Shown: positions 1-61,960 of the stretch, piece after piece
Layout of the letters: each line of letters starts with the position of its first letter
How positions within the stretch are numbered: the stretch's first letter is position 1
Source of the DNA: an uncultured Pseudomonadota bacterium
Lineage (GTDB): Bacteria > Pseudomonadota > Alphaproteobacteria > RF32 > CAG-239
Length of the DNA: 61,960 nucleotides
Assembly: GCA_902495305.1 (NCBI GenBank)
Contig: CABUWG010000004.1
Location: 1-61,960, forward strand
Reading direction: 5' to 3'
Position numbers and translations under genes: made by a program
Notes under the pieces: generated by a model
What the model saw: the letters and a program-made list of their open reading frames with translations, nothing else
Told to the model about the DNA's origin: nothing
Database searches by the model: none

Positions 1-91
1 AACCCCGCTCCGTCATTATCCGGTCTAATTCCTGATTGCAATAAGCCCGAAAGTTTTTATACCATTTTTTTCTATATTCTCTTGATAACAT
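1..91 (-). CDS. small XRE/Cro-type HTH protein, N-terminal 30 codons only (gene continues beyond window start)
   Basis: Minus-strand ATG at 91..89 is preceded by AAGGAG. It reads MLSREYRKKWYKNFRAYCNQELDRIMTERG, identical to the N-terminus of ORF 10488..10748. Confidence 0.7.
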   Translation of the reverse strand, partial: MLSREYRKKWYKNFRAYCNQELDRIMTERG

Positions 92-113
92 TTTTTAGCT
101 CCTTGATTTTGTT

Positions 114-275
114 AAAACAAAATCCGCCTAAAAAATAGGCGGATGGAGCTAGAAAACTGCTTAGACACAGTCATGGTTATTCGTTGCGCAAGCGCACTTA
201 TTTCCCAATACTCCACCCGAAGTGGAATTAATCTAAGAGATGTTTTCTAGACACCACAGTCCGTCTCCAGACTGC
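114..275 (-). ncRNA. candidate structured leader RNA, copy 1 (three-way junction plus intrinsic terminator) upstream of the XRE gene
   Basis: Paralog of 10774..10927. Outer helix CUAGAAAAC/GUUUUCUAG (250..242 with 157..149) is identical and the 5' GNRA hairpin is near-identical (one C-G to U-G wobble). Internal helices differ from copy 2 by compensatory substitutions. Terminator AUCCGCCU-AUUUUUU-AGGCGGAU followed by UUUUGUUUU lies at 144..114. Confidence 0.6.
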
Positions 276-282
276 GAAAATT

Positions 283-310
283 ATAATAAACGTATCTAAG
301 CTTTTTGCAA
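283..310 (-). promoter_or_regulatory. sigma70-like promoter for the leader RNA (copy 1)
   Basis: Minus strand has TTGCAA (310..305), a 16-nt spacer and TATTAT (288..283). The hexamers are the same as in copy 2. Confidence 0.45.
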
Positions 311-361
311 GCGGATTTTTCCGTGAATATTTCCGGCGTTGTTTTTTCAGAAGGATGTCAT

Positions 362-390
362 AAAAAAAGCTCTGTCAGAAACAGAGCTTT
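362..390 (-). terminator. intrinsic terminator downstream of the Cys-rich small gene
   Basis: Hairpin aaagctctg / cagagcttt (366..374 with 382..390). It is followed on the minus strand by a 7-U run (368..362). Confidence 0.6.
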
Positions 391-409
391 AGGAGCGAAA
401 AGATAAAGC

Positions 410-664
410 TTAAGCCGTTTGTTCTTTTTTGACTTCGGCAGCTTTTTGGTAGCAATTGCAATGGCAGACGCCTTTTTCTTCAATGTCTTTGCGGCATTGT
501 TCAGAAATGCAATAGCGGGCGGCATTTTGCCCGTCGCAGGGACATCTCTGCCATTCGGCATCGCCAAACATCATGGTTTTGGCTTTGGCGATTTTTTCAA
601 TGTTTTTGGTCGGTGTATATCCGGCTTCTTCGCATTTTTTAAGCATATTTTCTAAAATGGTCAT
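410..664 (-). CDS. small Cys-rich protein, ferredoxin-thioredoxin-reductase catalytic-subunit-like (CPC ... C ... C ... CHC pattern)
   Basis: ORF track 410..685. I prefer the ATG at 664 (MTILENMLKK...) because 685 is a TTG overlapping the parB stop. The motif WQRCPCDG...CISEQC...VCHCNC resembles the FTR-B redox/Fe-S cysteine pattern. Confidence 0.55.
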   Translation of the reverse strand: MTILENMLKKCEEAGYTPTKNIEKIAKAKTMMFGDAEWQRCPCDGQNAARYCISEQCRKDIEEKGVCHCNCYQKAAEVKKEQTA

Positions 665-677
665 AATTTTTCTCTCT

Positions 678-1727
678 TTAATCAATAACTTTTATGGTAA
701 ATTTTTCAGAACTTCCTGCCGGAGTGGCATCTATTTCCGTTAGTGCCTGATTGTTCGTATTAAGATTATTTTTGCGCTTATTTTCCAAGATGTCAACAAT
801 CATATCCAGTTCTGCCACAGAAGCGTATTGCAAAACAACTTTACCACCGCCCTGCTTGCTTGGCGTGATTTTGATTCTCAGGCCCAAAGATTTTTTCAGA
901 TCCCGCTCAATGGTTTCTAAATCCTCATTTTTTTTGACCGGTTTCTTTTCTTCGGGTTTATCCTTTTTATCTTTCAGGCGGGCAACCAGTTCCTCGACCT
1001 GACGAACACTTAAGTCTTTTTGAATAATAGTTTTTGCTAATTCTTCGGCATTTTCAAGGCCAATCAGGCAGCGGGCATGTCCGGCGCTCAGTTTGCCTTC
1101 TTTGATTAATTCTTTAATCGAATCGGGCAGGGCGAGCAGGCGCAGCGTATTTGCGACGTGGCTGCGGGATTTGCCGACAATTTGTGACAGAGCCTCCTGC
1201 GTATGGGAAAACTCGTCAATCAGCCGCTGAAAGCCCTCAGCTTCTTCAATGGCAGACAGGTTCTCACGCAGCAGGTTTTCTACCAGAGCAACTTCCAGAA
1301 CTTCTTTATCGCTCATATCTTTGATGATGGCCGGAACTTTTTCCAATCCGGCTTTTTGAGCGGCACGCCACCGGCGTTCACCGGCAATGATCTCATATTT
1401 GTCATCTTTTTTGCGCAGCAGAAGCGGTTGCAGAACGCCTTTTTCTTTGATTGAATCGGACAAGGCATTTAAGGCTTCTTCATCAAATTCGGTCCGCGGT
1501 TGATATTTTCCCGGGACGATTTGGCTAATAAAAATCTCTGTATCGGCCTGACGGGCTGCCGGCGCATCGGTCGGGAGCAAGACATCGTCCGCGGTTAAAT
1601 CGTCATCTCCGAGCAGGGCGCCCAGACCGCGGCCGAGGCTTTTGCGTTTGTGCTGTTCCTGTGTTTCGGCAGGCGGCGTTTCATTTTCACTACTGTTCAA
1701 CAATTCGTCCAATTCATTATCTAGCAT
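678..1727 (-). CDS. parB: chromosome partitioning protein ParB
   Basis: 349 aa with ParB-box motifs (GLGALL, IIAGERRWRAA, HTH region). It overlaps parA by 7 nt. Confidence 0.95.
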   Translation of the reverse strand: MLDNELDELLNSSENETPPAETQEQHKRKSLGRGLGALLGDDDLTADDVLLPTDAPAARQADTEIFISQIVPGKYQPRTEFDEEALNALSDSIKEKGVLQPLLLRKKDDKYEIIAGERRWRAAQKAGLEKVPAIIKDMSDKEVLEVALVENLLRENLSAIEEAEGFQRLIDEFSHTQEALSQIVGKSRSHVANTLRLLALPDSIKELIKEGKLSAGHARCLIGLENAEELAKTIIQKDLSVRQVEELVARLKDKKDKPEEKKPVKKNEDLETIERDLKKSLGLRIKITPSKQGGGKVVLQYASVAELDMIVDILENKRKNNLNTNNQALTEIDATPAGSSEKFTIKVID

Positions 1728-2500
1728 GCGACCAATTCCTTCTCTCTTTTTAATACTTCACCGGTCAGGCTGATATAAGCCTGTGCCCCCGGGCATTTGA
1801 AATCGTAAATCAAAACGGGTTTGCCGTGCGACGGCGCTTCGGAAATGCGAACGTTTCTCGGGATGACGGTATTATAAACCTTTTTGCCAAAGAAGTTGCG
1901 CACGTCTTCTTCCACCATCTGGGTCAGGTTGTTGCGTTTGTCGTACATTGTCAAGACTACACCCTGAAGCTCTAAAGAAGGGTTAAATCTTTTCTTGATT
2001 GTATTAATATTGCGAATCAGGTCCGTAATGCCTTCCAAAGCTAAAAATTCACATTGCAGCGGAACGATTACGGCATTGGCTGCGACAAGAGCGTTAATTG
2101 TGACAAGGCTCAGCGACGGCGGGCAGTCAATCAGGACATAGTCATAATTGACGGCGTCACGCTGGATGGCTCTTTTCAGCGCATATTCGCGATTGTCCAT
2201 ATCGACAAGTTCAATCTCGGCACCGGCCAAGTCAGGAGAAGAGGGCACGAGCGAGAAGTTGGGAATCTCGGTCCAGACAATGGCTTCGCTCAGTTTGCGC
2301 GTGCCGACCAGAACTTCATAAGAAGAAACCATGCGGCCGCGTTTGTCTATGCCCATTGATGTTGAGGCATTTCCCTGAGGATCCAAATCAATTACCAAAA
2401 CCTTTTTGCCGGTTGCGGCCATGGCCGTGGCGACGTTAACCGTGGTGGTGGTTTTGCCGACACCGCCTTTGCGGTTGGCTATAGCAATTATTCTGGGCAT
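1721..2500 (-). CDS. parA: chromosome partitioning ATPase ParA/Soj
   Basis: 259 aa with the deviant Walker A NRKGGVGKTTT and typical ParA length. Confidence 0.95.
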   Translation of the reverse strand: MPRIIAIANRKGGVGKTTTTVNVATAMAATGKKVLVIDLDPQGNASTSMGIDKRGRMVSSYEVLVGTRKLSEAIVWTEIPNFSLVPSSPDLAGAEIELVDMDNREYALKRAIQRDAVNYDYVLIDCPPSLSLVTINALVAANAVIVPLQCEFLALEGITDLIRNINTIKKRFNPSLELQGVVLTMYDKRNNLTQMVEEDVRNFFGKKVYNTVIPRNVRISEAPSHGKPVLIYDFKCPGAQAYISLTGEVLKREKELVAC

Positions 2501-2504
2501 AAAA

Positions 2505-3122
2505 TTATCTCCTTTTATGAATATCCGTTATAATCAAAATGACGCCTTCATCACTTTCCTGACTGGGCAAGACTTCGGCCTTAAACTTCCAAAGCTTTTC
2601 AGCCTCTGCAATTTCATCTGCATAAGACTTGCCTTTGAGAAAGATACATTTGGTTTTGCGGGTGCAAAATTTTTGCGCGTAGCTCAACAAATCGCTTAAC
2701 GAGGCCATAGCGCGCGATGTGACGACATCGGCAGCTTCAGCCGGAATGTCCTCAATTCGTTTATTTAAGACTTCGACGTTTGAAATTCCGGTGATTTTCT
2801 TAACTTCGTTTAAATACAGCGTTTTCTTTTTAATGCTTTCCACAAGCCTGAATTTTAAATACGGTGTTTTTTCTGAAGCCATAATAGCAAGAACCATTCC
2901 CGGAAAGCCAGCGCCAGAGCCAAAATCATAAACAACACCCTGTTGCGGAAGCAAAGAAAAAAGTTGCATAGAATCTTGAAAATGACGCTGCCAAGCATCT
3001 TCCAAAGAATTTTTACTGACAAGATTCATGCGATTTTGCCACTCGTGAAGAGAAGCTTCATACGATTTTAACTTGTCCATTGTTTCACGTGAAACAGTAT
3101 ATTTGCACTCTAAATTTTTCAT
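2505..3122 (-). CDS. rsmG: 16S rRNA (guanine527-N7)-methyltransferase RsmG/GidB
   Basis: 205 aa with SAM motif DFGSGAGFPG. It sits immediately upstream of parA, as in the canonical gid-par cluster. Confidence 0.9.
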   Translation of the reverse strand: MKNLECKYTVSRETMDKLKSYEASLHEWQNRMNLVSKNSLEDAWQRHFQDSMQLFSLLPQQGVVYDFGSGAGFPGMVLAIMASEKTPYLKFRLVESIKKKTLYLNEVKKITGISNVEVLNKRIEDIPAEAADVVTSRAMASLSDLLSYAQKFCTRKTKCIFLKGKSYADEIAEAEKLWKFKAEVLPSQESDEGVILIITDIHKRR

Positions 3123-3300
3123 AAAATATTTATATAATTTTTATAAAAAATTTAAAATACAAAAATAAGAGTTATAAACATATATTTATGAGAAAAAATT
3201 GCACTATTTACCACAAAGGAAAGACAAAAACACACCAAATCAAAAAAGATTCTAAAATCAAACAGTTAATCAGCGTTCTTTGACTCAAAATTTTAATATT

Positions 3301-4131
3301 TTATAACTTCCAGCGATTTTTATAATCCATTCTTTGCAAAAGCGATTCGGCGACCGAAAAATCCTGTGTTAATTCGCTTGTATGATGAGCGTCGTCACTA
3401 ATCAGAACCGGAATATTAAGCTCACGCATTCTTTGTAATAAAACAGGGGCAGGATAACAATTGCCGTTTTTACGAATGCCTTTGGTACTCACTTCTGCCG
3501 GAACGTTATTTTTTGCCAAAGTTTGCAACAGATGTTCTTTTTCCGCCATAAAGCTGTTATCATCACAACCGGAAACCCGACGCATATAATCAAGATGAGC
3601 AACAAAATTAAACAATTTTGTTTCCGCAGCCCGTGCTATTGTCAAAAAATGGCGGCGAAGATATGTTTCCTGTTGCTCTTTTTGCGGAACAAACTTTATC
3701 AGTTCATCGGCGTCTATCGGATAATCACAAGATTCGGAAAACAAAAAATGATTGCCGGTGATATAATAATCCAGCTTTGTCCGGTTGCGAAAGTTCATAA
3801 ATTCCTCCAGCCAGCCGTCGTAAGTAAAGAAATCGACTTCCGCACCGACAAAAATCCGCAACGGATAGTTTTTTGCCAGTTGGGCAATTTCTTGTTTGTA
3901 TGCGACAAAGGCTGCTGCCGCTTCGGCAAAATCAGTGCGATAGATGTGTGAACCGCGGTATTTTTTTAATTTCGGCCAACTCGGGCTTTGATGAAAATTT
4001 TTATGGACGACCAAATGCTCGGAAAAACCAATTTCTTTTAATCCGCATTTGACGGCCTGTTCCAGCATTTCCTCCGCGGAATTGCGCCCGTCAGAAAACA
4101 GCGTATGGGTATGATAGGAATAATTTTGCAT
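3301..4131 (-). CDS. PHP-domain phosphoesterase (HisJ/HisK histidinol-phosphatase family)
   Basis: 276 aa. N-terminal YHTHTLFSDG, an internal EH and a C-terminal DDAHH match the PHP metal-ligand pattern. Confidence 0.8.
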   Translation of the reverse strand: MQNYSYHTHTLFSDGRNSAEEMLEQAVKCGLKEIGFSEHLVVHKNFHQSPSWPKLKKYRGSHIYRTDFAEAAAAFVAYKQEIAQLAKNYPLRIFVGAEVDFFTYDGWLEEFMNFRNRTKLDYYITGNHFLFSESCDYPIDADELIKFVPQKEQQETYLRRHFLTIARAAETKLFNFVAHLDYMRRVSGCDDNSFMAEKEHLLQTLAKNNVPAEVSTKGIRKNGNCYPAPVLLQRMRELNIPVLISDDAHHTSELTQDFSVAESLLQRMDYKNRWKL

Positions 4132-4134
4132 TAT

Positions 4135-5559
4135 TTACGCTTCATAGTAAGGCAAAAGTTCAATATCTTCCCCTTCTGCAGAGGCTTGGATATCAATTCC
4201 GATATTTTGCAGATTATGAACAAGGTTCGGGTAACCGCGCAAGGCGTAAGACGGTGTTTCAATTGTGCTTTTGCCGTCTGCAATTGCCGCTGTTATTATC
4301 AATCCGGCAGTTCCGCGCAAATCCATTCCTTCAACATCTGCAGAATGATATTTTGACGGGTGGATCTTAACCAGCAGCGCTTCTTTATTTGCAATAACCT
4401 GACTGGTGACGATATCAATTTTTTCGCTGTCACAATTTAAGCCGAATTTGCGCATTTCCTTCAGATGGCCGTCACGTCCGGGCCAAATGGCATCCGTCAT
4501 TAATGAATCTGTTTGGGCAAGCCCCAAAACCGGCGTCCAAATTTGTTGAATATCTGTTTCGGCTCCGGGGAAAGGCGTCATTTGCATAAGAATACCGTCA
4601 AAATCCGGCCGGTTGCGAAAGTTAAAGCTTAACTGTGTCCGGTCCGGAGAATAGAAAATACCGCTTTTGAACATTTTATTCAGCTGAGAAAACCACGGGC
4701 GGCAATGTTCGAAATTAATACCGTTTAACTGAATTTCGCCTTTGGTTCCCAAGGCCAGCAATGCATAAGTTGCGGCTTCAATCCTGTCCGGAATGACATA
4801 AAAGTTTCCGCCCCTCAGCAAGGATTTGTTTTTACCGTCATAGATTATGCCGGTGCTCTCATTGCCGGACAAACCTAATCCCATTTGCTGCAGCATGTTA
4901 ACCAGATTGGAAACTTCCGGTTCCAACGAGGCATTATAAATCATTTTAACATCCTGCGCGCCGGCAACGGCCAGAAGCCAGTGAAAGGTTGCGCCGTGAG
5001 AAACCCGCAATGTAGTATAAATCGGGCGAACGGTTTCCGGATTTTTACAGGGCAGGGTAAAGATGAGATAATTGCCTTTATCGGAGTTTTCTTCTTCAAT
5101 GGAAGCGCCCAAGACAGAGCGGATCAAGTCTTCATGAAAATCTGTCGGACGTTTGCCGCCAAAAGAGCAGCCGCCGGGGACATAAACTTTTAAACTGTCA
5201 AATTCTTTGGTATAACGAAAACGGGCGAGCAGTGACCCCCAGAGGTAATAGCTGGCGCGAATATGCGAGGCTTTTTGCGAGACAATATTATTTGTGATTT
5301 TAGCGGCATGGAGGTACAAAATTTTCTGACGGAAGTTATAGCGGACATCGACGCCGAGTTCAATCAGTATCCGGCCAAGCTCAAGAACATCGCTGATATT
5401 TGGCACATTATGGAGAATGACAGGCTCGTTTGTCAGCAAAGAAGCGCACATCAGTCCGAGAATCGAATTTTTGGCACCACTGATATCAACTGATCCGGCA
5501 ACAGGATTGCCGCCGTTAATGACTAATTTTTTGGGAATAAAGAACCTTGATTTTATCAT
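4135..5559 (-). CDS. divergent MurA-family enolpyruvyl transferase (474 aa)
   Basis: MurA hallmark positions are recognisable: ISGAKNS (Lys22 region), IRAS, PGGCSFGGKRPTD (Cys115/Arg120 region), ETDIQ (Asp305 region) and MDLRGT (Arg397 region). It is otherwise very divergent and longer than housekeeping MurA. Confidence 0.8.
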   Translation of the reverse strand: MIKSRFFIPKKLVINGGNPVAGSVDISGAKNSILGLMCASLLTNEPVILHNVPNISDVLELGRILIELGVDVRYNFRQKILYLHAAKITNNIVSQKASHIRASYYLWGSLLARFRYTKEFDSLKVYVPGGCSFGGKRPTDFHEDLIRSVLGASIEEENSDKGNYLIFTLPCKNPETVRPIYTTLRVSHGATFHWLLAVAGAQDVKMIYNASLEPEVSNLVNMLQQMGLGLSGNESTGIIYDGKNKSLLRGGNFYVIPDRIEAATYALLALGTKGEIQLNGINFEHCRPWFSQLNKMFKSGIFYSPDRTQLSFNFRNRPDFDGILMQMTPFPGAETDIQQIWTPVLGLAQTDSLMTDAIWPGRDGHLKEMRKFGLNCDSEKIDIVTSQVIANKEALLVKIHPSKYHSADVEGMDLRGTAGLIITAAIADGKSTIETPSYALRGYPNLVHNLQNIGIDIQASAEGEDIELLPYYEA

Positions 5560-5622
5560 TGCGCACCTCCAATTATCTGAATGTGCGTATTATAAGTCCC
5601 AATGGTTAATTCCGGCTTAATA

Positions 5623-6249
5623 TCATTTGCTTTTTATTTGCAGCAGCGCATAAACGTCTTCTCCGCAAAGGGTATCAAAATGCTGTTTTAAGGGCAGGGC
5701 GTCGCGAATCAGGTTTTGTTTTTGTCTGGCCGAAAGATGATAGCGTCCGGCAATTCCTTCTGCCCGCTGTTCGATTGTTACAAAGTTGAACCCTTCGGTC
5801 AGCATATCGCAAAGCTGGATCAGGCGGTCATAGTCATCATAAACAAGCCGGGCTAATTTTTCTTTTGCCCAGCAGAGCCAGTCTGCGGGATAATTATATT
5901 CGTCATCCGAAAAATCTTTGATATGAAACGTATGCGTCAGGCAAATACGGGCAACATCATCATAGCCTAATGCCGTCATTTCCTCATATCCTTCACGGGC
6001 ATGAAAGCGGTTTTCTTCCCGTTCGTTAATTCTTTTGCCAAAATCATGCAGCAAGCCGAGAACATAAGCTTTTTGCGCGTCCAAGGCCGGAACTTTTTCT
6101 GCTATTATTTTAGCAAAACGGGCAACGCCGCGGGTATGAAAAACGTAGGCGTCGCGATCTTTGAAAGGGTAGGGTTTGGACAGGCGGTTAAGAATTACCG
6201 CATGCCAGAGTTTCTCGGCCGTGACCAGATCCGGAAATTTGGGTTTCAT
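5623..6249 (-). CDS. HD/HDIG-domain phosphohydrolase, paralog 1 of 3
   Basis: 208 aa with H...LGLLHDFGKR...FHAREG...LTHTF. It aligns with ORFs 6188..6877 and 6906..7535. Confidence 0.8.
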   Translation of the reverse strand: MKPKFPDLVTAEKLWHAVILNRLSKPYPFKDRDAYVFHTRGVARFAKIIAEKVPALDAQKAYVLGLLHDFGKRINEREENRFHAREGYEEMTALGYDDVARICLTHTFHIKDFSDDEYNYPADWLCWAKEKLARLVYDDYDRLIQLCDMLTEGFNFVTIEQRAEGIAGRYHLSARQKQNLIRDALPLKQHFDTLCGEDVYALLQIKSK

Positions 6250-6877
6250 CTAAGTTTACTCCGATTAGGTTATAAATATCCCGACCGCAAAGATGTTCAA
6301 AATATGACTTAATCCGGCACAAATGTTTCACGTGAATCAAAAGGTTTGGATTGTTATATCGTCTGGCCAGACTGGCAAAACGATATTCTATCGAGCAAGT
6401 CGTGCCTTTATCATTCAAAACATCCGCCAGCTGTAACAACAGGTCATAATCATTATAGGTCACGTTTTTGAGATAGGCCTGACATTGCAGCAAATCTTCA
6501 TGCGGCTGGGTAAAAGTGTTAATATCAAAATTCTTATCATAAAAGCTGTGCGTTATGCAGATGCGGGCAACATCGTCATAGCCGAGCGCCGTCATCCATT
6601 CATAGCCGACGTTTGCATGAAAGCGGTGTTCCGCAAATTCATCAATGCAACGGCCGCAGTCATGGAGCAGCCCTAAAACATAGGCTTTTTCCGTATCTAA
6701 ATCAGGACAGAAAGCCGCAATTTTTTCAGCTATGGCTGCAACGGTATGGCAATGTTTGCGAAATTCGGCTTCCCATTCCGGTTTAAACGGATATTTGGTC
6801 GCATTACGTTTTTGAATCACTGTTTCAAAAATTCTATCTGCTTGTTGGCGCGTGGGATATAACCGATTCATTTTCAT
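6188..6877 (-). CDS. HD/HDIG-domain phosphohydrolase, paralog 2 of 3 (3' end overlaps paralog 1 by 62 nt)
   Basis: 229 aa with LGLLHDCGRC...FHANVG...ITHSF. Its C-terminal tail of about 20 aa has no counterpart in the other two paralogs. Confidence 0.75.
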   Translation of the reverse strand: MKMNRLYPTRQQADRIFETVIQKRNATKYPFKPEWEAEFRKHCHTVAAIAEKIAAFCPDLDTEKAYVLGLLHDCGRCIDEFAEHRFHANVGYEWMTALGYDDVARICITHSFYDKNFDINTFTQPHEDLLQCQAYLKNVTYNDYDLLLQLADVLNDKGTTCSIEYRFASLARRYNNPNLLIHVKHLCRIKSYFEHLCGRDIYNLIGVNLDETQISGSGHGRETLACGNS

Positions 6878-6905
6878 TACTTCTTTTTTAAATACATTGT
6901 TTAAA

Positions 6906-7535
6906 TTATACCGATATTTTCTGATCTATTTGCAACAGGTCATAAATATCACACCGGCATTTTTCATCAAAATATTTTTTTAGCTCATTCAGACGGCTGA
7001 CGGACATATTTACAATTTCATTATTTAAGTTATGACGTTTGGCGACGCTGTTAAAGCGATATTCTATCGTACACTGCTGTCCGCAATCGTTCAGAATATC
7101 CGCCAGCTGGATAAGATAATCATAGTCATCAAAAGAGATTTGTTTTAAGAGTTCTCTGCTCCGGATATAATCCTGCGGCTTCATCCGGTACATAGACAAG
7201 TTCAGCTGCGGTTCATAAAAACAATGCGTGAAAGCAATGCGGGCGGCAGACGGCATATTATTTTTAATAAGATAATCAAAACCGGTCAGACCGTGAAAAG
7301 TTCCTTCGCTTCGTTCATCGCTTATTCTGCCGGCATCATGAAGCAGGCCTAAAATATATGACTTTTCCGGATTCAAATTTTGAGCGGCCGAGGCGATTTT
7401 TTCTGAAATATAAGCAACAGACAGGCAATGGTTTTTAAATTTTTGTTCGACTTCCGGCGTAAAGGGGCAAGCCGATTTTCTGCGGACGCTCAGTACTGTA
7501 TCTAATAAATTTTGTGCTTTTTCTAATTCTGTCAT
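6906..7535 (-). CDS. HD/HDIG-domain phosphohydrolase, paralog 3 of 3
   Basis: 209 aa with LGLLHDAGRI...FHGLTG...FTHCF. Confidence 0.8.
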   Translation of the reverse strand: MTELEKAQNLLDTVLSVRRKSACPFTPEVEQKFKNHCLSVAYISEKIASAAQNLNPEKSYILGLLHDAGRISDERSEGTFHGLTGFDYLIKNNMPSAARIAFTHCFYEPQLNLSMYRMKPQDYIRSRELLKQISFDDYDYLIQLADILNDCGQQCTIEYRFNSVAKRHNLNNEIVNMSVSRLNELKKYFDEKCRCDIYDLLQIDQKISV

Positions 7536-7538
7536 TTT

Positions 7539-9386
7539 TTACCTGTTAACATAAGCTAAAATTGCCATGATGGCCGCCGGTGTTACGCCGGGGATACGTG
7601 AAGCCTCGCCGATTGTGGACGGGCGGACTTTTGTTAATTTAAATACCATTTCACGCGACAAACCGCCAATCTTGGCGTAATCAATATCATCACGCAAGCG
7701 CAGATTTTCATCTTTTTTGAAAATCTGAATATCAGCCATCTGACGCTTCAGATATCCGGAATATTTCGCTTCAACCTCAATTTCTTCATAAACGTCCGGC
7801 GGAATATCACTCAGCTCCGGCCAGATTGCCGTAACTGTTTCACGTGAAACATCAGCATAAGACATGACGTTAAAAGCCGTTCTTCTGGTTCCGTCTTTTT
7901 TGGTCTTAACACCAAATTTTTCTAACTCATTCGGTGTGATAAACAAAGTATCCGCTATGTGACGGTACTGAGATATTTGCGCCATTTTAGCTTTAAATAC
8001 ACTGTATCTTTCTTCTCCGACACAACCTGCCTGATACCCTTTTTCCGTCAAACGGGCGTCAGCGTTGTCAGCACGCAGATAAAGACGGTATTCAGAGCGT
8101 GACGTAAACATTCGATAAGGCTCGTCAACGCCTTTGGTTATTAAATCATCAACCATAACGCCGATATAGGCCTCACTGCGGTCAATTTCAAAACCGGAAC
8201 GATTCAGAGCTTTTAATCCGGCGTTGACGCCGGCAAGAAGCCCCTGAGCCGCGGCCTCTTCATAACCGGTCGTGCCATTAATCTGACCGGCCAAGAACAG
8301 TCCGGAAACTTTTTTGCATTCCAGATGATTGTTTAATTCCTGCGGATCAACGTAATCATATTCGATAGCATAGGCCGGCCGGATTATTTCAACATTTTCC
8401 AGCCCCTTAATCGTATGAATAAACTCAGCTTGCACATCTGCCGGCAGAGACGTTGAAATACCATTCGGATAGACGACATCCGTATTCAGCCCTTCCGGCT
8501 CCAAAAAAATCTGGTGGCTGGTACGGTCAGCGAATTTGACAAGTTTATCTTCAATACTCGGGCAGTAGCGCGGGCCAATACCTGTAATCAGGCCGGAAAA
8601 GAGGGCACATTTATCAAAATTAGCCCGAATAATTTCATGCGTCTTCTCATTTGTATGCGTGACATAGCATTGAATTTGCGGATTGGTAATTTCTTTAGTC
8701 AGGTAAGAAAAAGGTATTGCCGGATTGTCTCCGTCCTGCGTTTCTAAAATTTCCCAGTTGATTGTCTTACCGTTCAAACGCGCCGGCGTACCGGTCTTCA
8801 ACCTTCCGACTTTAAGGCCTTTTGACTTTAAATACGGTGTTATACCTTCACAGGTTACATCATTTACCCGTCCGCCGACAGTCGTTTGATGACCGATAAA
8901 CATCACACCGTTCAAAAAAGTGCCAGATGTCAGAATCACTGTTTTAGACTTCAGCTGTTCGCCGTCAGCCAGAATTACGCCGGAAATTTTATCGTTCTCA
9001 AAAGCAAGACCTTCAACGGCGGCCTCAATAATCTGTAAGTTTTTTTGTTCGCGCAGCGCTTTAAGCATATGCTTTTTATACAATTCCCGGTCAGCCTGAG
9101 CGCGCGGCCCTCTCACGGCCGGTCCTTTGGAGGCATTTAACATACGAAACTGAATGCCGGCCTTGTCAATGACTTTTGCCATCAGGCCGTCAAGCGCGTC
9201 TATTTCTCTTACCAAATGGCCTTTTCCCAATCCGCCGATTGCCGGATTGCAGGACATTTCGCCAATTGTAGAAATTTTATGAGTTATTAAAGCCGTTTTT
9301 GCTCCGACACGGGCTGCCGCCGCACAAGCTTCGCAGCCGGCATGGCCTCCGCCGACGACGATTACGTCAAATTCGTTATTATTCAT
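7539..9386 (-). CDS. mnmG: tRNA uridine 5-carboxymethylaminomethyl modification enzyme MnmG/GidA
   Basis: 615 aa with FAD motif [13 protein letters not shown] and full-length GidA-like sequence. Confidence 0.97.
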
Positions 9387-9559
9387 TATCTTAGACCTGA
9401 GTTCCTTTTGTCTTGGGTATAATATAATTGATAAAAGTTTGCAAGTGATTAATAGAGGGAAAATATGTCCTTATCTCTTAATTCACTTTTATTTTCTTCC
9501 TTTTTATATTTTCCCTTCTGTCTTCCTCTATATTTTTTTCTTCCGCAACCAACTTTTTG

Positions 9560-9775
9560 CTATTCGTTCCTTTTTGTCGCAGCTTTTTCTTTTTTTTATT
9601 TTGAGGTTTTGTTTTTTCATATAGTTGGTTTCTTCTTTCTTACTTTTGCTTGACCAAAAGTAAGCAAAAGTCAAGCCCAACCTCATTTTCTAAGCTTTCA
9701 GCCCAAAGTTAAGGTCGCTACGCTCCATTACCCTTTGCTTAATTATCATCTCTTTGGGCCAAAAGCTAAGAAATC
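9560..9775. repeat. intergenic repeat family E, copy 1
   Basis: It shares blocks with 61690..61915: ttttttcatatagttggtt, a 10-bp hairpin (9639..9664), tttctaagctttca, gtcgctacgctcca and aaaagctaagaa. Confidence 0.6.
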
Positions 9776-9932
9776 ATTCGGTAATCGGGTGGGGCTAACT
9801 CCCCCTGTCCCCCTCTTAACAAAGAGGGGGAAATATGTAGAACTTTCGGTTTTTACTCTAAAACCTAAGCTATTTGCAAAGGGCACCCCAGTCGTGCCGG
9901 ATGAGAGGAATGTGCTTCAAAGAAAAAGCAAC

Positions 9933-10238
9933 GTCATTCTGAGTGCAACGAAGAATCCAGTCAGATAAATCAGCTATATTATTAAACTGGATCCTTCGCT
10001 TCGCTCAGGATGACAAAGAAAGAGGCTCAGAATGACCCGTGCGACGGGTGGCGGTCGGGAGGCCGACGGCCGTTAGTTGTCAGCTCACTGCCTAGAGGGT
10101 CGCATTGCTATGGCGAAATGTGTGGGAGAGGAAGTGCTTTGAAGCACTGTCATTCTCGGGCTTGACCCGAGAATCCATAAAGATAATAGCACTGTACTTG
10201 TTTCCTTATGGATTGCCGGATCGAAGTCCGGCAATGAC
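9933..10238. repeat. cluster of short GTCATT...AATCC-type hairpin elements and other short repeats
   Basis: Copies lie at 9933..9960, 9987..10014 (inverted), 10025..10036 (partial), 10149..10176 and 10210..10238 (inverted). Direct repeats of gctNtggcgaaatgYgtgggagaggaagtgctttgaagc lie at about 10104..10148 and 10336..10380. Confidence 0.6.
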
Positions 10239-10458
10239 CTGCACGGCAGGTGCGCGGCAATGTCATCAGCAATGTGCTCCAGAAACCGCGGCCGAACGTC
10301 GGCGACGGTCGGTTTGTACAGTGCCTTGAAACCCGCGTTGCTGTGGCGAAATGCGTGGGAGAGGAAGTGCTTTGAAGCCTAACTCCCCCTCTTAGCAAAG
10401 AGGAGGAAAAAGAAAGGTGCTCTGGCGGGGGTTGTGGGGAAGGATGTACTTTGAAATG

Positions 10459-10486
10459 AAAAAAGCGGGAGAGTGTCCCGCTTTTT
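10459..10486 (-). terminator. intrinsic terminator after the XRE gene
   Basis: Hairpin agcggga/tcccgct (10464..10470 with 10476..10482). It is flanked by an A-run and a T-run and starts 2 nt after the stop codon at 10488..10490. Confidence 0.6.
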
Positions 10487-10487
10487 C

Positions 10488-10748
10488 TTATTGCCATGGA
10501 GAGGTTTGGGCATCGGACAATTTGATATCAAACACCTTGTCGAAGAAAGAGAACAAATATACGTATTCATCCATACGCAGGTTGCCCTTATTTTTCCTTA
10601 ATCTTTCTATTTTTCCTTCCAAAAAGTCTATATGATTAGACAGCTCGGCGCTTGTCAAACCCCGTTCCGTCATTATCCGGTCTAATTCCTGATTACAATA
10701 AGCCCGAAAGTTCTTATACCATTTTTTTCTATATTCTCTTGATAACAT
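10488..10748 (-). CDS. small XRE/Cro-type HTH protein (86 aa)
   Basis: The segment LDRIMTERGLTSAELSNHIDFLEGKIERLRKNKGNLRMDEY fits an HTH_3-like helix-turn-helix. AAGGAG lies upstream of the ATG. There is a second copy at the window start. Confidence 0.75.
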   Translation of the reverse strand: MLSREYRKKWYKNFRAYCNQELDRIMTERGLTSAELSNHIDFLEGKIERLRKNKGNLRMDEYVYLFSFFDKVFDIKLSDAQTSPWQ

Positions 10749-10773
10749 TTTATTTTAGCTCCTTGATTTTGTT

Positions 10774-10927
10774 AAAACAAAACCACCCGATAAAGGGTGG
10801 CGGAGCTAGAAAACTGCGATAAATCAGTCACCGTTATTCGCCCGCAAAGCGGCTTATTTCCGGTACTCCGCCAAATGCGGAATTTATCGAGATGTTTTCT
10901 AGACACCACAGTCCGTCTCCGGACTGC
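10774..10927 (-). ncRNA. candidate structured leader RNA, copy 2 (three-way junction plus intrinsic terminator) upstream of the XRE gene
   Basis: 5' hairpin CAGUCCG-GAGA-CGGACUG. Outer helix pairs 10902..10894 with 10814..10806. Inner helix CGAUAAA/UUUAUCG closes the junction. Hairpin UCCGC-AUUUG-GCGGA is present. Terminator CCACCC-UUUAUC-GGGUGG plus UUUUGUUUU lies at 10800..10774. Covariation with copy 1 supports the fold. Confidence 0.6.
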
Positions 10928-10934
10928 GAGGTTT

Positions 10935-10962
10935 ATAATAAACGAATCTATGGTTTTTGCAA
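10935..10962 (-). promoter_or_regulatory. sigma70-like promoter for the leader RNA (copy 2)
   Basis: Minus strand has TTGCAA (10962..10957), a 16-nt spacer and TATTAT (10940..10935). It starts 11 nt after the mnmE stop. Confidence 0.45.
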
Positions 10963-10972
10963 GCGGATTTTA

Positions 10973-12316
10973 TTATTTGCCTATACAGAAATCACCAAAT
11001 ATCTTATCCAAAATATCATCGACTTCAATGCGGCCGGTGATTTTGCCCAAAGCCCGTGCAGCCAGACGAACATCTTCCGCCGTCAATTCTATTTCTTTGC
11101 CAAAGCTGAAATTCTGTAGATTATCCATAACTTCCTGCAAAGCTTCACGGTAACGGCTGCGGGTTATCAGCAGGTTGGAATTAGAGGTGAAACGTTCACA
11201 AATAAAGTTATAAATCTCATCAAGGATTTGTGAAATACCTTCCTTTTGTTTGGCAGAAATCAAAATACATCCTTGTTTTTGCAATTCAGAACACTGTTCA
11301 GAAGTTAATTTATCACATTTATTTGCAACAAGCAGCGTATTGTTTTTAAACGAATTTCTAATATTATCAAAGATTTGAACACTATCTTTATCAGCATCAA
11401 ATAAACATATGATATAATCAGCCGATTTTATCTTGCCGTAAGCAATTTCAATGCCTTTTTTCTCAATTTCCTCATTTGCTTCCCGCAGGCCGGCGGTATC
11501 GGTAAACATAACCGGATAGCCTTTAATATCCAGATGAATATCTATGGCATCGCGGGTTGTACCGGCAATGTCCGAAACAATTACGGCTTCACGATTGGCA
11601 ACGGCGTTCAGCAGGCTTGATTTTCCGGCGTTCGGCGGCCCGACAATCACAACCCGAAAACCTTCGCGCAGGCGTTCACCGATATTATCACCTTTTAAAT
11701 GATTATGAACGCTGTTTTCTAGTTTAAATACATTGTTTTTCATATCGGACATCACGCTGCTGGGGATTTCTTCTTCCGGAAAATCGATAAATGCCTCAAG
11801 GTGGGCCAGAATTTTCAGCAGTTGTTCCCGCCAATCATCGTACAGGTTCTTCAAACCGCCTTCCATCTGGCGCATGGCATATTTTTGCTGTTCCGAGGTT
11901 TCTGCGTCAATAAGGTCTGCCAAGCCTTCGGCTTCGGTCAAATCCATTTTGCCGTTATAAAATGCCCGTTTGGAAAATTCTCCCGGTTCGGCCATGCGGT
12001 AACCTTCCAACTCCGAAAGGCCGGAAAGGACTCCGGAAATTACGGCCTTGGAGCCATGAGTCTGGATTTCGACAATATCTTCTCCGGTAAAAGAATTCGG
12101 CGCCTTAAAATACAAAATAAGGCATTTATCGAGCGTATTGCCGTTTTTGACATCTTTGAGGCTGACAAAATAAGCATAGCGCGGTTTGATTGCCGTGGTG
12201 TCCAGATTTGTCATTGCTTTGACTGCGGCGAGGGCATTGCTGCCGGAAATGCGGATGACCGCAACGCCGGATTTGCCATAAACCGTCGAAAGGGCATAAA
12301 TTGTCTTATTGTCCAT
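10973..12316 (-). CDS. mnmE: tRNA modification GTPase MnmE/TrmE
   Basis: G-domain GPPNAGKSSLLN and DTAG motifs, with C-terminal CIGK. I chose the ATG at 12316 (GAGG RBS 6 nt upstream) over the TTG at 12328. Confidence 0.95.
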   Translation of the reverse strand: MDNKTIYALSTVYGKSGVAVIRISGSNALAAVKAMTNLDTTAIKPRYAYFVSLKDVKNGNTLDKCLILYFKAPNSFTGEDIVEIQTHGSKAVISGVLSGLSELEGYRMAEPGEFSKRAFYNGKMDLTEAEGLADLIDAETSEQQKYAMRQMEGGLKNLYDDWREQLLKILAHLEAFIDFPEEEIPSSVMSDMKNNVFKLENSVHNHLKGDNIGERLREGFRVVIVGPPNAGKSSLLNAVANREAVIVSDIAGTTRDAIDIHLDIKGYPVMFTDTAGLREANEEIEKKGIEIAYGKIKSADYIICLFDADKDSVQIFDNIRNSFKNNTLLVANKCDKLTSEQCSELQKQGCILISAKQKEGISQILDEIYNFICERFTSNSNLLITRSRYREALQEVMDNLQNFSFGKEIELTAEDVRLAARALGKITGRIEVDDILDKIFGDFCIGK

Positions 12317-12514
12317 TTGTAACCTCAAAGATAAAAAAGTTTTTCCGTTTTAGTTATAATTCAACCAAAAAATTTGGCAAGTTTTAAAATCAGGCGATTT
12401 TTTGACCGCAGAGCGCTTTTTTACCTGTTGTTAACAAATCTATCATAGAATCGTTCAAAATCCTCTGTATGGGCTTTATACGGACTCGATTTTTAACCAC
12501 TGAAAGTTAGCAAT

Positions 12515-13192
12515 ATGATTATAAATAAACCAAAGCTTATTATATGGGATTTTGACGGCGTTATCTCCGACACCGAGCATTTATGGCTGACTAATTGGCA
12601 AATTCTTTTGAAGAAGCGGCTGGGCATTGACTGGGATTTTGAAACCGTTAACTTACATCTGGGCGGAATGAGCCCGAAGACGAAGATTGAGAATTTAGCC
12701 AAGCTTGGCATTGTCATTGACAATGATTTTATTGACGAACTGAAAATTCTTGACTGGCAGGCCATGGAAAAAATGTTGCCGGTTGACGGTGTGGAAAGCA
12801 TTTTTGAACTGGAAGCGTTTGCACAATGCATTGCAACCGGCGGCAACCGCGACAAAACGGAAAAAAAACTCGACGTCTTAGGCTTTAATCATTATTTTCA
12901 GCCGGAATGCATTTTTACGGCTCAACAGGTGGAGCATGGCAAGCCGGAGCCGGATTTGTTTTTATTTGCCGCCCGACAAATGGGATATCAGCCTGAAGAC
13001 TGCGTTGTGATTGAAGATTCCCTTGCCGGCCTGACGGCAGCCCAAAAGGCGGAAATGACCGCTTTTGCTTATCTTGGCTGCCCGATGAACAATCATCCCG
13101 CTTATATTGAGAAAGTAAAAGCAATCGGCATAAAAAACATCTTTTTTGATATGAAAGACGTTAAAAAGGCTCTGCTTTCAATAATATCTTGA
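12515..13192 (+). CDS. HAD-superfamily hydrolase (beta-phosphoglucomutase-like subfamily IA)
   Basis: 225 aa with motif I WDFDGVISDTE and a later EDS..G motif. Confidence 0.85.
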   Translation: MIINKPKLIIWDFDGVISDTEHLWLTNWQILLKKRLGIDWDFETVNLHLGGMSPKTKIENLAKLGIVIDNDFIDELKILDWQAMEKMLPVDGVESIFELEAFAQCIATGGNRDKTEKKLDVLGFNHYFQPECIFTAQQVEHGKPEPDLFLFAARQMGYQPEDCVVIEDSLAGLTAAQKAEMTAFAYLGCPMNNHPAYIEKVKAIGIKNIFFDMKDVKKALLSIIS

Positions 13193-13296
13193 ACCGTAGA
13201 CAAAATTATGATAAAATAAAATCCTAATTTTTATTATAATCTTTATTATTAACCGCTGAAGGAATTATGATTCCGGAGGCATAAAATTTATAAAAT

Positions 13297-14994
13297 ATGT
13301 TAGTATATGCCTTGTTTGCCCTGTTTACCGGGGTTATTGCCGGTTTGTTAATGGAGGAAATAACTGAAAAAATTATCTTCAGCATCATTGGCGCTGTTGT
13401 AGTTTTTTTAGTATGTATAACATTTTTGCCGACAATTAATTTCAATTTTTGGGCTCCTTATCTCATTATTGCCGCGATGGTATTTCTTTCATTTATCATC
13501 GGGGACGATAAAAATGTTCGTGCCTATATTGTAACTTTTACTGCTATCGTATGTGCACTCGCTACACTTTTCTTTGCTTCGCTTCCGATATTCAGAAGCA
13601 AATCGTATCGTGAGATTTTGAAAGTAACAAACGTCAGTGACTCGATGTTTGTGAACAAAATCAAAGCAATAGACGTAAAAAGTATGGTATCTGTCGACAA
13701 GCAATTTGCCTTGAAATATGCAAATTCGCTGGTAGGCAACATTCCGGGACTGGGATCCAGAGTAGAAGTTGTTGATGCATTCCGTCAGACACTGAACGGG
13801 ACGCTGGTTATTGACGGCAAAGACGTTGTTTTTCAAAATCAGACCGTGTGGGTTGCCCCGCTGGAGCACAGAAGCTTTTTCAAATGGTTTTATAACGGAC
13901 ATACGCCCGGTTACATCATTGTTGATGCAACACAGGAGAATAAAGCCTATCTGGTAACGAATCTGAATAATGAGGATTTGGAACTTAAATATCTGGAAAG
14001 CGCTTTTTGGATGGCCGATATTGAAAGATATCTGAAGTACAACGGTTATGTGACCAGCGGACTGAACGATATTGATTTTGAAATTGACAACAGCGGCAGG
14101 CCTTATCAGGTTGTGACCACTTACAAGCCGACAATCGGGTTTGGCGGTAAGGTTGCAAACGGCGTTGTGACGATTGATGTTCAGACCGGAGATATCAAAC
14201 ACTATTCGATTGACGAAGCTCCGGAATGGATTGAAAGAATCCAGCCGGCAGAGTTTATCCGCGAATATGTTGATGATTACGGCAAGTATGTTCACGGTTT
14301 CTGGAATACTGTCTTTAGCGAAACAGACGTTATCAGAGCCGGAAATCAGGTCACGATTATTGATGATGCGGACAACAGCTACTGGTATGTCAGTCTGGTT
14401 TCGGCTAATTCCCATGATGATTCTTCCTGCGGGTTTATGTTGGTCGATACCCGAACAAAGGAGGCTTATCGCTTTGATATTCCGGGGATAAACGAGGTAA
14501 AGGCAGAAAATATTATCGAAGGTATAAAAATGGACGGCACGCAGGTTAATGCGACATCGCCCATTCCTTATAATATTTACGGTATTCCGACATATTTTAT
14601 GACTTTGCGCAGCGCGGAAAGCGGAGAATTTATCGGATATGCCCTCTGTTCAAGACAGGACAGAACCTGCTATGCTATTGGCAAAACCAGAGAAGAAGTT
14701 GAAAATCTTTATATCAAAACCGTCAGAAATAAAGGCAATAAAATAAACAGTTTTGCTGATTCTGACGAAGCCGGAAATTTTACCGTTCAAAAAGTTTGTT
14801 TTGAAAACGGAAAATATTTCTTTATTTTCAACGAAGTATCAAATATTGAATTTTCTGCCGGCAGCGATGTGTCAAAAGAACTAAAATGGTCTGAGCCGGG
14901 TGATACCGTCAAAATATCTTACCGCAAAAGTGATGACAATACTTATGTGGTCTCAAAATTTGACAATACAAAATATCATCTTGATTTGGACTAA
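13297..14994 (+). CDS. hypothetical membrane-anchored protein (565 aa), N-terminal TM helices plus large soluble domain
   Basis: Long uninterrupted ORF. The first ~100 aa are hydrophobic. I recognise no family motif. Confidence 0.75.
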   Translation: MLVYALFALFTGVIAGLLMEEITEKIIFSIIGAVVVFLVCITFLPTINFNFWAPYLIIAAMVFLSFIIGDDKNVRAYIVTFTAIVCALATLFFASLPIFRSKSYREILKVTNVSDSMFVNKIKAIDVKSMVSVDKQFALKYANSLVGNIPGLGSRVEVVDAFRQTLNGTLVIDGKDVVFQNQTVWVAPLEHRSFFKWFYNGHTPGYIIVDATQENKAYLVTNLNNEDLELKYLESAFWMADIERYLKYNGYVTSGLNDIDFEIDNSGRPYQVVTTYKPTIGFGGKVANGVVTIDVQTGDIKHYSIDEAPEWIERIQPAEFIREYVDDYGKYVHGFWNTVFSETDVIRAGNQVTIIDDADNSYWYVSLVSANSHDDSSCGFMLVDTRTKEAYRFDIPGINEVKAENIIEGIKMDGTQVNATSPIPYNIYGIPTYFMTLRSAESGEFIGYALCSRQDRTCYAIGKTREEVENLYIKTVRNKGNKINSFADSDEAGNFTVQKVCFENGKYFFIFNEVSNIEFSAGSDVSKELKWSEPGDTVKISYRKSDDNTYVVSKFDNTKYHLDLD

Positions 14995-15005
14995 CCTCAA
15001 AAAGA

Positions 15006-15041
15006 AGAGCCTTACTTTTACGGTAAGGCTCTTTGCTTTTT
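15006..15041. terminator. bidirectional intrinsic terminator between the 565-aa gene and rho
   Basis: Perfect 10-bp stem agagccttac/gtaaggctct (15006..15015 with 15023..15032). T-rich tracts flank it on both strands. Confidence 0.65.
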
Positions 15042-16295
15042 TTAAGAATTCATATTATTGAAAAAGTCGTCATTGTCTTTGCTCAGACGAAGCTTATCAA
15101 GCAGGAACTCCATGCCGTCGGTCATGCCCATTTGCATTAAGACGCGGCGCAAAACCCACATTTTGGACAAGCGGTCTTTATCAACCAGCAATTCTTCTTT
15201 ACGCGTTCCGGAACGGGTGATGTCAATGGTCGGGAACAAGCGTTTGTCGGTCAGCTTGCGGTCCAAAATAATCTCTGAGTTGCCGGTTCCTTTGAATTCT
15301 TCAAAAATAACCTCATCCATGCGCGAACCGGTATCAATCAGCGCCGTGGCGATAATGGTCAGGGAACCGCCTTCCTCTACATTACGGGCCGCGCCGAGCA
15401 GACGTTTCGGGCGTTGCAGGGCGTTGGCGTCCACACCACCGGTCAAAACCTTGCCTGATGATGGGATTACCGTATTATAAGCACGGCCGAGGCGGGTAAT
15501 GGAATCGAGCAGGATTACAACATCTTTTTTGGTTTCAACCAGCCTTTTGGCTTTTTCAATGACCATTTCGGCAACCTGAACGTGGCGGGAAGCCGGTTCA
15601 TCAAAGGTTGAGGAAATAACCTCGCCTTTAACGGAGCGGGTCATATCAGTCACTTCTTCCGGACGTTCGTCAATCAGCAGTACCATCAGGTAACATTCAG
15701 GGTGATTGGTTGCAATAGCGTGGGCAATGTTTTGCAGCATAACGGTTTTACCGGTACGCGGCGGTGCCACAATCAGGCCGCGCTGGCCTTTTCCCTGCGG
15801 AGAAATCAAGTCAATCACGCGGGTGGTATAGTCTTTTTCACCGCAGATGATGTCAAAATTGAGTTTTTTGGTCGGATAGAGCGGTGTCAAATTATCAAAA
15901 TTAACCCGAAGTTTGGATTTTTCCGGATCTTCAAAGTTAATGCTGTTGATTTTGGTGAGGGCAAAATAACGCTCGTTATCTTTCGGGGCACGAATTTCGC
16001 CTTCAACGGTATCGCCGGTTCTTAAGCCGAATTTTTTGACTTGTGACGGCGAAACATAGATATCGTCCGGCCCGGCCAGATAATTGGACTCCGCAGAACG
16101 TAAAAAACCGAAGCCGTCTTGCAGAACTTCGATTACACCGTCGCCGTAAATAATGTTGTCTTCATCAGCTACTTTTTTCAAAATAGCAAACATAAGGTCT
16201 TGTACCCGCATTGAGGAGGCATCGTCTATGCCTAAGTCTTCAGCCTGCGTCAGCAGCTCTTTGGGGGATTTTTGTTTGAGATCTTTTAAATTCAT
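15042..16295 (-). CDS. rho: transcription termination factor Rho
   Basis: 417 aa with N-terminal Rho domain, Walker A PPRTGKT and full-length similarity to Rho. Confidence 0.97.
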
Positions 16296-16766
16296 GATTA
16301 CCTTGAAATTTGGATAGGATTAATTATTTCCTTGGAAGGTAATTTTTTTATAGTATGTTCTTTGTAAGATGTCAAATGTTTGTTAAAAAAAATTATGAAC
16401 AGCCCCGCAGGGCAAACATTTAAATTTTAAAAAAGTTTTTGTTGTTTGTATATTCCTGTGAGTCTTGTGGATTATTTTTTATGCGCAGAGTTATCCAGAT
16501 GTTAATAATTTGTTAAGAGAATCGTTAAGACTTTATTAACCTTCGTTAAGAATCGTTTAAGAATCTTGTAAAGACTTTTTTAACCTTTTTTGAAAAAATT
16601 TTTTATCCAGAGGGTGGGGAAGGTGGTTTGTCCCTGTATATAACTTTTAGATATAAATTCTTTTTACGGTGATAAAATTGTATAACATCCTAAAAGGGGG
16701 CTGTTATCCACAGAAACGGCGTGTTTTGTGGATAAGACTCATAAGCCTTTGTTTTGGGAGAAAGAT
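16296..16766. other. candidate chromosomal replication origin (oriC)
   Basis: The region is gene-free and AT-rich. DnaA-box 9-mers: TTATCCACA 16704..16712, TGTGGATAA 16727..16735, TTATCCAGA 16491..16499 and 16603..16611, TGTGGATTA 16466..16474. TTAA-N7-TTAA (CtrA-type) sites: 16502..16516, 16525..16539 and 16546..16560. The flanking synteny is alphaproteobacterial origin synteny. Confidence 0.6.
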
Positions 16767-17351
16767 ATGAAGTTAGCTGCAATCACCGGATCTATCGGAT
16801 GTGGTAAAACAACACTGGCCGGATTGGCCAGAGAGCTCGGCTATGTGGTTTTTGACGTGGATCAATGGAGCCGGAAGCTTTATTCCTGTCCGGCGTATAT
16901 TGATAAAGTAGCAAATGTTTTTCCTGCCGTGATGGAAAACGGAAAGGTTAACAAGAAAAAACTGCGCAACTTGGTTTTTGGCAACAGGACGCAGCTTAAA
17001 AAGCTTGAGGCTATTGCTCATCCTTTTTTGAAACGCAAACTTATTGAAGCTGTCCGCAAAAATGCAAAATATGACGGGATTTTTGTTTTGGATGCGGCCT
17101 TGTTATTTGAAGCCGGATGGGATAAATACTGCGATTTGATTATTGTGGCCGATGTGGATTATGACACGCAAAAGCAAAGAGTGATGAAAAGGGACGGTAT
17201 TTCGGCCGAGGATTTTGATAAAATTAACAATATTCAGATGAGCAATGCCGAGAAAGCTGGGTTAGCCGATGTTGTTATTGATACCGACAGGCCTCTGAAT
17301 TTGTTGAAAACGGAGCTGCTTTGTATTATAGATGAATTGGCAGAAGCGTAA
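16767..17351 (+). CDS. coaE: dephospho-CoA kinase
   Basis: MKLAAITGSIGCGKTT P-loop at the N-terminus. GGGAGA RBS precedes the ATG at 16767. The track start 16728 (GTG) lies inside a DnaA box. Confidence 0.9.
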   Translation: MKLAAITGSIGCGKTTLAGLARELGYVVFDVDQWSRKLYSCPAYIDKVANVFPAVMENGKVNKKKLRNLVFGNRTQLKKLEAIAHPFLKRKLIEAVRKNAKYDGIFVLDAALLFEAGWDKYCDLIIVADVDYDTQKQRVMKRDGISAEDFDKINNIQMSNAEKAGLADVVIDTDRPLNLLKTELLCIIDELAEA

Positions 17352-17366
17352 GAAGGACTTTTATTA

Positions 17367-18080
17367 ATGACTAGAGAGATTGTATTTGATACCGAAACAA
17401 CGGGTTTTGATCCGGAAACAGGCGATAAACTGGTAGAAATCGGTGCCGTGGAGCTGATTAACCATATTCCGACCGGCGTAACGTATCACCAGTATATTAA
17501 TCCGGAGAGAGACGTGCCGGAAGATGCTTTTAAAATTCACGGTTTGTCTTATGAATATTTGAAAGATTTTCCGACTTTTGCCCAAGTGGCGGACGAATGG
17601 GTCGAGTTTGTCGGCGATGCTACTCTGGTGGCGCATAACGCCAAGTTTGATATCAACTTTGTGAATTATGAGCTTAAACAGCTCGGAAAAGAAGGATATA
17701 CCTGGGACAGGGTTGTTGATACGCTCGAAATTGCCAAGATTTTGTTTCCGGGAGCAAGAAACAATCTTGACGCTTTGTGCCGGCGTTTTAATGTTGACAA
17801 TACACAGCGTACATTACACGGCGCCCTGCTTGACGCGCAGCTGCTGGCAGAAGTTTATCTGGAGCTGTTGGGCGGGCGTGAGCCGAGTTTCTTGCTTGAT
17901 AAGAATAAAAAACAAGCGGCGACGGTCGAAACCGCAGCGGCAGTGACGGACAGAAAGTACCGAGAGCCGCGGATTTTTGCTTTGAGTGAAGAAGCTTTGC
18001 AGTTGCATAATGACTTTTTGAATGCCAAAATCAAAGGGGCAATATGGACAGCCGTGCCGGAAGAGAAGGGTGAAAATTAG
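17367..18080 (+). CDS. dnaQ: DNA polymerase III epsilon subunit (3'-5' exonuclease)
   Basis: ExoI motif VFDTETTG, ExoII AHNAKFD and ExoIII HGALLDA. Confidence 0.93.
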   Translation: MTREIVFDTETTGFDPETGDKLVEIGAVELINHIPTGVTYHQYINPERDVPEDAFKIHGLSYEYLKDFPTFAQVADEWVEFVGDATLVAHNAKFDINFVNYELKQLGKEGYTWDRVVDTLEIAKILFPGARNNLDALCRRFNVDNTQRTLHGALLDAQLLAEVYLELLGGREPSFLLDKNKKQAATVETAAAVTDRKYREPRIFALSEEALQLHNDFLNAKIKGAIWTAVPEEKGEN

Positions 18081-18248
18081 CAAATTCTTGTTTTTATTGC
18101 GATGTCGTGCTAGAATTAATTATTATTAACGGTATTGCGAGTCAGAAATGTCTGATAACAGGATAGAAGAGTTTTAGGATTGTTTGTCAATAAGGCAATG
18201 TCAGAGGCGCCGAAAGCGCATATTCTGATGGCGTAGGAATATTTTAAA

Positions 18249-18515
18249 ATGCAGACCGGAAAAACACTTCCGATTTATGTTTATGATTCAAAAGGCGGAG
18301 AACTGACGGAATATAATCCTCCGAAAGAAGAAAGGGAGAGTATCGTGACGCGGCTTAAAGAAAGCCGGCGGCTGCATTCCTCAAGTTTGGGATATTGGCT
18401 GGAAACGGAAGAAAAAGGCCATTATGAAAGCTATTTTGATTTGTTGGCAAAGGCTGAAAGATCACAGGCTGATCCTGCACTTTGGCTCAGAAAACAGAAA
18501 GGCTTGAGCCGATAA
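18249..18515 (+). CDS. hypothetical protein (88 aa)
   Basis: ORF followed directly by a strong terminator. No recognisable motif. Confidence 0.45.
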   Translation: MQTGKTLPIYVYDSKGGELTEYNPPKEERESIVTRLKESRRLHSSSLGYWLETEEKGHYESYFDLLAKAERSQADPALWLRKQKGLSR

Positions 18516-18546
18516 AAAAAATCCCGAACAATCGGGATTTTTTTTA
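18514..18546. terminator. bidirectional intrinsic terminator (88-aa ORF / secB)
   Basis: Stem atcccga/tcgggat (18521..18527 with 18532..18538). An A-run lies upstream and a T-run downstream. Confidence 0.7.
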
Positions 18547-18549
18547 TTA

Positions 18550-19050
18550 TTATTTTTGTTCCGGCTGAGGTTGTTGCCCGTTTTGCGGTTGTTTGCGGTT
18601 TTGGTACATTGCAACAAAGTCTATCGGGTTTATCATCAGCGGCGGCAGGCCGGCGGAAATGAGCGAATTGGTGATGTAGCTGCGGGCGTAAGGGAAAAGC
18701 ATCCGCGGAATTTCTATCAACAAAACAGGTTCCAAATGTTCTTCCGGAACATTCAGGGCGACAATGCCGCAATAGTCAAGTTCCAAAATAAACAGCGGCT
18801 GGGTGCTGACGATGCCGTCAATACGGATTTTTAATGAAACGTTGAAGAAATTGTCATGCAGGTGATCAGCATGGACATCAACATCAATATTTATTTCCGG
18901 CGCCTGATTCAGGTTGCGGAAAATTTCCGGCGCATGCGGAATTTCTAATGAAAAATCTTTAATATACTGGGTGCTGATCACAATCGGCGGCTGGGCTCCG
19001 GCGTTGTCATTGGCTGTCGGTTGTTCCGGGGTTTGGTTTTCTTCAGACAT
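18550..19050 (-). CDS. secB: protein-export chaperone SecB
   Basis: 166 aa with SecB-like core (IKDFSLEIPHAPEIF...) and an acidic/Gln-rich C-terminus. Confidence 0.92.
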   Translation of the reverse strand: MSEENQTPEQPTANDNAGAQPPIVISTQYIKDFSLEIPHAPEIFRNLNQAPEINIDVDVHADHLHDNFFNVSLKIRIDGIVSTQPLFILELDYCGIVALNVPEEHLEPVLLIEIPRMLFPYARSYITNSLISAGLPPLMINPIDFVAMYQNRKQPQNGQQPQPEQK

Positions 19051-19184
19051 ATATTCCTCCTAAAGTGGTGTTTTGTTTATTGATACCCTGAAAATTTTGA
19101 ATCGTCAAATATTATAGTTGATAAAAGATATAATTCGGCTATATATTTATATAAGATGTGAGGATAATTTTTTTACGGAGACAG

Positions 19185-19850
19185 GTGTTGTCGGGATATT
19201 TTGATATTTTAATTCTTTTTGTGGTGGTTTTAGTAATTTTTAAAAGATTGCATTCTATACTTGGCTCAAATGCTGACAGTGAAAACAAAGCTAAAATAGC
19301 CGAGGAAAATGCTGCAAGGATTTTTGATATCATCATGAAAGAAGCTGAGAAAAATCAGATGGCGGAGATGTCCCGCGGCGAAGAGAAAGCCGAAAATCAG
19401 GAGAATTTGAGCGAAACAGAAAAGGTATTGCGCCAAATCCCGAATTTTGACAAAGACAAGTTTTTATACGGTGCCAAAAAGGCTTTTGAAATGGTTGTCG
19501 ACTCTTTCTCCAAAGGCGATATTGAAACTTTGGAAATGCTGGTCAGCAAAAAACTGTTGAAAAAGTTTCAGGATATTATTGAACAAAGAAAAGCCGAAGG
19601 CATTGTTTCCGAGGCAGATTTCATTGGTTTTGACAAGGCCGAAATTGTTAAGGCAAAGGTTTCTGCCGATAATATTGCCAAGATTACGGTAGAATTTATT
19701 TCGCAGCAGGTTAATCTTTTGAAAAATGCCGAAGGCGAAATTATTGAAGGTGATGAAAACTTTATTCAGAATATTTCGGATACCTGGACTTTTGAACGCG
19801 CTTTGACTTCAACTAACCCCAACTGGCTGTTGGTTTCTACGAGAAAGTAA
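19185..19850 (+). CDS. Tim44-like domain protein (membrane-anchored)
   Basis: N-terminal TM (FDILILFVVVLVIF) and a C-terminal Tim44-like domain ending NPNWLLVS. I prefer the GTG at 19185 with GGAG 6 nt upstream. The track start is 19158. Confidence 0.8.
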   Translation: MLSGYFDILILFVVVLVIFKRLHSILGSNADSENKAKIAEENAARIFDIIMKEAEKNQMAEMSRGEEKAENQENLSETEKVLRQIPNFDKDKFLYGAKKAFEMVVDSFSKGDIETLEMLVSKKLLKKFQDIIEQRKAEGIVSEADFIGFDKAEIVKAKVSADNIAKITVEFISQQVNLLKNAEGEIIEGDENFIQNISDTWTFERALTSTNPNWLLVSTRK

Positions 19851-19853
19851 ACG

Positions 19854-21053
19854 ATGACCGGAACTAAAAATCTTAAATTATTGGCTTTGCTGCTGGCGCT
19901 TTTTGCTTGCGGCAAGGAAGAACAGCAATCCGCCGAACAGACGGAAATTCCTTTGACGGCGGAAGAAAAAATTGATAAGTCCGATTTTGAGCTCAAGCAG
20001 GTGGATTATAATTCTCTGTCAGGGTGGAAGAAAGACGATTTGGCAACGGCAATGCAGGCTTTTGCCCTTTCCTGCCAAAAAATTATGGCGTCTGACAGCG
20101 AGTTTCTTTCCGATAAGGCTTTGGTTAAAATTCCGACGGCAGCTTATAAGGAAATTTGTCAGAAGCTTGAAACAACGGCGCCGCTGGAATATCCGAATTT
20201 TATCGAGCAGAATTTTACGCCGTATCAGGTTTTGTTCAAGGGGAATGACATCGGGCAGTTTACGTCTTATTTTGAACCGACAATTCAGGTTTCGGTTACC
20301 CGCAGTCACGGGTATAATTATCCGATTTACGGTCGTCCGTATGATTTGTTTGAAATGAATCTGAAAGATTTTGACGAGGCTTATCCTAATAAAAAGCTTA
20401 TGGGACGCGTGGTCGGGCAAAAATTTGTGCCTTATTTTACGAGAGACGAGATTTCTAAGACCATGATGAAAGCGCCGGTGATTTTATGGGCTGCCAATCC
20501 GGTTGATTTGTATATTGCGCAGATTCAGGGTTCTGCCGTAGCCGAGACGGAAGACGGCAAGCAGGTCCGGATTGCCTATGACAGCAACAACGGGCATAAA
20601 TTTACCGGAATCGGGCGGATTTTGCTGGAAAGACGGCTTATCCGAAAAGATAAGGCTTCGATGATGGAAATCAAAAAATGGATGCACGAGAATTATGACG
20701 TGGCAAAAGACCTGATGAATGAGAACAAACGTTATGTTTTTCACAGGTTGTCATACGAGAGCGGTCCGGTTGGCGCAGAAGGTGTGGTCTTGACGGCGGG
20801 CAGAAGTCTGGCCGTGGATGAAAACTATATTCCTTATGGCAGTTTGCTCTGGCTGGAAACGGCTTTGCCGAAATACGGCGAGACTTATAAAATGGTTGTT
20901 GCGCAGGATACCGGAGAAGCCATTAAAGGTGCTATCCGCGGTGACTATTTCTGGGGAACAGGCAGTGATGACGTTTTGGAACTGGCCGGAAAAATGAATT
21001 CGACCGGACGCTATTTTATTTTTGTTCCCAAAGGCGTGGAGGTTAATCAATAG
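19854..21053 (+). CDS. mltA: membrane-bound lytic murein transglycosylase A
   Basis: Lipoprotein-like signal (LLALFAC) plus MltA and 3D-domain motifs (IQGS..., VAQDTGEAIKG..RGDYFWG). Confidence 0.9.
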   Translation: MTGTKNLKLLALLLALFACGKEEQQSAEQTEIPLTAEEKIDKSDFELKQVDYNSLSGWKKDDLATAMQAFALSCQKIMASDSEFLSDKALVKIPTAAYKEICQKLETTAPLEYPNFIEQNFTPYQVLFKGNDIGQFTSYFEPTIQVSVTRSHGYNYPIYGRPYDLFEMNLKDFDEAYPNKKLMGRVVGQKFVPYFTRDEISKTMMKAPVILWAANPVDLYIAQIQGSAVAETEDGKQVRIAYDSNNGHKFTGIGRILLERRLIRKDKASMMEIKKWMHENYDVAKDLMNENKRYVFHRLSYESGPVGAEGVVLTAGRSLAVDENYIPYGSLLWLETALPKYGETYKMVVAQDTGEAIKGAIRGDYFWGTGSDDVLELAGKMNSTGRYFIFVPKGVEVNQ

Positions 21054-21055
21054 CC

Positions 21056-21562
21056 ATGGTGCGCAAATCTCCCAATAAGGCAGATGCTTTGGTTTATAAA
21101 GCATTGCAAAAGGCAATAGAGCAGGACAGGCTGCGGGTCTATCTGGATTATGCCAGAATAAACCGCCCGCAGTCGCCGGTTTATGATCCGTGGGAGTGTT
21201 TGCTTCCGGTTTTGGTGCCGGTGATTATCGGCCTGCTGCTGATTATCAGCGTCGGCGTATTGTTCGGGTTGTTGTTTATTGTGGTTATGATTTTGGTTTA
21301 CAGTACTTATGTGAAAAAAATTATGCATAAAAAGCTGATTGAAAGGACCAAAAAGTTTTTGATCGCGGATTATGACAATTGTTGCAAGCTCTGGGAATTT
21401 GGTGGCATTGTGCTGGTGAATACAAAAAACAAAAAAATTGGCTGCGTGGCGCCGGAAGGCGACTGGAAAGATTTTGTCGTGCTGAATTATGCCGACTTGA
21501 TGGTTGACCATAATGAAAAATCTGAACAAAAATCCGAAGACGACAGATCCCAAACAGCCTGA
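21056..21562 (+). CDS. hypothetical membrane protein (168 aa)
   Basis: ORF with two central TM helices. It overlaps the smr start by about 50-60 nt. Confidence 0.5.
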   Translation: MVRKSPNKADALVYKALQKAIEQDRLRVYLDYARINRPQSPVYDPWECLLPVLVPVIIGLLLIISVGVLFGLLFIVVMILVYSTYVKKIMHKKLIERTKKFLIADYDNCCKLWEFGGIVLVNTKNKKIGCVAPEGDWKDFVVLNYADLMVDHNEKSEQKSEDDRSQTA

Positions 21563-22079
21563 AGATACTGATTTTTGGCAGGAGGTTGTAAAAGGCGTGC
21601 GGAAAATTCCGACGCCTAACGTTGACTTGTCAAAGCCGCAGACAGCGTTGCCGGAGATCAGGCAGAATATCAACATTTTTGAGTTTTATCAGGGCGAACG
21701 TCTGGATTATCTTCGGGCCGGCAGTTTTAACAATATTGATGCCAATACCGTCAAACGGTTTAAACGCGGGGAATTCAAGATAGAGGCGCGTTTGGATTTG
21801 CATGGTTGTCTGGTTGACGAGGCTTATCAGAAAGTGGAAACTTTTTTGCAAAATGCTGTTCGGCGCGGTTTGCGCTGTGTGCAGATCATTACCGGAAAAG
21901 GCTTACATCGCGAGGATGAAGATATTTTTGCTGCCCGCGGCGTACTGAAAGATCTGGTGCCGCAATGGCTGAATCAGGATCATATCCGTCCGTTGCTGCT
22001 GGCTTTTGACTATTCTCCGGTCAGTGAGGGCGGAGACGGCGCTTTAATGCTGTTGTTACGCCGTAAGCCTAGTTCCTGA
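21504..22079 (+). CDS. Smr-domain protein
   Basis: C-terminal Smr domain (LDLHG...ITGKG...VLK..V..WL). The mltA-smr adjacency is typical of alphaproteobacteria. Confidence 0.8.
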   Translation: MTIMKNLNKNPKTTDPKQPEDTDFWQEVVKGVRKIPTPNVDLSKPQTALPEIRQNINIFEFYQGERLDYLRAGSFNNIDANTVKRFKRGEFKIEARLDLHGCLVDEAYQKVETFLQNAVRRGLRCVQIITGKGLHREDEDIFAARGVLKDLVPQWLNQDHIRPLLLAFDYSPVSEGGDGALMLLLRRKPSS

Positions 22080-22710
22080 TTTTTTTATCCGTACTGTGGC
22101 AATAAGCGGCAATCGGGCAGTTTGAGCAGTCCGGATTTTGGGCTTTGCAGACATATCTTCCGAACAAGACAAGCCAGTGGTTGGCATTTTTTTTGAAATT
22201 ATCCGGCAAGACGCTGTTTAAATCTTTTTCAACTTCCAGCGGGTTTTTGCCTTGACTGAAATCCAGCCGATGAGAAATGCGGAAGACATGGGTATCAACG
22301 GCAATTGTCGGTTTGTCAAACCAAACATTCAGGACAACATTGGCGGTTTTGCGTCCGACGCCGGCAAGACTTTCCAGTGCCGTGCGGTCAGAGGGGACTT
22401 CGCCGTTGTATTTTTCGACCAGTTCCTTGCTCATTGCCATAATGTTTTTGGCTTTGTTGTTATAGAGGCCGATGGTTTTGATGTATTCTTTGAGTTTGTC
22501 AATGCCAAGCGCCAGAATTTGCTGTGGCGTTTCAGCGATTTTGAAGAGTTCTTTGGTGGCTTTGTTGACGCCTTTGTCGGTACTTTGGGCAGAAAGGATG
22601 ACGGCAACCAGCAAGGTATAGGCATTATGAAAATCGAGTTCGCAGCGCGGATTGGGATCCCGCTGATTGAAAATATCCATGATTTCCAGAATTTCTTTTG
22701 TGTTTCTCAT
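22069..22710 (-). CDS. nth: endonuclease III
   Basis: HhH-GPD motif, catalytic Lys region and Fe-S cluster loop CKAQNPDCSNCPIAAYC. Confidence 0.95.
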   Translation of the reverse strand: MRNTKEILEIMDIFNQRDPNPRCELDFHNAYTLLVAVILSAQSTDKGVNKATKELFKIAETPQQILALGIDKLKEYIKTIGLYNNKAKNIMAMSKELVEKYNGEVPSDRTALESLAGVGRKTANVVLNVWFDKPTIAVDTHVFRISHRLDFSQGKNPLEVEKDLNSVLPDNFKKNANHWLVLFGRYVCKAQNPDCSNCPIAAYCHSTDKKIRN

Positions 22711-23789
22711 CAGGCTTTTACTCCTCCGGCGCCGGCTGCTTTGGGCGCGTTCTCGTCTAACGGCCAGCGGGGGCGCGGTTTGAAATCCAAGTCGTTGGTA
22801 TAACCGGCGCGGAATCTTTCCAGTCCGGCCCAGGCGATCATGACGCCGTTGTCGGTGCAGAAACGGACGGGAGGAGCGGAGAAAACCATGTTATTGGCTT
22901 TAGCCAGAAGTTCCAGCCGGTTTCTTAAAAAGGTGTTGGATGCCACGCCGCCGGAAACGACAAGGTCTTTGCCTTCGGGATAATGTTCCTGAAAATAACG
23001 GATGGCTTTTTCAAGCTTGTGACAAAGGCTTTCGGTAACGGCAAACTGAAAACCGGCGCAGATATCGGCCACATCCTGCTCGGGCAGAAGAGCGTGTTCC
23101 AAGATGCCGTCCTTTGAGTAGGATTCAATAATTTTGCGTACGGCGGTTTTTAATCCCGAGAAAGAAAGGTTGCAGTCCGGAGAATTGAAAAGCGGGCGCG
23201 GCAGAACAAAGCGGCGGCTGTTGCCGACATCTGCCATTTTTTCTATCATCGGGCCGCCGGGGTAGCCCAAGCCCAGCATTTTTGACACTTTGTCAAAAGC
23301 CTCGCCGGCCGCATCGTCAATCGTGGTTCCGAGGCGTTGGTATTCTCCGACATTTTTTACGACTAAAATTTGACAATGTCCGCCGGAAACAAGTAATAGT
23401 AGATAAGGGTATTGTACGTCACTGGTCAGTCTGGCGGCTAAGGCATGGCCTTCCAGATGGTTTACGGCAACAAAAGGTTTGTTTAAGGCCAGAGCCATGG
23501 CTTTGGCTGCCATTACGCCGACGACAACGCCGCCGATCAGTCCGGGGCCGGAAGAGGCCGCAACAGCGTCAATATCGTCTGGTTTTAATCCGGCTTTGGA
23601 AAAGGTATGTTCAATAATCTCGTCAATATGTTCCAAATGCGAGCGGGCGGCAATTTCCGGTACGACACCGCCGAAAGGTTTGTGTTCTTCAAGCTGGGTC
23701 AAAAGGCATTCGCCTAATATTTGCCGCTTATCATTGACAATGGCGGCGGCTGTTTCGTCGCAGCTGCTCTCTATTCCTAAAACTATCAT
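22710..23789 (-). CDS. tsaD: tRNA N6-threonylcarbamoyladenosine synthase TsaD (Gcp)
   Basis: 359 aa with IESSCDET, HLEGH and SGGVA motifs. Confidence 0.95.
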   Translation of the reverse strand: MIVLGIESSCDETAAAIVNDKRQILGECLLTQLEEHKPFGGVVPEIAARSHLEHIDEIIEHTFSKAGLKPDDIDAVAASSGPGLIGGVVVGVMAAKAMALALNKPFVAVNHLEGHALAARLTSDVQYPYLLLLVSGGHCQILVVKNVGEYQRLGTTIDDAAGEAFDKVSKMLGLGYPGGPMIEKMADVGNSRRFVLPRPLFNSPDCNLSFSGLKTAVRKIIESYSKDGILEHALLPEQDVADICAGFQFAVTESLCHKLEKAIRYFQEHYPEGKDLVVSGGVASNTFLRNRLELLAKANNMVFSAPPVRFCTDNGVMIAWAGLERFRAGYTNDLDFKPRPRWPLDENAPKAAGAGGVKA

Positions 23790-23881
23790 TGCTTATCTCT
23801 TTTTTATTGCAGTTTTTTTTTAATTATATACACTATAAAATAGTTTATTGCAAAGGCAAAATTTCAGGCGAAAGGTTGAAA

Positions 23882-24925
23882 ATGGCAAATAAAATCGAGA
23901 AAAAGGAATCTGCGGCGGAAGAAACGGCTCCGGTAAAGAAAGTTTCGGGCAGCGGGCATTCTTCGGCGAAAATTCTGGTGCTGATTTTGGTTCTGGGCGC
24001 CGGATGGGGAATTTATAAGAATCCGCAGCTGGTTGAAAGAGCAAAAGCGCTGCTTGCAGAATCGGCGGCACGGTATTCGGAGAACTTGCCGGAAAAACAA
24101 CCGATCCAAACAGATATTCAGGATTTGCAAAACCAGATTGCAATGCTGAGGACGGAGCTTTTTAATCTGAAGAATTCTTTGCCGGCAGAAGGAGAGCCGG
24201 TTGACGTGCAGAAGCTGAACGAGCTTTATGACAAGTTTGACGCCATTGAAAAAACAAATATGAATATTATCAATTCCAAGGCGGATGCTTCGGCCTTGCT
24301 GGGAATGATGACGCGGCTTGACGAGGCTGAAAGCAAGCTGAAACTGATCAGCAGGGCAACAGATGAGAATGCGTTGATTTTGACGGCGGCGATGATGGTT
24401 AAAGAAGCGTCCGGCCGCGGCGGAAATTTTGTTTATGAAGCAGAAGTTTTGCAGCAGCTGGCCCAAGGGAATCCGCGTCTGGCGGAACCTCTGGCCGTGA
24501 TTGCCAAAACGGCACCGTCCGGAATTGTAACAAATGCACGCCTTATTAACGAATTTGAAAGTATTTATGGTGCCATACTAAAGAAGCAAAAAGATGCGGC
24601 AGCCCAGACATGGAAAGACCGGATTTTGAGCAAACTGAGCGACTTTGTAAAAGTCCGGAAAGTTAATGAAGCGGAAGAGGCAGAAATGCAAATTCTGCAG
24701 AATTTGAAGAATATCAGAGACCTTGTGCGGGAAGAGAATTTTGTTCAGGCGGCAGAAGAGCTGCGTTTGCCCGAGAATGAGGCCTTGCTGGAAGATGCCG
24801 GTTTGCGGAAGTGGCAGGAAAAGGCTTTGGCCAAGGTTGATTTTGAACAGGCCGTGAGCAGGATTTCTACTTATTCTCTGGCAGCTATGAAAGTCAATGC
24901 GATTAAAAAGGAGACAATGGAATGA
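23882..24925 (+). CDS. coiled-coil membrane protein, candidate alphaproteobacterial Mic60 (mitofilin-like)
   Basis: I prefer the ATG at 23882 (MANKIEKK). It has one N-terminal TM (ILVLILVLGAGWGIY), a long coiled coil, and a C-terminal block (...LRKWQEKALAKVDFEQAV...). Its position between tsaD and the hemY-like gene fits. Confidence 0.6.
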   Translation: MANKIEKKESAAEETAPVKKVSGSGHSSAKILVLILVLGAGWGIYKNPQLVERAKALLAESAARYSENLPEKQPIQTDIQDLQNQIAMLRTELFNLKNSLPAEGEPVDVQKLNELYDKFDAIEKTNMNIINSKADASALLGMMTRLDEAESKLKLISRATDENALILTAAMMVKEASGRGGNFVYEAEVLQQLAQGNPRLAEPLAVIAKTAPSGIVTNARLINEFESIYGAILKKQKDAAAQTWKDRILSKLSDFVKVRKVNEAEEAEMQILQNLKNIRDLVREENFVQAAEELRLPENEALLEDAGLRKWQEKALAKVDFEQAVSRISTYSLAAMKVNAIKKETME

Positions 24926-26355
24926 CCAGAAAAATATCTACATTTATCTTTATTGGTCTGATTTTTACCGTCATCGTCTGGATGTTGGACAAGGCCAGCG
25001 TGGTAACCGTCGATTGGCGCAGTTATCATGAGATTTTATCCGTGCCGGAGCTCATGCTTCTGGTGTTGATGTTTGTGCTGGTTATTGACGTGTGCAACCG
25101 GATTTGCCGCAAGATATTCAATTTGCAGGTCAGAGAGGCCTATAAGGCTTCTTATCTTGAAAATGAGATTAAGGAAAATGCCGCAATTGATGTTCTGGCC
25201 GGAAAAATCAGCGAAAAAATCGTCATTGACCGCAAAGATTTTGACAAGTCGCTGCTTTTGGTTTTAAGAGCCATGACGGCAATTACGGCCGGTGATATGA
25301 ACGAAGCCCGCTTTCATATTAAAAATCTGAAAAAAGTGATTGGCAATGATCCGATTATTGATGTTTTGAAGATGAAAATTTATAAGGGCGAGAAAAATTA
25401 TGACAAGATGGAAGAGCTGTCGGCCAGAATTATGAAAAACAGCGATATTCAGATTGTCGGCATGAAAGCCGCCGTTGAAGCCCAAATGGAAAAAAGAGAG
25501 TTTAAAGAAGCGCTGGCTACCGCAAACCGCGCGTTTGAGCTGCGGCAGGATTTGTACTGGATTATTGAAAGCGCGTTTGAGCTGCGTGCCAAAGCGCAGG
25601 ACTGGGAAGGCGCTTTGCAGGTGCTTGATGCCGGCCGCAAGAAGAAAATTATTCCGGCGGATAAATACAAACGGCTGAAGGCCATCGTTCTGTTTGAACG
25701 GGCTAAAGATTTTCAGAAAGCCGGCGATGAGGTTAATTTCTTTAAGTTTTGTTCACAGGCGGTTGAAGCCGATGATACGCTGGTTCCGGCAGCCGTGGCT
25801 TTGGCAGAGTATTATAAAAATAACGACAATCAGGTGCGCAAGGCTGCTGATATTTTGTTGCGGGTATGGAAAAAGAATCCGACGGACGAAGCGGCTTATG
25901 CCTATTTGGATTTGTATCATCATAATGATGTTAATGCCAAAATTCAGAACATGGAAAGTTTGGCTATGTCCAATTCTCTCCGGCCGTCTTTGAATAACCG
26001 GATTTTGGCAGAGTTGTGCGCCGAGGCCGGAAAATGGAAAAAGGCCAAAGGCGAACTGGAAATCTTTTTGATTAACAATCCCTGCACAAAGAGAGTTTGC
26101 TCTTTGATTGCGGAATATGAAGAAGTTTTTAACAAAAACAAAAAAGAAGCAAAGTCCTGGAAAGACAAATATAAAAACTGTGCCGAAGATTCCGGCTGGG
26201 TTTGTGAAGAATGCGGCGAAAAAACTGCGGAATGGCATTCTGTATGTCCGAAGTGCAAGGCTTTCGGCGCTGAAAAATGGCATTTGTATGTGGAGCAGGA
26301 TAAACAGGAAGCCGATATGTCCAATGACGGCTATGAAGATGAAGACGAGGAGTAA
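24922..26355 (+). CDS. HemY-like TPR membrane protein with C-terminal zinc ribbon
   Basis: N-terminal TMs, TPR-like middle region and a C-terminal WVCEECGEKTAEWHSVCPKCKAFG. It overlaps the upstream gene by 4 nt. Confidence 0.75.
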   Translation: MTRKISTFIFIGLIFTVIVWMLDKASVVTVDWRSYHEILSVPELMLLVLMFVLVIDVCNRICRKIFNLQVREAYKASYLENEIKENAAIDVLAGKISEKIVIDRKDFDKSLLLVLRAMTAITAGDMNEARFHIKNLKKVIGNDPIIDVLKMKIYKGEKNYDKMEELSARIMKNSDIQIVGMKAAVEAQMEKREFKEALATANRAFELRQDLYWIIESAFELRAKAQDWEGALQVLDAGRKKKIIPADKYKRLKAIVLFERAKDFQKAGDEVNFFKFCSQAVEADDTLVPAAVALAEYYKNNDNQVRKAADILLRVWKKNPTDEAAYAYLDLYHHNDVNAKIQNMESLAMSNSLRPSLNNRILAELCAEAGKWKKAKGELEIFLINNPCTKRVCSLIAEYEEVFNKNKKEAKSWKDKYKNCAEDSGWVCEECGEKTAEWHSVCPKCKAFGAEKWHLYVEQDKQEADMSNDGYEDEDEE

Positions 26356-26361
26356 CCGCTG

Positions 26362-27765
26362 ATGAACAATTCCGAGCTTAGAGATATCTGGGCGGCAAAA
26401 TATGCCAATGTTGACAGGACCTTAGCCCGGATGAAAGAGGTTAAGGCAGCGGCAACGGCCTTTAATACCAATGTTGACGCGGTTCTTAAAATCAGCGGAA
26501 AAAAACTGCAGGAGCTGATTGAAAAGTTTGGCCTGAGCTGGGATGGCCTGAATAATATTGAGGAACTGAAGCTTTTGCATGCTACGGATGTGATTAAGGG
26601 CGTGTTTAAGTGTTTTTCCCGCGGGATTGCCGAAGAATGGCTGACCGAGGACAAGGTGGTTTTTGACTGGATGGTTGAAAACATCGGTTATGACCGGCTG
26701 CAGATGGGCGGTCAGGGCGGTATTGTTGCCAATGCGTTGGCAGCGGCGGGTGTGTCCAAGGTTTATGCGCATACCAATTCTTTGCCCAAACTGCAGGCCG
26801 AGCAATTTCTGAAGCTGGATAATCTGGTTTCTTTTGATGAAAACGGTATGGAAAAACCGGCTTGCCGGATTAACCGCGGGCAGGATATTCCGCTTATTCA
26901 CTGGATTTTGGAATTTGACAAAGGTGATGAGCTGACGGTTGAGGGGCATCGGGTTGTTTGTCCGAAGTCCAATCGTTTTATTGCCACTTATGATCCTTTG
27001 AATCTTAATCTGGTGAAAGATGACGCTTTTGTGCGTTTTTCAGAAACGCATCCGATAGACTTTATTGTTTTGTCGGGTTTTCATGCTCTGACAGCCAATA
27101 AGGGCGGCTGTGCGCTGATTGAGGACGTTTTGCCGCTGATAAAAAGCTGGAAAAAGGTTAATCCGCAGGGAATCGTCCATTTGGAAGTGGCTTCAACGCA
27201 AGATATTGCCGTCAGAAAAGCAATTGTCAGCCAGATTGCGCCGCTGGTTGATTCAATCGGTCTGAACGAGCGTGAAACAATAGATGTGCTTCAAGTTATC
27301 GGCGAAGAAAAATTTGCTGCCGAATGTGAGGAAAATACCGACAGCGCCCATATGCTGGAGGCTGTTTTCCGGATTAAGGAAAAAGTTGGCTGTCCGCGGG
27401 TTCAGCTGCATATGTTCGGGTTGTATCTGACTTTGCAGGACAAGGGTTTTCGGATCAAGCCGCAGGAGAATTTACGCGGAATGTGTCTGGCAGCCGTGGC
27501 GGCGGCCGGAAAAGCCAGTCTGGGCAAAGTTGAAAAACCTGAGGATTTTGTTGTGCGTAAAGATACACCGGTGAATGACGAGGCTTTGAATGTTTTGAAG
27601 AAAGCCGCAGCTTATGCCCAAAATGAAAAGCTGGAAGTAGACGGTATTATTGATTTTCGGGGCTATGACCTGATTGCGATACCGACGATTTTGGTTCCGA
27701 AACCTGTGACATTGGTTGGGATGGGAGATACTATATCTTCAATTTCCCTCGTCTCCTCTCGGTAA
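26362..27765 (+). CDS. ADP-dependent sugar kinase (ADP-dependent glucokinase/phosphofructokinase family)
   Basis: 467 aa with family motifs AFNTNVDAV, QMGGQGGIVAN, VHLEVAST and VGMGDTISS. Confidence 0.8.
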   Translation: MNNSELRDIWAAKYANVDRTLARMKEVKAAATAFNTNVDAVLKISGKKLQELIEKFGLSWDGLNNIEELKLLHATDVIKGVFKCFSRGIAEEWLTEDKVVFDWMVENIGYDRLQMGGQGGIVANALAAAGVSKVYAHTNSLPKLQAEQFLKLDNLVSFDENGMEKPACRINRGQDIPLIHWILEFDKGDELTVEGHRVVCPKSNRFIATYDPLNLNLVKDDAFVRFSETHPIDFIVLSGFHALTANKGGCALIEDVLPLIKSWKKVNPQGIVHLEVASTQDIAVRKAIVSQIAPLVDSIGLNERETIDVLQVIGEEKFAAECEENTDSAHMLEAVFRIKEKVGCPRVQLHMFGLYLTLQDKGFRIKPQENLRGMCLAAVAAAGKASLGKVEKPEDFVVRKDTPVNDEALNVLKKAAAYAQNEKLEVDGIIDFRGYDLIAIPTILVPKPVTLVGMGDTISSISLVSSR

Positions 27766-27767
27766 AA

Positions 27768-27894
27768 GTAAAACCGCGCTCTGTGATCACCTAATACAGA
27801 AAAAAGAATTTTAGCTAAGTCATGTATGTCTTTATACACTCCTGTCGCTAAAATTCTTTTTTCTTATTATCTGACTTACATATCGCGGTTTTAC
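27768..27894. repeat. palindromic element (family A/D), copy D1
   Basis: Terminal inverted repeat gtaaaaccgcg / cgcggttttac. Internal 17-bp inverted repeat gaaaaaagaattttagc / gctaaaattcttttttc. Core catgtat-N6-atacac. Confidence 0.6.
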
Positions 27895-27989
27895 AGCGGC
27901 CTGAGGCGAGTATGCTTGAGTTTTAAACCTTTTTTTGTACACGTCGAATTTTGCTCCACCAATAGCACCGGCCTTTATCAAACTTTTAT

Positions 27990-28235
27990 AAAAAACGCGT
28001 ATAATGGCCGACTAATACAGATTTCGCGGGCTGGAGAAATGCTCATGTACTACTTTGTACCTTAGGCATCTAGGCTCGCTATGGTTGCTCACGCTTCCCT
28101 CGCTTGCCAAGATGTTCCAAAGAGCTTGCAGACAAAAACAACCGAAGTAACGGTTGTTTTTTGCGTAGCGCTTGCTTTTTCCACCCTAAAATCTTATTAT
28201 TCGGCTCATTCTCCGCAGTTCTTACAGCGGCTAGA
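27990..28235. repeat. palindromic element family A (copy A1) interrupted by a nested family-B element (28061..28185)
   Basis: The left arm 27990..28060 and right arm 28186..28235 match the contiguous copies at 34421..34547 and 61452..61580. The insert starts cttaggcatctaggctcgc, as at 34738 and 61939. Confidence 0.55.
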
Positions 28236-28263
28236 GGAGAGTATGTTTGTGTGTTCTGGCCGC

Positions 28264-28809
28264 TCATGCTTGTTTCTTTTCTTCACTCTCCAATGTTATA
28301 TACTCCGGTGGGATGAGGCCGTTTTTCAGGACAAGCAGGTAGTAAGGCACGACAGAAAAGCGCAGGCCGAGTTTTTCATCGCAGGCAGACCAGTCGACGG
28401 GAAAAGTGCCGATATCTTTGATTGAGTTCAGTTTAACCAGACATTCATCAATATCTTGCGGAAGAATTTTATCTAAGTTTGGTTTGATGGCCGGAGAGAC
28501 ATAGACGGCTTCAATAAGTCCGTCAGCTTCTAATTTTGGAACGTCAATAGAGAATAAATCGGCGTTGTCAATAAAAGGTTTGAACATGTTTTTGCTTTTT
28601 TCAGTCCATTGGATTGGTTCGGAAAAAGCTCTGATGGCGCGACTGTGACCGGTAAAACAGCTTTCAAACCAGTTGACAATGCCCTCATGGGTGGTTTGAC
28701 CGCTCCGTTTGTAATAATAACTAAGCTCGGCGCTCGGATTTTTGGCAAAGGACAAGATTCCCTCAGTCAATGCGGAATTTCCTTTGGTGATGTAGTGATA
28801 CAGTTTCAT
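28264..28809 (-). CDS. hypothetical protein (181 aa)
   Basis: Clean ORF with no recognised motif. A repeat mosaic lies immediately downstream of its stop. Confidence 0.6.
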   Translation of the reverse strand: MKLYHYITKGNSALTEGILSFAKNPSAELSYYYKRSGQTTHEGIVNWFESCFTGHSRAIRAFSEPIQWTEKSKNMFKPFIDNADLFSIDVPKLEADGLIEAVYVSPAIKPNLDKILPQDIDECLVKLNSIKDIGTFPVDWSACDEKLGLRFSVVPYYLLVLKNGLIPPEYITLESEEKKQA

Positions 28810-29048
28810 AATTTTGCCTTGATTTGTTATTTATTCAAATTCTATCATTTTTTTGCAATTTGGGCAATGGTTATGTTTTTCAGGTTATGACGGAAGGCGG
28901 CGGGGTGGTGTATGCTTGGTGAAAGCGGGTTATCCGTTTTTTATTAAGACAGGCAAACGGGGTGTAGAAGCGGGGTTTGCGATTTTACTTGCAATTCGGC
29001 AGATTGAATGTATATATAATTCTAATTGATTGAAACAGGAGAAAGAAA

Positions 29049-29429
29049 ATGGCAGAGAAAGAACCCTCGCAACGGCAGCTCAGGGTCGGGCAGGAGATTA
29101 AAAAGATTTTGGCCGGTTTTATTGACCATGGCGAGATTAGAAATCTGGAAGGAATCCACACCATGGTTACAATTACCGAAGTGCGGGTTTCTCCGGACTT
29201 GAAATATGCCTCGGTTTATCTGATGACAACGAACGGCGAATATCTTAAAGAAGTTTTGGACGGTTTGCAGTTGGCGGCCAATTATCTGCGCAAGCAAGTG
29301 GCCGGAAAGCTCCAATTGCGTTATGCGCCGGAGCTGGTTTTTAAGGTTGACGATACGTTTGAGCAGGTTGACAAGATTGAGCGGCTGCTCAGAGATCCAA
29401 AAGTTCAGGAAGACTTGAACAAGGAATAA
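29049..29429 (+). CDS. rbfA: ribosome-binding factor A
   Basis: 126 aa RbfA-like protein (RVGQEIKKILA..., VRVSPDLKYASVY). Confidence 0.9.
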   Translation: MAEKEPSQRQLRVGQEIKKILAGFIDHGEIRNLEGIHTMVTITEVRVSPDLKYASVYLMTTNGEYLKEVLDGLQLAANYLRKQVAGKLQLRYAPELVFKVDDTFEQVDKIERLLRDPKVQEDLNKE

Positions 29430-29436
29430 AAACAAT

Positions 29437-29463
29437 AAAGCACTTTTCGGAGTGCTTTTTTTG
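29437..29463 (+). terminator. intrinsic terminator after rbfA
   Basis: Stem aaagcact/agtgcttt with a 6-nt loop, followed by a T-run. Confidence 0.7.
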
Positions 29464-29527
29464 TTGCCGGAATAAAAATATTGGGTTATGCAGGATATCT
29501 AAAATTAATTATTAAATTTATTATGGG

Positions 29528-30178
29528 GTGAAATATAAATTATTAGAGCGTGTTCCTAAAAAATGTTTTGCGGACAGGTGTGAAATTGTTGAACGGGACG
29601 GCAAAAAATTTCTTGAAATTTCAGTCTTTCAGAGCAGAAAACGGCAAAATGCGGTTTTTGCAGAGGGAAAAGATATTTCATGTAAAGAAAATATTTATTG
29701 CTGTTTTCAAAACAACGGGGATTGTATCCTTTGTTATTTTGATGCCGGAAACAGGCAAATCATGATTGTCTGCAAGCAGTGCCTTGCTTATTTTTTGAAA
29801 GACACATTTCTGTTTTTTAAGAAGAAAAGCATTTGGTACCGTTTTGATTTGCAACGGCGGAAATATCTGCGGCTTGGCGTTTTGCGGGAAGAGGGTTTCT
29901 GGATGCCGCCGCGCGACAGGCTGAGAGGGTGCAGCAACTCCGTTGACGTTTATTTCTTTTATGACGGCATGTTTGTTAAGAAACATTGTGAACGGGTTGT
30001 AAAAGTCATTGGCAAGAATCTGTATTTTCTGAAAACCGGAAAAAAGGTTTCCGTATTGACGGATTTTTGTATGAACGGACAAGTTCCTACGGTCAGGCAG
30101 TTTGTTTCTGATCTTTCTGTTGAAGAAGTCGGTTTGTTTTTTTCGACCAAAGGAATTTATAAAAAACTGTTTTGTTAG
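29528..30178 (+). CDS. hypothetical Cys/Phe/Lys-rich protein (216 aa, GTG start)
   Basis: ORF in an AT-richer insert between rbfA and truB. No recognised family. Confidence 0.5.
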   Translation: MKYKLLERVPKKCFADRCEIVERDGKKFLEISVFQSRKRQNAVFAEGKDISCKENIYCCFQNNGDCILCYFDAGNRQIMIVCKQCLAYFLKDTFLFFKKKSIWYRFDLQRRKYLRLGVLREEGFWMPPRDRLRGCSNSVDVYFFYDGMFVKKHCERVVKVIGKNLYFLKTGKKVSVLTDFCMNGQVPTVRQFVSDLSVEEVGLFFSTKGIYKKLFC

Positions 30179-30182
30179 AAAA

Positions 30183-30213
30183 AGAGGCGTATTCTGCGGG
30201 ATACGTCTTTTTT
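30183..30213 (+). terminator. intrinsic terminator
   Basis: Stem agaggcgtat/atacgtcttt (two G-U pairs) with an 8-nt loop and a T-run. Confidence 0.6.
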
Positions 30214-30291
30214 GTTGCCTTTCGGCTTTTTGTGTGGTAGCTCTGACTCTTAATATAAGATTATTTTGAATAATTATTAAAAGCATAATGT

Positions 30292-30798
30292 ATGGATTTG
30301 ACTAAATTCGGCGTAAAAATTATTCCCAAGGACGGTAAATTCTTTTTGGCTTTTTACAAGCGCGGAAGAGAAACCAGTCTGCTTTTGGGAGAACGTTATT
30401 GGTTTGACAAGAACAAATGTCTCTGGTCGCAAAAAGGGCGGGAAACCCATGTTTTTTCGTTAAGGCAGGGAAGTGTGCCGCTTAAGCGTTTGGCTAAAAT
30501 GTCTTATTATCATTTTCTTGATGACGGGGATTTTATTTTCAGAATGGTTCATGAAGATGTCTGGATGAAATTTTCATATTCTGAAAAGAAAAATCTGTTA
30601 TTGGGAAATTTGTTTTGCCATATTGCCGAACGCAACTTTTGGCTTTTTCTGAAGAAGGAGGGCGGAAAAAAGGTCAGATTTTTTTCCATTCACGGAAATA
30701 ATCTTTCCAGTCTGGAAGCTTATGATTGGTTTTGGATTGACCGTCATACGCTTAATTTGGCGACCAAAAGCGGTAACGTCAGGCTGCGAATCCGATGA
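30292..30798 (+). CDS. hypothetical basic Trp/Phe-rich protein (168 aa)
   Basis: ORF. Its N-terminal KDGKFFLAFY resembles RDGKKFLEISVF of the preceding ORF, so it may be a paralog. Confidence 0.5.
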   Translation: MDLTKFGVKIIPKDGKFFLAFYKRGRETSLLLGERYWFDKNKCLWSQKGRETHVFSLRQGSVPLKRLAKMSYYHFLDDGDFIFRMVHEDVWMKFSYSEKKNLLLGNLFCHIAERNFWLFLKKEGGKKVRFFSIHGNNLSSLEAYDWFWIDRHTLNLATKSGNVRLRIR

Positions 30799-30877
30799 TT
30801 TTATTAAAAAACCGTAATGTCAGACTTGGCAATACGGTTTTTTTATGAAATGATGGCCTTAAAGGAGAGTTTTTATA

Positions 30878-31789
30878 ATGGCAAGGCATAAAAAAGGCGA
30901 AGATATAAACGGCTGGCTGATTGTGGACAAGCCCCGCGACATGGGATCTACCGATGTGGTCAATATGACCCGCCGGATGTTTAATGCCAAAAAAAACGGC
31001 CATGCAGGGACGCTCGACCCTTTTGCAACCGGTGTGCTGCCGGTGGCATTCGGTGAGGCGACAAAGCTTTTGCCTATGGTGACGGACGGGCAGAAAGAAT
31101 ATGAGTTTGTGCTGCAATGGGGAGCTGAAACAAATACCGGTGACAGTGAAGGAGAAATTGTTTCCCGTTGTGAAAAAGTTCCCTGCCGGAAAGATATTCT
31201 GGCCGTTTTGCCGCAGTTTATCGGTGAGATTACGCAGGTTCCGCCGGCTTTTTCGGCCATAAAAATCAACGGGCAGCGTGCGTATGATCTGGCACGAAAG
31301 GGCGAAGACGTGGCCATTCCCGAAAGAAAGGTCGAAATTTATGCTTTGGAACTTTTGGAAGAATTGCCCGATTGTCGGGCAAGGTTTCGGGTGGCGTGCT
31401 CAAAAGGGACTTATGTGCGGACGCTGGGACGTGATTTGGCCCGAAAACTCGGAACTTTGGGCTATTTACAAGAGCTGAGAAGGACAAAATGCGGAAAATT
31501 TTCGCTCGAAGATACGATTTTACTGGAAAATTTAAAAAAAGTAGTGCATACTGACGCTCTGAAAGAATTTCTGCTTCCGTTAATAACATCACTGCGCGAC
31601 ATCGCGGTTTTAGCTGTATCGGAAGCTGATGCCGCCAAGCTCCGGCTTGGACAAGGGTTGTCTCCTAAAAATTATGATATTGATAATTTGACAGGCAAAC
31701 AGGCTGTGGCCGTGTTTGAGGGCAGTCCGGCGGCAATTGTCCGAATCGATGAGAGAAAAATTTCACCGGTTCGTGTGTTTAACTGTTAA
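30878..31789 (+). CDS. truB: tRNA pseudouridine55 synthase TruB
   Basis: Catalytic motif [14 protein letters not shown], 303 aa. Confidence 0.95.
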
Positions 31790-31805
31790 CATAAAGGAAA
31801 AATTG

Positions 31806-32075
31806 ATGTCGATTACGAATGAAAAGAAACAAGAAATTATCAAATCTTTTGGCTTGAAACAAGATGATACGGGTTCTCCCGAAGTTCAGATTGCTATCTG
31901 GACTGCCAGAATCAACAGCCTGATTGAACACTTTAACGTTCATAAAAAAGATTTGCATTCCCGTCTGGGTTTGATGAAGATGGTCAGCCGTCGTCGTCAC
32001 CTGCTTGACCACTTGAAAGCAACCAGCGAAAGCAGATATCAGGATTTGATTAAGAAATTGGATTTGCGTAAGTAA
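31806..32075 (+). CDS. rpsO: 30S ribosomal protein S15
   Basis: [15 protein letters not shown]...GSPEVQIA...[11 protein letters not shown], 89 aa. I used the ATG at 31806 rather than the track start at 31716. Confidence 0.95.
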
Positions 32076-32303
32076 TTTAAGAGTTAAGATTTTATGCTGT
32101 TCGGAAGTGCTTTGGTTTGTTCATTTTTGATGTTTGGTTCTTTTGGGGACCAAGCCGGTATGAGCGGCGGAAGCAGTTTTTCCAATCAGCGGAAATTTTG
32201 ATTTTCGGGGTGCGGGGCAATCGGGCTCCGCATTCCTTTTAAATCCTGCCCGCGGGCAGGTGAGGTTTGTTAGATAGATTATAGATAGAAAGGTAAAAGG
32301 AAT
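32076..32303 (+). promoter_or_regulatory. rpsO-pnp intergenic leader with GC-rich hairpins
   Basis: One hairpin is cctgcc-cgcg-ggcagg at 32245..32260. The position is analogous to the structured pnp leader of other proteobacteria. Confidence 0.4.
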
Positions 32304-34424
32304 ATGATCGATTTTAAAGTCGTCCGAAAAGAGATGGAATGGGGCGGACGAAAGTTAGTTTTAGAAACGGGTAAAATAGCAAGACAGGCAACAGGCGCGG
32401 TGATTGCTACCTATGGGGAAACAGTTGTACAGGCAACCGTTGTTGCGGCAAAAGAGGCAAAGGCAGATCAGGATTTCTTTCCTTTAACTGTTAACTATCA
32501 GGAAAAATATTATGCAACCGGTAAAGTGCCGGGCGGCTTTATGAAGCGTGAAGGAAAGCCGAGCGAACGCGAAGTTTTGATTTCCCGCCTGATTGACCGT
32601 CCGATCCGTCCGTTGTTTCCGGATGCTTTCAAAAATGAAGTTCAGATTATTTGTACGGTTTTGAGCCATGACCAGCAGACGGATTCCGATATTGTGGCTA
32701 TGGTTGCCGCTTCGGCTGCGCTGGCTGTTTCGGGCATTCCGTTTTTGGGGCCGATCGGTGCTGCCAAAGTCGGGTATAAAGACGGACAGTATATTTTGAA
32801 CCCGACAATCGAGCAAATGAAGGATACTGAGCTGGAATTGTCTGTGGCCGGTACTTCCGAAGGTGTACTGATGGTTGAATCCGAAGCACAGGAACTTTCC
32901 GAAGAAACGATGTTGAATGCCGTTATGTTTGGTTTTGAAAGCTTCCAGCCGGTTATTAAAATGATTAACGAGCTGAAGGCCGAAGCCGGCAAAGAAGCTT
33001 GGGAAGCTCCCGTATTTCCGGCTGAATTTGACGCTTTGTATGAAAGAATCGAAAAAGAATTCCGCGGCAAGTTTGAAGAAGCTTTCAAAGAAACCGACAA
33101 GCTGAAACGCGGTACTTTGGTTGGTCAGGCCTCTGAAGAAGTCAAGGCAACGATTGATCCGGAAAATGAGCTGGAAATGCGTTATGTCGGCGATGCCATT
33201 GAAAAACTGATGCACAAAGTTGTGCGTGAAAAAGTTTTGACGACCGGCCGCCGGATTGACGGACGTGATACCAAGACTGTTCGTCCGATTCAATGCGAAA
33301 TTGATGTTTTGCCGAAGACGCACGGTTCCGCATTGTTTACACGCGGCGAAACTCAGGCCATGGTTGTAACAACTCTGGGAACAGGCGAAGATGCCCAGAT
33401 TGTGGATGGTTTGATGAACGAGTATAAAGAAGACTTTATGCTGAACTATAACTTCCCGCCGTTTTCTGTTGGCGAATGCGGTCGTCTGGGCAGTCCGGGG
33501 CGTCGTGAAATCGGTCACGGCAAGCTGGCTTGGAGAGCCATTCATCCGATGATGCCGAAAAACAAAGATACTTTTCCTTATACCATTCGCGTGGTTTCCG
33601 AGATTATGGAATCGAACGGTTCTTCTTCTATGGCTACGGTTTGCGGTACGACTTTGTCTTTGATGGCGGCAGGTGTGCCGATGGCTAAGCCGGTTGCCGG
33701 TATTGCCATGGGGTTGATTAAAGAAGATGACGGCCGTTTCAGCGTTTTAACCGATATTCTCGGTGATGAAGACCATCTTGGCGACATGGACTTTAAGGTT
33801 GCCGGTACCAAAGACGGTGTGACCGCTTTGCAGATGGATATTAAAATCACGTCCATTACCAAAGAGATTATGCAGACGGCGCTGGCTCAGGCACATGAGG
33901 GCCGGATTCACATTTTGGGTGAAATGGCCAAAGCAATTGCCGAACCGCGTCCGAACGTTTCTCCGCTGGCTCCGGGGATTGTTGCCATTAAGATTCCGGT
34001 TGACAAAATTCGTGAAGTTATCGGTTCCGGCGGCAAGGTTATTCGTGAAATTGTCGAGAAAACCAATACTAAAATTGACATCAGTGATGACGGTGTTGTT
34101 AAAATTGCTTCAATGAAAAAAGAAGAAGGCGATGCCGCTCTGGAGTGGATTATGAGTATTGTGGCCGAGCCGGAAGAGGGAATGATTTACAAAGGCGTTG
34201 TGACCAAGATTATGGATTTTGGCGCATTTGTACGCTTCCTTGGCACAACCGAAGGTCTGGTTCACATTTCCGAAGTCAAGAATGAGCGTATTGCGTCTGT
34301 TTCTGATTTCTATAAAGAAGGTGACACCATGTGGGTTAAATGTCTGGGCACCGATAATCGCGGCAAGATTAAATTGTCGGCGAAGAGGGTTGATCAAGAA
34401 ACCGGCGCCGACCTCGAGGGGTAA
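32304..34424 (+). CDS. pnp: polyribonucleotide nucleotidyltransferase (PNPase)
   Basis: 706 aa with two RNase PH domains plus KH and S1 domains. Confidence 0.97.
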
Positions 34425-34547
34425 AAACGTGTATAACGGAGAACTAATACAGATTTAGCGGGTTGGAGAAATGCTCATGTACTTCTTTGTACACTCCGCT
34501 TTCTCCACCCTAAAATCTTATTATTTCTCTCGTTCTCCACGTTTTTA
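34421..34547. repeat. palindromic element family A, copy A2 (contains the pnp stop codon)
   Basis: Terminal inverted repeat gtaaaaacgtg / cacgtttttac and core catgtac-N6-gtacac. The TAA of pnp (34422..34424) lies in the first arm. Confidence 0.65.
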
Positions 34548-34830
34548 CTGTGGCCTGAAGGAGGGGCGTTTCAAAATTCTCGTGTACCTTTTTTGTACAC
34601 GTCGAATTTTGCTCCACAAGTAGCACCGGCTCTTATCAAACTTTTTGAAAAATGTGTATAATGTCTATTAATAGGAAGTTTCCCCACGTACTATCATGTA
34701 CGCTGCGGGACTTCCTTTTTTATTTCTTATTATCTGATCTTAGGCATCTAGGTTCGCAGTGGTTGCTCACGCTTCCCTTGCTTGTCAAGGTGTTCCAAAG
34801 AGTTTTAAGACAAAATGATGAGGCGTCTGT
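34548..34830. repeat. mosaic of repeat modules (family C, a further A-like palindrome, family B)
   Basis: gtacacgtcgaattttgctccac..agcaccgg..cttatcaaac at about 34596..34645 equals about 27939..27985. cacgtac-N6-gtacgctg lies at about 34685..34705. cttaggcatctaggttcgcagtggttgctcacgcttccc starts at 34738. Confidence 0.5.
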
Positions 34831-34945
34831 CTTTTTGTCAAAAATTTGTCTTGACTTGTCGTTGTGTTTATGGTATTTTTACTTTATCAAAAGTATTATT
34901 ATGGGGGATTATTAAATAGTTTCATAATGTGCTTTTTCTTTGAAA

Positions 34946-35785
34946 ATGTTTAACAAAAAAATAATAATTATGAAAGCAAAATTTTATGAAGCAGCGAATT
35001 TAGTACACGCAACGTTACGTTTTTATAGCAATTGTTATATAGACGGAAAAATTGTACCGGCAACGCAGATTGTTGCTATTGATGATGATATTACCTCGGC
35101 AATGTGGGCTGCAAAACTCTTTTATGAAATTCGTCAGGTGCACGGTTTTAGTCCAATGGTTCTTTGTGTCGGCGGGAAAGGCCTGATGAGCAAACATACT
35201 CACAAAAAAAGTGAGGCTGATTTGTTGTCTTTTGTTTTACAGCAATTAGGGGTAGATAAATCGCACATTGTTTGTTTGGGTGAAGGTCGGAATAGCGGAG
35301 ATAATGTTTTAGCCGTTGCAAAATACTCAAGTGCAACAGCCATAACACTTTGGTGTGCGACTCAACGTTTGAGCTTGCGTTTGGAAAGAACTCAGGTGCA
35401 ACAAGCCCCTCAGTTGAAGTCTTTTTACTATGTTATTGAACAAAATCTTAATGAGGTTATGCGATATTATAACGGAAAAGGACTTTGTGGCGGACAGATG
35501 TTGTTGCATGAACTTGCCAGCATTCTTAATCGTTGTGATGCTTATGCCGGAACTTTTCAAAAGCCTTTGACTTTTGAGGTAGTGCCACGCGTGCGGGAGG
35601 CTGCGAAGCTATTGGAAAGTAATTTCCGCTTGAAGTTGCCGAATAAAAATTTCAAGTCATTTCTGCAATTTTTGCAACTGTTCTTCTCTATTTTGAAAAA
35701 TAAAAAGAAAATGAAGGAAGATTTGGAGCAAGCCGTTCAGGTTTTTAGGCAGCAACTTATTGCAGACAAACTCATTAACGGATAG
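34946..35785 (+). CDS. YdcF/DUF218-like protein
   Basis: The pattern VLCVGGKG...SEADLL...LGVDKSHIVCLGEGRNSGDN...WCATQRLSLRLERT parallels E. coli YdcF (SGGIG...AEA...EDQSTNCGEN...DPTMQRR). The start is uncertain (34940 TTG, 34946 ATG or 34970 ATG). Confidence 0.6.
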   Translation: MFNKKIIIMKAKFYEAANLVHATLRFYSNCYIDGKIVPATQIVAIDDDITSAMWAAKLFYEIRQVHGFSPMVLCVGGKGLMSKHTHKKSEADLLSFVLQQLGVDKSHIVCLGEGRNSGDNVLAVAKYSSATAITLWCATQRLSLRLERTQVQQAPQLKSFYYVIEQNLNEVMRYYNGKGLCGGQMLLHELASILNRCDAYAGTFQKPLTFEVVPRVREAAKLLESNFRLKLPNKNFKSFLQFLQLFFSILKNKKKMKEDLEQAVQVFRQQLIADKLING

Positions 35786-35805
35786 TTTTAATCCGAATTG
35801 AAGTA

Positions 35806-35844
35806 AAAAAGCGTTTTCTGGATGACAGAAGGCGCTTTTTGTTT
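35806..35844 (+). terminator. intrinsic terminator after the YdcF-like gene
   Basis: 11-bp stem (35810..35820 with 35826..35836, two G-U pairs) followed by tttttgttt. Confidence 0.6.
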
Positions 35845-35911
35845 GACTTTTTCTTTCTTTTGTCTAAAATCTGATTTAGAAAATTTATTATTAACTTTAA
35901 AACAAATACTT

Positions 35912-36406
35912 ATGGAAAGTTGGTTTTTATTATTGTCTTTGGGATTAGCAATTCTGACAATCGGGAACATTATTGCCTTTTTTGTTATGATGCAGCGTTA
36001 TTTTGTAATCAGCAGCAAAACATATGTTATTGCTTCATTGCTGATGATTGCTTTTTATTTGTTTGTTTCATTATCGGTGTCTTTTTTGCCGGAACGGGTG
36101 ACGCATTTGGAAGACGGGCTGAGCTTTTTGTTGCTTATGGCCTTTCTTGCGACCGGACTGCTCAACTTATATGTTCTGGGTTTCAAAATGATTGATTTGG
36201 ATAAGGTCTATGATTTTGAGATGGAAAAAGTCAAAAAAGGCTGGGTATACGGCTCTTTTAGTATTTCGGGCTGTTTGTTTAAGCAATGGCGTTTTGACGT
36301 GAAGCTGCCTGAAATTGACTATTTTGATAAAAACAGGTTGTATACCAGAATCAAAATCAGCAAGTTTGATATTTTTAATGACAGTCTGACTGCCGAAATT
36401 GTCTAA
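35912..36406 (+). CDS. hypothetical membrane protein, paralog A (164 aa)
   Basis: I chose the ATG at 35912 because the track start 35822 lies inside the terminator. It has about 3 TM helices plus a ~60-aa tail. It aligns with the next ORF (FVISSKTY/FVISAEDF; DLDKVYDFE/DWQKVYLFE). Confidence 0.55.
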   Translation: MESWFLLLSLGLAILTIGNIIAFFVMMQRYFVISSKTYVIASLLMIAFYLFVSLSVSFLPERVTHLEDGLSFLLLMAFLATGLLNLYVLGFKMIDLDKVYDFEMEKVKKGWVYGSFSISGCLFKQWRFDVKLPEIDYFDKNRLYTRIKISKFDIFNDSLTAEIV

Positions 36407-36423
36407 TCTAAATTATAAAGTTT

Positions 36424-36921
36424 ATGGAAAATGGTTTTGACTGGCTTGCAATATTTGTGTTATTGCTGCCGATACTTATTTTTTTGGGACTGTCCGTTAT
36501 CTGGGAAATGAAATTTGTTATCAGCGCAGAGGATTTTTCTTTGTTTTTGCCGATGACAGGGTTGTTTTTGGCGGTGCCGCTGATGATGGACATTTATAAA
36601 ATGTTTACAATGACGGATGTTGGATTTGTTTTTGGCATTTCGGCCGTTCTGCTGGTCTTGGCTTATTGGATAATGCTGAGGATTTTTCGCTTTAAGCTGT
36701 TGGATTGGCAAAAGGTTTATCTTTTTGAAGCTGACGGCTATGGGTGGGATTGTCTGAGCGGCGATTTGACAGAAGGAAAGTTCAAATTCCGGGCTTTGCT
36801 GGAGGAGGTTTCTCATGCGCAGGATTGCAGAGGGCGGGTTTTTCTTGTTAAGATTAAGAAAATCTGTCTTTTTGACTTCTTTCCGGTGAGGTTGCAAAAA
36901 GAAAGTTCATCCGACAGGTGA
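36424..36921 (+). CDS. hypothetical membrane protein, paralog B (165 aa)
   Basis: Same architecture as 35912..36406. Confidence 0.55.
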   Translation: MENGFDWLAIFVLLLPILIFLGLSVIWEMKFVISAEDFSLFLPMTGLFLAVPLMMDIYKMFTMTDVGFVFGISAVLLVLAYWIMLRIFRFKLLDWQKVYLFEADGYGWDCLSGDLTEGKFKFRALLEEVSHAQDCRGRVFLVKIKKICLFDFFPVRLQKESSSDR

Positions 36922-36929
36922 ATTATAAA

Positions 36930-36962
36930 AGCGTTCGATTCTAAAATCGGGCGCTTTTTTTT
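36930..36962 (+). terminator. intrinsic terminator after the paralog pair
   Basis: 11-bp stem (36930..36940 with 36945..36955), 4-nt loop and a run of 8 T. Confidence 0.7.
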
Positions 36963-37551
36963 CGATTCCATAAATATTTTTGGATTCGTAAAGCAATTTT
37001 TAACCAAGATGAATCAGAAAAACGAAAGAATCGAAAAAATTTTTAAATCTTTCTTTTTATATCTTTTGTGTAATTTCAAATTGTTAGTAGAAAATCGAAT
37101 CGAAAACGAATCCGGCTGTTAATAAAAATTTAAATCTTAACGTTTAGCCTTGGCAAGTGAAAAGGTATCATTATTTAAATTACAAACATATATTATGGAA
37201 GCATTATTAGGTGGAACTCGATAAATTGTCGGAAAGAATGTCCAGAATGGCTGTTACCGGCAAAAAAACATTTAACGAACTCAGATTGATCCCCTGACTT
37301 GGTTAAAATGTTTGGTATAAATACGTAGAGAGAGTTTGTCTGCAATAGTTTTTATTTCAGGCTTGTGTCTTTCCTCTCGATGTTGAAATGTGGAAAAATA
37401 ATGCCTCGGGCGTTGCTTTTCCGGACTGCGGATTCTTTTGGGTACCGCTTAATTATTGTACTTTTATATAGTATGTTTTGTCAGAAAAGTCTCGTATTTG
37501 GCTGATTGCGGGATGGTGATACATATACAGGTTTTAGGCTTAAAATTTTGG

Positions 37552-37589
37552 AAAAAAAGGTTCTTAAATGCGCAAAAGAACCTTTTTTT
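37552..37589. terminator. bidirectional terminator-like hairpin
   Basis: Stem aaggttctt/aagaacctt, flanked by an A-run (37552..37558) and a T-run (37583..37589). Confidence 0.5.
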
Positions 37590-37663
37590 ATGTTTAAAAT
37601 ATTGACTTTGCTTTCTTTTGTTTTAAACTGGCAGGCAGAAAATAATTATTAATTTTTAAGCTT

Positions 37664-37813
37664 ATGACAGGATTTATTTGGGGCGTTATTATTTTTTGTC
37701 TGGTTGTTTTTGTTTTATTTGCTTATGCCGTTTATCGCACGGACGTGTGGCGTGTGTATGATGCCGAGCATGGTTTGTATGAGAAAAAGAAATCTAAAAA
37801 TGTAAAAGTATGA
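37664..37813 (+). CDS. candidate mini-protein, single TM (49 aa)
   Basis: Not in the ORF track (under 60 aa). It reads MTGFIWGVIIFCLVVFVLFAYAVYRTDVWRVYDAEHGLYEKKKSKNVKV. Its stop overlaps the next ATG (ATGA). RBS is weak. Confidence 0.35.
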   Translation: MTGFIWGVIIFCLVVFVLFAYAVYRTDVWRVYDAEHGLYEKKKSKNVKV

Positions 37814-37950
37814 AAACATTTGTTCTTTTGGTGATTGGCAGCGCTTTTGTGGTACTGCTGGCCGTCGGTGCTTATTTTTTATATTACGGCATCGGGCGGA
37901 TATTTAAAAACAAACCGGATGAGTATTTTGACAGAGATGCAGAGTACTAA
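37810..37950 (+). CDS. candidate mini-protein, single TM (46 aa)
   Basis: It reads MKTFVLLVIGSAFVVLLAVGAYFLYYGIGRIFKNKPDEYFDRDAEY. It is translationally coupled to the previous mini-ORF and followed by a terminator. Confidence 0.35.
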   Translation: MKTFVLLVIGSAFVVLLAVGAYFLYYGIGRIFKNKPDEYFDRDAEY

Positions 37951-37985
37951 AAACCGGCGGCTTGTCTGACCGGTGCGTGTTATAA

Positions 37986-38016
37986 AAGGCGGCAGATTGT
38001 TCTGCGGCCTTTTTTT
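37986..38016 (+). terminator. intrinsic terminator after the mini-ORF pair
   Basis: Stem aaggcggcag/ctgcggcctt (one mismatch) followed by 7 T. Confidence 0.55.
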
Positions 38017-38130
38017 GTTGTAAAAAGCCCTTGAAAAATAAAAATAATTGTTGTACAAAGAGCTGTCTGTCGGGGCACCCCTGGAGGCGCCGCAGATAAA
38101 ATCAGATTAATTTTTTAAGGATTTTTGAAA

Positions 38131-38418
38131 ATGGAAATTACTTTTAATGCGCAAAAGCGTGAGAAAGCAGGTAAGGGGGCAGCTCGTGCATGTCGTCGTG
38201 AGGGCCGTATTCCTGCCGTTATTTATGGCGGAAAACAAGAGCCGGTTATGATCAGCCTGCATCCGGTTGAGCTTGAAAAAGCTTTGAATACTGCCGGTTT
38301 TTACCAAGCTGATATCAAAATTGTTTTGGACGGCAAAACAATTTCGGTTGTTTGTCAGGATGTTCAATTCCATCCGGTTTCTGATATGCCGATTCACGTT
38401 GACTTTCTTAGAAAATAG
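38131..38418 (+). CDS. rplY: 50S ribosomal protein L25, short form (95 aa, no CTC C-terminal domain)
   Basis: MEITFNAQKREKAGKGAARACRREGRIPAVIYGG... with AAGGA RBS 9 nt upstream of the ATG at 38131. Confidence 0.85.
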   Translation: MEITFNAQKREKAGKGAARACRREGRIPAVIYGGKQEPVMISLHPVELEKALNTAGFYQADIKIVLDGKTISVVCQDVQFHPVSDMPIHVDFLRK

Positions 38419-38465
38419 TTTTTAGGTTTTCTATTACTATTTCAAAGATGTTTTTGTAAAATGAA

Positions 38466-38492
38466 GGGAGTCCGGCGACTCCCTTTTTTTTT
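38466..38492 (+). terminator. intrinsic terminator after rplY
   Basis: Stem gggagtc/gactccc with loop cggc and 9 T. Confidence 0.7.
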
Positions 38493-38505
38493 GAAAGAAA
38501 ATTTG

Positions 38506-39081
38506 ATGTTTTTGATTGTCGGTTTGGGAAATCCGGGGGCTGAATATGCCGGAACCCGTCATAATGTGGGGTTTCTGGCTGCGGATTGTTTGTATGAAAA
38601 ATTTGGGTTTTCTCCTTTTAAGGCAAAGTTTGACGGGCTGATTGCCGAGGGTAAAATTGCCGGTGAAAAAGTCTTTTTGCTTAAGCCGCAGACCTATATG
38701 AATTTGTCGGGCAATTCGGTTGTCAAAGCGGCGAAGTTTTATAAAATTCTGCCTGAAAACATTGTTGTTATTCATGATGACATGGATTTGCAGCCCGGAC
38801 AGTTAAAAGTTAAAACAGGCGGCGGAGCCGGAGGGCATAATGGCCTGAAGTCGATTGATGCGGCAATTTCGCCGAATTATCACCGTATCCGTATCGGGGT
38901 CGGACATCCGGACGGAAAAGGCGAGGCGGTTGTCAGCCATGTTTTGAGCCGTTTTTCCAAAGCAGATGCACAACAGATTGAGCAAAACATTGCCCTGATT
39001 GCCGATACGATTGATATTTTACTGAAAGACGGAATGGCGGCTTATTCCAACAAAATCGGCATGTTGCTGAAAGCCAGATAA
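38506..39081 (+). CDS. pth: peptidyl-tRNA hydrolase
   Basis: MFLIVGLGNPG...TRHNVGF. I used the ATG at 38506 because the track start 38461 lies in the terminator. Confidence 0.93.
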   Translation: MFLIVGLGNPGAEYAGTRHNVGFLAADCLYEKFGFSPFKAKFDGLIAEGKIAGEKVFLLKPQTYMNLSGNSVVKAAKFYKILPENIVVIHDDMDLQPGQLKVKTGGGAGGHNGLKSIDAAISPNYHRIRIGVGHPDGKGEAVVSHVLSRFSKADAQQIEQNIALIADTIDILLKDGMAAYSNKIGMLLKAR

Positions 39082-39156
39082 AATACTCCTTGAAAAAACT
39101 TTATTTTTCAGCTAAAACTCTCCTCAAGTTTATCAGGATATTTGAGGAGTTTTTTT

Positions 39157-40269
39157 ATGGGATTTAACTGTGGTATTGTCGGTTTGCCGAATGTCGGAAA
39201 ATCGACGTTGTTTAATGCTCTGACCCAGACGATTGCGGCGCAGGCGGCAAATTTTCCGTTTTGTACGATTGAGCCCAATACGGGGCGGGTTGCCGTTCCG
39301 GACGAGCGTCTGGATACTTTGTGCAGGATTGTCAATCCCAAAAATGTTGTTCCGACACAGCTGGAATTTGTTGATATTGCCGGTTTGGTTAAAGGCGCTT
39401 CCAAAGGCGAAGGGCTTGGTAACCAGTTTTTGGCCAATATTCGTGAAACAGATGCTATTATCCATGTTTTGCGCTGTTTTGATGATGACAATATTACTCA
39501 TGTCGAAGGTTCGGTTGATCCGATCCGCGATGCCGAGATTGTGGAAACGGAATTGATGATTGCCGATTTGGAATCTTTGGAAAAGCGTTTTGATCAGCTT
39601 GAAAAAAAGGCAAAAACGGGCGGTGACAAAGAAGCGCAGCTCCGTGTGGCGGTGATGAAGCCGATTATTGCGGCCCTGAGAGAAGGAAAACCGGCAAGAA
39701 CAGCGGCTCCCGATCCGGTGGAGAAAGATGCTTATAAGCAGTATAAAATGTTGCAGCTGCTGACGTCCAAGCCGGTTTTGTACGTTTGCAACGTGGATGA
39801 GTCTTCAGCGGCAACAGGCAATAAATATTCTGAAACGGTTATGAAGAAAGCCGAAGCCGAAAAAGCGCAGGCCGTTATTATCTCTGCAGAAATCGAATCG
39901 GAAGTTGCCCAATTGGAAACAGAAGAGGAAAAGAAAGAATTTTTGGATTCTCTGGGGTTGGACGAGTCCGGTCTGTCTAAAATCATCAAGGCCGGATACA
40001 AGCTTTTGGGATTGGAAACCTATTTTACGGCCGGACCGAAAGAAGTTCGTGCCTGGACTTTTCTGAAAGGTTCAAAAGCGCCGCAATGCGCCGGCATTAT
40101 CCATTCTGATTTTGAGCGCGGGTTTATTCGGGCGGAAACAATTTCTTATGACGATTTTGTGAAGTTTAACGGCGAGCAAGGATGTAAGGAAGCCGGAAAA
40201 ATGCGTTCCGAGGGTAAGGAATATGTTGTTCAGGACGGAGATTTGCTGAACTTTTTGTTTAACGTTTAA
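39157..40269 (+). CDS. ychF: ribosome-binding ATPase YchF
   Basis: MGFNCGIVGLPNVGKSTLFNALT with a TGS-like C-terminus. Confidence 0.95.
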   Translation: MGFNCGIVGLPNVGKSTLFNALTQTIAAQAANFPFCTIEPNTGRVAVPDERLDTLCRIVNPKNVVPTQLEFVDIAGLVKGASKGEGLGNQFLANIRETDAIIHVLRCFDDDNITHVEGSVDPIRDAEIVETELMIADLESLEKRFDQLEKKAKTGGDKEAQLRVAVMKPIIAALREGKPARTAAPDPVEKDAYKQYKMLQLLTSKPVLYVCNVDESSAATGNKYSETVMKKAEAEKAQAVIISAEIESEVAQLETEEEKKEFLDSLGLDESGLSKIIKAGYKLLGLETYFTAGPKEVRAWTFLKGSKAPQCAGIIHSDFERGFIRAETISYDDFVKFNGEQGCKEAGKMRSEGKEYVVQDGDLLNFLFNV

Positions 40270-40287
40270 GATATTTTATTTTTTTGC

Positions 40288-40323
40288 AAAAGCCCCGAGG
40301 TTTTGTCTTTCGGGGCTTTTTTT
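40288..40323 (+). terminator. intrinsic terminator after ychF
   Basis: Stem aaagccccg/cggggcttt followed by a T-run. Confidence 0.7.
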
Positions 40324-40329
40324 GACGTA

Positions 40330-40358
40330 TTGACAAAAAATCCGGATTGCGTTATAGT
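40330..40358 (+). promoter_or_regulatory. near-consensus sigma70 promoter
   Basis: TTGACA (40330..40335), a 17-nt spacer and TATAGT (40353..40358). Confidence 0.55.
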
Positions 40359-40391
40359 GAAGGGCGAAAAAATATTATTAAAACTATAGAT

Positions 40392-40688
40392 ATGGAATTA
40401 AAAGAAAAAATCGGAATGCAAATGACACAGAGTCAGACTCCGGATTATAATCAGGTTGAGAAAGCGGTAGAAGAAGCGATTGAACTTGCTTTTGGCAAAA
40501 TTTTGGCGTTGGACAGTCTTTATTGCGAGGGAATGACGCCGGCAATGGCCAGTTTTCATAAGACAAAAATGGCTTTGGTTTTGCTGAGAAAGTTTGATTT
40601 GCAGGAAAGCTGCCGGATTGTTGAACATTTGGAATCCGGAAAGGACTGGATTGTCTATTTGTGTGGTAAATTAAATGTTAAATACTAA
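40392..40688 (+). CDS. hypothetical protein (98 aa)
   Basis: I used the ATG at 40392 because the track start 40347 overlaps the -10 box. It shares a VEE..(L/S)AFGK N-terminal motif with the next ORF. Confidence 0.5.
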   Translation: MELKEKIGMQMTQSQTPDYNQVEKAVEEAIELAFGKILALDSLYCEGMTPAMASFHKTKMALVLLRKFDLQESCRIVEHLESGKDWIVYLCGKLNVKY

Positions 40689-40703
40689 AAAAATTATTAT
40701 TGT

Positions 40704-41162
40704 ATGAGAACAAAGGAACAAGTTGAAGAATTAGTTGTTTCCGCCTTTGGCAAAATGGTGAATATGGAAGCAAACCTGTCTGTAAAGGTTTATCCGCAGA
40801 AAAGGGAATTGTTTGTCAGAACTTTGCAGGTTGTTTTTAATGATTTGCGTTTGCGAAATTCCCACAATATGGTAACATTACAACAATTTGCCGACCTTAT
40901 TTATGCCGAAGAAGTTAAGAAGCAGGAATTCTTTGAAAATGTTCGAAAGAGGATTAATGAAATAACCAAGCAGAATTATGCTCCGGACAGCATAATTTTG
41001 AAAGAAAAAGATGAAAATTCTCTGGAGTTTTTCTTTGACTTTTCAAAGATAATCAATCCCCTGACCAAGGAGTTTGGTTTTTCGGCGCCGTATACGGTTA
41101 TGCTTCGTTGCCGGACGCCTTATCAGCTGGCGGATTTGTTTTATCGTCGCGGACGGTTCTGA
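40704..41162 (+). CDS. hypothetical protein (152 aa)
   Basis: ORF followed by a terminator. Possible distant paralog of 40392..40688. Confidence 0.55.
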   Translation: MRTKEQVEELVVSAFGKMVNMEANLSVKVYPQKRELFVRTLQVVFNDLRLRNSHNMVTLQQFADLIYAEEVKKQEFFENVRKRINEITKQNYAPDSIILKEKDENSLEFFFDFSKIINPLTKEFGFSAPYTVMLRCRTPYQLADLFYRRGRF

Positions 41163-41172
41163 AAATTTTTGC

Positions 41173-41210
41173 AAAAGCGAGTTGCCTTTATCGGGCGGTT
41201 CGCTTTTTTT
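41173..41210 (+). terminator. intrinsic terminator
   Basis: Interrupted stem (41175..41186 with 41194..41205, several G-U pairs) followed by 7 T. Confidence 0.55.
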
Positions 41211-41271
41211 GTTGCCTTAAAGCTGCTTTTGTTGTAGCAAAAGCTTATTATGTGCTTTGAGGAGAAAAGAA

Positions 41272-41754
41272 ATGAGATTGGCGCTTTTTCAGCCGGATAT
41301 TCCGCAAAATACCGGAACGCTGCTGCGTTTGGGAGCTTGCGTGGATGTGGAGCTTGATATTATCGAACCCTGTGGTTTTGTTTTTTCGGAAAAGGCTTTG
41401 AAACGTGCCGGAATGGATTATCTCGATTTGGTAAAATACCGGCGGCATGATTCCTGGAAAGATTTTTTGCATTATCGTGCCGGACATCCGGAAGAATACG
41501 GCCGTCTGGTTTTGTTGACGACTCATGCCAGCAAACCTTATACGGAATTTGAGTTTCTGCCGAATGATATTATTTTAATGGGACGGGAAAGTGCCGGCGT
41601 GCCGCAGGAGGTTCATGACATGGTTGACGCCCGTTTGCTGATTCCGATGAATGAAAAAGCGCGTTCGATTAATGTGGCGGTTTCGGCCGTCATGGTTATC
41701 GGCGAGGCTTTGCGGCAGACAAATCTGTTTCCGGCAGTGAGGAGACAGCCGTAA
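41272..41754 (+). CDS. trmL: SpoU/TrmL-type tRNA 2'-O-methyltransferase
   Basis: MRLALFQPDIPQNTGTLLRLGA... with a SPOUT knot region (GRESAGVP...IPM...RSINV). Confidence 0.85.
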   Translation: MRLALFQPDIPQNTGTLLRLGACVDVELDIIEPCGFVFSEKALKRAGMDYLDLVKYRRHDSWKDFLHYRAGHPEEYGRLVLLTTHASKPYTEFEFLPNDIILMGRESAGVPQEVHDMVDARLLIPMNEKARSINVAVSAVMVIGEALRQTNLFPAVRRQP

Positions 41755-43027
41755 GCGGAAAACGGCGGGTGAGGTAAAGTAATACCAGCAATCCGGGGAC
41801 GGCCATTACGGTTGTGGCGATGAAAAACGGACTCCAGCCAATGTGCTGAACCAACCAGCCGGAGGAGGAAGCCAAGACATCGCGCGCCAAGCTCATCAGA
41901 GATGACAAAAGGGCGTATTGGGTGGCGGTGTACTGCCGGTTGCATAAAGACGAGATATAGGCAACAAAAGCCGCTGTTCCCATGCCGCCGGTGACGTTTT
42001 CGACCGAGATTGTTAACGTCAGCATATAAAGGTTGTTGCCGGCATAAGTCTGAGCAACATAAATCAGATTGGACAGTCCTTGCAATATTCCGCAGAACAA
42101 CAGGCCGCGGGTCAGGCTCATTTTATTGAGGAGCATGCCGCCGACAAGCATTCCGGCAATCGTGGCAACTGTACCGTAAATTTTGGTTATGGTCGCAATT
42201 TGGGAATAGCCAAAGCCCATGTCTTTATAAAAAAGGTAGGCCATCGGGCTGATGTAGGCGTCGCTGAGGCGGTAGAGCAGAATAAATAACAGAATCCATG
42301 TCCAGCCGGGGCGTGTCATAAAATCTTTGAACGGGCAGATAACCGCGCTTTGAAAAAACTTACGGAAGCGGGCTGCAGAAGAAAGGTTTTTGTCAGAAAG
42401 ATATTCCGGCGTTTCGGCTTGGGGTTCCCTGATTGACAGAACGGCGGCCAGACCGATGAGGATTCCGCCCGACATGACGGCATAGACATGGTTCCAGCTC
42501 ATAACGTCAGCCAGATATAAGGCGCCGGCGCCGGAGAAAATAAACCCGAGGCGGTAGCCTAAAATAAAAGTTGCCGAGGCTGCGGCTTGTTCCGATGTTT
42601 TGAAGTTTTCAACCCTGTAAGCGTCAAGAACAATATCCTGTGAGGCGGAAGATATGCATAAAATGAGGGTCAATACCGCCATTAATGACGGATTTTCGGC
42701 CGGATTGGTTAAAGACATGGCAAAAACAGACATCCCTACCAGCAGCATTGTCAACAGTGACCAACTGCGGCGGCGTCCCAAAAAAGACAGCCCCGGTACC
42801 GGCAGGCGGTCAATGAGCGGCGACCATGCCCATTTGAAGCTGTAAGGGGTTTTGAGCAACGAGAAAGTGCCGATGACGGCCAGCGGCAGTCCGGCTTCGC
42901 CCAGCCACAGGCTCAGAGTGTTAAAAACCAAGGGAAAAGGAAAACCGCTGGAAAAACCAAAGGCGACCATTACCAGCATGCGGCGGTCGAGATATATTTT
43001 GGCGGCGGAGAGAATTTTTGCAAGCAT
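41696..43027 (-). CDS. ampG: MFS muropeptide permease AmpG-like
   Basis: 443 aa, about 12 TM, with an AmpG-like N-terminus (MLVMVAFGFSSGFPFPLVFNTLSLWL). Its 3' end overlaps the trmL 3' end by 59 nt. Confidence 0.85.
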   Translation of the reverse strand: MLAKILSAAKIYLDRRMLVMVAFGFSSGFPFPLVFNTLSLWLGEAGLPLAVIGTFSLLKTPYSFKWAWSPLIDRLPVPGLSFLGRRRSWSLLTMLLVGMSVFAMSLTNPAENPSLMAVLTLILCISSASQDIVLDAYRVENFKTSEQAAASATFILGYRLGFIFSGAGALYLADVMSWNHVYAVMSGGILIGLAAVLSIREPQAETPEYLSDKNLSSAARFRKFFQSAVICPFKDFMTRPGWTWILLFILLYRLSDAYISPMAYLFYKDMGFGYSQIATITKIYGTVATIAGMLVGGMLLNKMSLTRGLLFCGILQGLSNLIYVAQTYAGNNLYMLTLTISVENVTGGMGTAAFVAYISSLCNRQYTATQYALLSSLMSLARDVLASSSGWLVQHIGWSPFFIATTVMAVPGLLVLLYLTRRFPLTAVSSLPETDLSAAKPRR

Positions 43028-43149
43028 CTTTGTTCCTTTTGTGCCAGTATATTCTTGAATGTCTTAAAACAGTTTTAATGCCGCTATTGCATAAATGAAA
43101 AATTTTAACTACATAATGAGTATTGTGAATATTAAGATAAGGAAGAATC

Positions 43150-43677
43150 ATGACTACAATTTTGTGCGCACGCAGAGGTAATGAAGTTGTTATGGGCGGG
43201 GACGGGCAGGCTACGCTCGGCGAGGCCGTTATATTTAAGGCGAATTCCGTAAAAGTAAGAAGAATCGGCAACGGGAAGATTATTGCCGGTTTTGCCGGTG
43301 CGGCAGCGGACGGCATTACGCTGATAGAGCGCTTGGAAGCCAAACTGGAAAAACATGCCAATCAGCTTAAGCGGGCAGCGGTAGAACTGGCGAAAGACTG
43401 GCGCATGGACAAGTATCTGCGCCAATTGCAGGCTTTTATGATTGTGGCGGACAAAGATGTGTCGTTGGTGATTTCCGGTACCGGAGAGGTTATGGAACCG
43501 GATGACGGAATTATCGGAATCGGTTCCGGCGGAAATTATGCCATGGCCGCGGCAAAGGCGTTGTATGACGTGGACGGGCTGCCGCTTGAAGATATTGTGC
43601 GCAGGGCTTTGAAAATTGCCGGCGATATTGATGTTTATACCAATCATAACGTGATTATTGAAAAGATAGAAAAATAG
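43150..43677 (+). CDS. hslV: ATP-dependent protease subunit HslV
   Basis: MTTILCARR...GGDGQ with N-terminal Thr nucleophile, 175 aa. Confidence 0.95.
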
Positions 43678-43693
43678 AAAGGTTTTACAGAAC

Positions 43694-45013
43694 ATGACAG
43701 CAGCAACTACATTCAGCCCGAGAGAGATTGTTTCGGAATTAGACCGCTTTATCATTGGCCAGCAGGAGGCGAAGAAAGCCGTTGCCGTTGCCTTGCGCAA
43801 CCGCTGGCGCCGGATGCAGCTGCCTGAAAAACTGCGGGAAGAAATTGTGCCGAAAAATATTTTGATGGTCGGTCCGACCGGTGTGGGCAAAACGGAGATT
43901 TCACGCCGACTGGCCAAGCTGGCAAAAGCGCCGTTTATTAAGGTCGAAGCGACCAAGTTTACCGAAATCGGTTATGTCGGACGGGATGTGGAAAGCATTA
44001 TCCGTGATTTGGTGGAAATTGCCTTGCACAGCGAGCGGGACAAACAGCGTAAGACCATGGTCGTCAAGGCCGAAGCGGCGGCAGAAGAAAGAGTGTTGGA
44101 CGCTTTGGTCGGAGATAATGCCGGTGAGGAAACGCGTCAGAAGTTTCGCAAGTTGTTGCGGGAGAATCAGTTAAATGATCGGGAAATTGAAATAAAAGTT
44201 TTGGATAATTCTAATGCCAGCATGCCGACGATTGATATTCCGGGGATGCCGGGGGCTTCAATGGGCATGATCAGTCTGGGCGATCTTATCGGCAAACCGT
44301 TCGGCGATAAATATAAGACCAAGAAAATGAAAGTCGGCGATGCTTATAAGGTTTTGGTTGACGAAGAAAGCGACAAGCTGATTGATGACGAGGCCACAAC
44401 TCAGGCTGCGATTAAGGCCGTGGAGAATGACGGCATTGTCTTTATTGACGAGATAGACAAGATTACCGGACAGGACGAGCGCCACGGCGGCGATGTTTCG
44501 CGTGAGGGTGTGCAGCGCGACTTACTGCCGCTGATTGAAGGAACGACGGTTTCTACCAAATACGGTATGGTTAAGACCGACCATATTTTGTTTATCTGTT
44601 CCGGTGCTTTTCATTTGGCCAAACCGTCGGATTTGCTGCCGGAACTGCAAGGGCGTCTGCCGATAAGGGTCGAGCTGAAGGCTCTGACGCATGAAGATTT
44701 TGTCCGAATCCTGACCGAACCGGAGGCGAATCTGATTGAACAGTATGTGGCTTTAATGGGAACGGAGAATTTGTCTTTGGAATTTGAAAAAGAAGCCATT
44801 GACAAGATTGCCGACGTTGCCGTTCAGATTAACGAGAATGTCGAGAATATCGGTGCCCGCCGCCTGCACACGGTTTTGGAGGTTTTGCTGGAGGACATCA
44901 GTTTTGAAGCCTCAGAAAAAGCCGGAGAAAAGATAGTCATTACGCCGGCAATGGTGGAAGAGAAGCTTTCTAAATTTACGCAGGCGTCCGATTTGTCCCG
45001 CTTTATTTTGTAG
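43694..45013 (+). CDS. hslU: ATP-dependent protease ATPase subunit HslU
   Basis: Walker [11 protein letters not shown], 439 aa. Confidence 0.97.
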
Positions 45014-45021
45014 CGTTTGCA

Positions 45022-46266
45022 ATGGGGTTCGGCGTTTATATCCATTGGCCGTTTTGCTTGTCAAAATGCCCTTACTGCGACTTTTATAAAGAAGTCAGAA
45101 GAAATGTGCCGCAAGATGAGATTGTTGCGGGATATAAACGCGAACTTGACTTTTATCATCAATATACTTCGGGCAACGTTGTCAGCAGTATTTTTTTCGG
45201 CGGCGGAACGCCGTCTTTGATAAAGCCGGAAAATATTGCGGCGCTGATTGATTATATTTCAGGCAAGTGGAAAACAACGCCTGATATTGAGATTTCTCTG
45301 GAAGCGAATCCGAATTCAGATTATCCGCAGATGTTTGCCGATTTGCGTCATGCCGGCATTAATCGTTTGTCTTTGGGTGTGCAGGCTCTTAATGAGGCAG
45401 ATTTGCGCTTTTTAGGGCGAACGCATAATCTTGCTCAGGCTTATCAGGCAATAGATGAAGTTTTGCAGAATTTTGACAATCATTCGCTGGATTTGATTTA
45501 TGCCCGCCCGCAGCAGAGACTCTCCGAGTGGGAGAAAGAGCTGGAGCAGGCGGCGGCGTTTGGCCTGAAGCATTTATCGCTTTATCAGCTGACCATAGAG
45601 GAAGGCACGGTTTTTGCGCGTAAAGACGTAAAGGCGCTGGAAGATGAGGCTGCCGGAGAAATGTATTTGTTTACCGAGGATTATTTGTCAGCCAAAGGGA
45701 TTTATAAATACGAAGTTTCCAACTATGCCCGCCCCGGCTATGCCTCCCGGCACAATCTTCTTTATTGGACCGGTCAAGATTATCTCGGGATAGGGCCATC
45801 GGCTCATGGCCGCTTCTGTTTTTCGGGTTTTAAGGGGAATCCAGAGCAGAAACTGCGAGATCGAAAAATTTCACGTACCTCTTTGTACGCTGGAAATTTT
45901 TCTCCTCTGGTTTCCACTCCATCTTCCTCCTTAAAACCCGAAAAATCGTATCAAGAGGGGAACCTAGAGCAGAAACTGCAAGATCGAAAAATTTATTATG
46001 CCTCGACGTATAACTGTCAGCTTGAAGAGCTTTCACAAACAGAAAGGGCAGAAGAATTGTTATTAATGGGGCTGCGGCTGACAGAAGGGATTGATAAGCC
46101 GCGATTTAAGGCCTGTTGCGGGTTGGATTTTGACGGTTTTGTTAATCGGGAACGTTTGAAATACTTGTGTTCTGCAGGTTTATTAGTTGATACGCCAAAG
46201 AATCTCAGAGCCACGCGTGAGGGTTTTCCGGTTCTGAATGAGCTGATAGAGCAGCTTTGTCCTTAA
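45022..46266 (+). CDS. hemW: radical SAM heme chaperone HemW (HemN-like) carrying a 41-codon in-frame repeat insertion
   Basis: CLSKCPYCDF radical-SAM motif and HemW-like length apart from the insertion at 45834..45994. Confidence 0.9.
   Translation: MGFGVYIHWPFCLSKCPYCDFYKEVRRNVPQDEIVAGYKRELDFYHQYTSGNVVSSIFFGGGTPSLIKPENIAALIDYISGKWKTTPDIEISLEANPNSDYPQMFADLRHAGINRLSLGVQALNEADLRFLGRTHNLAQAYQAIDEVLQNFDNHSLDLIYARPQQRLSEWEKELEQAAAFGLKHLSLYQLTIEEGTVFARKDVKALEDEAAGEMYLFTEDYLSAKGIYKYEVSNYARPGYASRHNLLYWTGQDYLGIGPSAHGRFCFSGFKGNPEQKLRDRKISRTSLYAGNFSPLVSTPSSSLKPEKSYQEGNLEQKLQDRKIYYASTYNCQLEELSQTERAEELLLMGLRLTEGIDKPRFKACCGLDFDGFVNRERLKYLCSAGLLVDTPKNLRATREGFPVLNELIEQLCP
45834..45994. repeat. in-frame palindromic repeat element inside hemW
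   Basis: 38-bp direct repeats at 45834..45871 and 45957..45994 (period 123 bp = 41 codons). They flank the palindrome gaaaaatttc-acgtacctctttgtacgctg-gaaatttttc, whose core cacgtac-N6-gtacgctg also occurs at about 34685..34705. Confidence 0.65.
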
Positions 46267-47165
46267 TCGATAACGCCGAATTTGCCGTTTACCAGAATCA
46301 TCATGGCAATCAGAAAGAAAATCATGAATATTCCGGCTTTGACCGAGGCTGTATCCGGTACTTTGTTATATTTGTTGGAAGCCATGACGAACAGCGGCGA
46401 TGTCAGCAGCAATGCCGTTACATAACCCGGGTTGGGAGCTATCCGCAAAGCCAGTGTTTTGGCGGTAATCAGTGCCGCACTGAAGCTCACGATGTATAGT
46501 CCGGCACGAACAACAACCGGAGAGAAGATGTTTTGAAAAAACTCCCTGACTTTTAATTTTTCCCGATAAGCATAAAAAAATGAATTGTAACAACCGCTGA
46601 CAAAAGTTGAAACTGACAGATAATAAACAATGGCAGCCCAAGTACTGGACCCGTGAATGGCAATGTCTTTGGTAATGATGCTCATAAAGGCCAAAGCCAG
46701 AATTACCGGCGCCATATAGGTTACGATTTCTTTGTTGACCGGACTTTTCAGCATTTGCCAATAGCTCAGCGTAAAACCAAAAAGCACTAAAACCAACGTG
46801 ATGAACACTGTTCCGTCATCAAAAAGCTTGATAAATTCGTGTGGCGTAATCATCCACCAGAGAACTGTGGTAATCAGCGTTGTGAGCACCATAACGCGTG
46901 ACGTCGGTCCGGCACCGTATTTGGCGGAGGCAAAGAAAAGGTGGGAATCGTAAAAGCCGATTAATATTCCCTGAATAATCAGCAAACTCCAATAATACAT
47001 GCTGGTCGGCACCGGAAAAAGCGGCATGAACGGAATGAAAAATACGGCAATGCCGAATCCGCGCCATATGCCCAGAAGATATCCGTTGAGTTTGTATTTT
47101 TGATTGACCAGCGTATATAAGGCTGTGAAAAATCCATATAAAAGACCGTTGATAATCCAGATCAT
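46263..47165 (-). CDS. polytopic inner-membrane protein (about 10 TM, possibly DMT/EamA-like)
   Basis: 300 aa and hydrophobic throughout. The family assignment is tentative. Confidence 0.65.
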   Translation of the reverse strand: MIWIINGLLYGFFTALYTLVNQKYKLNGYLLGIWRGFGIAVFFIPFMPLFPVPTSMYYWSLLIIQGILIGFYDSHLFFASAKYGAGPTSRVMVLTTLITTVLWWMITPHEFIKLFDDGTVFITLVLVLFGFTLSYWQMLKSPVNKEIVTYMAPVILALAFMSIITKDIAIHGSSTWAAIVYYLSVSTFVSGCYNSFFYAYREKLKVREFFQNIFSPVVVRAGLYIVSFSAALITAKTLALRIAPNPGYVTALLLTSPLFVMASNKYNKVPDTASVKAGIFMIFFLIAMMILVNGKFGVID

Positions 47166-47211
47166 TCTCTGCCCTTTGAAAATATTTATTACAATATTCT
47201 GATATGTAATA

Positions 47212-47781
47212 CTATTTTACAGGTTTTAAAGGCGTTTGCGGCACTTTTCCGGTGAAGTCTGACAGGGCTTTTATAACGCGGTCAACCGTGATGTCTACCA
47301 GTTCTTCCTTGGTTTCGACAACAATATCGGCTTCCGAGTAGTAGGGATATTCTTCCTGAATGTATTTTTCCAGTTTGTCTTTGAGTTCGGTATCATTGCC
47401 TCTTAAGAACGGACGGTGCTTGCGGCCGGTTGTTCTTTTGTACAAGACATTGATGTCGGCTTTGAGCCAGATGGTGACGGCATTGGTTTTGGCCATGTTT
47501 CTGGTTTGTTCGGCCACAAAGGAACCGCCGCCGGAAGCCAGAACACAAGGTTGTCCTTGCAGCAGGCGCTTCATGACTCTTTCTTCTCCGGCCCGATATT
47601 CTTTTTCACCAAAACATTTTAACACGTCCAAAAGCGGAATACCGGCCGCTTTTTCGACTTCCTGATCGCCGTCAATAAAGGGGAGGCCGAGCTTGCGCGC
47701 CAGCCTTTTGCCTACGCTGGTTTTGCCGCTGCCCATCAATCCGACCAGCAAAATTATTTTATCTATTTTGGTTATATCCAT
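47212..47781 (-). CDS. aroK: shikimate kinase
   Basis: IILLVGLMGSGKTSVGKRLA...DGD. I used the ATG at 47781 rather than the track start 47865. Confidence 0.88.
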   Translation of the reverse strand: MDITKIDKIILLVGLMGSGKTSVGKRLARKLGLPFIDGDQEVEKAAGIPLLDVLKCFGEKEYRAGEERVMKRLLQGQPCVLASGGGSFVAEQTRNMAKTNAVTIWLKADINVLYKRTTGRKHRPFLRGNDTELKDKLEKYIQEEYPYYSEADIVVETKEELVDITVDRVIKALSDFTGKVPQTPLKPVK

Positions 47782-47863
47782 TTTTTTAATTATTCTTTCA
47801 ATTATTTTTGATATAAACTGATTAAATCTTTTGTAAGTATATTTTTTATAAGGTTTATACATC

Positions 47864-48013
47864 ATGAGACAGAAAAAATCAAAAACATTATTTTATATTA
47901 TCGGATTAATTGCTGTTTTGGCAGTACTTTTTTTGTTTTCGCGTGAGGTTCCGATGCAAATTGAGCATGTGGAACAGCCTCTGGCCAATGATTTTGTTTC
48001 CGGACAGGATTAA
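47864..48013 (+). CDS. candidate small membrane protein (49 aa) immediately upstream of xerD
   Basis: Not in the ORF track. It reads MRQKKSKTLFYIIGLIAVLAVLFLFSREVPMQIEHVEQPLANDFVSGQD. Its stop lies 2 nt before the xerD ATG. Confidence 0.35.
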   Translation: MRQKKSKTLFYIIGLIAVLAVLFLFSREVPMQIEHVEQPLANDFVSGQD

Positions 48014-48015
48014 TT

Positions 48016-48933
48016 ATGCGTTCCAATGCCGGACTTTTGGAAGATTTTCTGGACATGATGCGTTCAGAAAAAGGATGTTCGGATAATACGGCGGAGGCGT
48101 ATCGTCGTGATTTGGAGCAGTTTTTTGAGTTTACCGGTGATATGGCGGTTGATCAGGTCAGTCGTCAGACGCTGGCGGATTATCTTAACGAGCTTGGCAA
48201 GAGGTATGACTATGCCGCTAAGTCAGTGGCGCGAAAGATTTCTACTTTACGGGATTTTTTCAAGTTTTTGTTCAGCGAGAAAGAGATTTGCGAGAATCCG
48301 GCGGCCAGACTGCGCTCGCCTAAATTAGGCAAGCCTTTGCCGAAGTTTTTGACTGAGGCAGAGATTAAAAATCTGGCCGAAGCAGCTTTTAGTCATCAGA
48401 ATTCGGATATGCGACGTGTCGGCGTGATGATTGAACTGATGTATGTATCCGGTCTGCGGGTTTCCGAATTGGTGGCTCTGCCTTTGTCTGCCATTAATTT
48501 TGATAAAGAAATGTTGTTTGTCCGCGGCAAGGGGAGTAAAGCCCGAATGGTGCCGATTACGCAGAACGTGACTGATTCCTTGCAGGAATATATTGGAAGT
48601 TTTCGTCGGGACTTTGTTCGTTCTGCGGCGGATGTCAAGTGGCTGTTTCCGTCTTTGCGGTCGGCGTCAGGACATATAACCAGAGATACTTTTTATAAGG
48701 ATTTGAAGAAAGTGGCCGCAGAGGCCGGAATTTCTCCGGCAAGAGTTTCTCCCCACGTTTTGCGCCACTCCTTTGCCACAACGCTCCTGCGTCATGATGT
48801 TGATTTGCGTTCCGTTCAAAAAATGCTCGGTCATGAAAGTATTACGACGACTGAGATTTATACGCATATTATTTCTGAAGATTTAATCAATAAAGTGATG
48901 GCATGCCATCCACTGCAATATTTTAAGAAATGA
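48016..48933 (+). CDS. xerD: tyrosine recombinase XerD
   Basis: SAM-like N-domain (NTAEAYRRDLEQF) and catalytic R...HVLRHSFAT...GH...T.IYTH. It is adjacent to aroK. Confidence 0.88.
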   Translation: MRSNAGLLEDFLDMMRSEKGCSDNTAEAYRRDLEQFFEFTGDMAVDQVSRQTLADYLNELGKRYDYAAKSVARKISTLRDFFKFLFSEKEICENPAARLRSPKLGKPLPKFLTEAEIKNLAEAAFSHQNSDMRRVGVMIELMYVSGLRVSELVALPLSAINFDKEMLFVRGKGSKARMVPITQNVTDSLQEYIGSFRRDFVRSAADVKWLFPSLRSASGHITRDTFYKDLKKVAAEAGISPARVSPHVLRHSFATTLLRHDVDLRSVQKMLGHESITTTEIYTHIISEDLINKVMACHPLQYFKK

Positions 48934-48935
48934 TT

Positions 48936-49631
48936 TTATCTTTCATGGTGGAATTGTTCAAAAACGCAGTTCATCATGTTTGAAATCTTTTCCGGCGTCA
49001 TTTTTTTGAGTTTGTCGCTGGTAATTCTTATCATTTCTTTGCTGGTTTTGCGTTCTTTCAGTGAACCTTCTACCCATTTGGGGTAGCTGCGGAAGATAAA
49101 CAGTTTACTTTCATCCATTAAGAAAATCAGCTTGAACGGCGATTTGCCCGAGTTGTCAAAAACGGCGGAAACATCACTTCTTTTAAGCATTTCCGGAAAA
49201 TTTTTGATGATATTGGGATACCGGCGTTCAATATCTTCTGCCGGAACGTTGTGGCCGCCTTCCCGTACACGTTGCTGAACGCGCAGGTGTGACAATTCGA
49301 CGTTGGCCAGTCCGATGAAGATTGTTGCAATTTTGAATCCGGCTTTTTTAGCGCGGTCCATATATTTTAAGTGGGCTTTGCCGGATGAGGTGGTTTCATA
49401 AACAAAGCTTTTTTTGGACTTTAGCTTTTTTTCCAATTCAGAAATAACGATTTTTCCGGCATCTATCATATGTTTGTTGGGGTCGCCGCCGTTTGCCAGT
49501 TCTTTGGCGATGTTGTCCATGTTGATAGACGGCGCGTTTTTCAGTAACGGGTCGGTTTTTAATACTTTTTCATAAAATGTCGATTTTCCGGCACCGTTCG
49601 GTCCGGCGATAATAACCATCCATTTGGTCAT
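48936..49631 (-). CDS. zeta-toxin-family P-loop kinase (COG4185-like)
   Basis: Walker A AGPNGAGKST and the motif RVQQRVREGGHNVPAEDIERRY typical of zeta/AAA_33-type toxins. Confidence 0.8.
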   Translation of the reverse strand: MTKWMVIIAGPNGAGKSTFYEKVLKTDPLLKNAPSINMDNIAKELANGGDPNKHMIDAGKIVISELEKKLKSKKSFVYETTSSGKAHLKYMDRAKKAGFKIATIFIGLANVELSHLRVQQRVREGGHNVPAEDIERRYPNIIKNFPEMLKRSDVSAVFDNSGKSPFKLIFLMDESKLFIFRSYPKWVEGSLKERKTSKEMIRITSDKLKKMTPEKISNMMNCVFEQFHHER

Positions 49632-49804
49632 TTGGCTTCTCCGATAATTACTTCCTGATGGTTTTTATCTAATTTGACAATATATTTTGTACCGTCGGCT
49701 TCTTCTTTGATAAGCCGTCCGTCTTCCTCGTAATATTGAGGGTAGCTGTCAATTGTTATCGTACCGTCTAGACGGACGAATTTTCTTTTAAAATATTCAA
49801 ACAT
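49628..49804 (-). CDS. candidate antitoxin (58 aa; alternative 81-aa start at 49873)
   Basis: Its stop overlaps the toxin ATG (ATGA). It is a small acidic protein. The start choice is uncertain. Confidence 0.45.
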   Translation of the reverse strand: MFEYFKRKFVRLDGTITIDSYPQYYEEDGRLIKEEADGTKYIVKLDKNHQEVIIGEAK

Positions 49805-49879
49805 TGTGATTTTCCTGATTAACGGGGGACAGCTTATCATAAAAGCTCTTGTCTTGCAAGAAAAATTTGACAAAAATTT

Positions 49880-50722
49880 TTAAATCAATCTGGCCAAGTC
49901 GAGATATTGACGGGGTGTAAGCTGTTCTGCTCTGGCGGTTTCGGGAATGTTCAGCTGTTTTAGTTTTTCTTTAATCTCCGGCAAAGCTTTTAAGCTCTGG
50001 CGAATCATCTTGCGGCGCTGTCCGAAGGCCAAAGATGTCAGTTTTTCAACTTTTTTTAAGTCTTCGGCGGAGATTTCGGCATGAAGCGGCTGGAAGAGCA
50101 AAACCGAAGACCAGATTTTTGGTGCCGGAACAAAGCAGTTGGGATTGAGATCAAAAAGGTGTTCAATTTTGCATAAAAGTTGTGAAAAAACAGAAATCCG
50201 TCCATAATCTTTACAGCCTGCCGGAGCGCAAATCCGGTCGGCGACTTCTTTTTGGAACATTAGCGTCAGGCTGGAAAAGTTTTCAATCTGGGTCAGCCAG
50301 CCGGTCAAAAGCGGTACGGAAATATTATAAGGCAGATTGCTGACGATGTTGCGCGGTGCCTGATCCATTTGGCCGAAGTTTATGGTCATTGCGTCGGCAT
50401 TGATGATTTCCAGCCTGTCGCCGGCAAGTTCTTTAATTTCCTGCATTATCCCGATACAACGGTCATCCATTTCGACAACGGTAAGTTTTTGCGGCTTTGC
50501 CTCCAAGACGGAACGGGTCAGGCCTCCCGGCCCCGGCCCGACTTCAAAGACATATTCTCCGCCAAAGTCTTTTTTGTTTTGCTTTTCTAAAGACAAACGG
50601 ATGATTTTGTCCGTGATGTTGCGATCCAGCAGAAAATTCTGACCCAGAGCCTTTTTGGCAAGCAGTCCGTGGTTTTCTACCGTTTCGCGCAGGGACGGCA
50701 GAGAATCGAGCAGTGTCGGCAT
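49880..50722 (-). CDS. rsmA: 16S rRNA (adenine1518/1519-N6)-dimethyltransferase RsmA/KsgA
   Basis: LGQNFL, EVGPGPGGLT and NLPYNIS motifs. Confidence 0.93.
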   Translation of the reverse strand: MPTLLDSLPSLRETVENHGLLAKKALGQNFLLDRNITDKIIRLSLEKQNKKDFGGEYVFEVGPGPGGLTRSVLEAKPQKLTVVEMDDRCIGIMQEIKELAGDRLEIINADAMTINFGQMDQAPRNIVSNLPYNISVPLLTGWLTQIENFSSLTLMFQKEVADRICAPAGCKDYGRISVFSQLLCKIEHLFDLNPNCFVPAPKIWSSVLLFQPLHAEISAEDLKKVEKLTSLAFGQRRKMIRQSLKALPEIKEKLKQLNIPETARAEQLTPRQYLDLARLI

Positions 50723-50728
50723 GGTTAT

Positions 50729-51658
50729 TTAGTTCCTGATTTCGATGACGGCCTGAGTTCTGAGGTCTGCCAGATATTGCCGAGAGGTTTCTTCCATTCT
50801 CTGATTTTGCAGATAGGCGATGATTTCTTCTCTGGTCGGCATTTGCGGTTTGTCTTTTTTGGGGTCAAAGACCTTATCCAGTTTGAAGATGAAATAGCCG
50901 TCGGCATAAGCAATCGGGTCAGAAATTTCTCCTTCTTTCAGGCTGTTAAGCGCTTTTTCAATCGGAACGTTTAGTTTGCCGTAGTTGACCCAGCCGAGCT
51001 TGCCGCCGTTTGATGCGGTCGGGCTTTCGGAAAACTGCATGGCATAAAGTTCAAAGCGGGGATCTTGCCGCAGGTTGCTTACCAAATCCTGAATATTTTT
51101 GGCATGTTCTTTTTTGATAAAAATTTCCGAGATAAAATACTTAGGCGTTGTCAGGTCTTTTTTGGCGTCTTCCATGGCCTTGTTTATTTCTGTCTGGGTC
51201 AGGTTATTGCCCATCATTTGGCGGCGGACCAGCCGGCTCCAGGCGAGATCTGCCTTGGCCTGATTGCGGAAAGTTTCATAGCTGATACCGGCTTTGCGGA
51301 GAATGCTCTTCATTTCTCCGGCCGGAATTTTGTTGTTTTTTTCAAAAATGCCGATAGAGCTGTTGACTTCTTTGTCCGTGACTTTTATGTCATTTTTCTC
51401 AGCCGTCTGCAATTTGATTTTTTCATCAATGGCACTGTTCAGCACTCTTTCCAGAATCATATTCTGGGTTTGTTCATTAAACGGGATTTTGGTTGTGAGA
51501 AGAAACAATTTTAACTGATTTTGAAAGTCGGCTGTGCTTATGATTTCATCATTAACCGTGGCAACGATTTTTAATGACTGCCGAGGTTTGGCCTGAATGT
51601 CGGCCGTGATGCAGAAGAAGGCAGCAAGGGCAGCAAGAGAAGTTTTTATTAAGTTCAT
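50729..51658 (-). CDS. surA: periplasmic chaperone/PPIase SurA-like (single parvulin domain)
   Basis: Signal peptide, SurA N-domain and parvulin block (SNGGKLGWVNYGKL...). Confidence 0.85.
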   Translation of the reverse strand: MNLIKTSLAALAAFFCITADIQAKPRQSLKIVATVNDEIISTADFQNQLKLFLLTTKIPFNEQTQNMILERVLNSAIDEKIKLQTAEKNDIKVTDKEVNSSIGIFEKNNKIPAGEMKSILRKAGISYETFRNQAKADLAWSRLVRRQMMGNNLTQTEINKAMEDAKKDLTTPKYFISEIFIKKEHAKNIQDLVSNLRQDPRFELYAMQFSESPTASNGGKLGWVNYGKLNVPIEKALNSLKEGEISDPIAYADGYFIFKLDKVFDPKKDKPQMPTREEIIAYLQNQRMEETSRQYLADLRTQAVIEIRN

Positions 51659-51670
51659 CTTTGGTCTCCT

Positions 51671-53932
51671 TTATTTTTGGGTTCCGGCTCCGCCGAGCGT
51701 TTTCAGGAAGAAGTTGACGCTTAGTTCAAAATCTCCGTCGTAGTCCGGACTGTCGGCATTGTTTCTGTCTGCCACAATCGAGAGGGCAAAACATTCGTCT
51801 TCATAAATGAGCGCGCCGCCGTGCTCAAGCGAAATGCTTCCGTCGGCAAGATCCTGCCGGTTATACAGGCTGAGCGACCAGTCGCGGGTCAGAGCCATCC
51901 GCACTCCGGTATATAGTTCTTTTCTTTCATCATACAAGGATGACGATGTGTTGTCGTTGTTGTATCCTTTTAAGAAAATGTAAGATACGTACATTCGCAA
52001 AGCCTGCGGGCCAAAGTCCGCCGATAGCTCGTTGTATTTGAAGTCAAGCGAATCTTTGTCGAGTTTGAAACGGTAGTTCAGGTCCAGATATTGGCTGGGA
52101 GAAGCGTTAATGCGTCCGACATAATCGCTGAAGCGGCCGCTTTGTTCTTCGCTGGTATTAAAGCTGCTGTTATCGTCAAAGTTATAACTTTGGGCGATAA
52201 AGGCCGAGGTCCGGCCGGTGCGGTTGCCGTATGCGCTCCAGTTCAAGCCGTAGCTGATGCGGCTGCCGGTATCGTTGCGGTCATAACCGGCATAACGGTC
52301 AATATCCAATATGTTGGTATCGTCCAGCTCAACGTCCTGACTGTCATCGTTGGGGATTTTGTTCAGCTTATTGCCGCCGGTCGGTGCGGCAACGGCGACG
52401 ATTGTGGGTTCCAAAATCTGACGGGAGGTTTCCGTTGCCCGAATAAACGGCAGTTTCCATTCCAGACCTAATTGCGGGAAGACACGGGCTACGCCGCCGT
52501 CAAAAGTTTCGCCTTTGGCATTTTTGTAATCGTCAATGTTATACAAGTCTGATTTTACGGAAGCAATCATACGGTATTTTTCGCCGTATTCGCTGGTATA
52601 AGGCAAAACCCAGGAGTTGATCATTGAAATCCGCTGGCTGGAGTTGTCTTCATCACGGCTGATGACTGCGCCGTTGAACGTGTTTTTATTATAAGCGCCG
52701 TAAGGGCCGACATCGCCGATGTTTTCATAGTTGAACCAAGGCATAATCAGCGGTTTGTCAACGGCTTTGAGGTCATAACTCAGAAGCTTGTAGCTGTAGG
52801 CCTCGATTGCGGCGTAATTACGGTAGTCAAAACCCTGCAGTTTGGCGCTGGAGGTCAGCCAGGCATCATCTTTTTTGGGCAGGGACATATCTTTGAGGTA
52901 TACGTCGTCCGAGGCATAATTGATATCCAGATCCCCGACCCAGAAATCATTTACTTCATAGCGGCCGGTCATGAACAAGCTGCCGCGCTGGCGGTCATCA
53001 TCGCTGTCTTTCAGATAGGTTCCGGTTGCATTAATCTCTCCGCGGGTAAAATACTGGCGGTAAGCGCCGCTTTGCACGATACCGTGGTCGCTGCTCAGAA
53101 TCGGCGAGTATAACAGGTTCTGATTGGGTGAGATGTCCCAGAAGTATTTGGGCTGGATAGCCGCGCCGAGATAAGAGTTGCTGCGGAAGCTCGGCATCAG
53201 AAAACCGCTGCGGCTTTTTACCGTCGGGTCAGGATGAGAGAAAAACGGCGTGTAAAATACCGGAACGCCTTTGATCTCGATGGTGGCGTTTTGGTAGTTG
53301 ACATTCTGGGCTTCGGCATCATGCTGGACTTTGGTTGCTTTTATCTGCCAGAGCGGGTCTTTGCCGGTGCAGACGTCACAGGGCGTGTAGATGGCATTGT
53401 TCATGACTTTGTTGTCTTTAGCCAGCCGGCGGAATTTTGTGGCAGCAATTCTTGCTTTGTTTTGCATAATGACTTTAATGTTCTTCATGGACCCCTGAGT
53501 CATTTGGTCTGTCAGTTCCACGTAATCGGAAAAGACGACGCTGCCGTCTTTTTCAACCAGAATAACGTTGCCGGTTGCCGTTACAATGTCTTCTTTCTGG
53601 TTGTAAATGACTTTATCGGCAATCAGGGTCAAATTGTCCCGCATGATGTTGACGTTGCCGGAAGCTGTTACAATCTGCATTTCCTGATTGTTTTCGACCT
53701 CATCGGCGCTGAAGTGGATTTCTTTGTCTTCCGTATTTTTTGTTTCTGCCGGAGCAGGAAGAACCGATGTCATATTCAGCTTCGGGTCAATGTCTGCTTT
53801 GTATTTTTTTGTTATTTTAGTAATTTTGGTACCGGCATCTTTTTTTAAAAAATCAGTAACTGCAAAAGCTGAATTTGCAGCAAGAGATCCGGCAATCAGT
53901 CCGCTTATAAGCAACAGGCTTTTTTTAAACAT
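51671..53932 (-). CDS. lptD: LPS-assembly outer-membrane protein LptD
   Basis: OstA N-domain plus a large beta-barrel. I prefer the ATG at 53932 (MFKKSLLLISGLIAGSLAANSAFA signal peptide), which overlaps the lptF stop by 8 nt. Confidence 0.9.
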   Translation of the reverse strand: MFKKSLLLISGLIAGSLAANSAFAVTDFLKKDAGTKITKITKKYKADIDPKLNMTSVLPAPAETKNTEDKEIHFSADEVENNQEMQIVTASGNVNIMRDNLTLIADKVIYNQKEDIVTATGNVILVEKDGSVVFSDYVELTDQMTQGSMKNIKVIMQNKARIAATKFRRLAKDNKVMNNAIYTPCDVCTGKDPLWQIKATKVQHDAEAQNVNYQNATIEIKGVPVFYTPFFSHPDPTVKSRSGFLMPSFRSNSYLGAAIQPKYFWDISPNQNLLYSPILSSDHGIVQSGAYRQYFTRGEINATGTYLKDSDDDRQRGSLFMTGRYEVNDFWVGDLDINYASDDVYLKDMSLPKKDDAWLTSSAKLQGFDYRNYAAIEAYSYKLLSYDLKAVDKPLIMPWFNYENIGDVGPYGAYNKNTFNGAVISRDEDNSSQRISMINSWVLPYTSEYGEKYRMIASVKSDLYNIDDYKNAKGETFDGGVARVFPQLGLEWKLPFIRATETSRQILEPTIVAVAAPTGGNKLNKIPNDDSQDVELDDTNILDIDRYAGYDRNDTGSRISYGLNWSAYGNRTGRTSAFIAQSYNFDDNSSFNTSEEQSGRFSDYVGRINASPSQYLDLNYRFKLDKDSLDFKYNELSADFGPQALRMYVSYIFLKGYNNDNTSSSLYDERKELYTGVRMALTRDWSLSLYNRQDLADGSISLEHGGALIYEDECFALSIVADRNNADSPDYDGDFELSVNFFLKTLGGAGTQK

Positions 53933-55052
53933 CAGCAATCTCCGGCGGCCGGCGGCGTTTGGCAAACATTCCGGGGGTATAAAACAAAAGCAGGTAGACG
54001 CAGACGATGAACGGAAGAATCAGGTTTATGTACATTAAAGGCAGCAGGCTGAGTTTTTTGGCCGCCAGATTGCCAAAAGACAAGTCAAAAGCCTGCAGCA
54101 AGACCATGGCAACAATGCTGACCGAAATAATCCGGCTCTGGCCGCGGCGGTTGAAGTTGCCGACAAGCAGGCCGGTGCAAGCCAGCAAGGCAAAAACAAT
54201 GTTGTAAAAAGGATTGATAATGCGGCGGTGGCCTTCAACAACATAACGGCGTTGTTCTTTGGGCGTCAGGCCGGGGTCATTTTGGGCATTTAACAGTTCA
54301 AAGAAGCCTTTTTCCCGAGCGCTGGTGTCTTTGTTTTTTTTGCTGCCGCTCAGGCCGAAGTCAACAGAGTAGCGTTCAAAAGCCAAAGAAGAAAAACGGA
54401 AGCCGTTTTGGCTGAGTTCCTGTCGAGAGCCATTGACCATAATAATTCTCGGCCCTTTGTCGGTGTAGGCAACGCGTCCTTTTTCTGCGGAAAGCGTGGT
54501 TTTGTTTTGAGGGTCGCGTTCATCATTAACCAGAATGCCGGATATGGAGCCGTCTTTTTCATGAGATGTAATAAAAACAGTCAGGCCGTTTTGGAGTTCG
54601 GTAAACTCGCCTTCGCGGAACATCAGGTGAGAAACGTCATTTTTTATCTGCCATTCCAGTTCGTTAAAGGCTTTTTCGGCCATCGGGATTCCGTAATTGT
54701 AGGCATAAAGGTTGATAAAATATAAAAAAGCGCCGATAATCAGAGCCGGTTTTGCGCCCTGCCAAGGGCTGATGCCGGCGGATTTGATGACGACAAGTTC
54801 GCGGTCACCGAGCATCCGGTTATAAACAAACAAGACGGCGACAAAAGCGCAAATCGGCGACAACAACACAAAAAGCCGCGGCATAAGCAGGGAGGTGAGC
54901 TTTACAAACAAACCGACGGGAATGCCTTTGTTGGTGATTAAATCTACAAAGCGCAAGGACTGCGTCAGCCAGAGAATGGAGAGCAGTGAAAAAGTTACCA
55001 GAAGAAACCCGATAAAAATTTGTTTTACTATGTAGCGGTTCAGTTTTTTCAT
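53925..55052 (-). CDS. lptF: LptF/LptG-family LPS export permease (tentatively LptF)
   Basis: MKKLNRYIVKQIF... with the 6-TM YjgP/YjgQ architecture. The F versus G assignment is tentative. Confidence 0.8.
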   Translation of the reverse strand: MKKLNRYIVKQIFIGFLLVTFSLLSILWLTQSLRFVDLITNKGIPVGLFVKLTSLLMPRLFVLLSPICAFVAVLFVYNRMLGDRELVVIKSAGISPWQGAKPALIIGAFLYFINLYAYNYGIPMAEKAFNELEWQIKNDVSHLMFREGEFTELQNGLTVFITSHEKDGSISGILVNDERDPQNKTTLSAEKGRVAYTDKGPRIIMVNGSRQELSQNGFRFSSLAFERYSVDFGLSGSKKNKDTSAREKGFFELLNAQNDPGLTPKEQRRYVVEGHRRIINPFYNIVFALLACTGLLVGNFNRRGQSRIISVSIVAMVLLQAFDLSFGNLAAKKLSLLPLMYINLILPFIVCVYLLLFYTPGMFAKRRRPPEIADV

Positions 55053-55124
55053 AAGCGAGATTATAAACAAAATTATTAATAAAAAAACAACTTTTTTATC
55101 TTTTTTGCCTGTTTTCGGGTTTTT

Positions 55125-56039
55125 TTAGCTTTTATCGGAAACTTTTTCGGGCAGGCGGTTATAAATCAGCCCGCTCAGCCGTTCCGGAAGAATCGAAACC
55201 AGCCATGCGGCGAATCTGAGCGGCCACGGAAAAGCAATCAGGCCGATGTTTTTTTCAAGGCGGGCGGCAATGATTGCGGCGGCTTTGTCGGCCTGCATGA
55301 AAAAAGGCATCGGACAGGTGTTTTTGTCGGTGATGCGGGATTTTACGAATCCGGGGCAGATAACGCTGACATTAATGCCGAACGGTTTTAACTGTCCGCG
55401 CAGAGCCGCGCCCCAAGCCTTTACGCAGGCTTTGGAGGCAGAATAGGACGGGCAGGCCGGCAAGCCGTGGTATCCGGCAATCGAACTGACAATAGCAATG
55501 CTTTTGTTATCGTTTTTATATAATTCGCAACCGATGTCACCAAGATATTTCCGGCTGAAAGGGTTGCGGAAAAAAGCTTTCTTTTTGGCTTTGGTACGGG
55601 CAATGAACTGATCCAGCGACGAATTGGCATTGTCTTTCTGGCTGAGCAGGCGTTCGCGGCGGGCTTTGTAGATGTCTATGGCCGGAAGAACGGTGTTGAT
55701 GACGCCGAAGACGTTGGTGTTGAACGTATTGTAAATATTTTCTTCGGTTTCGGTGACGGAAGAAACGCCGGCATTGGCAATTATCAGATTGATATCTGCG
55801 ATTTTTTCACATTCGTTCAGCCAGTTTTTGACTTGTTCGCGGTCGGTAACGTCAATGATTGCGGCATAGACCGTTGTTCCGAATTTTTGGCAGAGAACGC
55901 GGGTTTCGTTAAGCCGGTCGGCATTGCGGCCGCAGATAAAAAGGTTTTTGGCGCCGTTTCGGGCATAATGAACGGCGAGAGCCTGTCCAATGCCGCTGCT
56001 GGCACCGGTTATCAATATATTTTGGCCTTTTTTTAACAT
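55125..56039 (-). CDS. short-chain dehydrogenase/reductase
   Basis: TGASSGIGQA Rossmann motif, NAG, and the S...YSASK catalytic motif. Confidence 0.85.
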   Translation of the reverse strand: MLKKGQNILITGASSGIGQALAVHYARNGAKNLFICGRNADRLNETRVLCQKFGTTVYAAIIDVTDREQVKNWLNECEKIADINLIIANAGVSSVTETEENIYNTFNTNVFGVINTVLPAIDIYKARRERLLSQKDNANSSLDQFIARTKAKKKAFFRNPFSRKYLGDIGCELYKNDNKSIAIVSSIAGYHGLPACPSYSASKACVKAWGAALRGQLKPFGINVSVICPGFVKSRITDKNTCPMPFFMQADKAAAIIAARLEKNIGLIAFPWPLRFAAWLVSILPERLSGLIYNRLPEKVSDKS

Positions 56040-56117
56040 GTCTTCCTCAAAAAGTAAAAGCTTGTTAATGATTGTTAGTATATATTTATTAAAAAAGTTT
56101 ATATAGGAGATTATATT

Positions 56118-57023
56118 TTGAATATATCCAGTATGACCGGTTTTGCAAGAAAGAACGGGAATTATTCCGGCGGTGCGGAAGAGTATTCATGGGTTTGGGA
56201 AGTAAAGTCCGTAAACGGCAAAGGCTTGGATTTGAAAGCCAAACTGCCGCCGAAGTTTGAGGCGCTGGGCGTTGTTTTGAAAAATACCGCGGCAGAGGTT
56301 TTGAACCGCGGAAACATCAGCGCTTTTTTGGAGTTTTCTTCAGACGGAGAGGTGCAAAAAGTCAGGATTAACCACGATTTGTTAAGAGAACTGGCAACGG
56401 TTGCAACGAATTTGTATGACGGCAGCGGCGGAAAGCTGGAAAAGCCGTCTGCTTCCGCGCTTCTCGGGATTAAAGGCGTGGTGGAAACGGATGATTATGC
56501 GGCAGACGAAGAAGAGCAGAAAAAGCTTGAACAGGCTTTGCTGTCTTCTTTTGCCGGTGCCTGTCGTTTGCTGAAAGAAGCCCGCGAATCGGAAGGAAGC
56601 AAAGTAAAGGAGATTTTGACGGATATTCTGGTGCAAATAAAAGAAACGGCGGCCAAAGCCGAAAATCTTGCCGCAGGGCTGCCGGAAATTTTGAAGCAAA
56701 AGCTTAAGGAACAAATTGCAGCTTTGCTTGAACCGTCGGAGGAAATTGGCGAAGAGCGTCTGGCGCAGGAAGTGGTTTTGCTGGTGAACCGCAGTGACGT
56801 GCGGGAAGAACTTGACCGGCTGAAGGCGCATATTCGGGCTGCGGAAGAAATGCTGGCACAAGGCGGCACAATCGGGCGGCGGCTGGATTTTTTGTGTCAG
56901 GAATTGAATCGGGAGGCGAACACCCTGTGTTCCAAGTCTGCCGATGTTGATTTGACGAATCTGGGAATGAACTTGAAAGTTCTGATTGAGCAGTTTCGGG
57001 AACAAGTGCAAAATATTGAGTGA
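56118..57023 (+). CDS. yicC: YicC-family stress-induced protein
   Basis: SMTGFAR N-terminus and the C-terminal DUF1732 block (GRRLDFLCQELNREANTLCSKS). TTG start with AGGAG 7 nt upstream. Confidence 0.85.
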   Translation: MNISSMTGFARKNGNYSGGAEEYSWVWEVKSVNGKGLDLKAKLPPKFEALGVVLKNTAAEVLNRGNISAFLEFSSDGEVQKVRINHDLLRELATVATNLYDGSGGKLEKPSASALLGIKGVVETDDYAADEEEQKKLEQALLSSFAGACRLLKEARESEGSKVKEILTDILVQIKETAAKAENLAAGLPEILKQKLKEQIAALLEPSEEIGEERLAQEVVLLVNRSDVREELDRLKAHIRAAEEMLAQGGTIGRRLDFLCQELNREANTLCSKSADVDLTNLGMNLKVLIEQFREQVQNIE

Positions 57024-57030
57024 GGTAAAA

Positions 57031-57696
57031 ATGTCTGAGGTTATTGAAAAGTTAAAACAGGTTCGCAAAGGGGCGATGTTTATTATCGAAGGGCCGTCGG
57101 GAATCGGAAAAGGAACGGTGGTCAAAGAGCTGCTGAAACGGGACAGCAACATCAAATTCTCGGTTTCGGTCACAACGCGCGAAAAACGGGTTGGCGAACA
57201 GGACGGCGTGGATTATTATTTTATTAATGACCAGCAGTATGATGAGTTTTTGGCACAGGACGCTTTTTATGAATATGTCAATTCGCAATACGGCCCGCGT
57301 TACGGGACGCTGCGGTCGGAAGTTGACAGTTTTATCAATGTCGGACAAGACGTTTTGTTTGACATGGACTGGCTGGGAGCACGCCAGATGCGTGAGAAAG
57401 CCGGCGATGATGTGGTGACGATTTATCTTTTGCCGCCGTCAATCAAAGTTTTGCGCGAGCGGCTGGAAAAACGCGGAACGGATTCCAAAGAAACGATTGA
57501 AAAAAGAATGAACGTGCTGTTGGACAAGATGAGCCATTGGAACGAATTTGATTATGTTATTGTCAATGAGAATCTGGAAGACACCGTTTTTAAAATTCAA
57601 AAAATTATTTCCGGCGAGAGAATGAAGCGGGTTCGTCAGATTGGTCTGCCGGGGTTTGTTAAAGAACTGGTTGCCGAAGTAAAAGAAGGGAAGTAA
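57031..57696 (+). CDS. gmk: guanylate kinase
   Basis: GPSGIGKGT P-loop and the TTR.KR..E.DGVDY motif. Confidence 0.93.
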   Translation: MSEVIEKLKQVRKGAMFIIEGPSGIGKGTVVKELLKRDSNIKFSVSVTTREKRVGEQDGVDYYFINDQQYDEFLAQDAFYEYVNSQYGPRYGTLRSEVDSFINVGQDVLFDMDWLGARQMREKAGDDVVTIYLLPPSIKVLRERLEKRGTDSKETIEKRMNVLLDKMSHWNEFDYVIVNENLEDTVFKIQKIISGERMKRVRQIGLPGFVKELVAEVKEGK

Positions 57697-57705
57697 GTAA
57701 GCTTC

Positions 57706-58293
57706 TTATTTGTCTTCTTCTTCGTCTTCCGGCGGAATATAAGCTTTAATCTGCTGCCGTTGTTCGGGCTTCATAACCTTATAGACAGCGGCGGCATTTT
57801 TTTCGGCGCCGGCAACTTTAAGAAAAATGGCTTGCTGATAGAGGTTGAAGGCATGAACCAGATCTTGCGGAATGCCAATGCCGCGGGCATTCATCCAAGC
57901 ATAAATTTCAACCGCGTGCGGATTATTTTCGGCAACGCGAAGCAATATTTCATCCAGTTCCACCGGCGTAACACGGTTTTCCTTAATGGCGAGGACGGCG
58001 TTGTCCCATTTGCGCTGGCGGGCAATACGGGCTTCTTCTTCTATTTTATATTTGTCAACCAACGGAATTTGATAAGGCGTGATTTTGGGGTCTTCCGCTT
58101 TGATCGCCAGTGGAATTTCGGTTATGCCGTCTTCAATCAGAACATCGGGAATCTTGCGGTTTTTAACATAAAGCGGCAGGTAACCCTCGTTGTCGGATTT
58201 TACCAGATCACGGTAAATCTCGTCCAAACTGGTGCTGTGCGCCGGTTTGACGAACAAAAAGGCGAGAAGTGTAAAAAATGCCAGCTTTTTCAT
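57706..58293 (-). CDS. secreted Sel1-like repeat protein (hypothetical)
   Basis: Signal peptide MKKLAFFTLLAFLFVKPAHS. One SLR-like unit (YAWMNARGIGIPQDLVHAFNLYQQA). Confidence 0.6.
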   Translation of the reverse strand: MKKLAFFTLLAFLFVKPAHSTSLDEIYRDLVKSDNEGYLPLYVKNRKIPDVLIEDGITEIPLAIKAEDPKITPYQIPLVDKYKIEEEARIARQRKWDNAVLAIKENRVTPVELDEILLRVAENNPHAVEIYAWMNARGIGIPQDLVHAFNLYQQAIFLKVAGAEKNAAAVYKVMKPEQRQQIKAYIPPEDEEEDK

Positions 58294-58416
58294 TTTCTTT
58301 GTGTCTTTTTCCTTAATTTTATTGTAATACTACTCAAGACTTGTTACATATTAAAGCAATATTTATGGCTTATAAACAAGGCGCAATATGATTTTATCCG
58401 GTTGTCGGGAGGCAAA

Positions 58417-59352
58417 ATGAAAAAAATTTATAATTCAATTACGGAAATGGTGGGGCATACGCCGCTGCTGAAATTGTCCCGTCTGGCAAAAAAACATAAG
58501 CTGAAAGCAAAGCTTTTGGGAAAATGCGAGGCGTATAATCCGGTTTTTTCGGTCAAAGACCGTGTGGCCAAGCAAATGTTGGAAAATGCCGAAAAATCAG
58601 GTCCGGTGACCGAGGATACGGTTTTTGTGGAGGCAACGTCCGGCAATACCGGCATTGCTTTGGCGGCAATGTGTGCGGCCAAAGGCTATAAGCTGGTGAT
58701 TACCATGCCGGAGAATATGTCAAAAGAACGGATTATGCTGATGCGGCTGTTCGGAGCCGAGGTTATTCTGACGCCGGCAGAAGACGGAATGTCCGGCGCT
58801 ATTGCCAAGGCCGATATGCTGGCAGAAAAAAATCCGAACGTGGTTTTGTTGCGTCAGTTTGAGAATCCGGCGAATCCGGAAGCGCATAAACTTGGGACCG
58901 GCATTGAGATCTTTGAAGATACCGGCGGGGAGGTTGATGCCGTCGTTATTGCGGTCGGAACGTCCGGAACGCTGAACGGCGTTGCTTCGACATTGAAAAG
59001 TTATAATCCTGATTTGTATGTGGTGGCGGTTGAGCCGAAAAACAGTGCGGTTTTGACCGGAGGAGACAAAGGTATTCACAAAATTCCGGGGATTGGCGCC
59101 GGATTTGTGCCGGTGTTTTATGATGCCTCGCTGGTTGATGAAGTTTTTGACATTGCCGATGAAGCTGCGGCGTCTATGGCCAGAGAATGTGCGCAGACAG
59201 AGGGGCTGCCGGTCGGAATTTCTGCCGGTGCGGCGCTTTCTGCCGCCGTGGAACTCGGCCAGCGGGACGAGATGAGAGGCAAGACGATTGTTGTTGTTCT
59301 GCCTGACGCGGCCGAACGTTATCTTTCAACAGGATTATTGGATCAGGACTGA
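58417..59352 (+). CDS. cysK: cysteine synthase A (O-acetylserine sulfhydrylase)
   Basis: PLP-lysine motif NPVFSVKDR and GTSGT loop. I used the ATG at 58417 with a GGGAGG RBS. The upstream 219 codons of the track ORF are antisense to the Sel1-like gene. Confidence 0.93.
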   Translation: MKKIYNSITEMVGHTPLLKLSRLAKKHKLKAKLLGKCEAYNPVFSVKDRVAKQMLENAEKSGPVTEDTVFVEATSGNTGIALAAMCAAKGYKLVITMPENMSKERIMLMRLFGAEVILTPAEDGMSGAIAKADMLAEKNPNVVLLRQFENPANPEAHKLGTGIEIFEDTGGEVDAVVIAVGTSGTLNGVASTLKSYNPDLYVVAVEPKNSAVLTGGDKGIHKIPGIGAGFVPVFYDASLVDEVFDIADEAAASMARECAQTEGLPVGISAGAALSAAVELGQRDEMRGKTIVVVLPDAAERYLSTGLLDQD

Positions 59353-59358
59353 AAAATT

Positions 59359-60300
59359 ATGTTGTTTAATAAAGTTGCGATTATCGGTGTCGGATTAATC
59401 GGCTCTTCTTTGGCGCGGGTTATCCGTCATAATCATCTGGCAAAAATTATTACCGGCTTTGACAATAATCCGGAATATCTTCGCAAGGCCAAAGAAATCG
59501 GCGTTATTGACGAAGCCGCCGAAAACGCTGCCGGTGCGGCTGCCGAGGCCGATCTGGTGGTTTTGGCCACGCCGGTCGGGGCGTATGGCGCGATTAGCGC
59601 AAAAATTGTGCCGGTGATGAAAAAAGGCGCGGTGATTACGGATGTCGGTTCGGTCAAAAAATATGCCGCGGCGGAAATCGAGAAGCATATTCCGTCCGGA
59701 AGCGGGATTATTTATGTTCCCGGACATCCGGTTGCCGGTACCGAAAAGTCTGGTCCCGAAGCCGGATTTTTGGAATTGTTTGAAGGGCGCTGGTGCATCT
59801 TGACCCCCGGAAAATTTGCCACGCCGGAAGCGACGGCAAAAGTTTCGGCGATGTGGCAGGCGGCAAAGATGAAAATTGACACCATGACACCGGATCATCA
59901 TGACAAGGTGATGGCGGCGGTTTCGCACCTTCCGCACCTGATTGCTTTTTCCATTGTCGGGACGGTGGCCGATTTGGAAGGCTATGAAAAACAGGAAATT
60001 ATCAAGTATTCGGCTTCCGGTTTTCGGGATTTTACCCGTATTGCCGGTTCTGACCCGACAATGTGGCGGGATATTCTGCTGAATAACAAAGAGACTATTC
60101 TGGAGCTGATTCAACGTTTTGTCGAGGATTTGATTGCCCTGCAGCGCAATATCCGCTGGGACGAGGGAGATAAGCTGTTTGAGCTTTTTTCGCGGACGCA
60201 GAAAATTCGCAAAGAGGTTATTGAAGCCAAGCAGGATCAGCCGGAAATCGAAAAGAAAATTCTGGCCGAACTTAACCGTGAGAATAGTCTTGATAAATAA
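59359..60300 (+). CDS. tyrC: prephenate/arogenate dehydrogenase
   Basis: IIGVGLIGSSLA NAD motif and the GHPVAGTEKSG catalytic region. Confidence 0.88.
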   Translation: MLFNKVAIIGVGLIGSSLARVIRHNHLAKIITGFDNNPEYLRKAKEIGVIDEAAENAAGAAAEADLVVLATPVGAYGAISAKIVPVMKKGAVITDVGSVKKYAAAEIEKHIPSGSGIIYVPGHPVAGTEKSGPEAGFLELFEGRWCILTPGKFATPEATAKVSAMWQAAKMKIDTMTPDHHDKVMAAVSHLPHLIAFSIVGTVADLEGYEKQEIIKYSASGFRDFTRIAGSDPTMWRDILLNNKETILELIQRFVEDLIALQRNIRWDEGDKLFELFSRTQKIRKEVIEAKQDQPEIEKKILAELNRENSLDK

Positions 60301-60348
60301 GAGATTATTTTATATTCTGAACAGAAATGAACTAATGATTGGATAAAA

Positions 60349-61455
60349 ATGAACCCGCAGTCTATTCTTGGAAAATATTTGACCAAACAGATTATTTACA
60401 ATTTTTTGGCCGTTTTGTTGATGGTTATGGGAATTGTCATGCTGTTTGAAGTGGTTGAGCTGCTGCGCCGCGCTTCGGGACGTGATGACGCTTCTTTCGG
60501 TTTTATTATGCAGATGGCTTTTACCAAGCTGCCCAAAACGGTTGAGATGGTTTTTCCGTTTGTGATGATGATTGCGGCGATGATTACGTTCTGGAAGCTC
60601 AGCAAAAGCAATGAGTTTGTGATTATTCGCAGTGCCGGCGTTTCTATCTGGGGATTTTTGGCGCCGGTTTTGCTGGCGACTTTTTTGATCGGTGTGGTGA
60701 ATGTGACGGTTGTGAATCCGATTTCCGCCCGAATGAATGAGTTGTACGAGACGTTGGATTACCGTTTTAAGACCCGTAATCCCAAAGCGGTTTTGTTTTC
60801 CGAAAAAGGGTTGTGGCTGCGGGAAGCGATTGCGGCCGACAAGTTTCTTTATTTGCAGGCAAAATCCGTGCGTCAGGAGCAAAACAGCCTTTTTTTACGC
60901 GGCGTGACGATTTTGGAAATGAACAGGGAATCGCAGAATCTGCGACGGGTAGAAGCTTATGCCGCCAATCTGAAAGGCGATGAGTTTGAGCTGATTAACG
61001 TGAAAGTTTATGAACCCGGAAAGCCGACGCTGTCTTTGGACAAGGTTATGTACAAGACAACGTTGACAATTGAGCGGATTAAAGAAAATTTTGTAGAGCC
61101 GGAATCTATTTCTTTTTGGGATTTGCCTGATACCATACGTTTTTATGAAATGTCAGGCTTTTCGGCGCAAAAGCACTGGCTGCGTTATCTTTCCCTGCTG
61201 GCTTCGCCCTTTTTGCTCTGTTCCATGGTTCTTGTTGCCGCCGTTTTTGCCCTGCGTCCGAACAACCGGCGGGGCGGGGTGATGTATCTGATTGTCGGCG
61301 GCCTTTCCACCGGTTTTATTGTCTACTTCATGTCGCAAGTCATTTATGCCTTTGGGGTCAACAATGTTATCCCCGGTTTTTTGGCGGTTTGGACGCCGGC
61401 GTTAATTGTGATGATGATTAGTGTGTCGGTTCTCCTCCATCTCGAAGACGGGTAA
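60349..61455 (+). CDS. lptG: LptF/LptG-family LPS export permease (tentatively LptG)
   Basis: YjgP/YjgQ architecture, 368 aa. Its stop codon lies inside repeat element A3. Confidence 0.8.
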   Translation: MNPQSILGKYLTKQIIYNFLAVLLMVMGIVMLFEVVELLRRASGRDDASFGFIMQMAFTKLPKTVEMVFPFVMMIAAMITFWKLSKSNEFVIIRSAGVSIWGFLAPVLLATFLIGVVNVTVVNPISARMNELYETLDYRFKTRNPKAVLFSEKGLWLREAIAADKFLYLQAKSVRQEQNSLFLRGVTILEMNRESQNLRRVEAYAANLKGDEFELINVKVYEPGKPTLSLDKVMYKTTLTIERIKENFVEPESISFWDLPDTIRFYEMSGFSAQKHWLRYLSLLASPFLLCSMVLVAAVFALRPNNRRGGVMYLIVGGLSTGFIVYFMSQVIYAFGVNNVIPGFLAVWTPALIVMMISVSVLLHLEDG

Positions 61456-61580
61456 AAAACGCGTATAATGGCCGACTAATACAGATTTAGCGGGCTGGAG
61501 AAATGCTCATGTACCTCTATGTACACTCCGCTTTCTCCACCCTAAAATCTTATTATTCGGCTCATTCTCCGCGTTTTTTA
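61452..61580. repeat. palindromic element family A, copy A3 (contains the lptG stop codon)
   Basis: Perfect 12-bp terminal inverted repeat gtaaaaaacgcg / cgcgttttttac. Core catgtac-ctctat-gtacac. Confidence 0.65.
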
Positions 61581-61689
61581 CAGCGGCCTGAAGGGGCGCT
61601 TGGAATAGAGAAAATTGAGGCTAAGTCATGTATGTCTTTATACACTCCTGTTGCCGGAGTTGCTTTTCTCTTTCTTATTTCCACCCTCT

Positions 61690-61915
61690 TTTGTTGCCGC
61701 TTTTCTTATTTTATTTTCCGGTTTTGATTTTTTCATATAGTTGGTTATTTCTTTTCGCTACTTTTGTCATGCTACAAAAGTAGCCCAAAAAAGCTAGCCC
61801 GCTCTCGCTTTCTAAGCTTTCAAGAAAAAGGCCGGGAGGCCGGCAGCCACAAACGTCGCTACGCTCCACTATATAGTGCTTCAATTTTACCTCTTTTTCT
61901 CAAAAGCTAAGAAGT
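61690..61915. repeat. intergenic repeat family E, copy 2
   Basis: It shares blocks with 9560..9775. Its hairpin at 61757..61784 differs from 9639..9664 by two compensatory base pairs. Confidence 0.6.
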
Positions 61916-61938
61916 TGCTCGCGAAGGGCAAATCAACT

Positions 61939-61960
61939 TAGGCATCTAGGCTCGCAGTGG
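61939..61960. repeat. repeat family B, 5' part (cut by window end)
   Basis: cttaggcatctaggctcgcagtgg matches 28061.. and 34738.. Confidence 0.5.

What the first reader, a model, noticed from the sequence alone, without database searches (positions are those of the whole stretch)
3301..7535. Five-gene insertion splitting mnmG/rsmG: PHP phosphoesterase + divergent MurA-like enolpyruvyl transferase + three tandem HDIG paralogs
gidA(mnmG)-gidB(rsmG)-parA-parB is normally contiguous. Here 4.2 kb of co-oriented, tightly packed genes is inserted between mnmG and rsmG. The 474-aa enolpyruvyl transferase keeps the MurA catalytic landmarks: the Lys in GAKN, the Cys in PGGC, the Arg in KRPTD, the Asp in ETD and the Arg in DLRG. 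It is otherwise far from housekeeping MurA. MurA homologs that act on nucleotides rather than UDP-GlcNAc are known, for example NikO/PolA-type UMP enolpyruvyl transferases in peptidyl-nucleoside antibiotic pathways. The three HD proteins are mutually alignable and share the pattern LLHDxG(K/R) plus FH..G plus (T/I)TH(T/S/C)F. They resemble YqeK-like nucleotide phosphohydrolases. The PHP enzyme is a phosphomonoesterase type. Taken together this looks like a nucleotide or nucleotide-sugar modification or salvage module of unknown product rather than cell-wall housekeeping.
Basis: partly seen in the sequence, partly recalled or inferred. Interest (0 to 1): 0.65.

Follow-up and report, generated by a model that had tools for sequence, protein, structure and literature searches.

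The report
Divergent MurA inside HD/PHP hydrolase array
Between two normally adjacent housekeeping genes, an uncultured gut alphaproteobacterium carries an old, copy-number-variable array of phosphate-cleaving enzymes plus a very divergent copy of the first cell-wall enzyme (MurA); the two parts occur separately in relatives, so they are probably not one new pathway.

Summary
Five co-oriented, tightly packed genes sit between mnmG and rsmG: three HD paralogs, a 474-aa MurA-like gene and a PHP gene.

The proposed five-gene nucleotide-modification module is only partly supported.

- **MurA-like gene.** It belongs to a discrete, fast-evolving MurA subfamily seen only in uncultured Alphaproteobacteria MAGs and contigs, several from termite-gut samples. 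It is 24-34% identical to canonical MurAs, which share at least 42% across phyla. It keeps every catalytic and UDP-GlcNAc-binding residue. It is much closer to MurA than to NikO in sequence and in predicted fold. Its tree matches the mnmG tree.
- **Separability.** The HD/PHP array between mnmG and rsmG is the older, more widespread feature. At least ten relatives' loci have it without any MurA-like gene. Deeper relatives have the MurA-like gene beside obg with no HD or PHP. HD copies range 0-4 and PHP copies 0-4.
- **Best reading.** This is a divergent but ordinary-chemistry MurA lying in a lineage-specific array of binuclear HD and HisJ-family PHP phosphohydrolases of unknown substrate.
- **Not settled.** I could not test whether a second, canonical murA exists in the genome.

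Interest is moderate.

The parts
7539..9386 (-). mnmG (gidA), upstream flank. Its stop codon is 3 nt from the start of HD-a.
   Evidence: It scores 690 bits against E. coli MnmG structures, so this lineage is not globally fast-evolving.
6906..7535 (-). HD-a: stand-alone HD-domain phosphohydrolase, orthogroup HD-I
   Evidence: Pfam HD/HDOD. It carries the invariant H..HD..H..H..D set. Its ortholog L001_HD1 is 61% identical. Orthogroup from the tree.
6188..6877 (-). HD-b: HD paralog, orthogroup HD-I. Its 3' end overlaps HD-c by 62 nt.
   Evidence: It reaches the TIGR00277 HDIG cut-off (30.3 against 27.6).
5623..6249 (-). HD-c: HD paralog, orthogroup HD-II. This is the type also found in relatives that lack the MurA-like gene.
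   Evidence: The AF2 model has pLDDT 96.8. Foldseek gives only weak matches to SadB, PgpH HD, YqeK-family and HD-GYP structures.
4135..5559 (-). Divergent MurA-type enolpyruvyl transferase, 474 aa
   Evidence: PF00275 at 137 bits. NCBIfam MurA models score below their cut-offs. Best PDB matches are MurAs. Catalytic and UDP-GlcNAc-binding residues are conserved. AF2 pLDDT is 91.9, with TM 0.90-0.93 to MurA structures.
3301..4131 (-). PHP-domain phosphoesterase, HisJ family, orthogroup PHP-A
   Evidence: PF02811. TIGR01856 scores 90.1 against a cut-off of 90.2. T. thermophilus histidinol phosphatase 2yxo scores 64 bits. The PHP metal ligands are invariant in 14 paralogs.
2505..3122 (-). rsmG (gidB), downstream flank, followed by parA and parB
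   Evidence: The corresponding genes in relatives carry PF02527 GidB.

Best explanation
The 4.2-kb block is an old, vertically inherited, lineage-specific part of the mnmG-rsmG gene string. The lineage is a clade of uncultured Alphaproteobacteria, sampled largely from human-gut and termite-gut metagenomes. The block has two separable parts.

**(1) An array of phosphohydrolases.** These are stand-alone HD proteins with the six-residue H..HD..H..H..D set that I take as typical of binuclear-metal nucleotide phosphodiesterases and pyrophosphatases (YqeK, PgpH, HD-GYP types). With them are HisJ-family PHP proteins carrying the full PHP metal-ligand set, i.e. phosphomonoesterase type. The array duplicates, fuses and loses copies freely. 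It exists in many relatives without any MurA gene.

**(2) A MurA gene of a discrete, fast-evolving subfamily confined to this clade.** It keeps every residue that canonical MurA uses for catalysis and for binding PEP and UDP-GlcNAc. It therefore most likely performs the ordinary reaction: PEP + UDP-GlcNAc gives enolpyruvyl-UDP-GlcNAc + Pi, the first committed step of peptidoglycan synthesis. The organism does make peptidoglycan, because MltA is encoded in the window.

**Shown:** gene content, the residue sets, the fold, the phylogenetic pattern, and the separability of the two parts.

**Inferred:** the MurA reaction itself, the metal chemistry and nucleotide-type substrates of the HD and PHP enzymes, and co-transcription with mnmG (inferred only from the 3-63 nt spacings).
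For: **MurA identity**
- The 33 PDB sequence hits are MurAs (111-183 bits) plus NikO last at 65.7.
- The AF2 model matches MurA structures at E 1e-44 to 1e-38 and TMt 0.85-0.93. NikO comes next (E 1e-33, TMt 0.84), then AroA.
- K22, N23, R91, C115, R120, D123, H125, S162, G164, D231, D305, R331, D369, R371 and R397 are all conserved in the window protein and in 9 family members.

**Vertical inheritance**
- MurA-like identities track mnmG identities: 78/87, 67/84 and 60-62/77-79%. The two proteins give the same groupings.
- The block shows no GC anomaly.

**Housekeeping context in deep relatives**
- In three loci (L004, L008, L088, 47-50% identity) the gene lies next to obg, with no HD or PHP within 10 kb.

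**Peptidoglycan is present**
- MltA is encoded at 19854-21053. Relatives' loci carry MltA, Amidase_3, LysM and YkuD.

**Separability**
- mnmG-HD(n)-PHP(n)-rsmG without the MurA-like gene occurs in L089, L090, L096-L106, L108 and L113.
- MurA-like with PHP but no HD occurs in L006/L007. MurA-like with HD but no PHP occurs in L087.
- The two HD orthogroups and the two PHP orthogroups are each lost differentially, and none tracks the MurA-like gene.

**HD and PHP chemistry**
- The ligand sets are invariant.
- The nearest sequence or structure matches are YqeK-family proteins, PgpH, HD-GYP, and HisJ histidinol phosphatases.
Against: - The MurA-like protein is exceptionally divergent. It is 24-34% identical to canonical MurAs, which share 42-81% across phyla. 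It scores 124 bits against E. coli MurA, whereas E. coli MurA scores 345-424 bits against MurAs of Firmicutes, Aquifex and Campylobacter. The neighbouring MnmG is normally conserved at 690 bits.
- In the exhaustive search the family is a discrete island: scores fall from 350 to 196 bits.
- It scores below all curated NCBIfam MurA cut-offs, and NCBI records name its relatives 'hypothetical protein'.
- Family-invariant changes sit next to substrate contacts: V163H, E329P, the residue before T304-D305 changed to Glu, an extra residue in the Cys loop, and a 6-aa insertion just before that loop.
- It evolves faster than Obg and PrfB between deep relatives: 60% against 76% and 80%.
- Its presence in the interval is patchy on the mnmG tree. 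The most frequently sampled relative (HD protein P0241, seen on 363 contigs, one of 1.9 Mb) has no MurA-like cluster of comparable prevalence anywhere in the searches. This suggests the gene can be lost, which an only copy of murA should not tolerate unless MurNAc is scavenged.
- Extra nucleotide-type enzymes (NUDIX, an AAA_33 kinase) have joined it in some lineages.
Confidence: 0.5

Rival explanations
1. The gene is a second MurA isozyme or accessory paralog. Under this view the genomes also carry a canonical murA elsewhere, and the divergent copy is a dispensable extra UDP-GlcNAc enolpyruvyl transferase, comparable to MurA2/MurZ of Firmicutes. It would have the same chemistry but a different regulation or condition of use.
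For: - Presence is patchy among close relatives, and the gene appears to be absent from the most prevalent relative.
- It evolves fast and is extremely divergent, while the active site stays intact.
- One truncated copy (P0085, 339 aa) lies on a 163-kb contig.
Against: - No second MurA homolog is present in the 62-kb window or in any of the roughly 20-kb family loci.
- The longest contigs that carry family genes are only about 1.9 Mb. If those are near-complete chromosomes, the genomes are small and a duplicate is less expected.
- In deep relatives the gene sits in a housekeeping position beside obg.
- Loss in some lineages could instead reflect MurNAc scavenging. A MurQ-like SIS protein is present in one relative.
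Confidence: 0.25
2. The MurA-like enzyme would transfer enolpyruvate to a different nucleotide or nucleotide sugar, and the HD, PHP (and NUDIX or kinase) enzymes would process that substrate or product.
For: - HD and PHP genes are adjacent to the MurA-like gene in 12 loci from three sub-lineages. NUDIX or AAA_33 kinase genes have been recruited right next to it.
- Family-invariant substitutions lie beside the sugar and diphosphate contacts: V163H and a Glu before T304-D305.
- The protein scores below the MurA equivalog cut-offs.
Against: - All UDP-GlcNAc and PEP contact residues except V163 are conserved.
- NikO is far more distant than MurA.
- The two parts are separable in both directions, and no HD or PHP orthogroup co-varies with the MurA-like gene.
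- All the co-located examples share the same conserved synteny from rho to mlaE, so adjacency is largely inherited rather than independently re-created.
Confidence: 0.13
3. The block is a recently acquired genomic island inserted between mnmG and rsmG.
For: In most bacteria mnmG and rsmG are adjacent (general knowledge). The nearest canonical MurAs by identity are from Brevibacillus, Oscillospiraceae and Melainabacteria rather than from Proteobacteria.
Against: - GC content equals that of the flanks.
- No integrase, tRNA or repeat lies at the borders.
- The arrangement is conserved across lineages whose mnmG proteins are 74-88% identical.
- The MurA-like tree is congruent with the mnmG tree.
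Confidence: 0.03

Closest known systems
MurA, UDP-N-acetylglucosamine 1-carboxyvinyltransferase (E. coli/E. cloacae MurA; Firmicutes MurA1/MurA2)
   Same: It has the same two-domain fold, with TM 0.90-0.93. It has the same catalytic Cys, Lys, Asp and Arg residues and the same UDP-GlcNAc contacts. The Cys115 equivalent is present, so fosfomycin sensitivity is expected (inference).
   Different: - It is only 24-34% identical and falls below the curated family cut-offs.
- It is about 55 residues longer. The extra length includes a 6-aa insertion before the Cys loop, one extra residue within that loop, an insertion of about 15 aa near residue 385, and a C-terminal tail.
- V163 is replaced by an invariant His, and E329 by Pro.
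- It is confined to one clade and is patchy within it.
NikO / PolA-type UMP enolpyruvyl transferases (PDB 4fqd)
   Same: They belong to the same superfamily and have a similar length (about 470-480 aa).
   Different: - NikO is a much weaker match: 65.7 bits and 19-20% identity.
- No nucleoside-antibiotic biosynthetic genes lie nearby. The neighbours are mnmE, mnmG, rsmG, parA and parB.
YqeK (symmetrical Ap4A hydrolase) and other binuclear HD phosphodiesterases (PgpH, HD-GYP)
   Same: The proteins are stand-alone HD domains of about 200 aa with the H..HD..H..H..D ligand set. YqeK-family structures are among the best sequence and fold matches.
   Different: - TIGR00488 scores 17.9 against a cut-off of 70.
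- Foldseek gives TM of at most 0.47 and E of at least 0.018 despite a model with pLDDT 96.8.
- There is no nadD-yqeK context.
- The family is expanded to as many as four HD domains at this locus, including HD-HD fusions.
HisJ-family PHP histidinol-phosphate phosphatases (TIGR01856; T. thermophilus 2yxo)
   Same: It has a PHP domain with the complete metal-ligand set. It scores 90.1 bits on TIGR01856 and 64 bits against 2yxo.
   Different: - It is just under the subfamily cut-off and far under the HisJ equivalog cut-off (77 against 133).
- It is not in a his operon.
- It occurs as 0-4 tandem paralogs only 30-50% identical to each other, forming two old orthogroups. That pattern does not fit a single biosynthetic step.

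Membership tests
MurA (UDP-GlcNAc 1-carboxyvinyltransferase) | EPSP-synthase/MurA two-domain fold | tested here: met
   PF00275 scores 137 bits against a cut-off of 22.8. The AF2 model (pLDDT 91.9) matches MurA structures at TMt 0.90-0.93.
MurA (UDP-GlcNAc 1-carboxyvinyltransferase) | Catalytic residues K22, C115 (or Asp), D305, R397 and PEP-binding R120, R371 | tested here: met
   K30, C131, D336, R441, R137 and R415 are aligned to E. coli MurA (verified as identical to 1uae). They are conserved in all family members examined.
MurA (UDP-GlcNAc 1-carboxyvinyltransferase) | UDP-GlcNAc contact residues (N23, R91, 120-124 segment, 160-164 segment, D305, 327 region) | tested here: met
   N31, R101, R137-P-T-D-F, S187, G189 and D336 are kept. 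The exceptions are V163 to an invariant His188, a variable K160 position, and E329 to Pro. The list of contact residues comes from my own knowledge of the 1UAE structure and its UniProt annotation.
MurA (UDP-GlcNAc 1-carboxyvinyltransferase) | Score above curated family cut-offs (NCBIfam TIGR01072 / PRK09369 / PRK12830) | tested here: not met
   265 against 392.7, 282.8 against 297, and 261 against 552.
MurA (UDP-GlcNAc 1-carboxyvinyltransferase) | Is the genome's (only) enzyme for the first committed peptidoglycan step; enzymatic activity | not testable with these tools
   Only 62 kb of the genome and roughly 20-kb pieces of relatives could be read, and none holds a second MurA homolog.
NikO/PolA-type UMP enolpyruvyl transferase | Closer to NikO than to MurA | tested here: not met
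   NikO 4fqd scores 65.7 bits against 111-183 bits for MurAs. Foldseek ranks NikO after 43 MurA entries, at 19-20% identity.
NikO/PolA-type UMP enolpyruvyl transferase | Embedded in a peptidyl-nucleoside antibiotic gene cluster | tested here: not met
   The neighbours are mnmE, mnmG, rsmG, parA, parB, rho and coaE, and the same holds in relatives.
YqeK Ap4A hydrolase (TIGR00488) | HD fold with H..HD..H..H..D metal ligands | tested here: met
   H38, H68, D69, H83, H106 and D148 are invariant in 43 sequences.
YqeK Ap4A hydrolase (TIGR00488) | Score above the equivalog cut-off / close structural match | tested here: not met
   TIGR00488 scores 17.9 against 70.15. PDB YqeK 8jja gives E 0.02. Foldseek against YqeK-family entries gives TM 0.31-0.47.
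HisJ-family PHP histidinol phosphatase (TIGR01856 / PRK08123) | PHP domain with complete metal-ligand set | tested here: met
   PF02811 scores 58.5 bits. H7, H9, D14, H39, E98, H128, H179, D247 and H249 are invariant in 14 paralogs.
HisJ-family PHP histidinol phosphatase (TIGR01856 / PRK08123) | Score above the subfamily and equivalog cut-offs | tested here: inconclusive
   The window PHP scores 90.1 against 90.2 on TIGR01856. A paralog in L001 passes (96.5), while the L089 copy scores 87.3. On the HisJ equivalog the window PHP scores 77.3 against 133, so that cut-off is not met.
HisJ-family PHP histidinol phosphatase (TIGR01856 / PRK08123) | Histidinol-phosphate specificity / his-pathway context | not testable with these tools
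   No his genes lie in the window or the loci. Substrate-specificity residues were not evaluated.

The most novel reading that the evidence does not exclude
The divergent MurA and its variable retinue of HD, PHP, NUDIX and small P-loop kinase genes might form a flexible system that handles a modified UDP-sugar.

One version: it makes an enolpyruvyl nucleotide sugar other than EP-UDP-GlcNAc.

Another version: it keeps MurA running by hydrolysing inhibitory UDP-GlcNAc derivatives, such as the 3'-phosphate made by zeta-type toxin kinases. A zeta-like kinase gene is present elsewhere in the window.

Under this reading a canonical murA would exist elsewhere in the genome. The tandem paralog turnover would reflect substrate diversification.
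Probability: 0.1. Interest if true: 0.75.

Novelty: new variant of a known kind. Interest (0 to 1): 0.4.

Why it matters
- **Range of working MurA sequences.** If the divergent enzyme is the only MurA of these gut bacteria, it would mark an unusually remote working sequence for a major antibiotic target. At about 28% identity to E. coli MurA with an intact active site, it would be a natural test case for which parts of MurA are dispensable.
- **Annotation.** NCBI records name members of this family 'hypothetical protein', so peptidoglycan synthesis would be mis-scored in metabolic reconstructions of a widespread but uncultured gut lineage.
- **Cell-wall nutrition.** Its patchy presence raises a testable question: do some gut Alphaproteobacteria depend on scavenged MurNAc, or do they carry two MurA types?
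- **Uncharacterised HD subfamily.** The HD proteins give a confident predicted structure with no close solved relative, and they represent a broadly distributed, uncharacterised HD subfamily.

Tried and rejected
1. **Direct test for a second murA.** This was not possible.
   - The look-up of encoding contigs returns only 10 kb on each side.
   - I linked proteins to genomes by accession or contig-count fingerprints. That gave only the indirect result that the L089-type species lacks a MurA-like cluster of matching prevalence.
   - The word-based prefilter is not exhaustive. One search missed many clusters that one search had found, so absence is an inference.
2. **Anti-phage defence role.** PADLOC gave only trivial Cas3-HD motif hits, at E of 1e-5 or weaker.
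3. **Regulatory RNA, promoters and terminators in the block.**
   - Rfam found nothing at gathering threshold.
   - The only sub-threshold hit, sRNA-Xcc1, lies outside the block.
   - Promoter and terminator counts equal those in shuffled sequence.
4. **Remnant of the MurA-like gene in the L089 HD-PHP spacer.** None was found.
5. **Constant neighbours of out-of-clade HD homologs.** There are none. Their contexts include a pseudouridine synthase with CAT, NAD(P)HX dehydratase, and ThyX with GyrB.
6. **Relationship between the AAA_33 kinase next to the MurA-like gene in L092 and the window's zeta-like kinase.** They are not related (E 0.086).
7. **Literature.** Searches for this arrangement or for divergent alphaproteobacterial MurA returned nothing relevant. 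The HolPase paper I opened (PMC10804674) concerns HAD-type enzymes, not PHP.

Full report
**1. Observation**

The minus strand of window 1-12.3 kb reads mnmE, a 1.6-kb gap, mnmG (7539-9386), HD-a (6906-7535), HD-b (6188-6877), HD-c (5623-6249), a 474-aa EPSP-synthase-superfamily gene (4135-5559), a PHP gene (3301-4131), then rsmG, parA and parB.

From the coordinates, spacers inside the block are 3, 28, -62 (an overlap), 63 and 3 nt, and 178 nt separate PHP from rsmG. Pfam confirms PHP, EPSP_synthase and three HD domains. The HD proteins are 34-41% identical to each other, and each has its own 60-67% ortholog in a relative. They are therefore old paralogs, not recent copies. GC content of the block matches its flanks.

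**2. The enolpyruvyl transferase**

Evidence that it is MurA-like:
- NCBIfam places it nearest MurA but below every curated cut-off: PRK09369 282.8/297, TIGR01072 265/392.7.
- Against PDB sequences the hits are MurAs. The best is the S. pneumoniae type at 183 bits, and E. coli and E. cloacae MurA score about 125. NikO scores only 65.7.
The alignment shows K22, N23, R91, C115, R120, D123, H125, S162, G164, D231, D305, R331, D369, R371 and R397 all conserved, in the window protein and in nine family members down to 45% identity.
- An AlphaFold model (pLDDT 91.9) superposes on MurA structures at TM 0.90-0.93. NikO follows at 0.84 and AroA at 0.78 or lower.

The NikO analogy is therefore not supported, and the active site looks like that of a UDP-GlcNAc enzyme.

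Evidence that it is unusual:
- It is 24-34% identical to canonical MurAs from eight or more phyla, which share 42-81% with each other.
- E. coli MurA scores 345-424 bits against Firmicutes, Aquifex and Campylobacter MurAs, but only 124 bits against this protein.
- The neighbouring MnmG scores a normal 690 bits against E. coli MnmG. The divergence is therefore gene-specific, not lineage-wide.
- An exhaustive HMMER search of 1.84 billion representatives finds only six full-length family representatives (665-350 bits). Scores then drop sharply to 196 bits, where the continuum of ordinary MurAs begins.
- Family-invariant differences lie next to substrate contacts: V163 to His188, E329 to Pro, a Glu before T304-D305, one extra residue in the Cys loop, and a 6-aa insertion just before that loop.

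**3. Distribution and context**

Relatives are uncultured MAG or metagenome proteins. Where NCBI gives a name, it is mostly Alphaproteobacteria or Rickettsiales bacterium. Several of the contigs that carry the HD homologs are titled human-gut metagenome.

I read 14 family loci.

| Locus (MurA-like identity) | Gene order between mnmG and rsmG, or other context |
|---|---|
| L001 (78%) | HDx3 - MurA - PHPx2 |
| L086 (67%) | HD - MurA - PHPx2 |
| L094 (66%) | HD - MurA - PHPx4 |
| L092, L112 (61%) | HDx2 - AAA_33 kinase - MurA - PHP |
| L093 (61%) | HD - MurA - PHP |
| L003 (61%) | NUDIX - MurA - HD - PHP - HD-HD fusion - PHP |
| L095 | NUDIX - MurA - PHP - HD - HD |
| L087 (60%) | NUDIX - MurA - HD-HD fusion, no PHP |
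| L006, L007 (60%) | MurA - PHP, no HD |
| L004, L008, L088 (47-50%) | Next to obg, with no HD or PHP within 10 kb |

MurA-like identities follow mnmG identities, and the two proteins give the same groupings. This indicates vertical descent.

**4. The HD/PHP array is the older feature**

An HD-profile scan of metagenome contigs, annotated with my own phmmer queries, together with L089 and L090, shows HD/PHP arrays with no MurA-like gene:
- mnmG-HD-PHP-rsmG: L089, L101 and L102 (L090, L100 and L103 show the same mnmG-HD-PHP order on contigs that end before rsmG).
- mnmG-HD-PHP-PHP-rsmG: L099 and L104 (L097 and L098 show mnmG-HD-PHP-PHP on contigs that end before rsmG).
- mnmG-HD-HD-PHP-rsmG: L108 (L106 shows mnmG-HD-HD-PHP on a contig that ends before rsmG).
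- mnmG-HD-HD-rsmG: L113.
- mnmG-HD-rsmG: L096.
- mnmG-HD-HDHD-PHP-PHP in a termite-gut contig: L105.

The L089 HD-PHP spacer holds no remnant of the MurA-like gene. On an mnmG neighbour-joining tree the MurA-containing and MurA-free intervals are interspersed.

The PHP proteins fall into two old orthogroups (A and B), and the HD proteins into two (I and II). Each is lost differentially, and none tracks the MurA-like gene. One relative also has a NUDIX-HD pair at an unrelated locus.

The two halves of the 'module' are therefore separable in both directions. Because all co-located examples share one conserved synteny block running from rho to mlaE, their adjacency is largely a single inherited event.

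**5. What the HD and PHP proteins are**

*HD proteins.*
- H38, H68-D69, H83, H106 and D148 are invariant in 43 sequences. From my own knowledge, this is the ligand set of binuclear HD enzymes (YqeK, PgpH, HD-GYP).
- Sequence matches to YqeK and related families are weak: TIGR00488 17.9/70, and PDB 8jja at E 0.02.
- A very confident model (pLDDT 96.8) finds no close solved relative. Its best matches are SadB, PgpH, the YqeK-family entries 2ogi and 2o08, and HD-GYP, at E of at least 0.018 and TM of at most 0.47.
- Homologs at 36-41% identity occur in unrelated bacteria (GC 29-65%) with no constant neighbours.
- I infer a nucleotide-type phosphodiester or pyrophosphate hydrolase of unknown substrate.

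*PHP protein.*
- It has the full PHP ligand set.
- It sits at the edge of the HisJ family: 90.1/90.2 on TIGR01856, and 64 bits against T. thermophilus histidinol phosphatase.
- It scores far below the HisJ equivalog cut-off.
- It occurs as 0-4 divergent tandem copies, which does not fit a single histidine-pathway step.
- I infer a phosphomonoesterase of unknown substrate.

**6. The unresolved point**

I could not scan any whole genome for a second murA. The window encodes MltA, and relatives' loci encode MltA, Amidase_3, LysM and YkuD proteins. Peptidoglycan is therefore made and some MurA activity, or MurNAc salvage, is required.

No second MurA homolog lies in the window or in any locus read.

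One observation points the other way. The most heavily sampled relative is the L089 type. Its HD protein P0241 occurs on 363 contigs, one of them 1.918 Mb long. No MurA-like cluster of comparable prevalence appears in either family search. In contrast, the window's own species shows matching counts for the MurA-like and HD proteins (69 and 48 contigs). This suggests the gene can be lost.

Loss fits either of two situations:
- a canonical murA exists elsewhere, which is the accessory-paralog rival; or
- the lineage depends on scavenged MurNAc, and a MurQ-like gene is seen in one relative.

The word-based prefilter of these searches is not exhaustive, as one search shows, so this absence is an inference.

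**7. Verdict**

The most likely reading (about 0.5) is a divergent but chemically ordinary MurA. It was carried into, or retained in, an old lineage-specific HD/PHP phosphohydrolase array between mnmG and rsmG.

| Reading | Confidence |
|---|---|
| Divergent, ordinary-chemistry MurA in an old HD/PHP array | about 0.5 |
| Accessory MurA isozyme, with a canonical murA elsewhere | about 0.25 |
| Recent genomic island | about 0.03 |

It is a new variant of known kinds (the MurA, HD and PHP families), not a new system. Literature searches found no description of it. Interest is moderate, at 0.4. The divergence of an antibiotic-target enzyme and its patchy presence are worth a whole-genome follow-up, but nothing here demands a new mechanism.

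Noticed in passing
window 48936-49873 (-), beside 48016-48933 (+): A 231-aa protein matches Pfam Zeta_toxin (45 bits) and AAA_33. It is preceded by an overlapping 81-aa ORF, which makes a possible epsilon/zeta-like toxin-antitoxin pair. The pair lies next to a XerC/D-type tyrosine recombinase and ksgA. Zeta toxins are known to phosphorylate UDP-GlcNAc and so block MurA (my own knowledge). Any link to the divergent MurA is speculative.
   Followed up: partly
window 26362-27765 (+): A 467-aa protein of the ADP-dependent phosphofructokinase/glucokinase family (PF04587, 238 bits). From my own knowledge this family is mostly archaeal and eukaryotic, so it is unusual in an alphaproteobacterium.
   Followed up: no
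window 16466-16735 and about 12000: Five DnaA-box-like sites, two of them perfect TTATCCACA, cluster in the 430-bp rho-coaE spacer. GC skew changes sign near 12 kb, and gene orientation flips there. The replication origin is probably here, 7-13 kb from the finding.
   Followed up: partly
window 9387-10972: A 1.6-kb stretch between mnmG and mnmE has no long ORF. It holds only an 86-aa ORF at 10488-10748 (-), a pyrimidine-rich tract at 9440-9650, and a sub-threshold Rfam hit to sRNA-Xcc1 (33.5/53 bits) at 10791-10872.
   Followed up: partly
window 13297-14994 (+), 23789-24925 (+), 24922-26355 (+), 46263-47165 (-): Four sizeable ORFs (565, 378, 477 and 300 aa) have no significant Pfam hit.
   Followed up: no
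L094 8318-11637; L003 12862-14097; L087 11495-12760: Paralog turnover in relatives is extreme. One locus has four tandem PHP genes, one of which is interrupted by a scaffold gap. Two lineages have HD-HD fusion proteins of 411-421 aa.
   Followed up: yes
L092 9458-9952; L112 9162-9676: A 164-aa AAA_33 P-loop kinase (70.7 bits; weak resemblance to Zeta_toxin and chloramphenicol phosphotransferase) sits directly upstream of the MurA-like gene in one sub-lineage. It is unrelated to the window's zeta-like protein (E 0.086).
   Followed up: partly
L091 6650-7555 (-) and 9365-10642 (+): These features lie on the same 488-kb contig as a family locus. A NUDIX-HD gene pair follows tuf, and a MurQ-like SIS-domain gene lies nearby. 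This hints at MurNAc recycling in the lineage.
   Followed up: no

Follow-up and report, generated by a model that had tools for sequence, protein, structure and literature searches.

A previously uncatalogued multi-copy leader RNA family with two mutually exclusive, covarying folds in gut Alphaproteobacteria

Two structured RNAs encoded in a 61,960-nt stretch of DNA from an uncultured alphaproteobacterium (contig CABUWG010000004.1; this whole stretch is called the window below) are members of a previously uncatalogued multi-copy family of leader RNAs of about 160 nt, which occurs in gut Alphaproteobacteria and has two mutually exclusive folds. The RNA class is absent from Rfam 15 and from the literature searched. 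With a probability of roughly 60%, each copy is an independently transcribed leader that acts in cis as a terminator/antiterminator switch for the gene behind it. A first-pass annotation of the window had proposed an attenuator-type cis-regulator of this kind, and its proposal is supported by two covarying folds and a terminator in more than 100 family members.

Results

Both copies are located on the minus strand, and in each of them a promoter is followed by a 5′ hairpin (P0), a multi-helix core (P1–P5), an intrinsic terminator, and the Shine-Dalgarno sequence (SD) and ATG of a gene for an 86-aa HTH-like protein. Table 1 gives an overview of the coordinates. The gene order of the window is mnmE, RNA and 86-aa gene, mnmG, three HD-domain genes, an EPSP-synthase-like gene, PHP, rsmG, parA, ORFs of 349 and 91 aa, and again RNA and 86-aa gene. 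The flanks of the two copies are nearly identical with respect to promoter, linker, post-terminator tail, SD and the first 30 codons, and all 30 available residues of the copy B protein are identical to those of copy A. The RNA of copy A is predicted to start about 7 nt past the promoter, at the foot of P0. The promoter, the 5′ GNRA hairpin, the outer and inner helices, the junction hairpin, the arm with the A-rich loop and the alternative 8-bp pairing described in the first-pass annotation were all found in both copies, and its terminator about 25 nt ahead of the AAGGAG-ATG of the 86-aa gene was located by a terminator scan.

Table 1 Features of the leader RNA copies A and B; positions refer to the window
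Feature	Copy A	Copy B	Strand	Basis
Promoter TTGCAA-16 nt-TATTAT	10935-10962	283-310, downstream of the terminator (366-390) of the preceding gene	minus	Promoter scan
RNA	about 10772-10927	112-275	minus	Copy B: RNAfold; covariance model 142 bits; R2 79.8 bits
P0, 5′-terminal hairpin; copy A GCAGUCCG-GAGA-CGGACUGU (GNRA loop)	10908-10927	256-275	minus	Sequence and fold
Pa, alternative hairpin; copy A GGUGU-(CUAGAAA)-ACAUC	10891-10907	251-255 with 239-243	minus	Family covariation
Fold-A core	10806-10902		minus	RNAfold; RNAalifold; covariance model 138 bits; pair counts
P1, CUAGAAAAC/GUUUUCUAG	10894-10902 with 10806-10814	242-250 with 149-157	minus	
P2	10883-10889 with 10817-10823	232-237 with 160-165	minus	
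P3 hairpin	10867-10881	212-226	minus	
P4-P5 arm	10830-10865	173-209	minus	
Conserved internal loop of P4-P5 arm; copy A GAAAUAAG / GCGAAUAA	10853-10860 / 10834-10841		minus	
Fold-A junctions GACUG; CA	10825-10829; 10815-10816		minus	
Fold B (antiterminator, Xcc1-like three-way junction)	10798-10873		minus	R2 85.6 bits; outer-helix covariation
Fold-B outer helix, enclosing P4-P5 arm and GACUG...CAGUU hairpin; copy A UGGCGGAG with CUCCGCCA	10866-10873 with 10798-10805	211-218 with 141-148	minus	
Intrinsic terminator; copy A GCCACCC-UUUAUC-GGGUGGU, then UUUGUUUU	10772-10801	122-144, then U-tract to about 112	minus	Terminator scan
Terminator-like hairpin, then UUUGUUUU	10801-10782	144-122	minus	Terminator scan
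5′ base of terminator, common to antiterminator	10798-10801		minus	
SD (copy A AAGGAG)	10759-10764	99-104	minus	
86-aa HTH-like ORF	10488-10748, own terminator after it	ATG 89-91; first 30 codons, ORF runs off the window	minus	
SD and ORF together	10488-10764	1-104	minus	

In the RNAfold predictions copy A and copy B share one architecture, with −65.3 kcal/mol (z = −5.2) and −61.1 kcal/mol (z = −5.8), respectively, and none of 200 shuffles folded as well as either of them. Aligned by structure, copy A and copy B differ in 12 of the 40 model pairs. Eleven of these differ on both sides and all 12 are still canonical, which bears out the compensating helix changes described in the first-pass annotation; P2, for example, reads CGAUAAA/UUUAUCG in one of them and CUUAGA/UCUAAG in the other. 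With the covariance model the matches to both copies lie far outside chance, with E values of about 1e-28, and a search of the 62-kb window with this model (R1) returned no match besides the two copies.

R1 represents fold A and was built from alignment A3. As the first-pass annotation had suggested, the search was extended beyond the window. An exact-pattern scan of one genome per species with the core ATAAG..GAAT..RACTG..CAGTTTT gave at least 109 loci, and R1 confirmed at least 105 copies in 100 sources among the matches listed and rejected chance pattern matches. Taken together, core-pattern scan and covariance model yielded more than 100 unique relatives, and a metagenome scan gave 71 further unique cores, many of them labelled human gut. 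The hosts among the matches listed are almost all gut or rumen MAGs named "Alphaproteobacteria bacterium" or "proteobacterium", e.g. CAG:495, and the MAG MGBC133411 carries copies on at least 12 different contigs. Some copies look recombinant. No true copy of the leader RNA was found on IMG/VR viral contigs, where the single pattern match was a chance match rejected by the covariance model. 15-mers of the motif had no match in 200 of the 408 supplementary files of a human-microbiome structured-RNA survey (PMC8040213).

Fold A consists of P0 and of a nested part in which P1 surrounds P2, and P2 surrounds both the P3 hairpin and the P4–P5 arm. In 103 distinct relatives 97.2% of the 4076 cells of the 40 model pairs are paired. 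Double compensatory changes occur in 28 of the 40 pairs, including all seven pairs of P0, all seven of P2 and all three of P5. The covariation score is 0.64; shuffles have 0.18, and slid registers no more than 0.09. None of 500 shuffles reached any of five fold-A measures. P1–P5 were also recovered by RNAalifold on an independent MAFFT alignment. A repeat or a remnant of a mobile element without function at the RNA level would be multi-copy as well, would be found between unrelated housekeeping genes and could include recombinant-looking copies. Nevertheless, massive compensatory covariation is seen in every helix and on one strand only, and neither a transposase nor terminal repeats are associated with the RNA. 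Because of the covariation a functionless repeat is excluded for all practical purposes.

The RNAalifold analysis further suggested an extension of P1 by a GGUG/CUCC pairing. This extension is invariant and is contradicted by two GAUG variants, both of which are compatible with the competing hairpin Pa. Since the GAUG variants break the extension and satisfy Pa, Pa was preferred. Both the extension and the GACUG/CAGUU hairpin (H2) of fold B are invariant and therefore beyond covariation testing.

Two partners compete for the P3 3′ strand, GGNGGAG: the P3 5′ strand and the linker CUCCNCC, the latter being the base of the terminator stem. The variable N of the P3 3′ strand covaries with both. 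At the antiterminator pair (106–189) the 103 sequences have UA (45), GC (25), CG (15), AU (9), GU (5) and UG (2), with two unpaired, so that this variable position is paired in 101 of 103 sequences and by all four Watson-Crick types. The competing P3 pair (94–106) is the poorer one, with ten sequences unpaired. The covariation test of fold B is unbiased, because fold B is absent from the model. The claim of two mutually exclusive, compensating structures ahead of a terminator, made from two copies, holds in more than 100 unique members.

The earlier annotation had missed one more alternative hairpin, Pa (GGUGU-loop-ACAUC). Its cells are paired to 96.5%, and variants keep the pairing (GGAG/CUCC in three sequences, GGCG/CGUC in one, GAUG/CAUC in two). 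Pa is restricted to fold B, since the loop and 3′ strand of this hairpin share nucleotides with the P1 5′ strand. The H2 hairpin is paired to 99.8% and nearly invariant. GGAGU, GACUG and CAGUUUU have different pairing partners in fold A and fold B, and their invariance is explained by the fact that each of these strings pairs in both folds. They had been read as conserved single-stranded junction strings. The only stretch unpaired in both folds is the internal loop GA(A/U)AUAAG / CGAAUAA.

Of 100 unique members, about 90 have a terminator directly behind the linker, and in 86 the stem of the terminator starts with the fifth or sixth position of CUCCNCC. Therefore, fold B takes away 2–3 bp beside the U-tract. 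With an overlap of 2–3 nt the antiterminator may weaken rather than abolish termination in members with terminator stems of 9–10 bp. For both window copies the minimum-free-energy structure is fold A plus terminator. Forcing the antiterminator in RNAfold costs about 10 kcal/mol at full length, and 3.3–6.8 kcal/mol when the sequence is cut before the 3′ arm of the terminator, i.e. at the decision point. Once the antiterminator is forced, H2 arises spontaneously in the RNAfold structures of copies A and B, and Pa in that of copy B. Since fold A is thermodynamically favoured, termination seems to be the default, and read-through would need kinetic help or the help of an effector.

A promoter of its own (TTGnnn-16..18-TAnnnT), ending about 7 nt ahead of P0, was found in 82 of 98 unique members. 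Two loci contain RNA-only tandem units, each with promoter and terminator and with no ORF between them (three units in L092, at least two in L108). These arrays fit an sRNA gene as well as a leader. In metagenome contigs tandem arrays of RNA plus HTH gene with a period of about 520 nt are also present. The only promoter-like match of the scan between the RNA terminator and the ORF of copy A, TTAACA-17-TAAAAT (10775..10747), was rejected as a promoter of the ORF; it lies across the start codon and has no counterpart in copy B.

Own promoter, strong terminator and RNA-only arrays raise the alternative of a stand-alone sRNA, which would act in trans or sequester a protein, with the terminator setting its 3′ end and constitutive leaky read-through into the HTH gene fixing the ratio of RNA to protein as in type III toxin-antitoxin systems. 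A 5′-terminal hairpin is typical of stable sRNAs, and one is present here. At least 12 copies in one genome would be in line with sibling sRNAs, and the related sRNA-Xcc1 is seen as a single Northern band of about 100 nt (PMC2996969). We nevertheless regard a stand-alone sRNA as rather unlikely: most copies precede a co-oriented promoterless ORF at a fixed short distance, the selected pairing that competes with the terminator base would be needless for a pure sRNA, and no conserved single-stranded seed is evident beyond the internal loop.

The downstream ORF is co-oriented, starts about 57–125 nt past the core and has a strong SD. About 90% of the copies precede small XRE-type proteins of many subfamilies. 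Small HTH proteins make up 111 of the unique downstream proteins (most of the complete ones have 71–113 aa). They form one BLASTP single-linkage cluster including the 86-aa family, and several of their subfamilies pass Pfam HTH_3. Furthermore, 13 downstream proteins carry a signal peptide, both of the two that were scanned with Pfam being BspA-type LRR_5 proteins, and one downstream protein is prepilin-like. The RNA is not restricted to one gene product, as it precedes the unrelated classes of XRE-like, LRR_5 surface and prepilin-like proteins. The genes behind it are mostly regulator genes and give no clue to a ligand.

The description of the 86-aa gene as an XRE gene needs a small correction. 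Its protein has a Pfam HTH_26 match of 19.3 bits, which is below the cut-off of 22; it is, however, joined by BLASTP single linkage (1e-4) to bona fide HTH_3-positive proteins behind other RNA copies. A comparison with PDB sequences gave no significant match, and the AlphaFold model (pLDDT 58) was uninformative. Among 5.8 billion proteins just ten clusters of homologues were found, one of them named from an Alphaproteobacteria MAG. Wherever DNA upstream of a homologue gene was recovered, the same RNA is located about 230 nt ahead of that gene, and the neighbours of these loci vary (virB10/virB11, RNase J, dnaK, fliP).

As a sub-case of the switch, the HTH-like product or a paralogue might bind the leader and set termination, thereby regulating its own synthesis. 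The association of about 90% of the copies with one HTH superfamily would agree with such autoregulation, and sRNA-Xcc1 too precedes small nucleic-acid-binding proteins (Ant/BRO; ORF6N and SymE from the literature). XRE domains bind DNA, which speaks against an RNA-binding role. In addition, genes for LRR surface proteins and a pilin-like protein stand behind this RNA too, with no change in its invariant loops, and the HTH proteins are diverse (33–93% identity) whereas the RNA loops are invariant. We therefore consider autoregulation quite improbable.

Rfam 15 was searched with the whole window, and no family was found at gathering thresholds. This search had been proposed for both copies, and since no Rfam 15 family reaches its gathering score the earlier label "unclassified" is formally right. 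It needs to be qualified for the antiterminator fold, which is a distant relative or a structural analogue of sRNA-Xcc1 (RF02221). In E-value mode, applied to both copies and 15 relatives, sRNA-Xcc1 was the only recurring match, always below its gathering score of 53, and matches to Arrc14, RUF1, PrrF and the L10 leader were noise. The Rfam Xcc1 model gave 33.5 bits for copy A (10791–10872) and 30.1 and 26.9 bits for two further loci (L033 and L011), always in the register of fold B. It gave no match in copy B or 13 other loci, i.e. in 14 of 17 tested members. Formal membership in RF02221 failed, as the gathering score is reached by no member.

A model of fold B (R2, built from alignment A6) was tested on four true Xcc1 RNAs, which were fetched by BLAST and confirmed by Rfam at 65–86 bits. 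Three of them were matched over the full length at the Rfam coordinates (P. aeruginosa plasmid, 27.9 bits; phage Aaphi23, 27.0 bits; phage P13771, 17.8 bits), and the RNA of phage phi296 gave no match, so that one of four true Xcc1 RNAs was missed. The best unrelated match of R2 in 124 kb of window had 13.7 bits. The true Xcc1 RNAs were unrecognised by the fold-A model R1; only the fold-B model sees Xcc1. Fold B has the three-way-junction architecture of Xcc1, with a covarying outer helix and a covarying hairpin 1; the invariant hairpin 2 is compatible with it. In sRNA-Xcc1 this fold can thus be recognised by itself, which favours fold B as a structural unit.

Discussion

The two folds suggest how a switch of this kind would work. 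Fold A would leave the linker CUCCNCC unpaired, so that the terminator forms, transcription ends about 25 nt ahead of the SD and a short RNA is released. In fold B, Pa would sequester the P1 5′ strand, and the P3 3′ strand and the linker would make an outer helix surrounding the P4–P5 arm and the GACUG/CAGUU hairpin. This helix would strip the terminator of its bottom 2–3 bp next to the U-tract and thus permit read-through into the small HTH gene. With fold A as the thermodynamic default, an effector would shift the balance. In the simplest direction it would bind and stabilise the Xcc1-like fold B and turn expression on. Promoter, terminator, both folds, their covariation and the association with the gene are observed; that they amount to regulation by a switch, operating in this direction and under the control of an effector, seems to us the most plausible interpretation. 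The 5′ and 3′ ends of the RNA as well as read-through are predictions from sequence.

The effector might be a small molecule or a second messenger, with a ligand pocket in the internal loop and the junctions. This riboswitch sub-case of the switch would agree with the covarying, aptamer-like multi-helix core, the invariant nucleotides of junctions and internal loop and the terminator/antiterminator platform. The many copies per genome and the regulators, adhesin-like LRR and pilin-like genes downstream of the new RNA recall regulons of the c-di-GMP type. Nevertheless, metabolic or transporter genes that might hint at a ligand are absent from the regulon, the "junction" nucleotides owe much of their conservation to dual pairing and not to a pocket, and no known riboswitch class in Rfam matches. 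On balance we regard a riboswitch as rather unlikely. A more far-reaching idea, which we put forward as doubtful, is that the Xcc1-like junction serves as the aptamer for a cellular signal (for instance a stress metabolite or a second messenger) and, with the 5′ anti-fold and the terminator, constitutes a new riboswitch class over at least 12 small XRE regulators and adhesin-like surface proteins per genome. If this were true, sRNA-Xcc1 itself would be a cis-acting sensor, in control of the antirepressor genes (Ant/BRO) and SymE-like genes found on temperate phages (Stx phages among them), on plasmids and in integron cassettes.

The family is a large structured-RNA class outside Rfam 15, with more than 100 unique members and at least 12 per genome in an uncultured gut lineage. 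Both states of the presumed switch can be read straight from covariation, which is rare. It seems that an entire family of small XRE regulators, together with BspA-type surface proteins, is gated by this RNA, so that a signal acting on it would control a large part of the regulatory output in these bacteria.

With known riboswitches and attenuators the new RNA shares a conserved structured leader, two exclusive folds, a terminator just upstream of the SD and several copies per genome. It differs in that no ligand, regulatory protein or leader peptide is identifiable, that mainly transcription factors would be controlled, and that each unit has its own promoter, even in tandem arrays. A leader-peptide attenuator was rejected, as there is neither an AUG nor an SD between P0 and the terminator of copy A. 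The layout of promoter, structured RNA, terminator and protein gene is the same as in type III toxin-antitoxin systems (ToxIN-like) and in phage c4/IsrK. A type III system was rejected for a single structured unit of about 160 nt with no short tandem repeats and for an HTH-like protein with no endoribonuclease toxin, and a c4/IsrK RNA for the lack of a match to the C4 or isrK models in the window or the loci.

sRNA-Xcc1 has reportedly been an orphan "trans-acting sRNA" since 2010. The likeness to this RNA concerns the order of elements in fold B: an outer helix that ends with GGAG-U on its 5′ side and begins with CUCC on its 3′ side, a hairpin 1 with an A-rich internal loop (AAUA... / GAAUA), then hairpin 2 and a U-rich joiner. 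Furthermore, each of the two RNAs has its own promoter region and precedes, by about 25–40 nt, a gene whose product is a small regulatory or DNA-binding protein. With the true Xcc1 RNAs this gene is Ant or BRO, at a distance of about 40 nt, and phage copies are found in the antirepressor/immunity region beside C4 and isrK RNAs. Xcc1 has also been reported upstream of an ORF6N gene in APSE phages (10.1101/2020.03.17.996009) and of symE in integron cassettes (10.1101/2025.06.18.660453). It was described as trans-acting, with one Northern band of about 100 nt, and RACE mapped it as a discrete RNA of 88 nt whose 5′ end is at the outer helix (PMC2996969).

In the new family, by contrast, going by the conserved promoter, the RNA would start about 75 nt ahead of the outer helix. 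The additional 5′ extension (P0, the shared Pa/P1 5′ region, and the 5′ strands of P2 and P3) refolds the Xcc1-like domain, and a canonical intrinsic terminator follows; the mapped 88-nt Xcc1 has neither extension nor terminator (PMC2996969). The hosts differ as well, being gut Alphaproteobacteria with chromosomal copies on the one hand, and phages, plasmids and integron cassettes of Gamma- and Betaproteobacteria on the other. The downstream genes are XRE-like in the new family and Ant, BRO, ORF6N or SymE in the case of Xcc1; the new RNA, too, precedes small regulator genes of the HTH type, yet lies between chromosomal housekeeping genes. The likeness of fold B to Xcc1 may be due to homology or to convergence. 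The link leads to a testable idea, namely that the orphan RNA upstream of phage antirepressor genes may be cis-regulatory, besides or instead of acting in trans. The new family is best described as an Xcc1-like three-way junction to which a refolding 5′ extension and a canonical terminator have been added.

Linker and Shine-Dalgarno region

In both copies of the leader RNA in the window, the AGCUCC linker is a perfect complement of GGAGCU in the Shine-Dalgarno region of the downstream gene (see the table). Judged from this complementarity, the linker could act as an anti-Shine-Dalgarno element in read-through transcripts once fold A, the structure that leaves the terminator free to form, has formed. 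As both AGCUCC and GGAGCU are invariant, this pairing lies beyond the reach of covariation.

Tandem arrays and mosaic copies

Tandem arrays of RNA units, each with promoter, RNA and terminator, were found in two relatives (L092 and L108); complete units follow one another without an intervening ORF, and the HTH gene lies behind the last unit only. Metagenome contigs (L197, L183, L164) carry arrays with a longer period, which matches the combined length of one RNA unit and one small HTH gene; one contig of 246 kb (ERZ1673734.8) contains at least five pattern matches.

The 5′ and 3′ halves of the copies at L128, L069 and L074 are drawn from different variants, and for this reason the pairing of the outer and inner helices of fold A (P1 and P2) is lost. 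These copies are either recombinants of paralogues or chimeras of MAG assembly at the repeat.

Genes and elements downstream of the RNA

Signal-peptide proteins encoded downstream of the RNA (L056, L090, L127, L036) have the C-terminal motif (K)RIYTI(E/D)EAN in common, which in the three complete proteins of this set extends as xVAGxxNxVSI(R/K)YR. The motif-bearing proteins are from rumen-type MAGs, and some are of the BspA-type LRR_5 class. The motif could serve as a signal for sorting or secretion.

The MLNKKQ... subfamily of HTH genes (L044, L117, L129) has an additional conserved element 3′ of the terminator, CAAGCTGGTGGCAGCTTGACCCCACAAACACGGCGTGTTTGACG..., in the stretch of about 60 nt between terminator and Shine-Dalgarno sequence. 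This element includes a hairpin and could constitute a second regulatory module. A long palindromic repeat at L022 matched WsnRNA46 of Wolbachia with 50 bits, below the gathering score of 65. Downstream of the RNA at L101, the HTH ORF is broken by a GTCAAGCCCGAGAATGAC repeat resembling this palindrome, which suggests that a family of palindromic repeat elements is present in these MAGs.

Other genes in the window

Three tandem paralogous HD/HDOD-domain genes are flanked by mnmG on one side and an EPSP-synthase-like gene on the other, within a cluster of otherwise origin-proximal housekeeping genes. A 115-aa ORF starts within the last part of the 86-aa gene and extends across that gene's terminator; it gave no Pfam match and is probably spurious.

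Positions of features in the window and at loci of relatives
Feature	Location	Position	Strand	Remark
Linker / SD region, copy A	window	10802-10807 / 10757-10762	-	
Linker / SD region, copy B	window	145-150 / 97-102	-	
HD/HDOD genes	window	5623-7535	-	208, 229, 209 aa
115-aa ORF	window	10150-10497	-	
RNA-unit array	L092	2795-3376		period ~222 nt
RNA-unit array	L108	4527-4886		period ~222 nt
Metagenome-contig array	L197	10161-11236		period ~510-540 nt
Metagenome-contig array	L183	1349-1942		period ~510-540 nt
Metagenome-contig array	L164	9236-9821		period ~510-540 nt
Palindromic repeat	L022	3518-3642		
sRNA-Xcc1, bona fide	L137	1198-1282		
sRNA-Xcc1, bona fide	L139	1201-1290		
sRNA-Xcc1, bona fide	L136	598-680		
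sRNA-Xcc1 / phage-region RNA entry	L138	163-350 and 1186-1269		

Surroundings of bona fide sRNA-Xcc1

Bona fide copies of sRNA-Xcc1 (RF02221), in phages and a Pseudomonas plasmid, are followed by Ant or BRO genes about 40 nt downstream. The same region of the Stx-type phage P13771 also includes isrK and C4 RNAs, about 0.9 kb upstream of sRNA-Xcc1.
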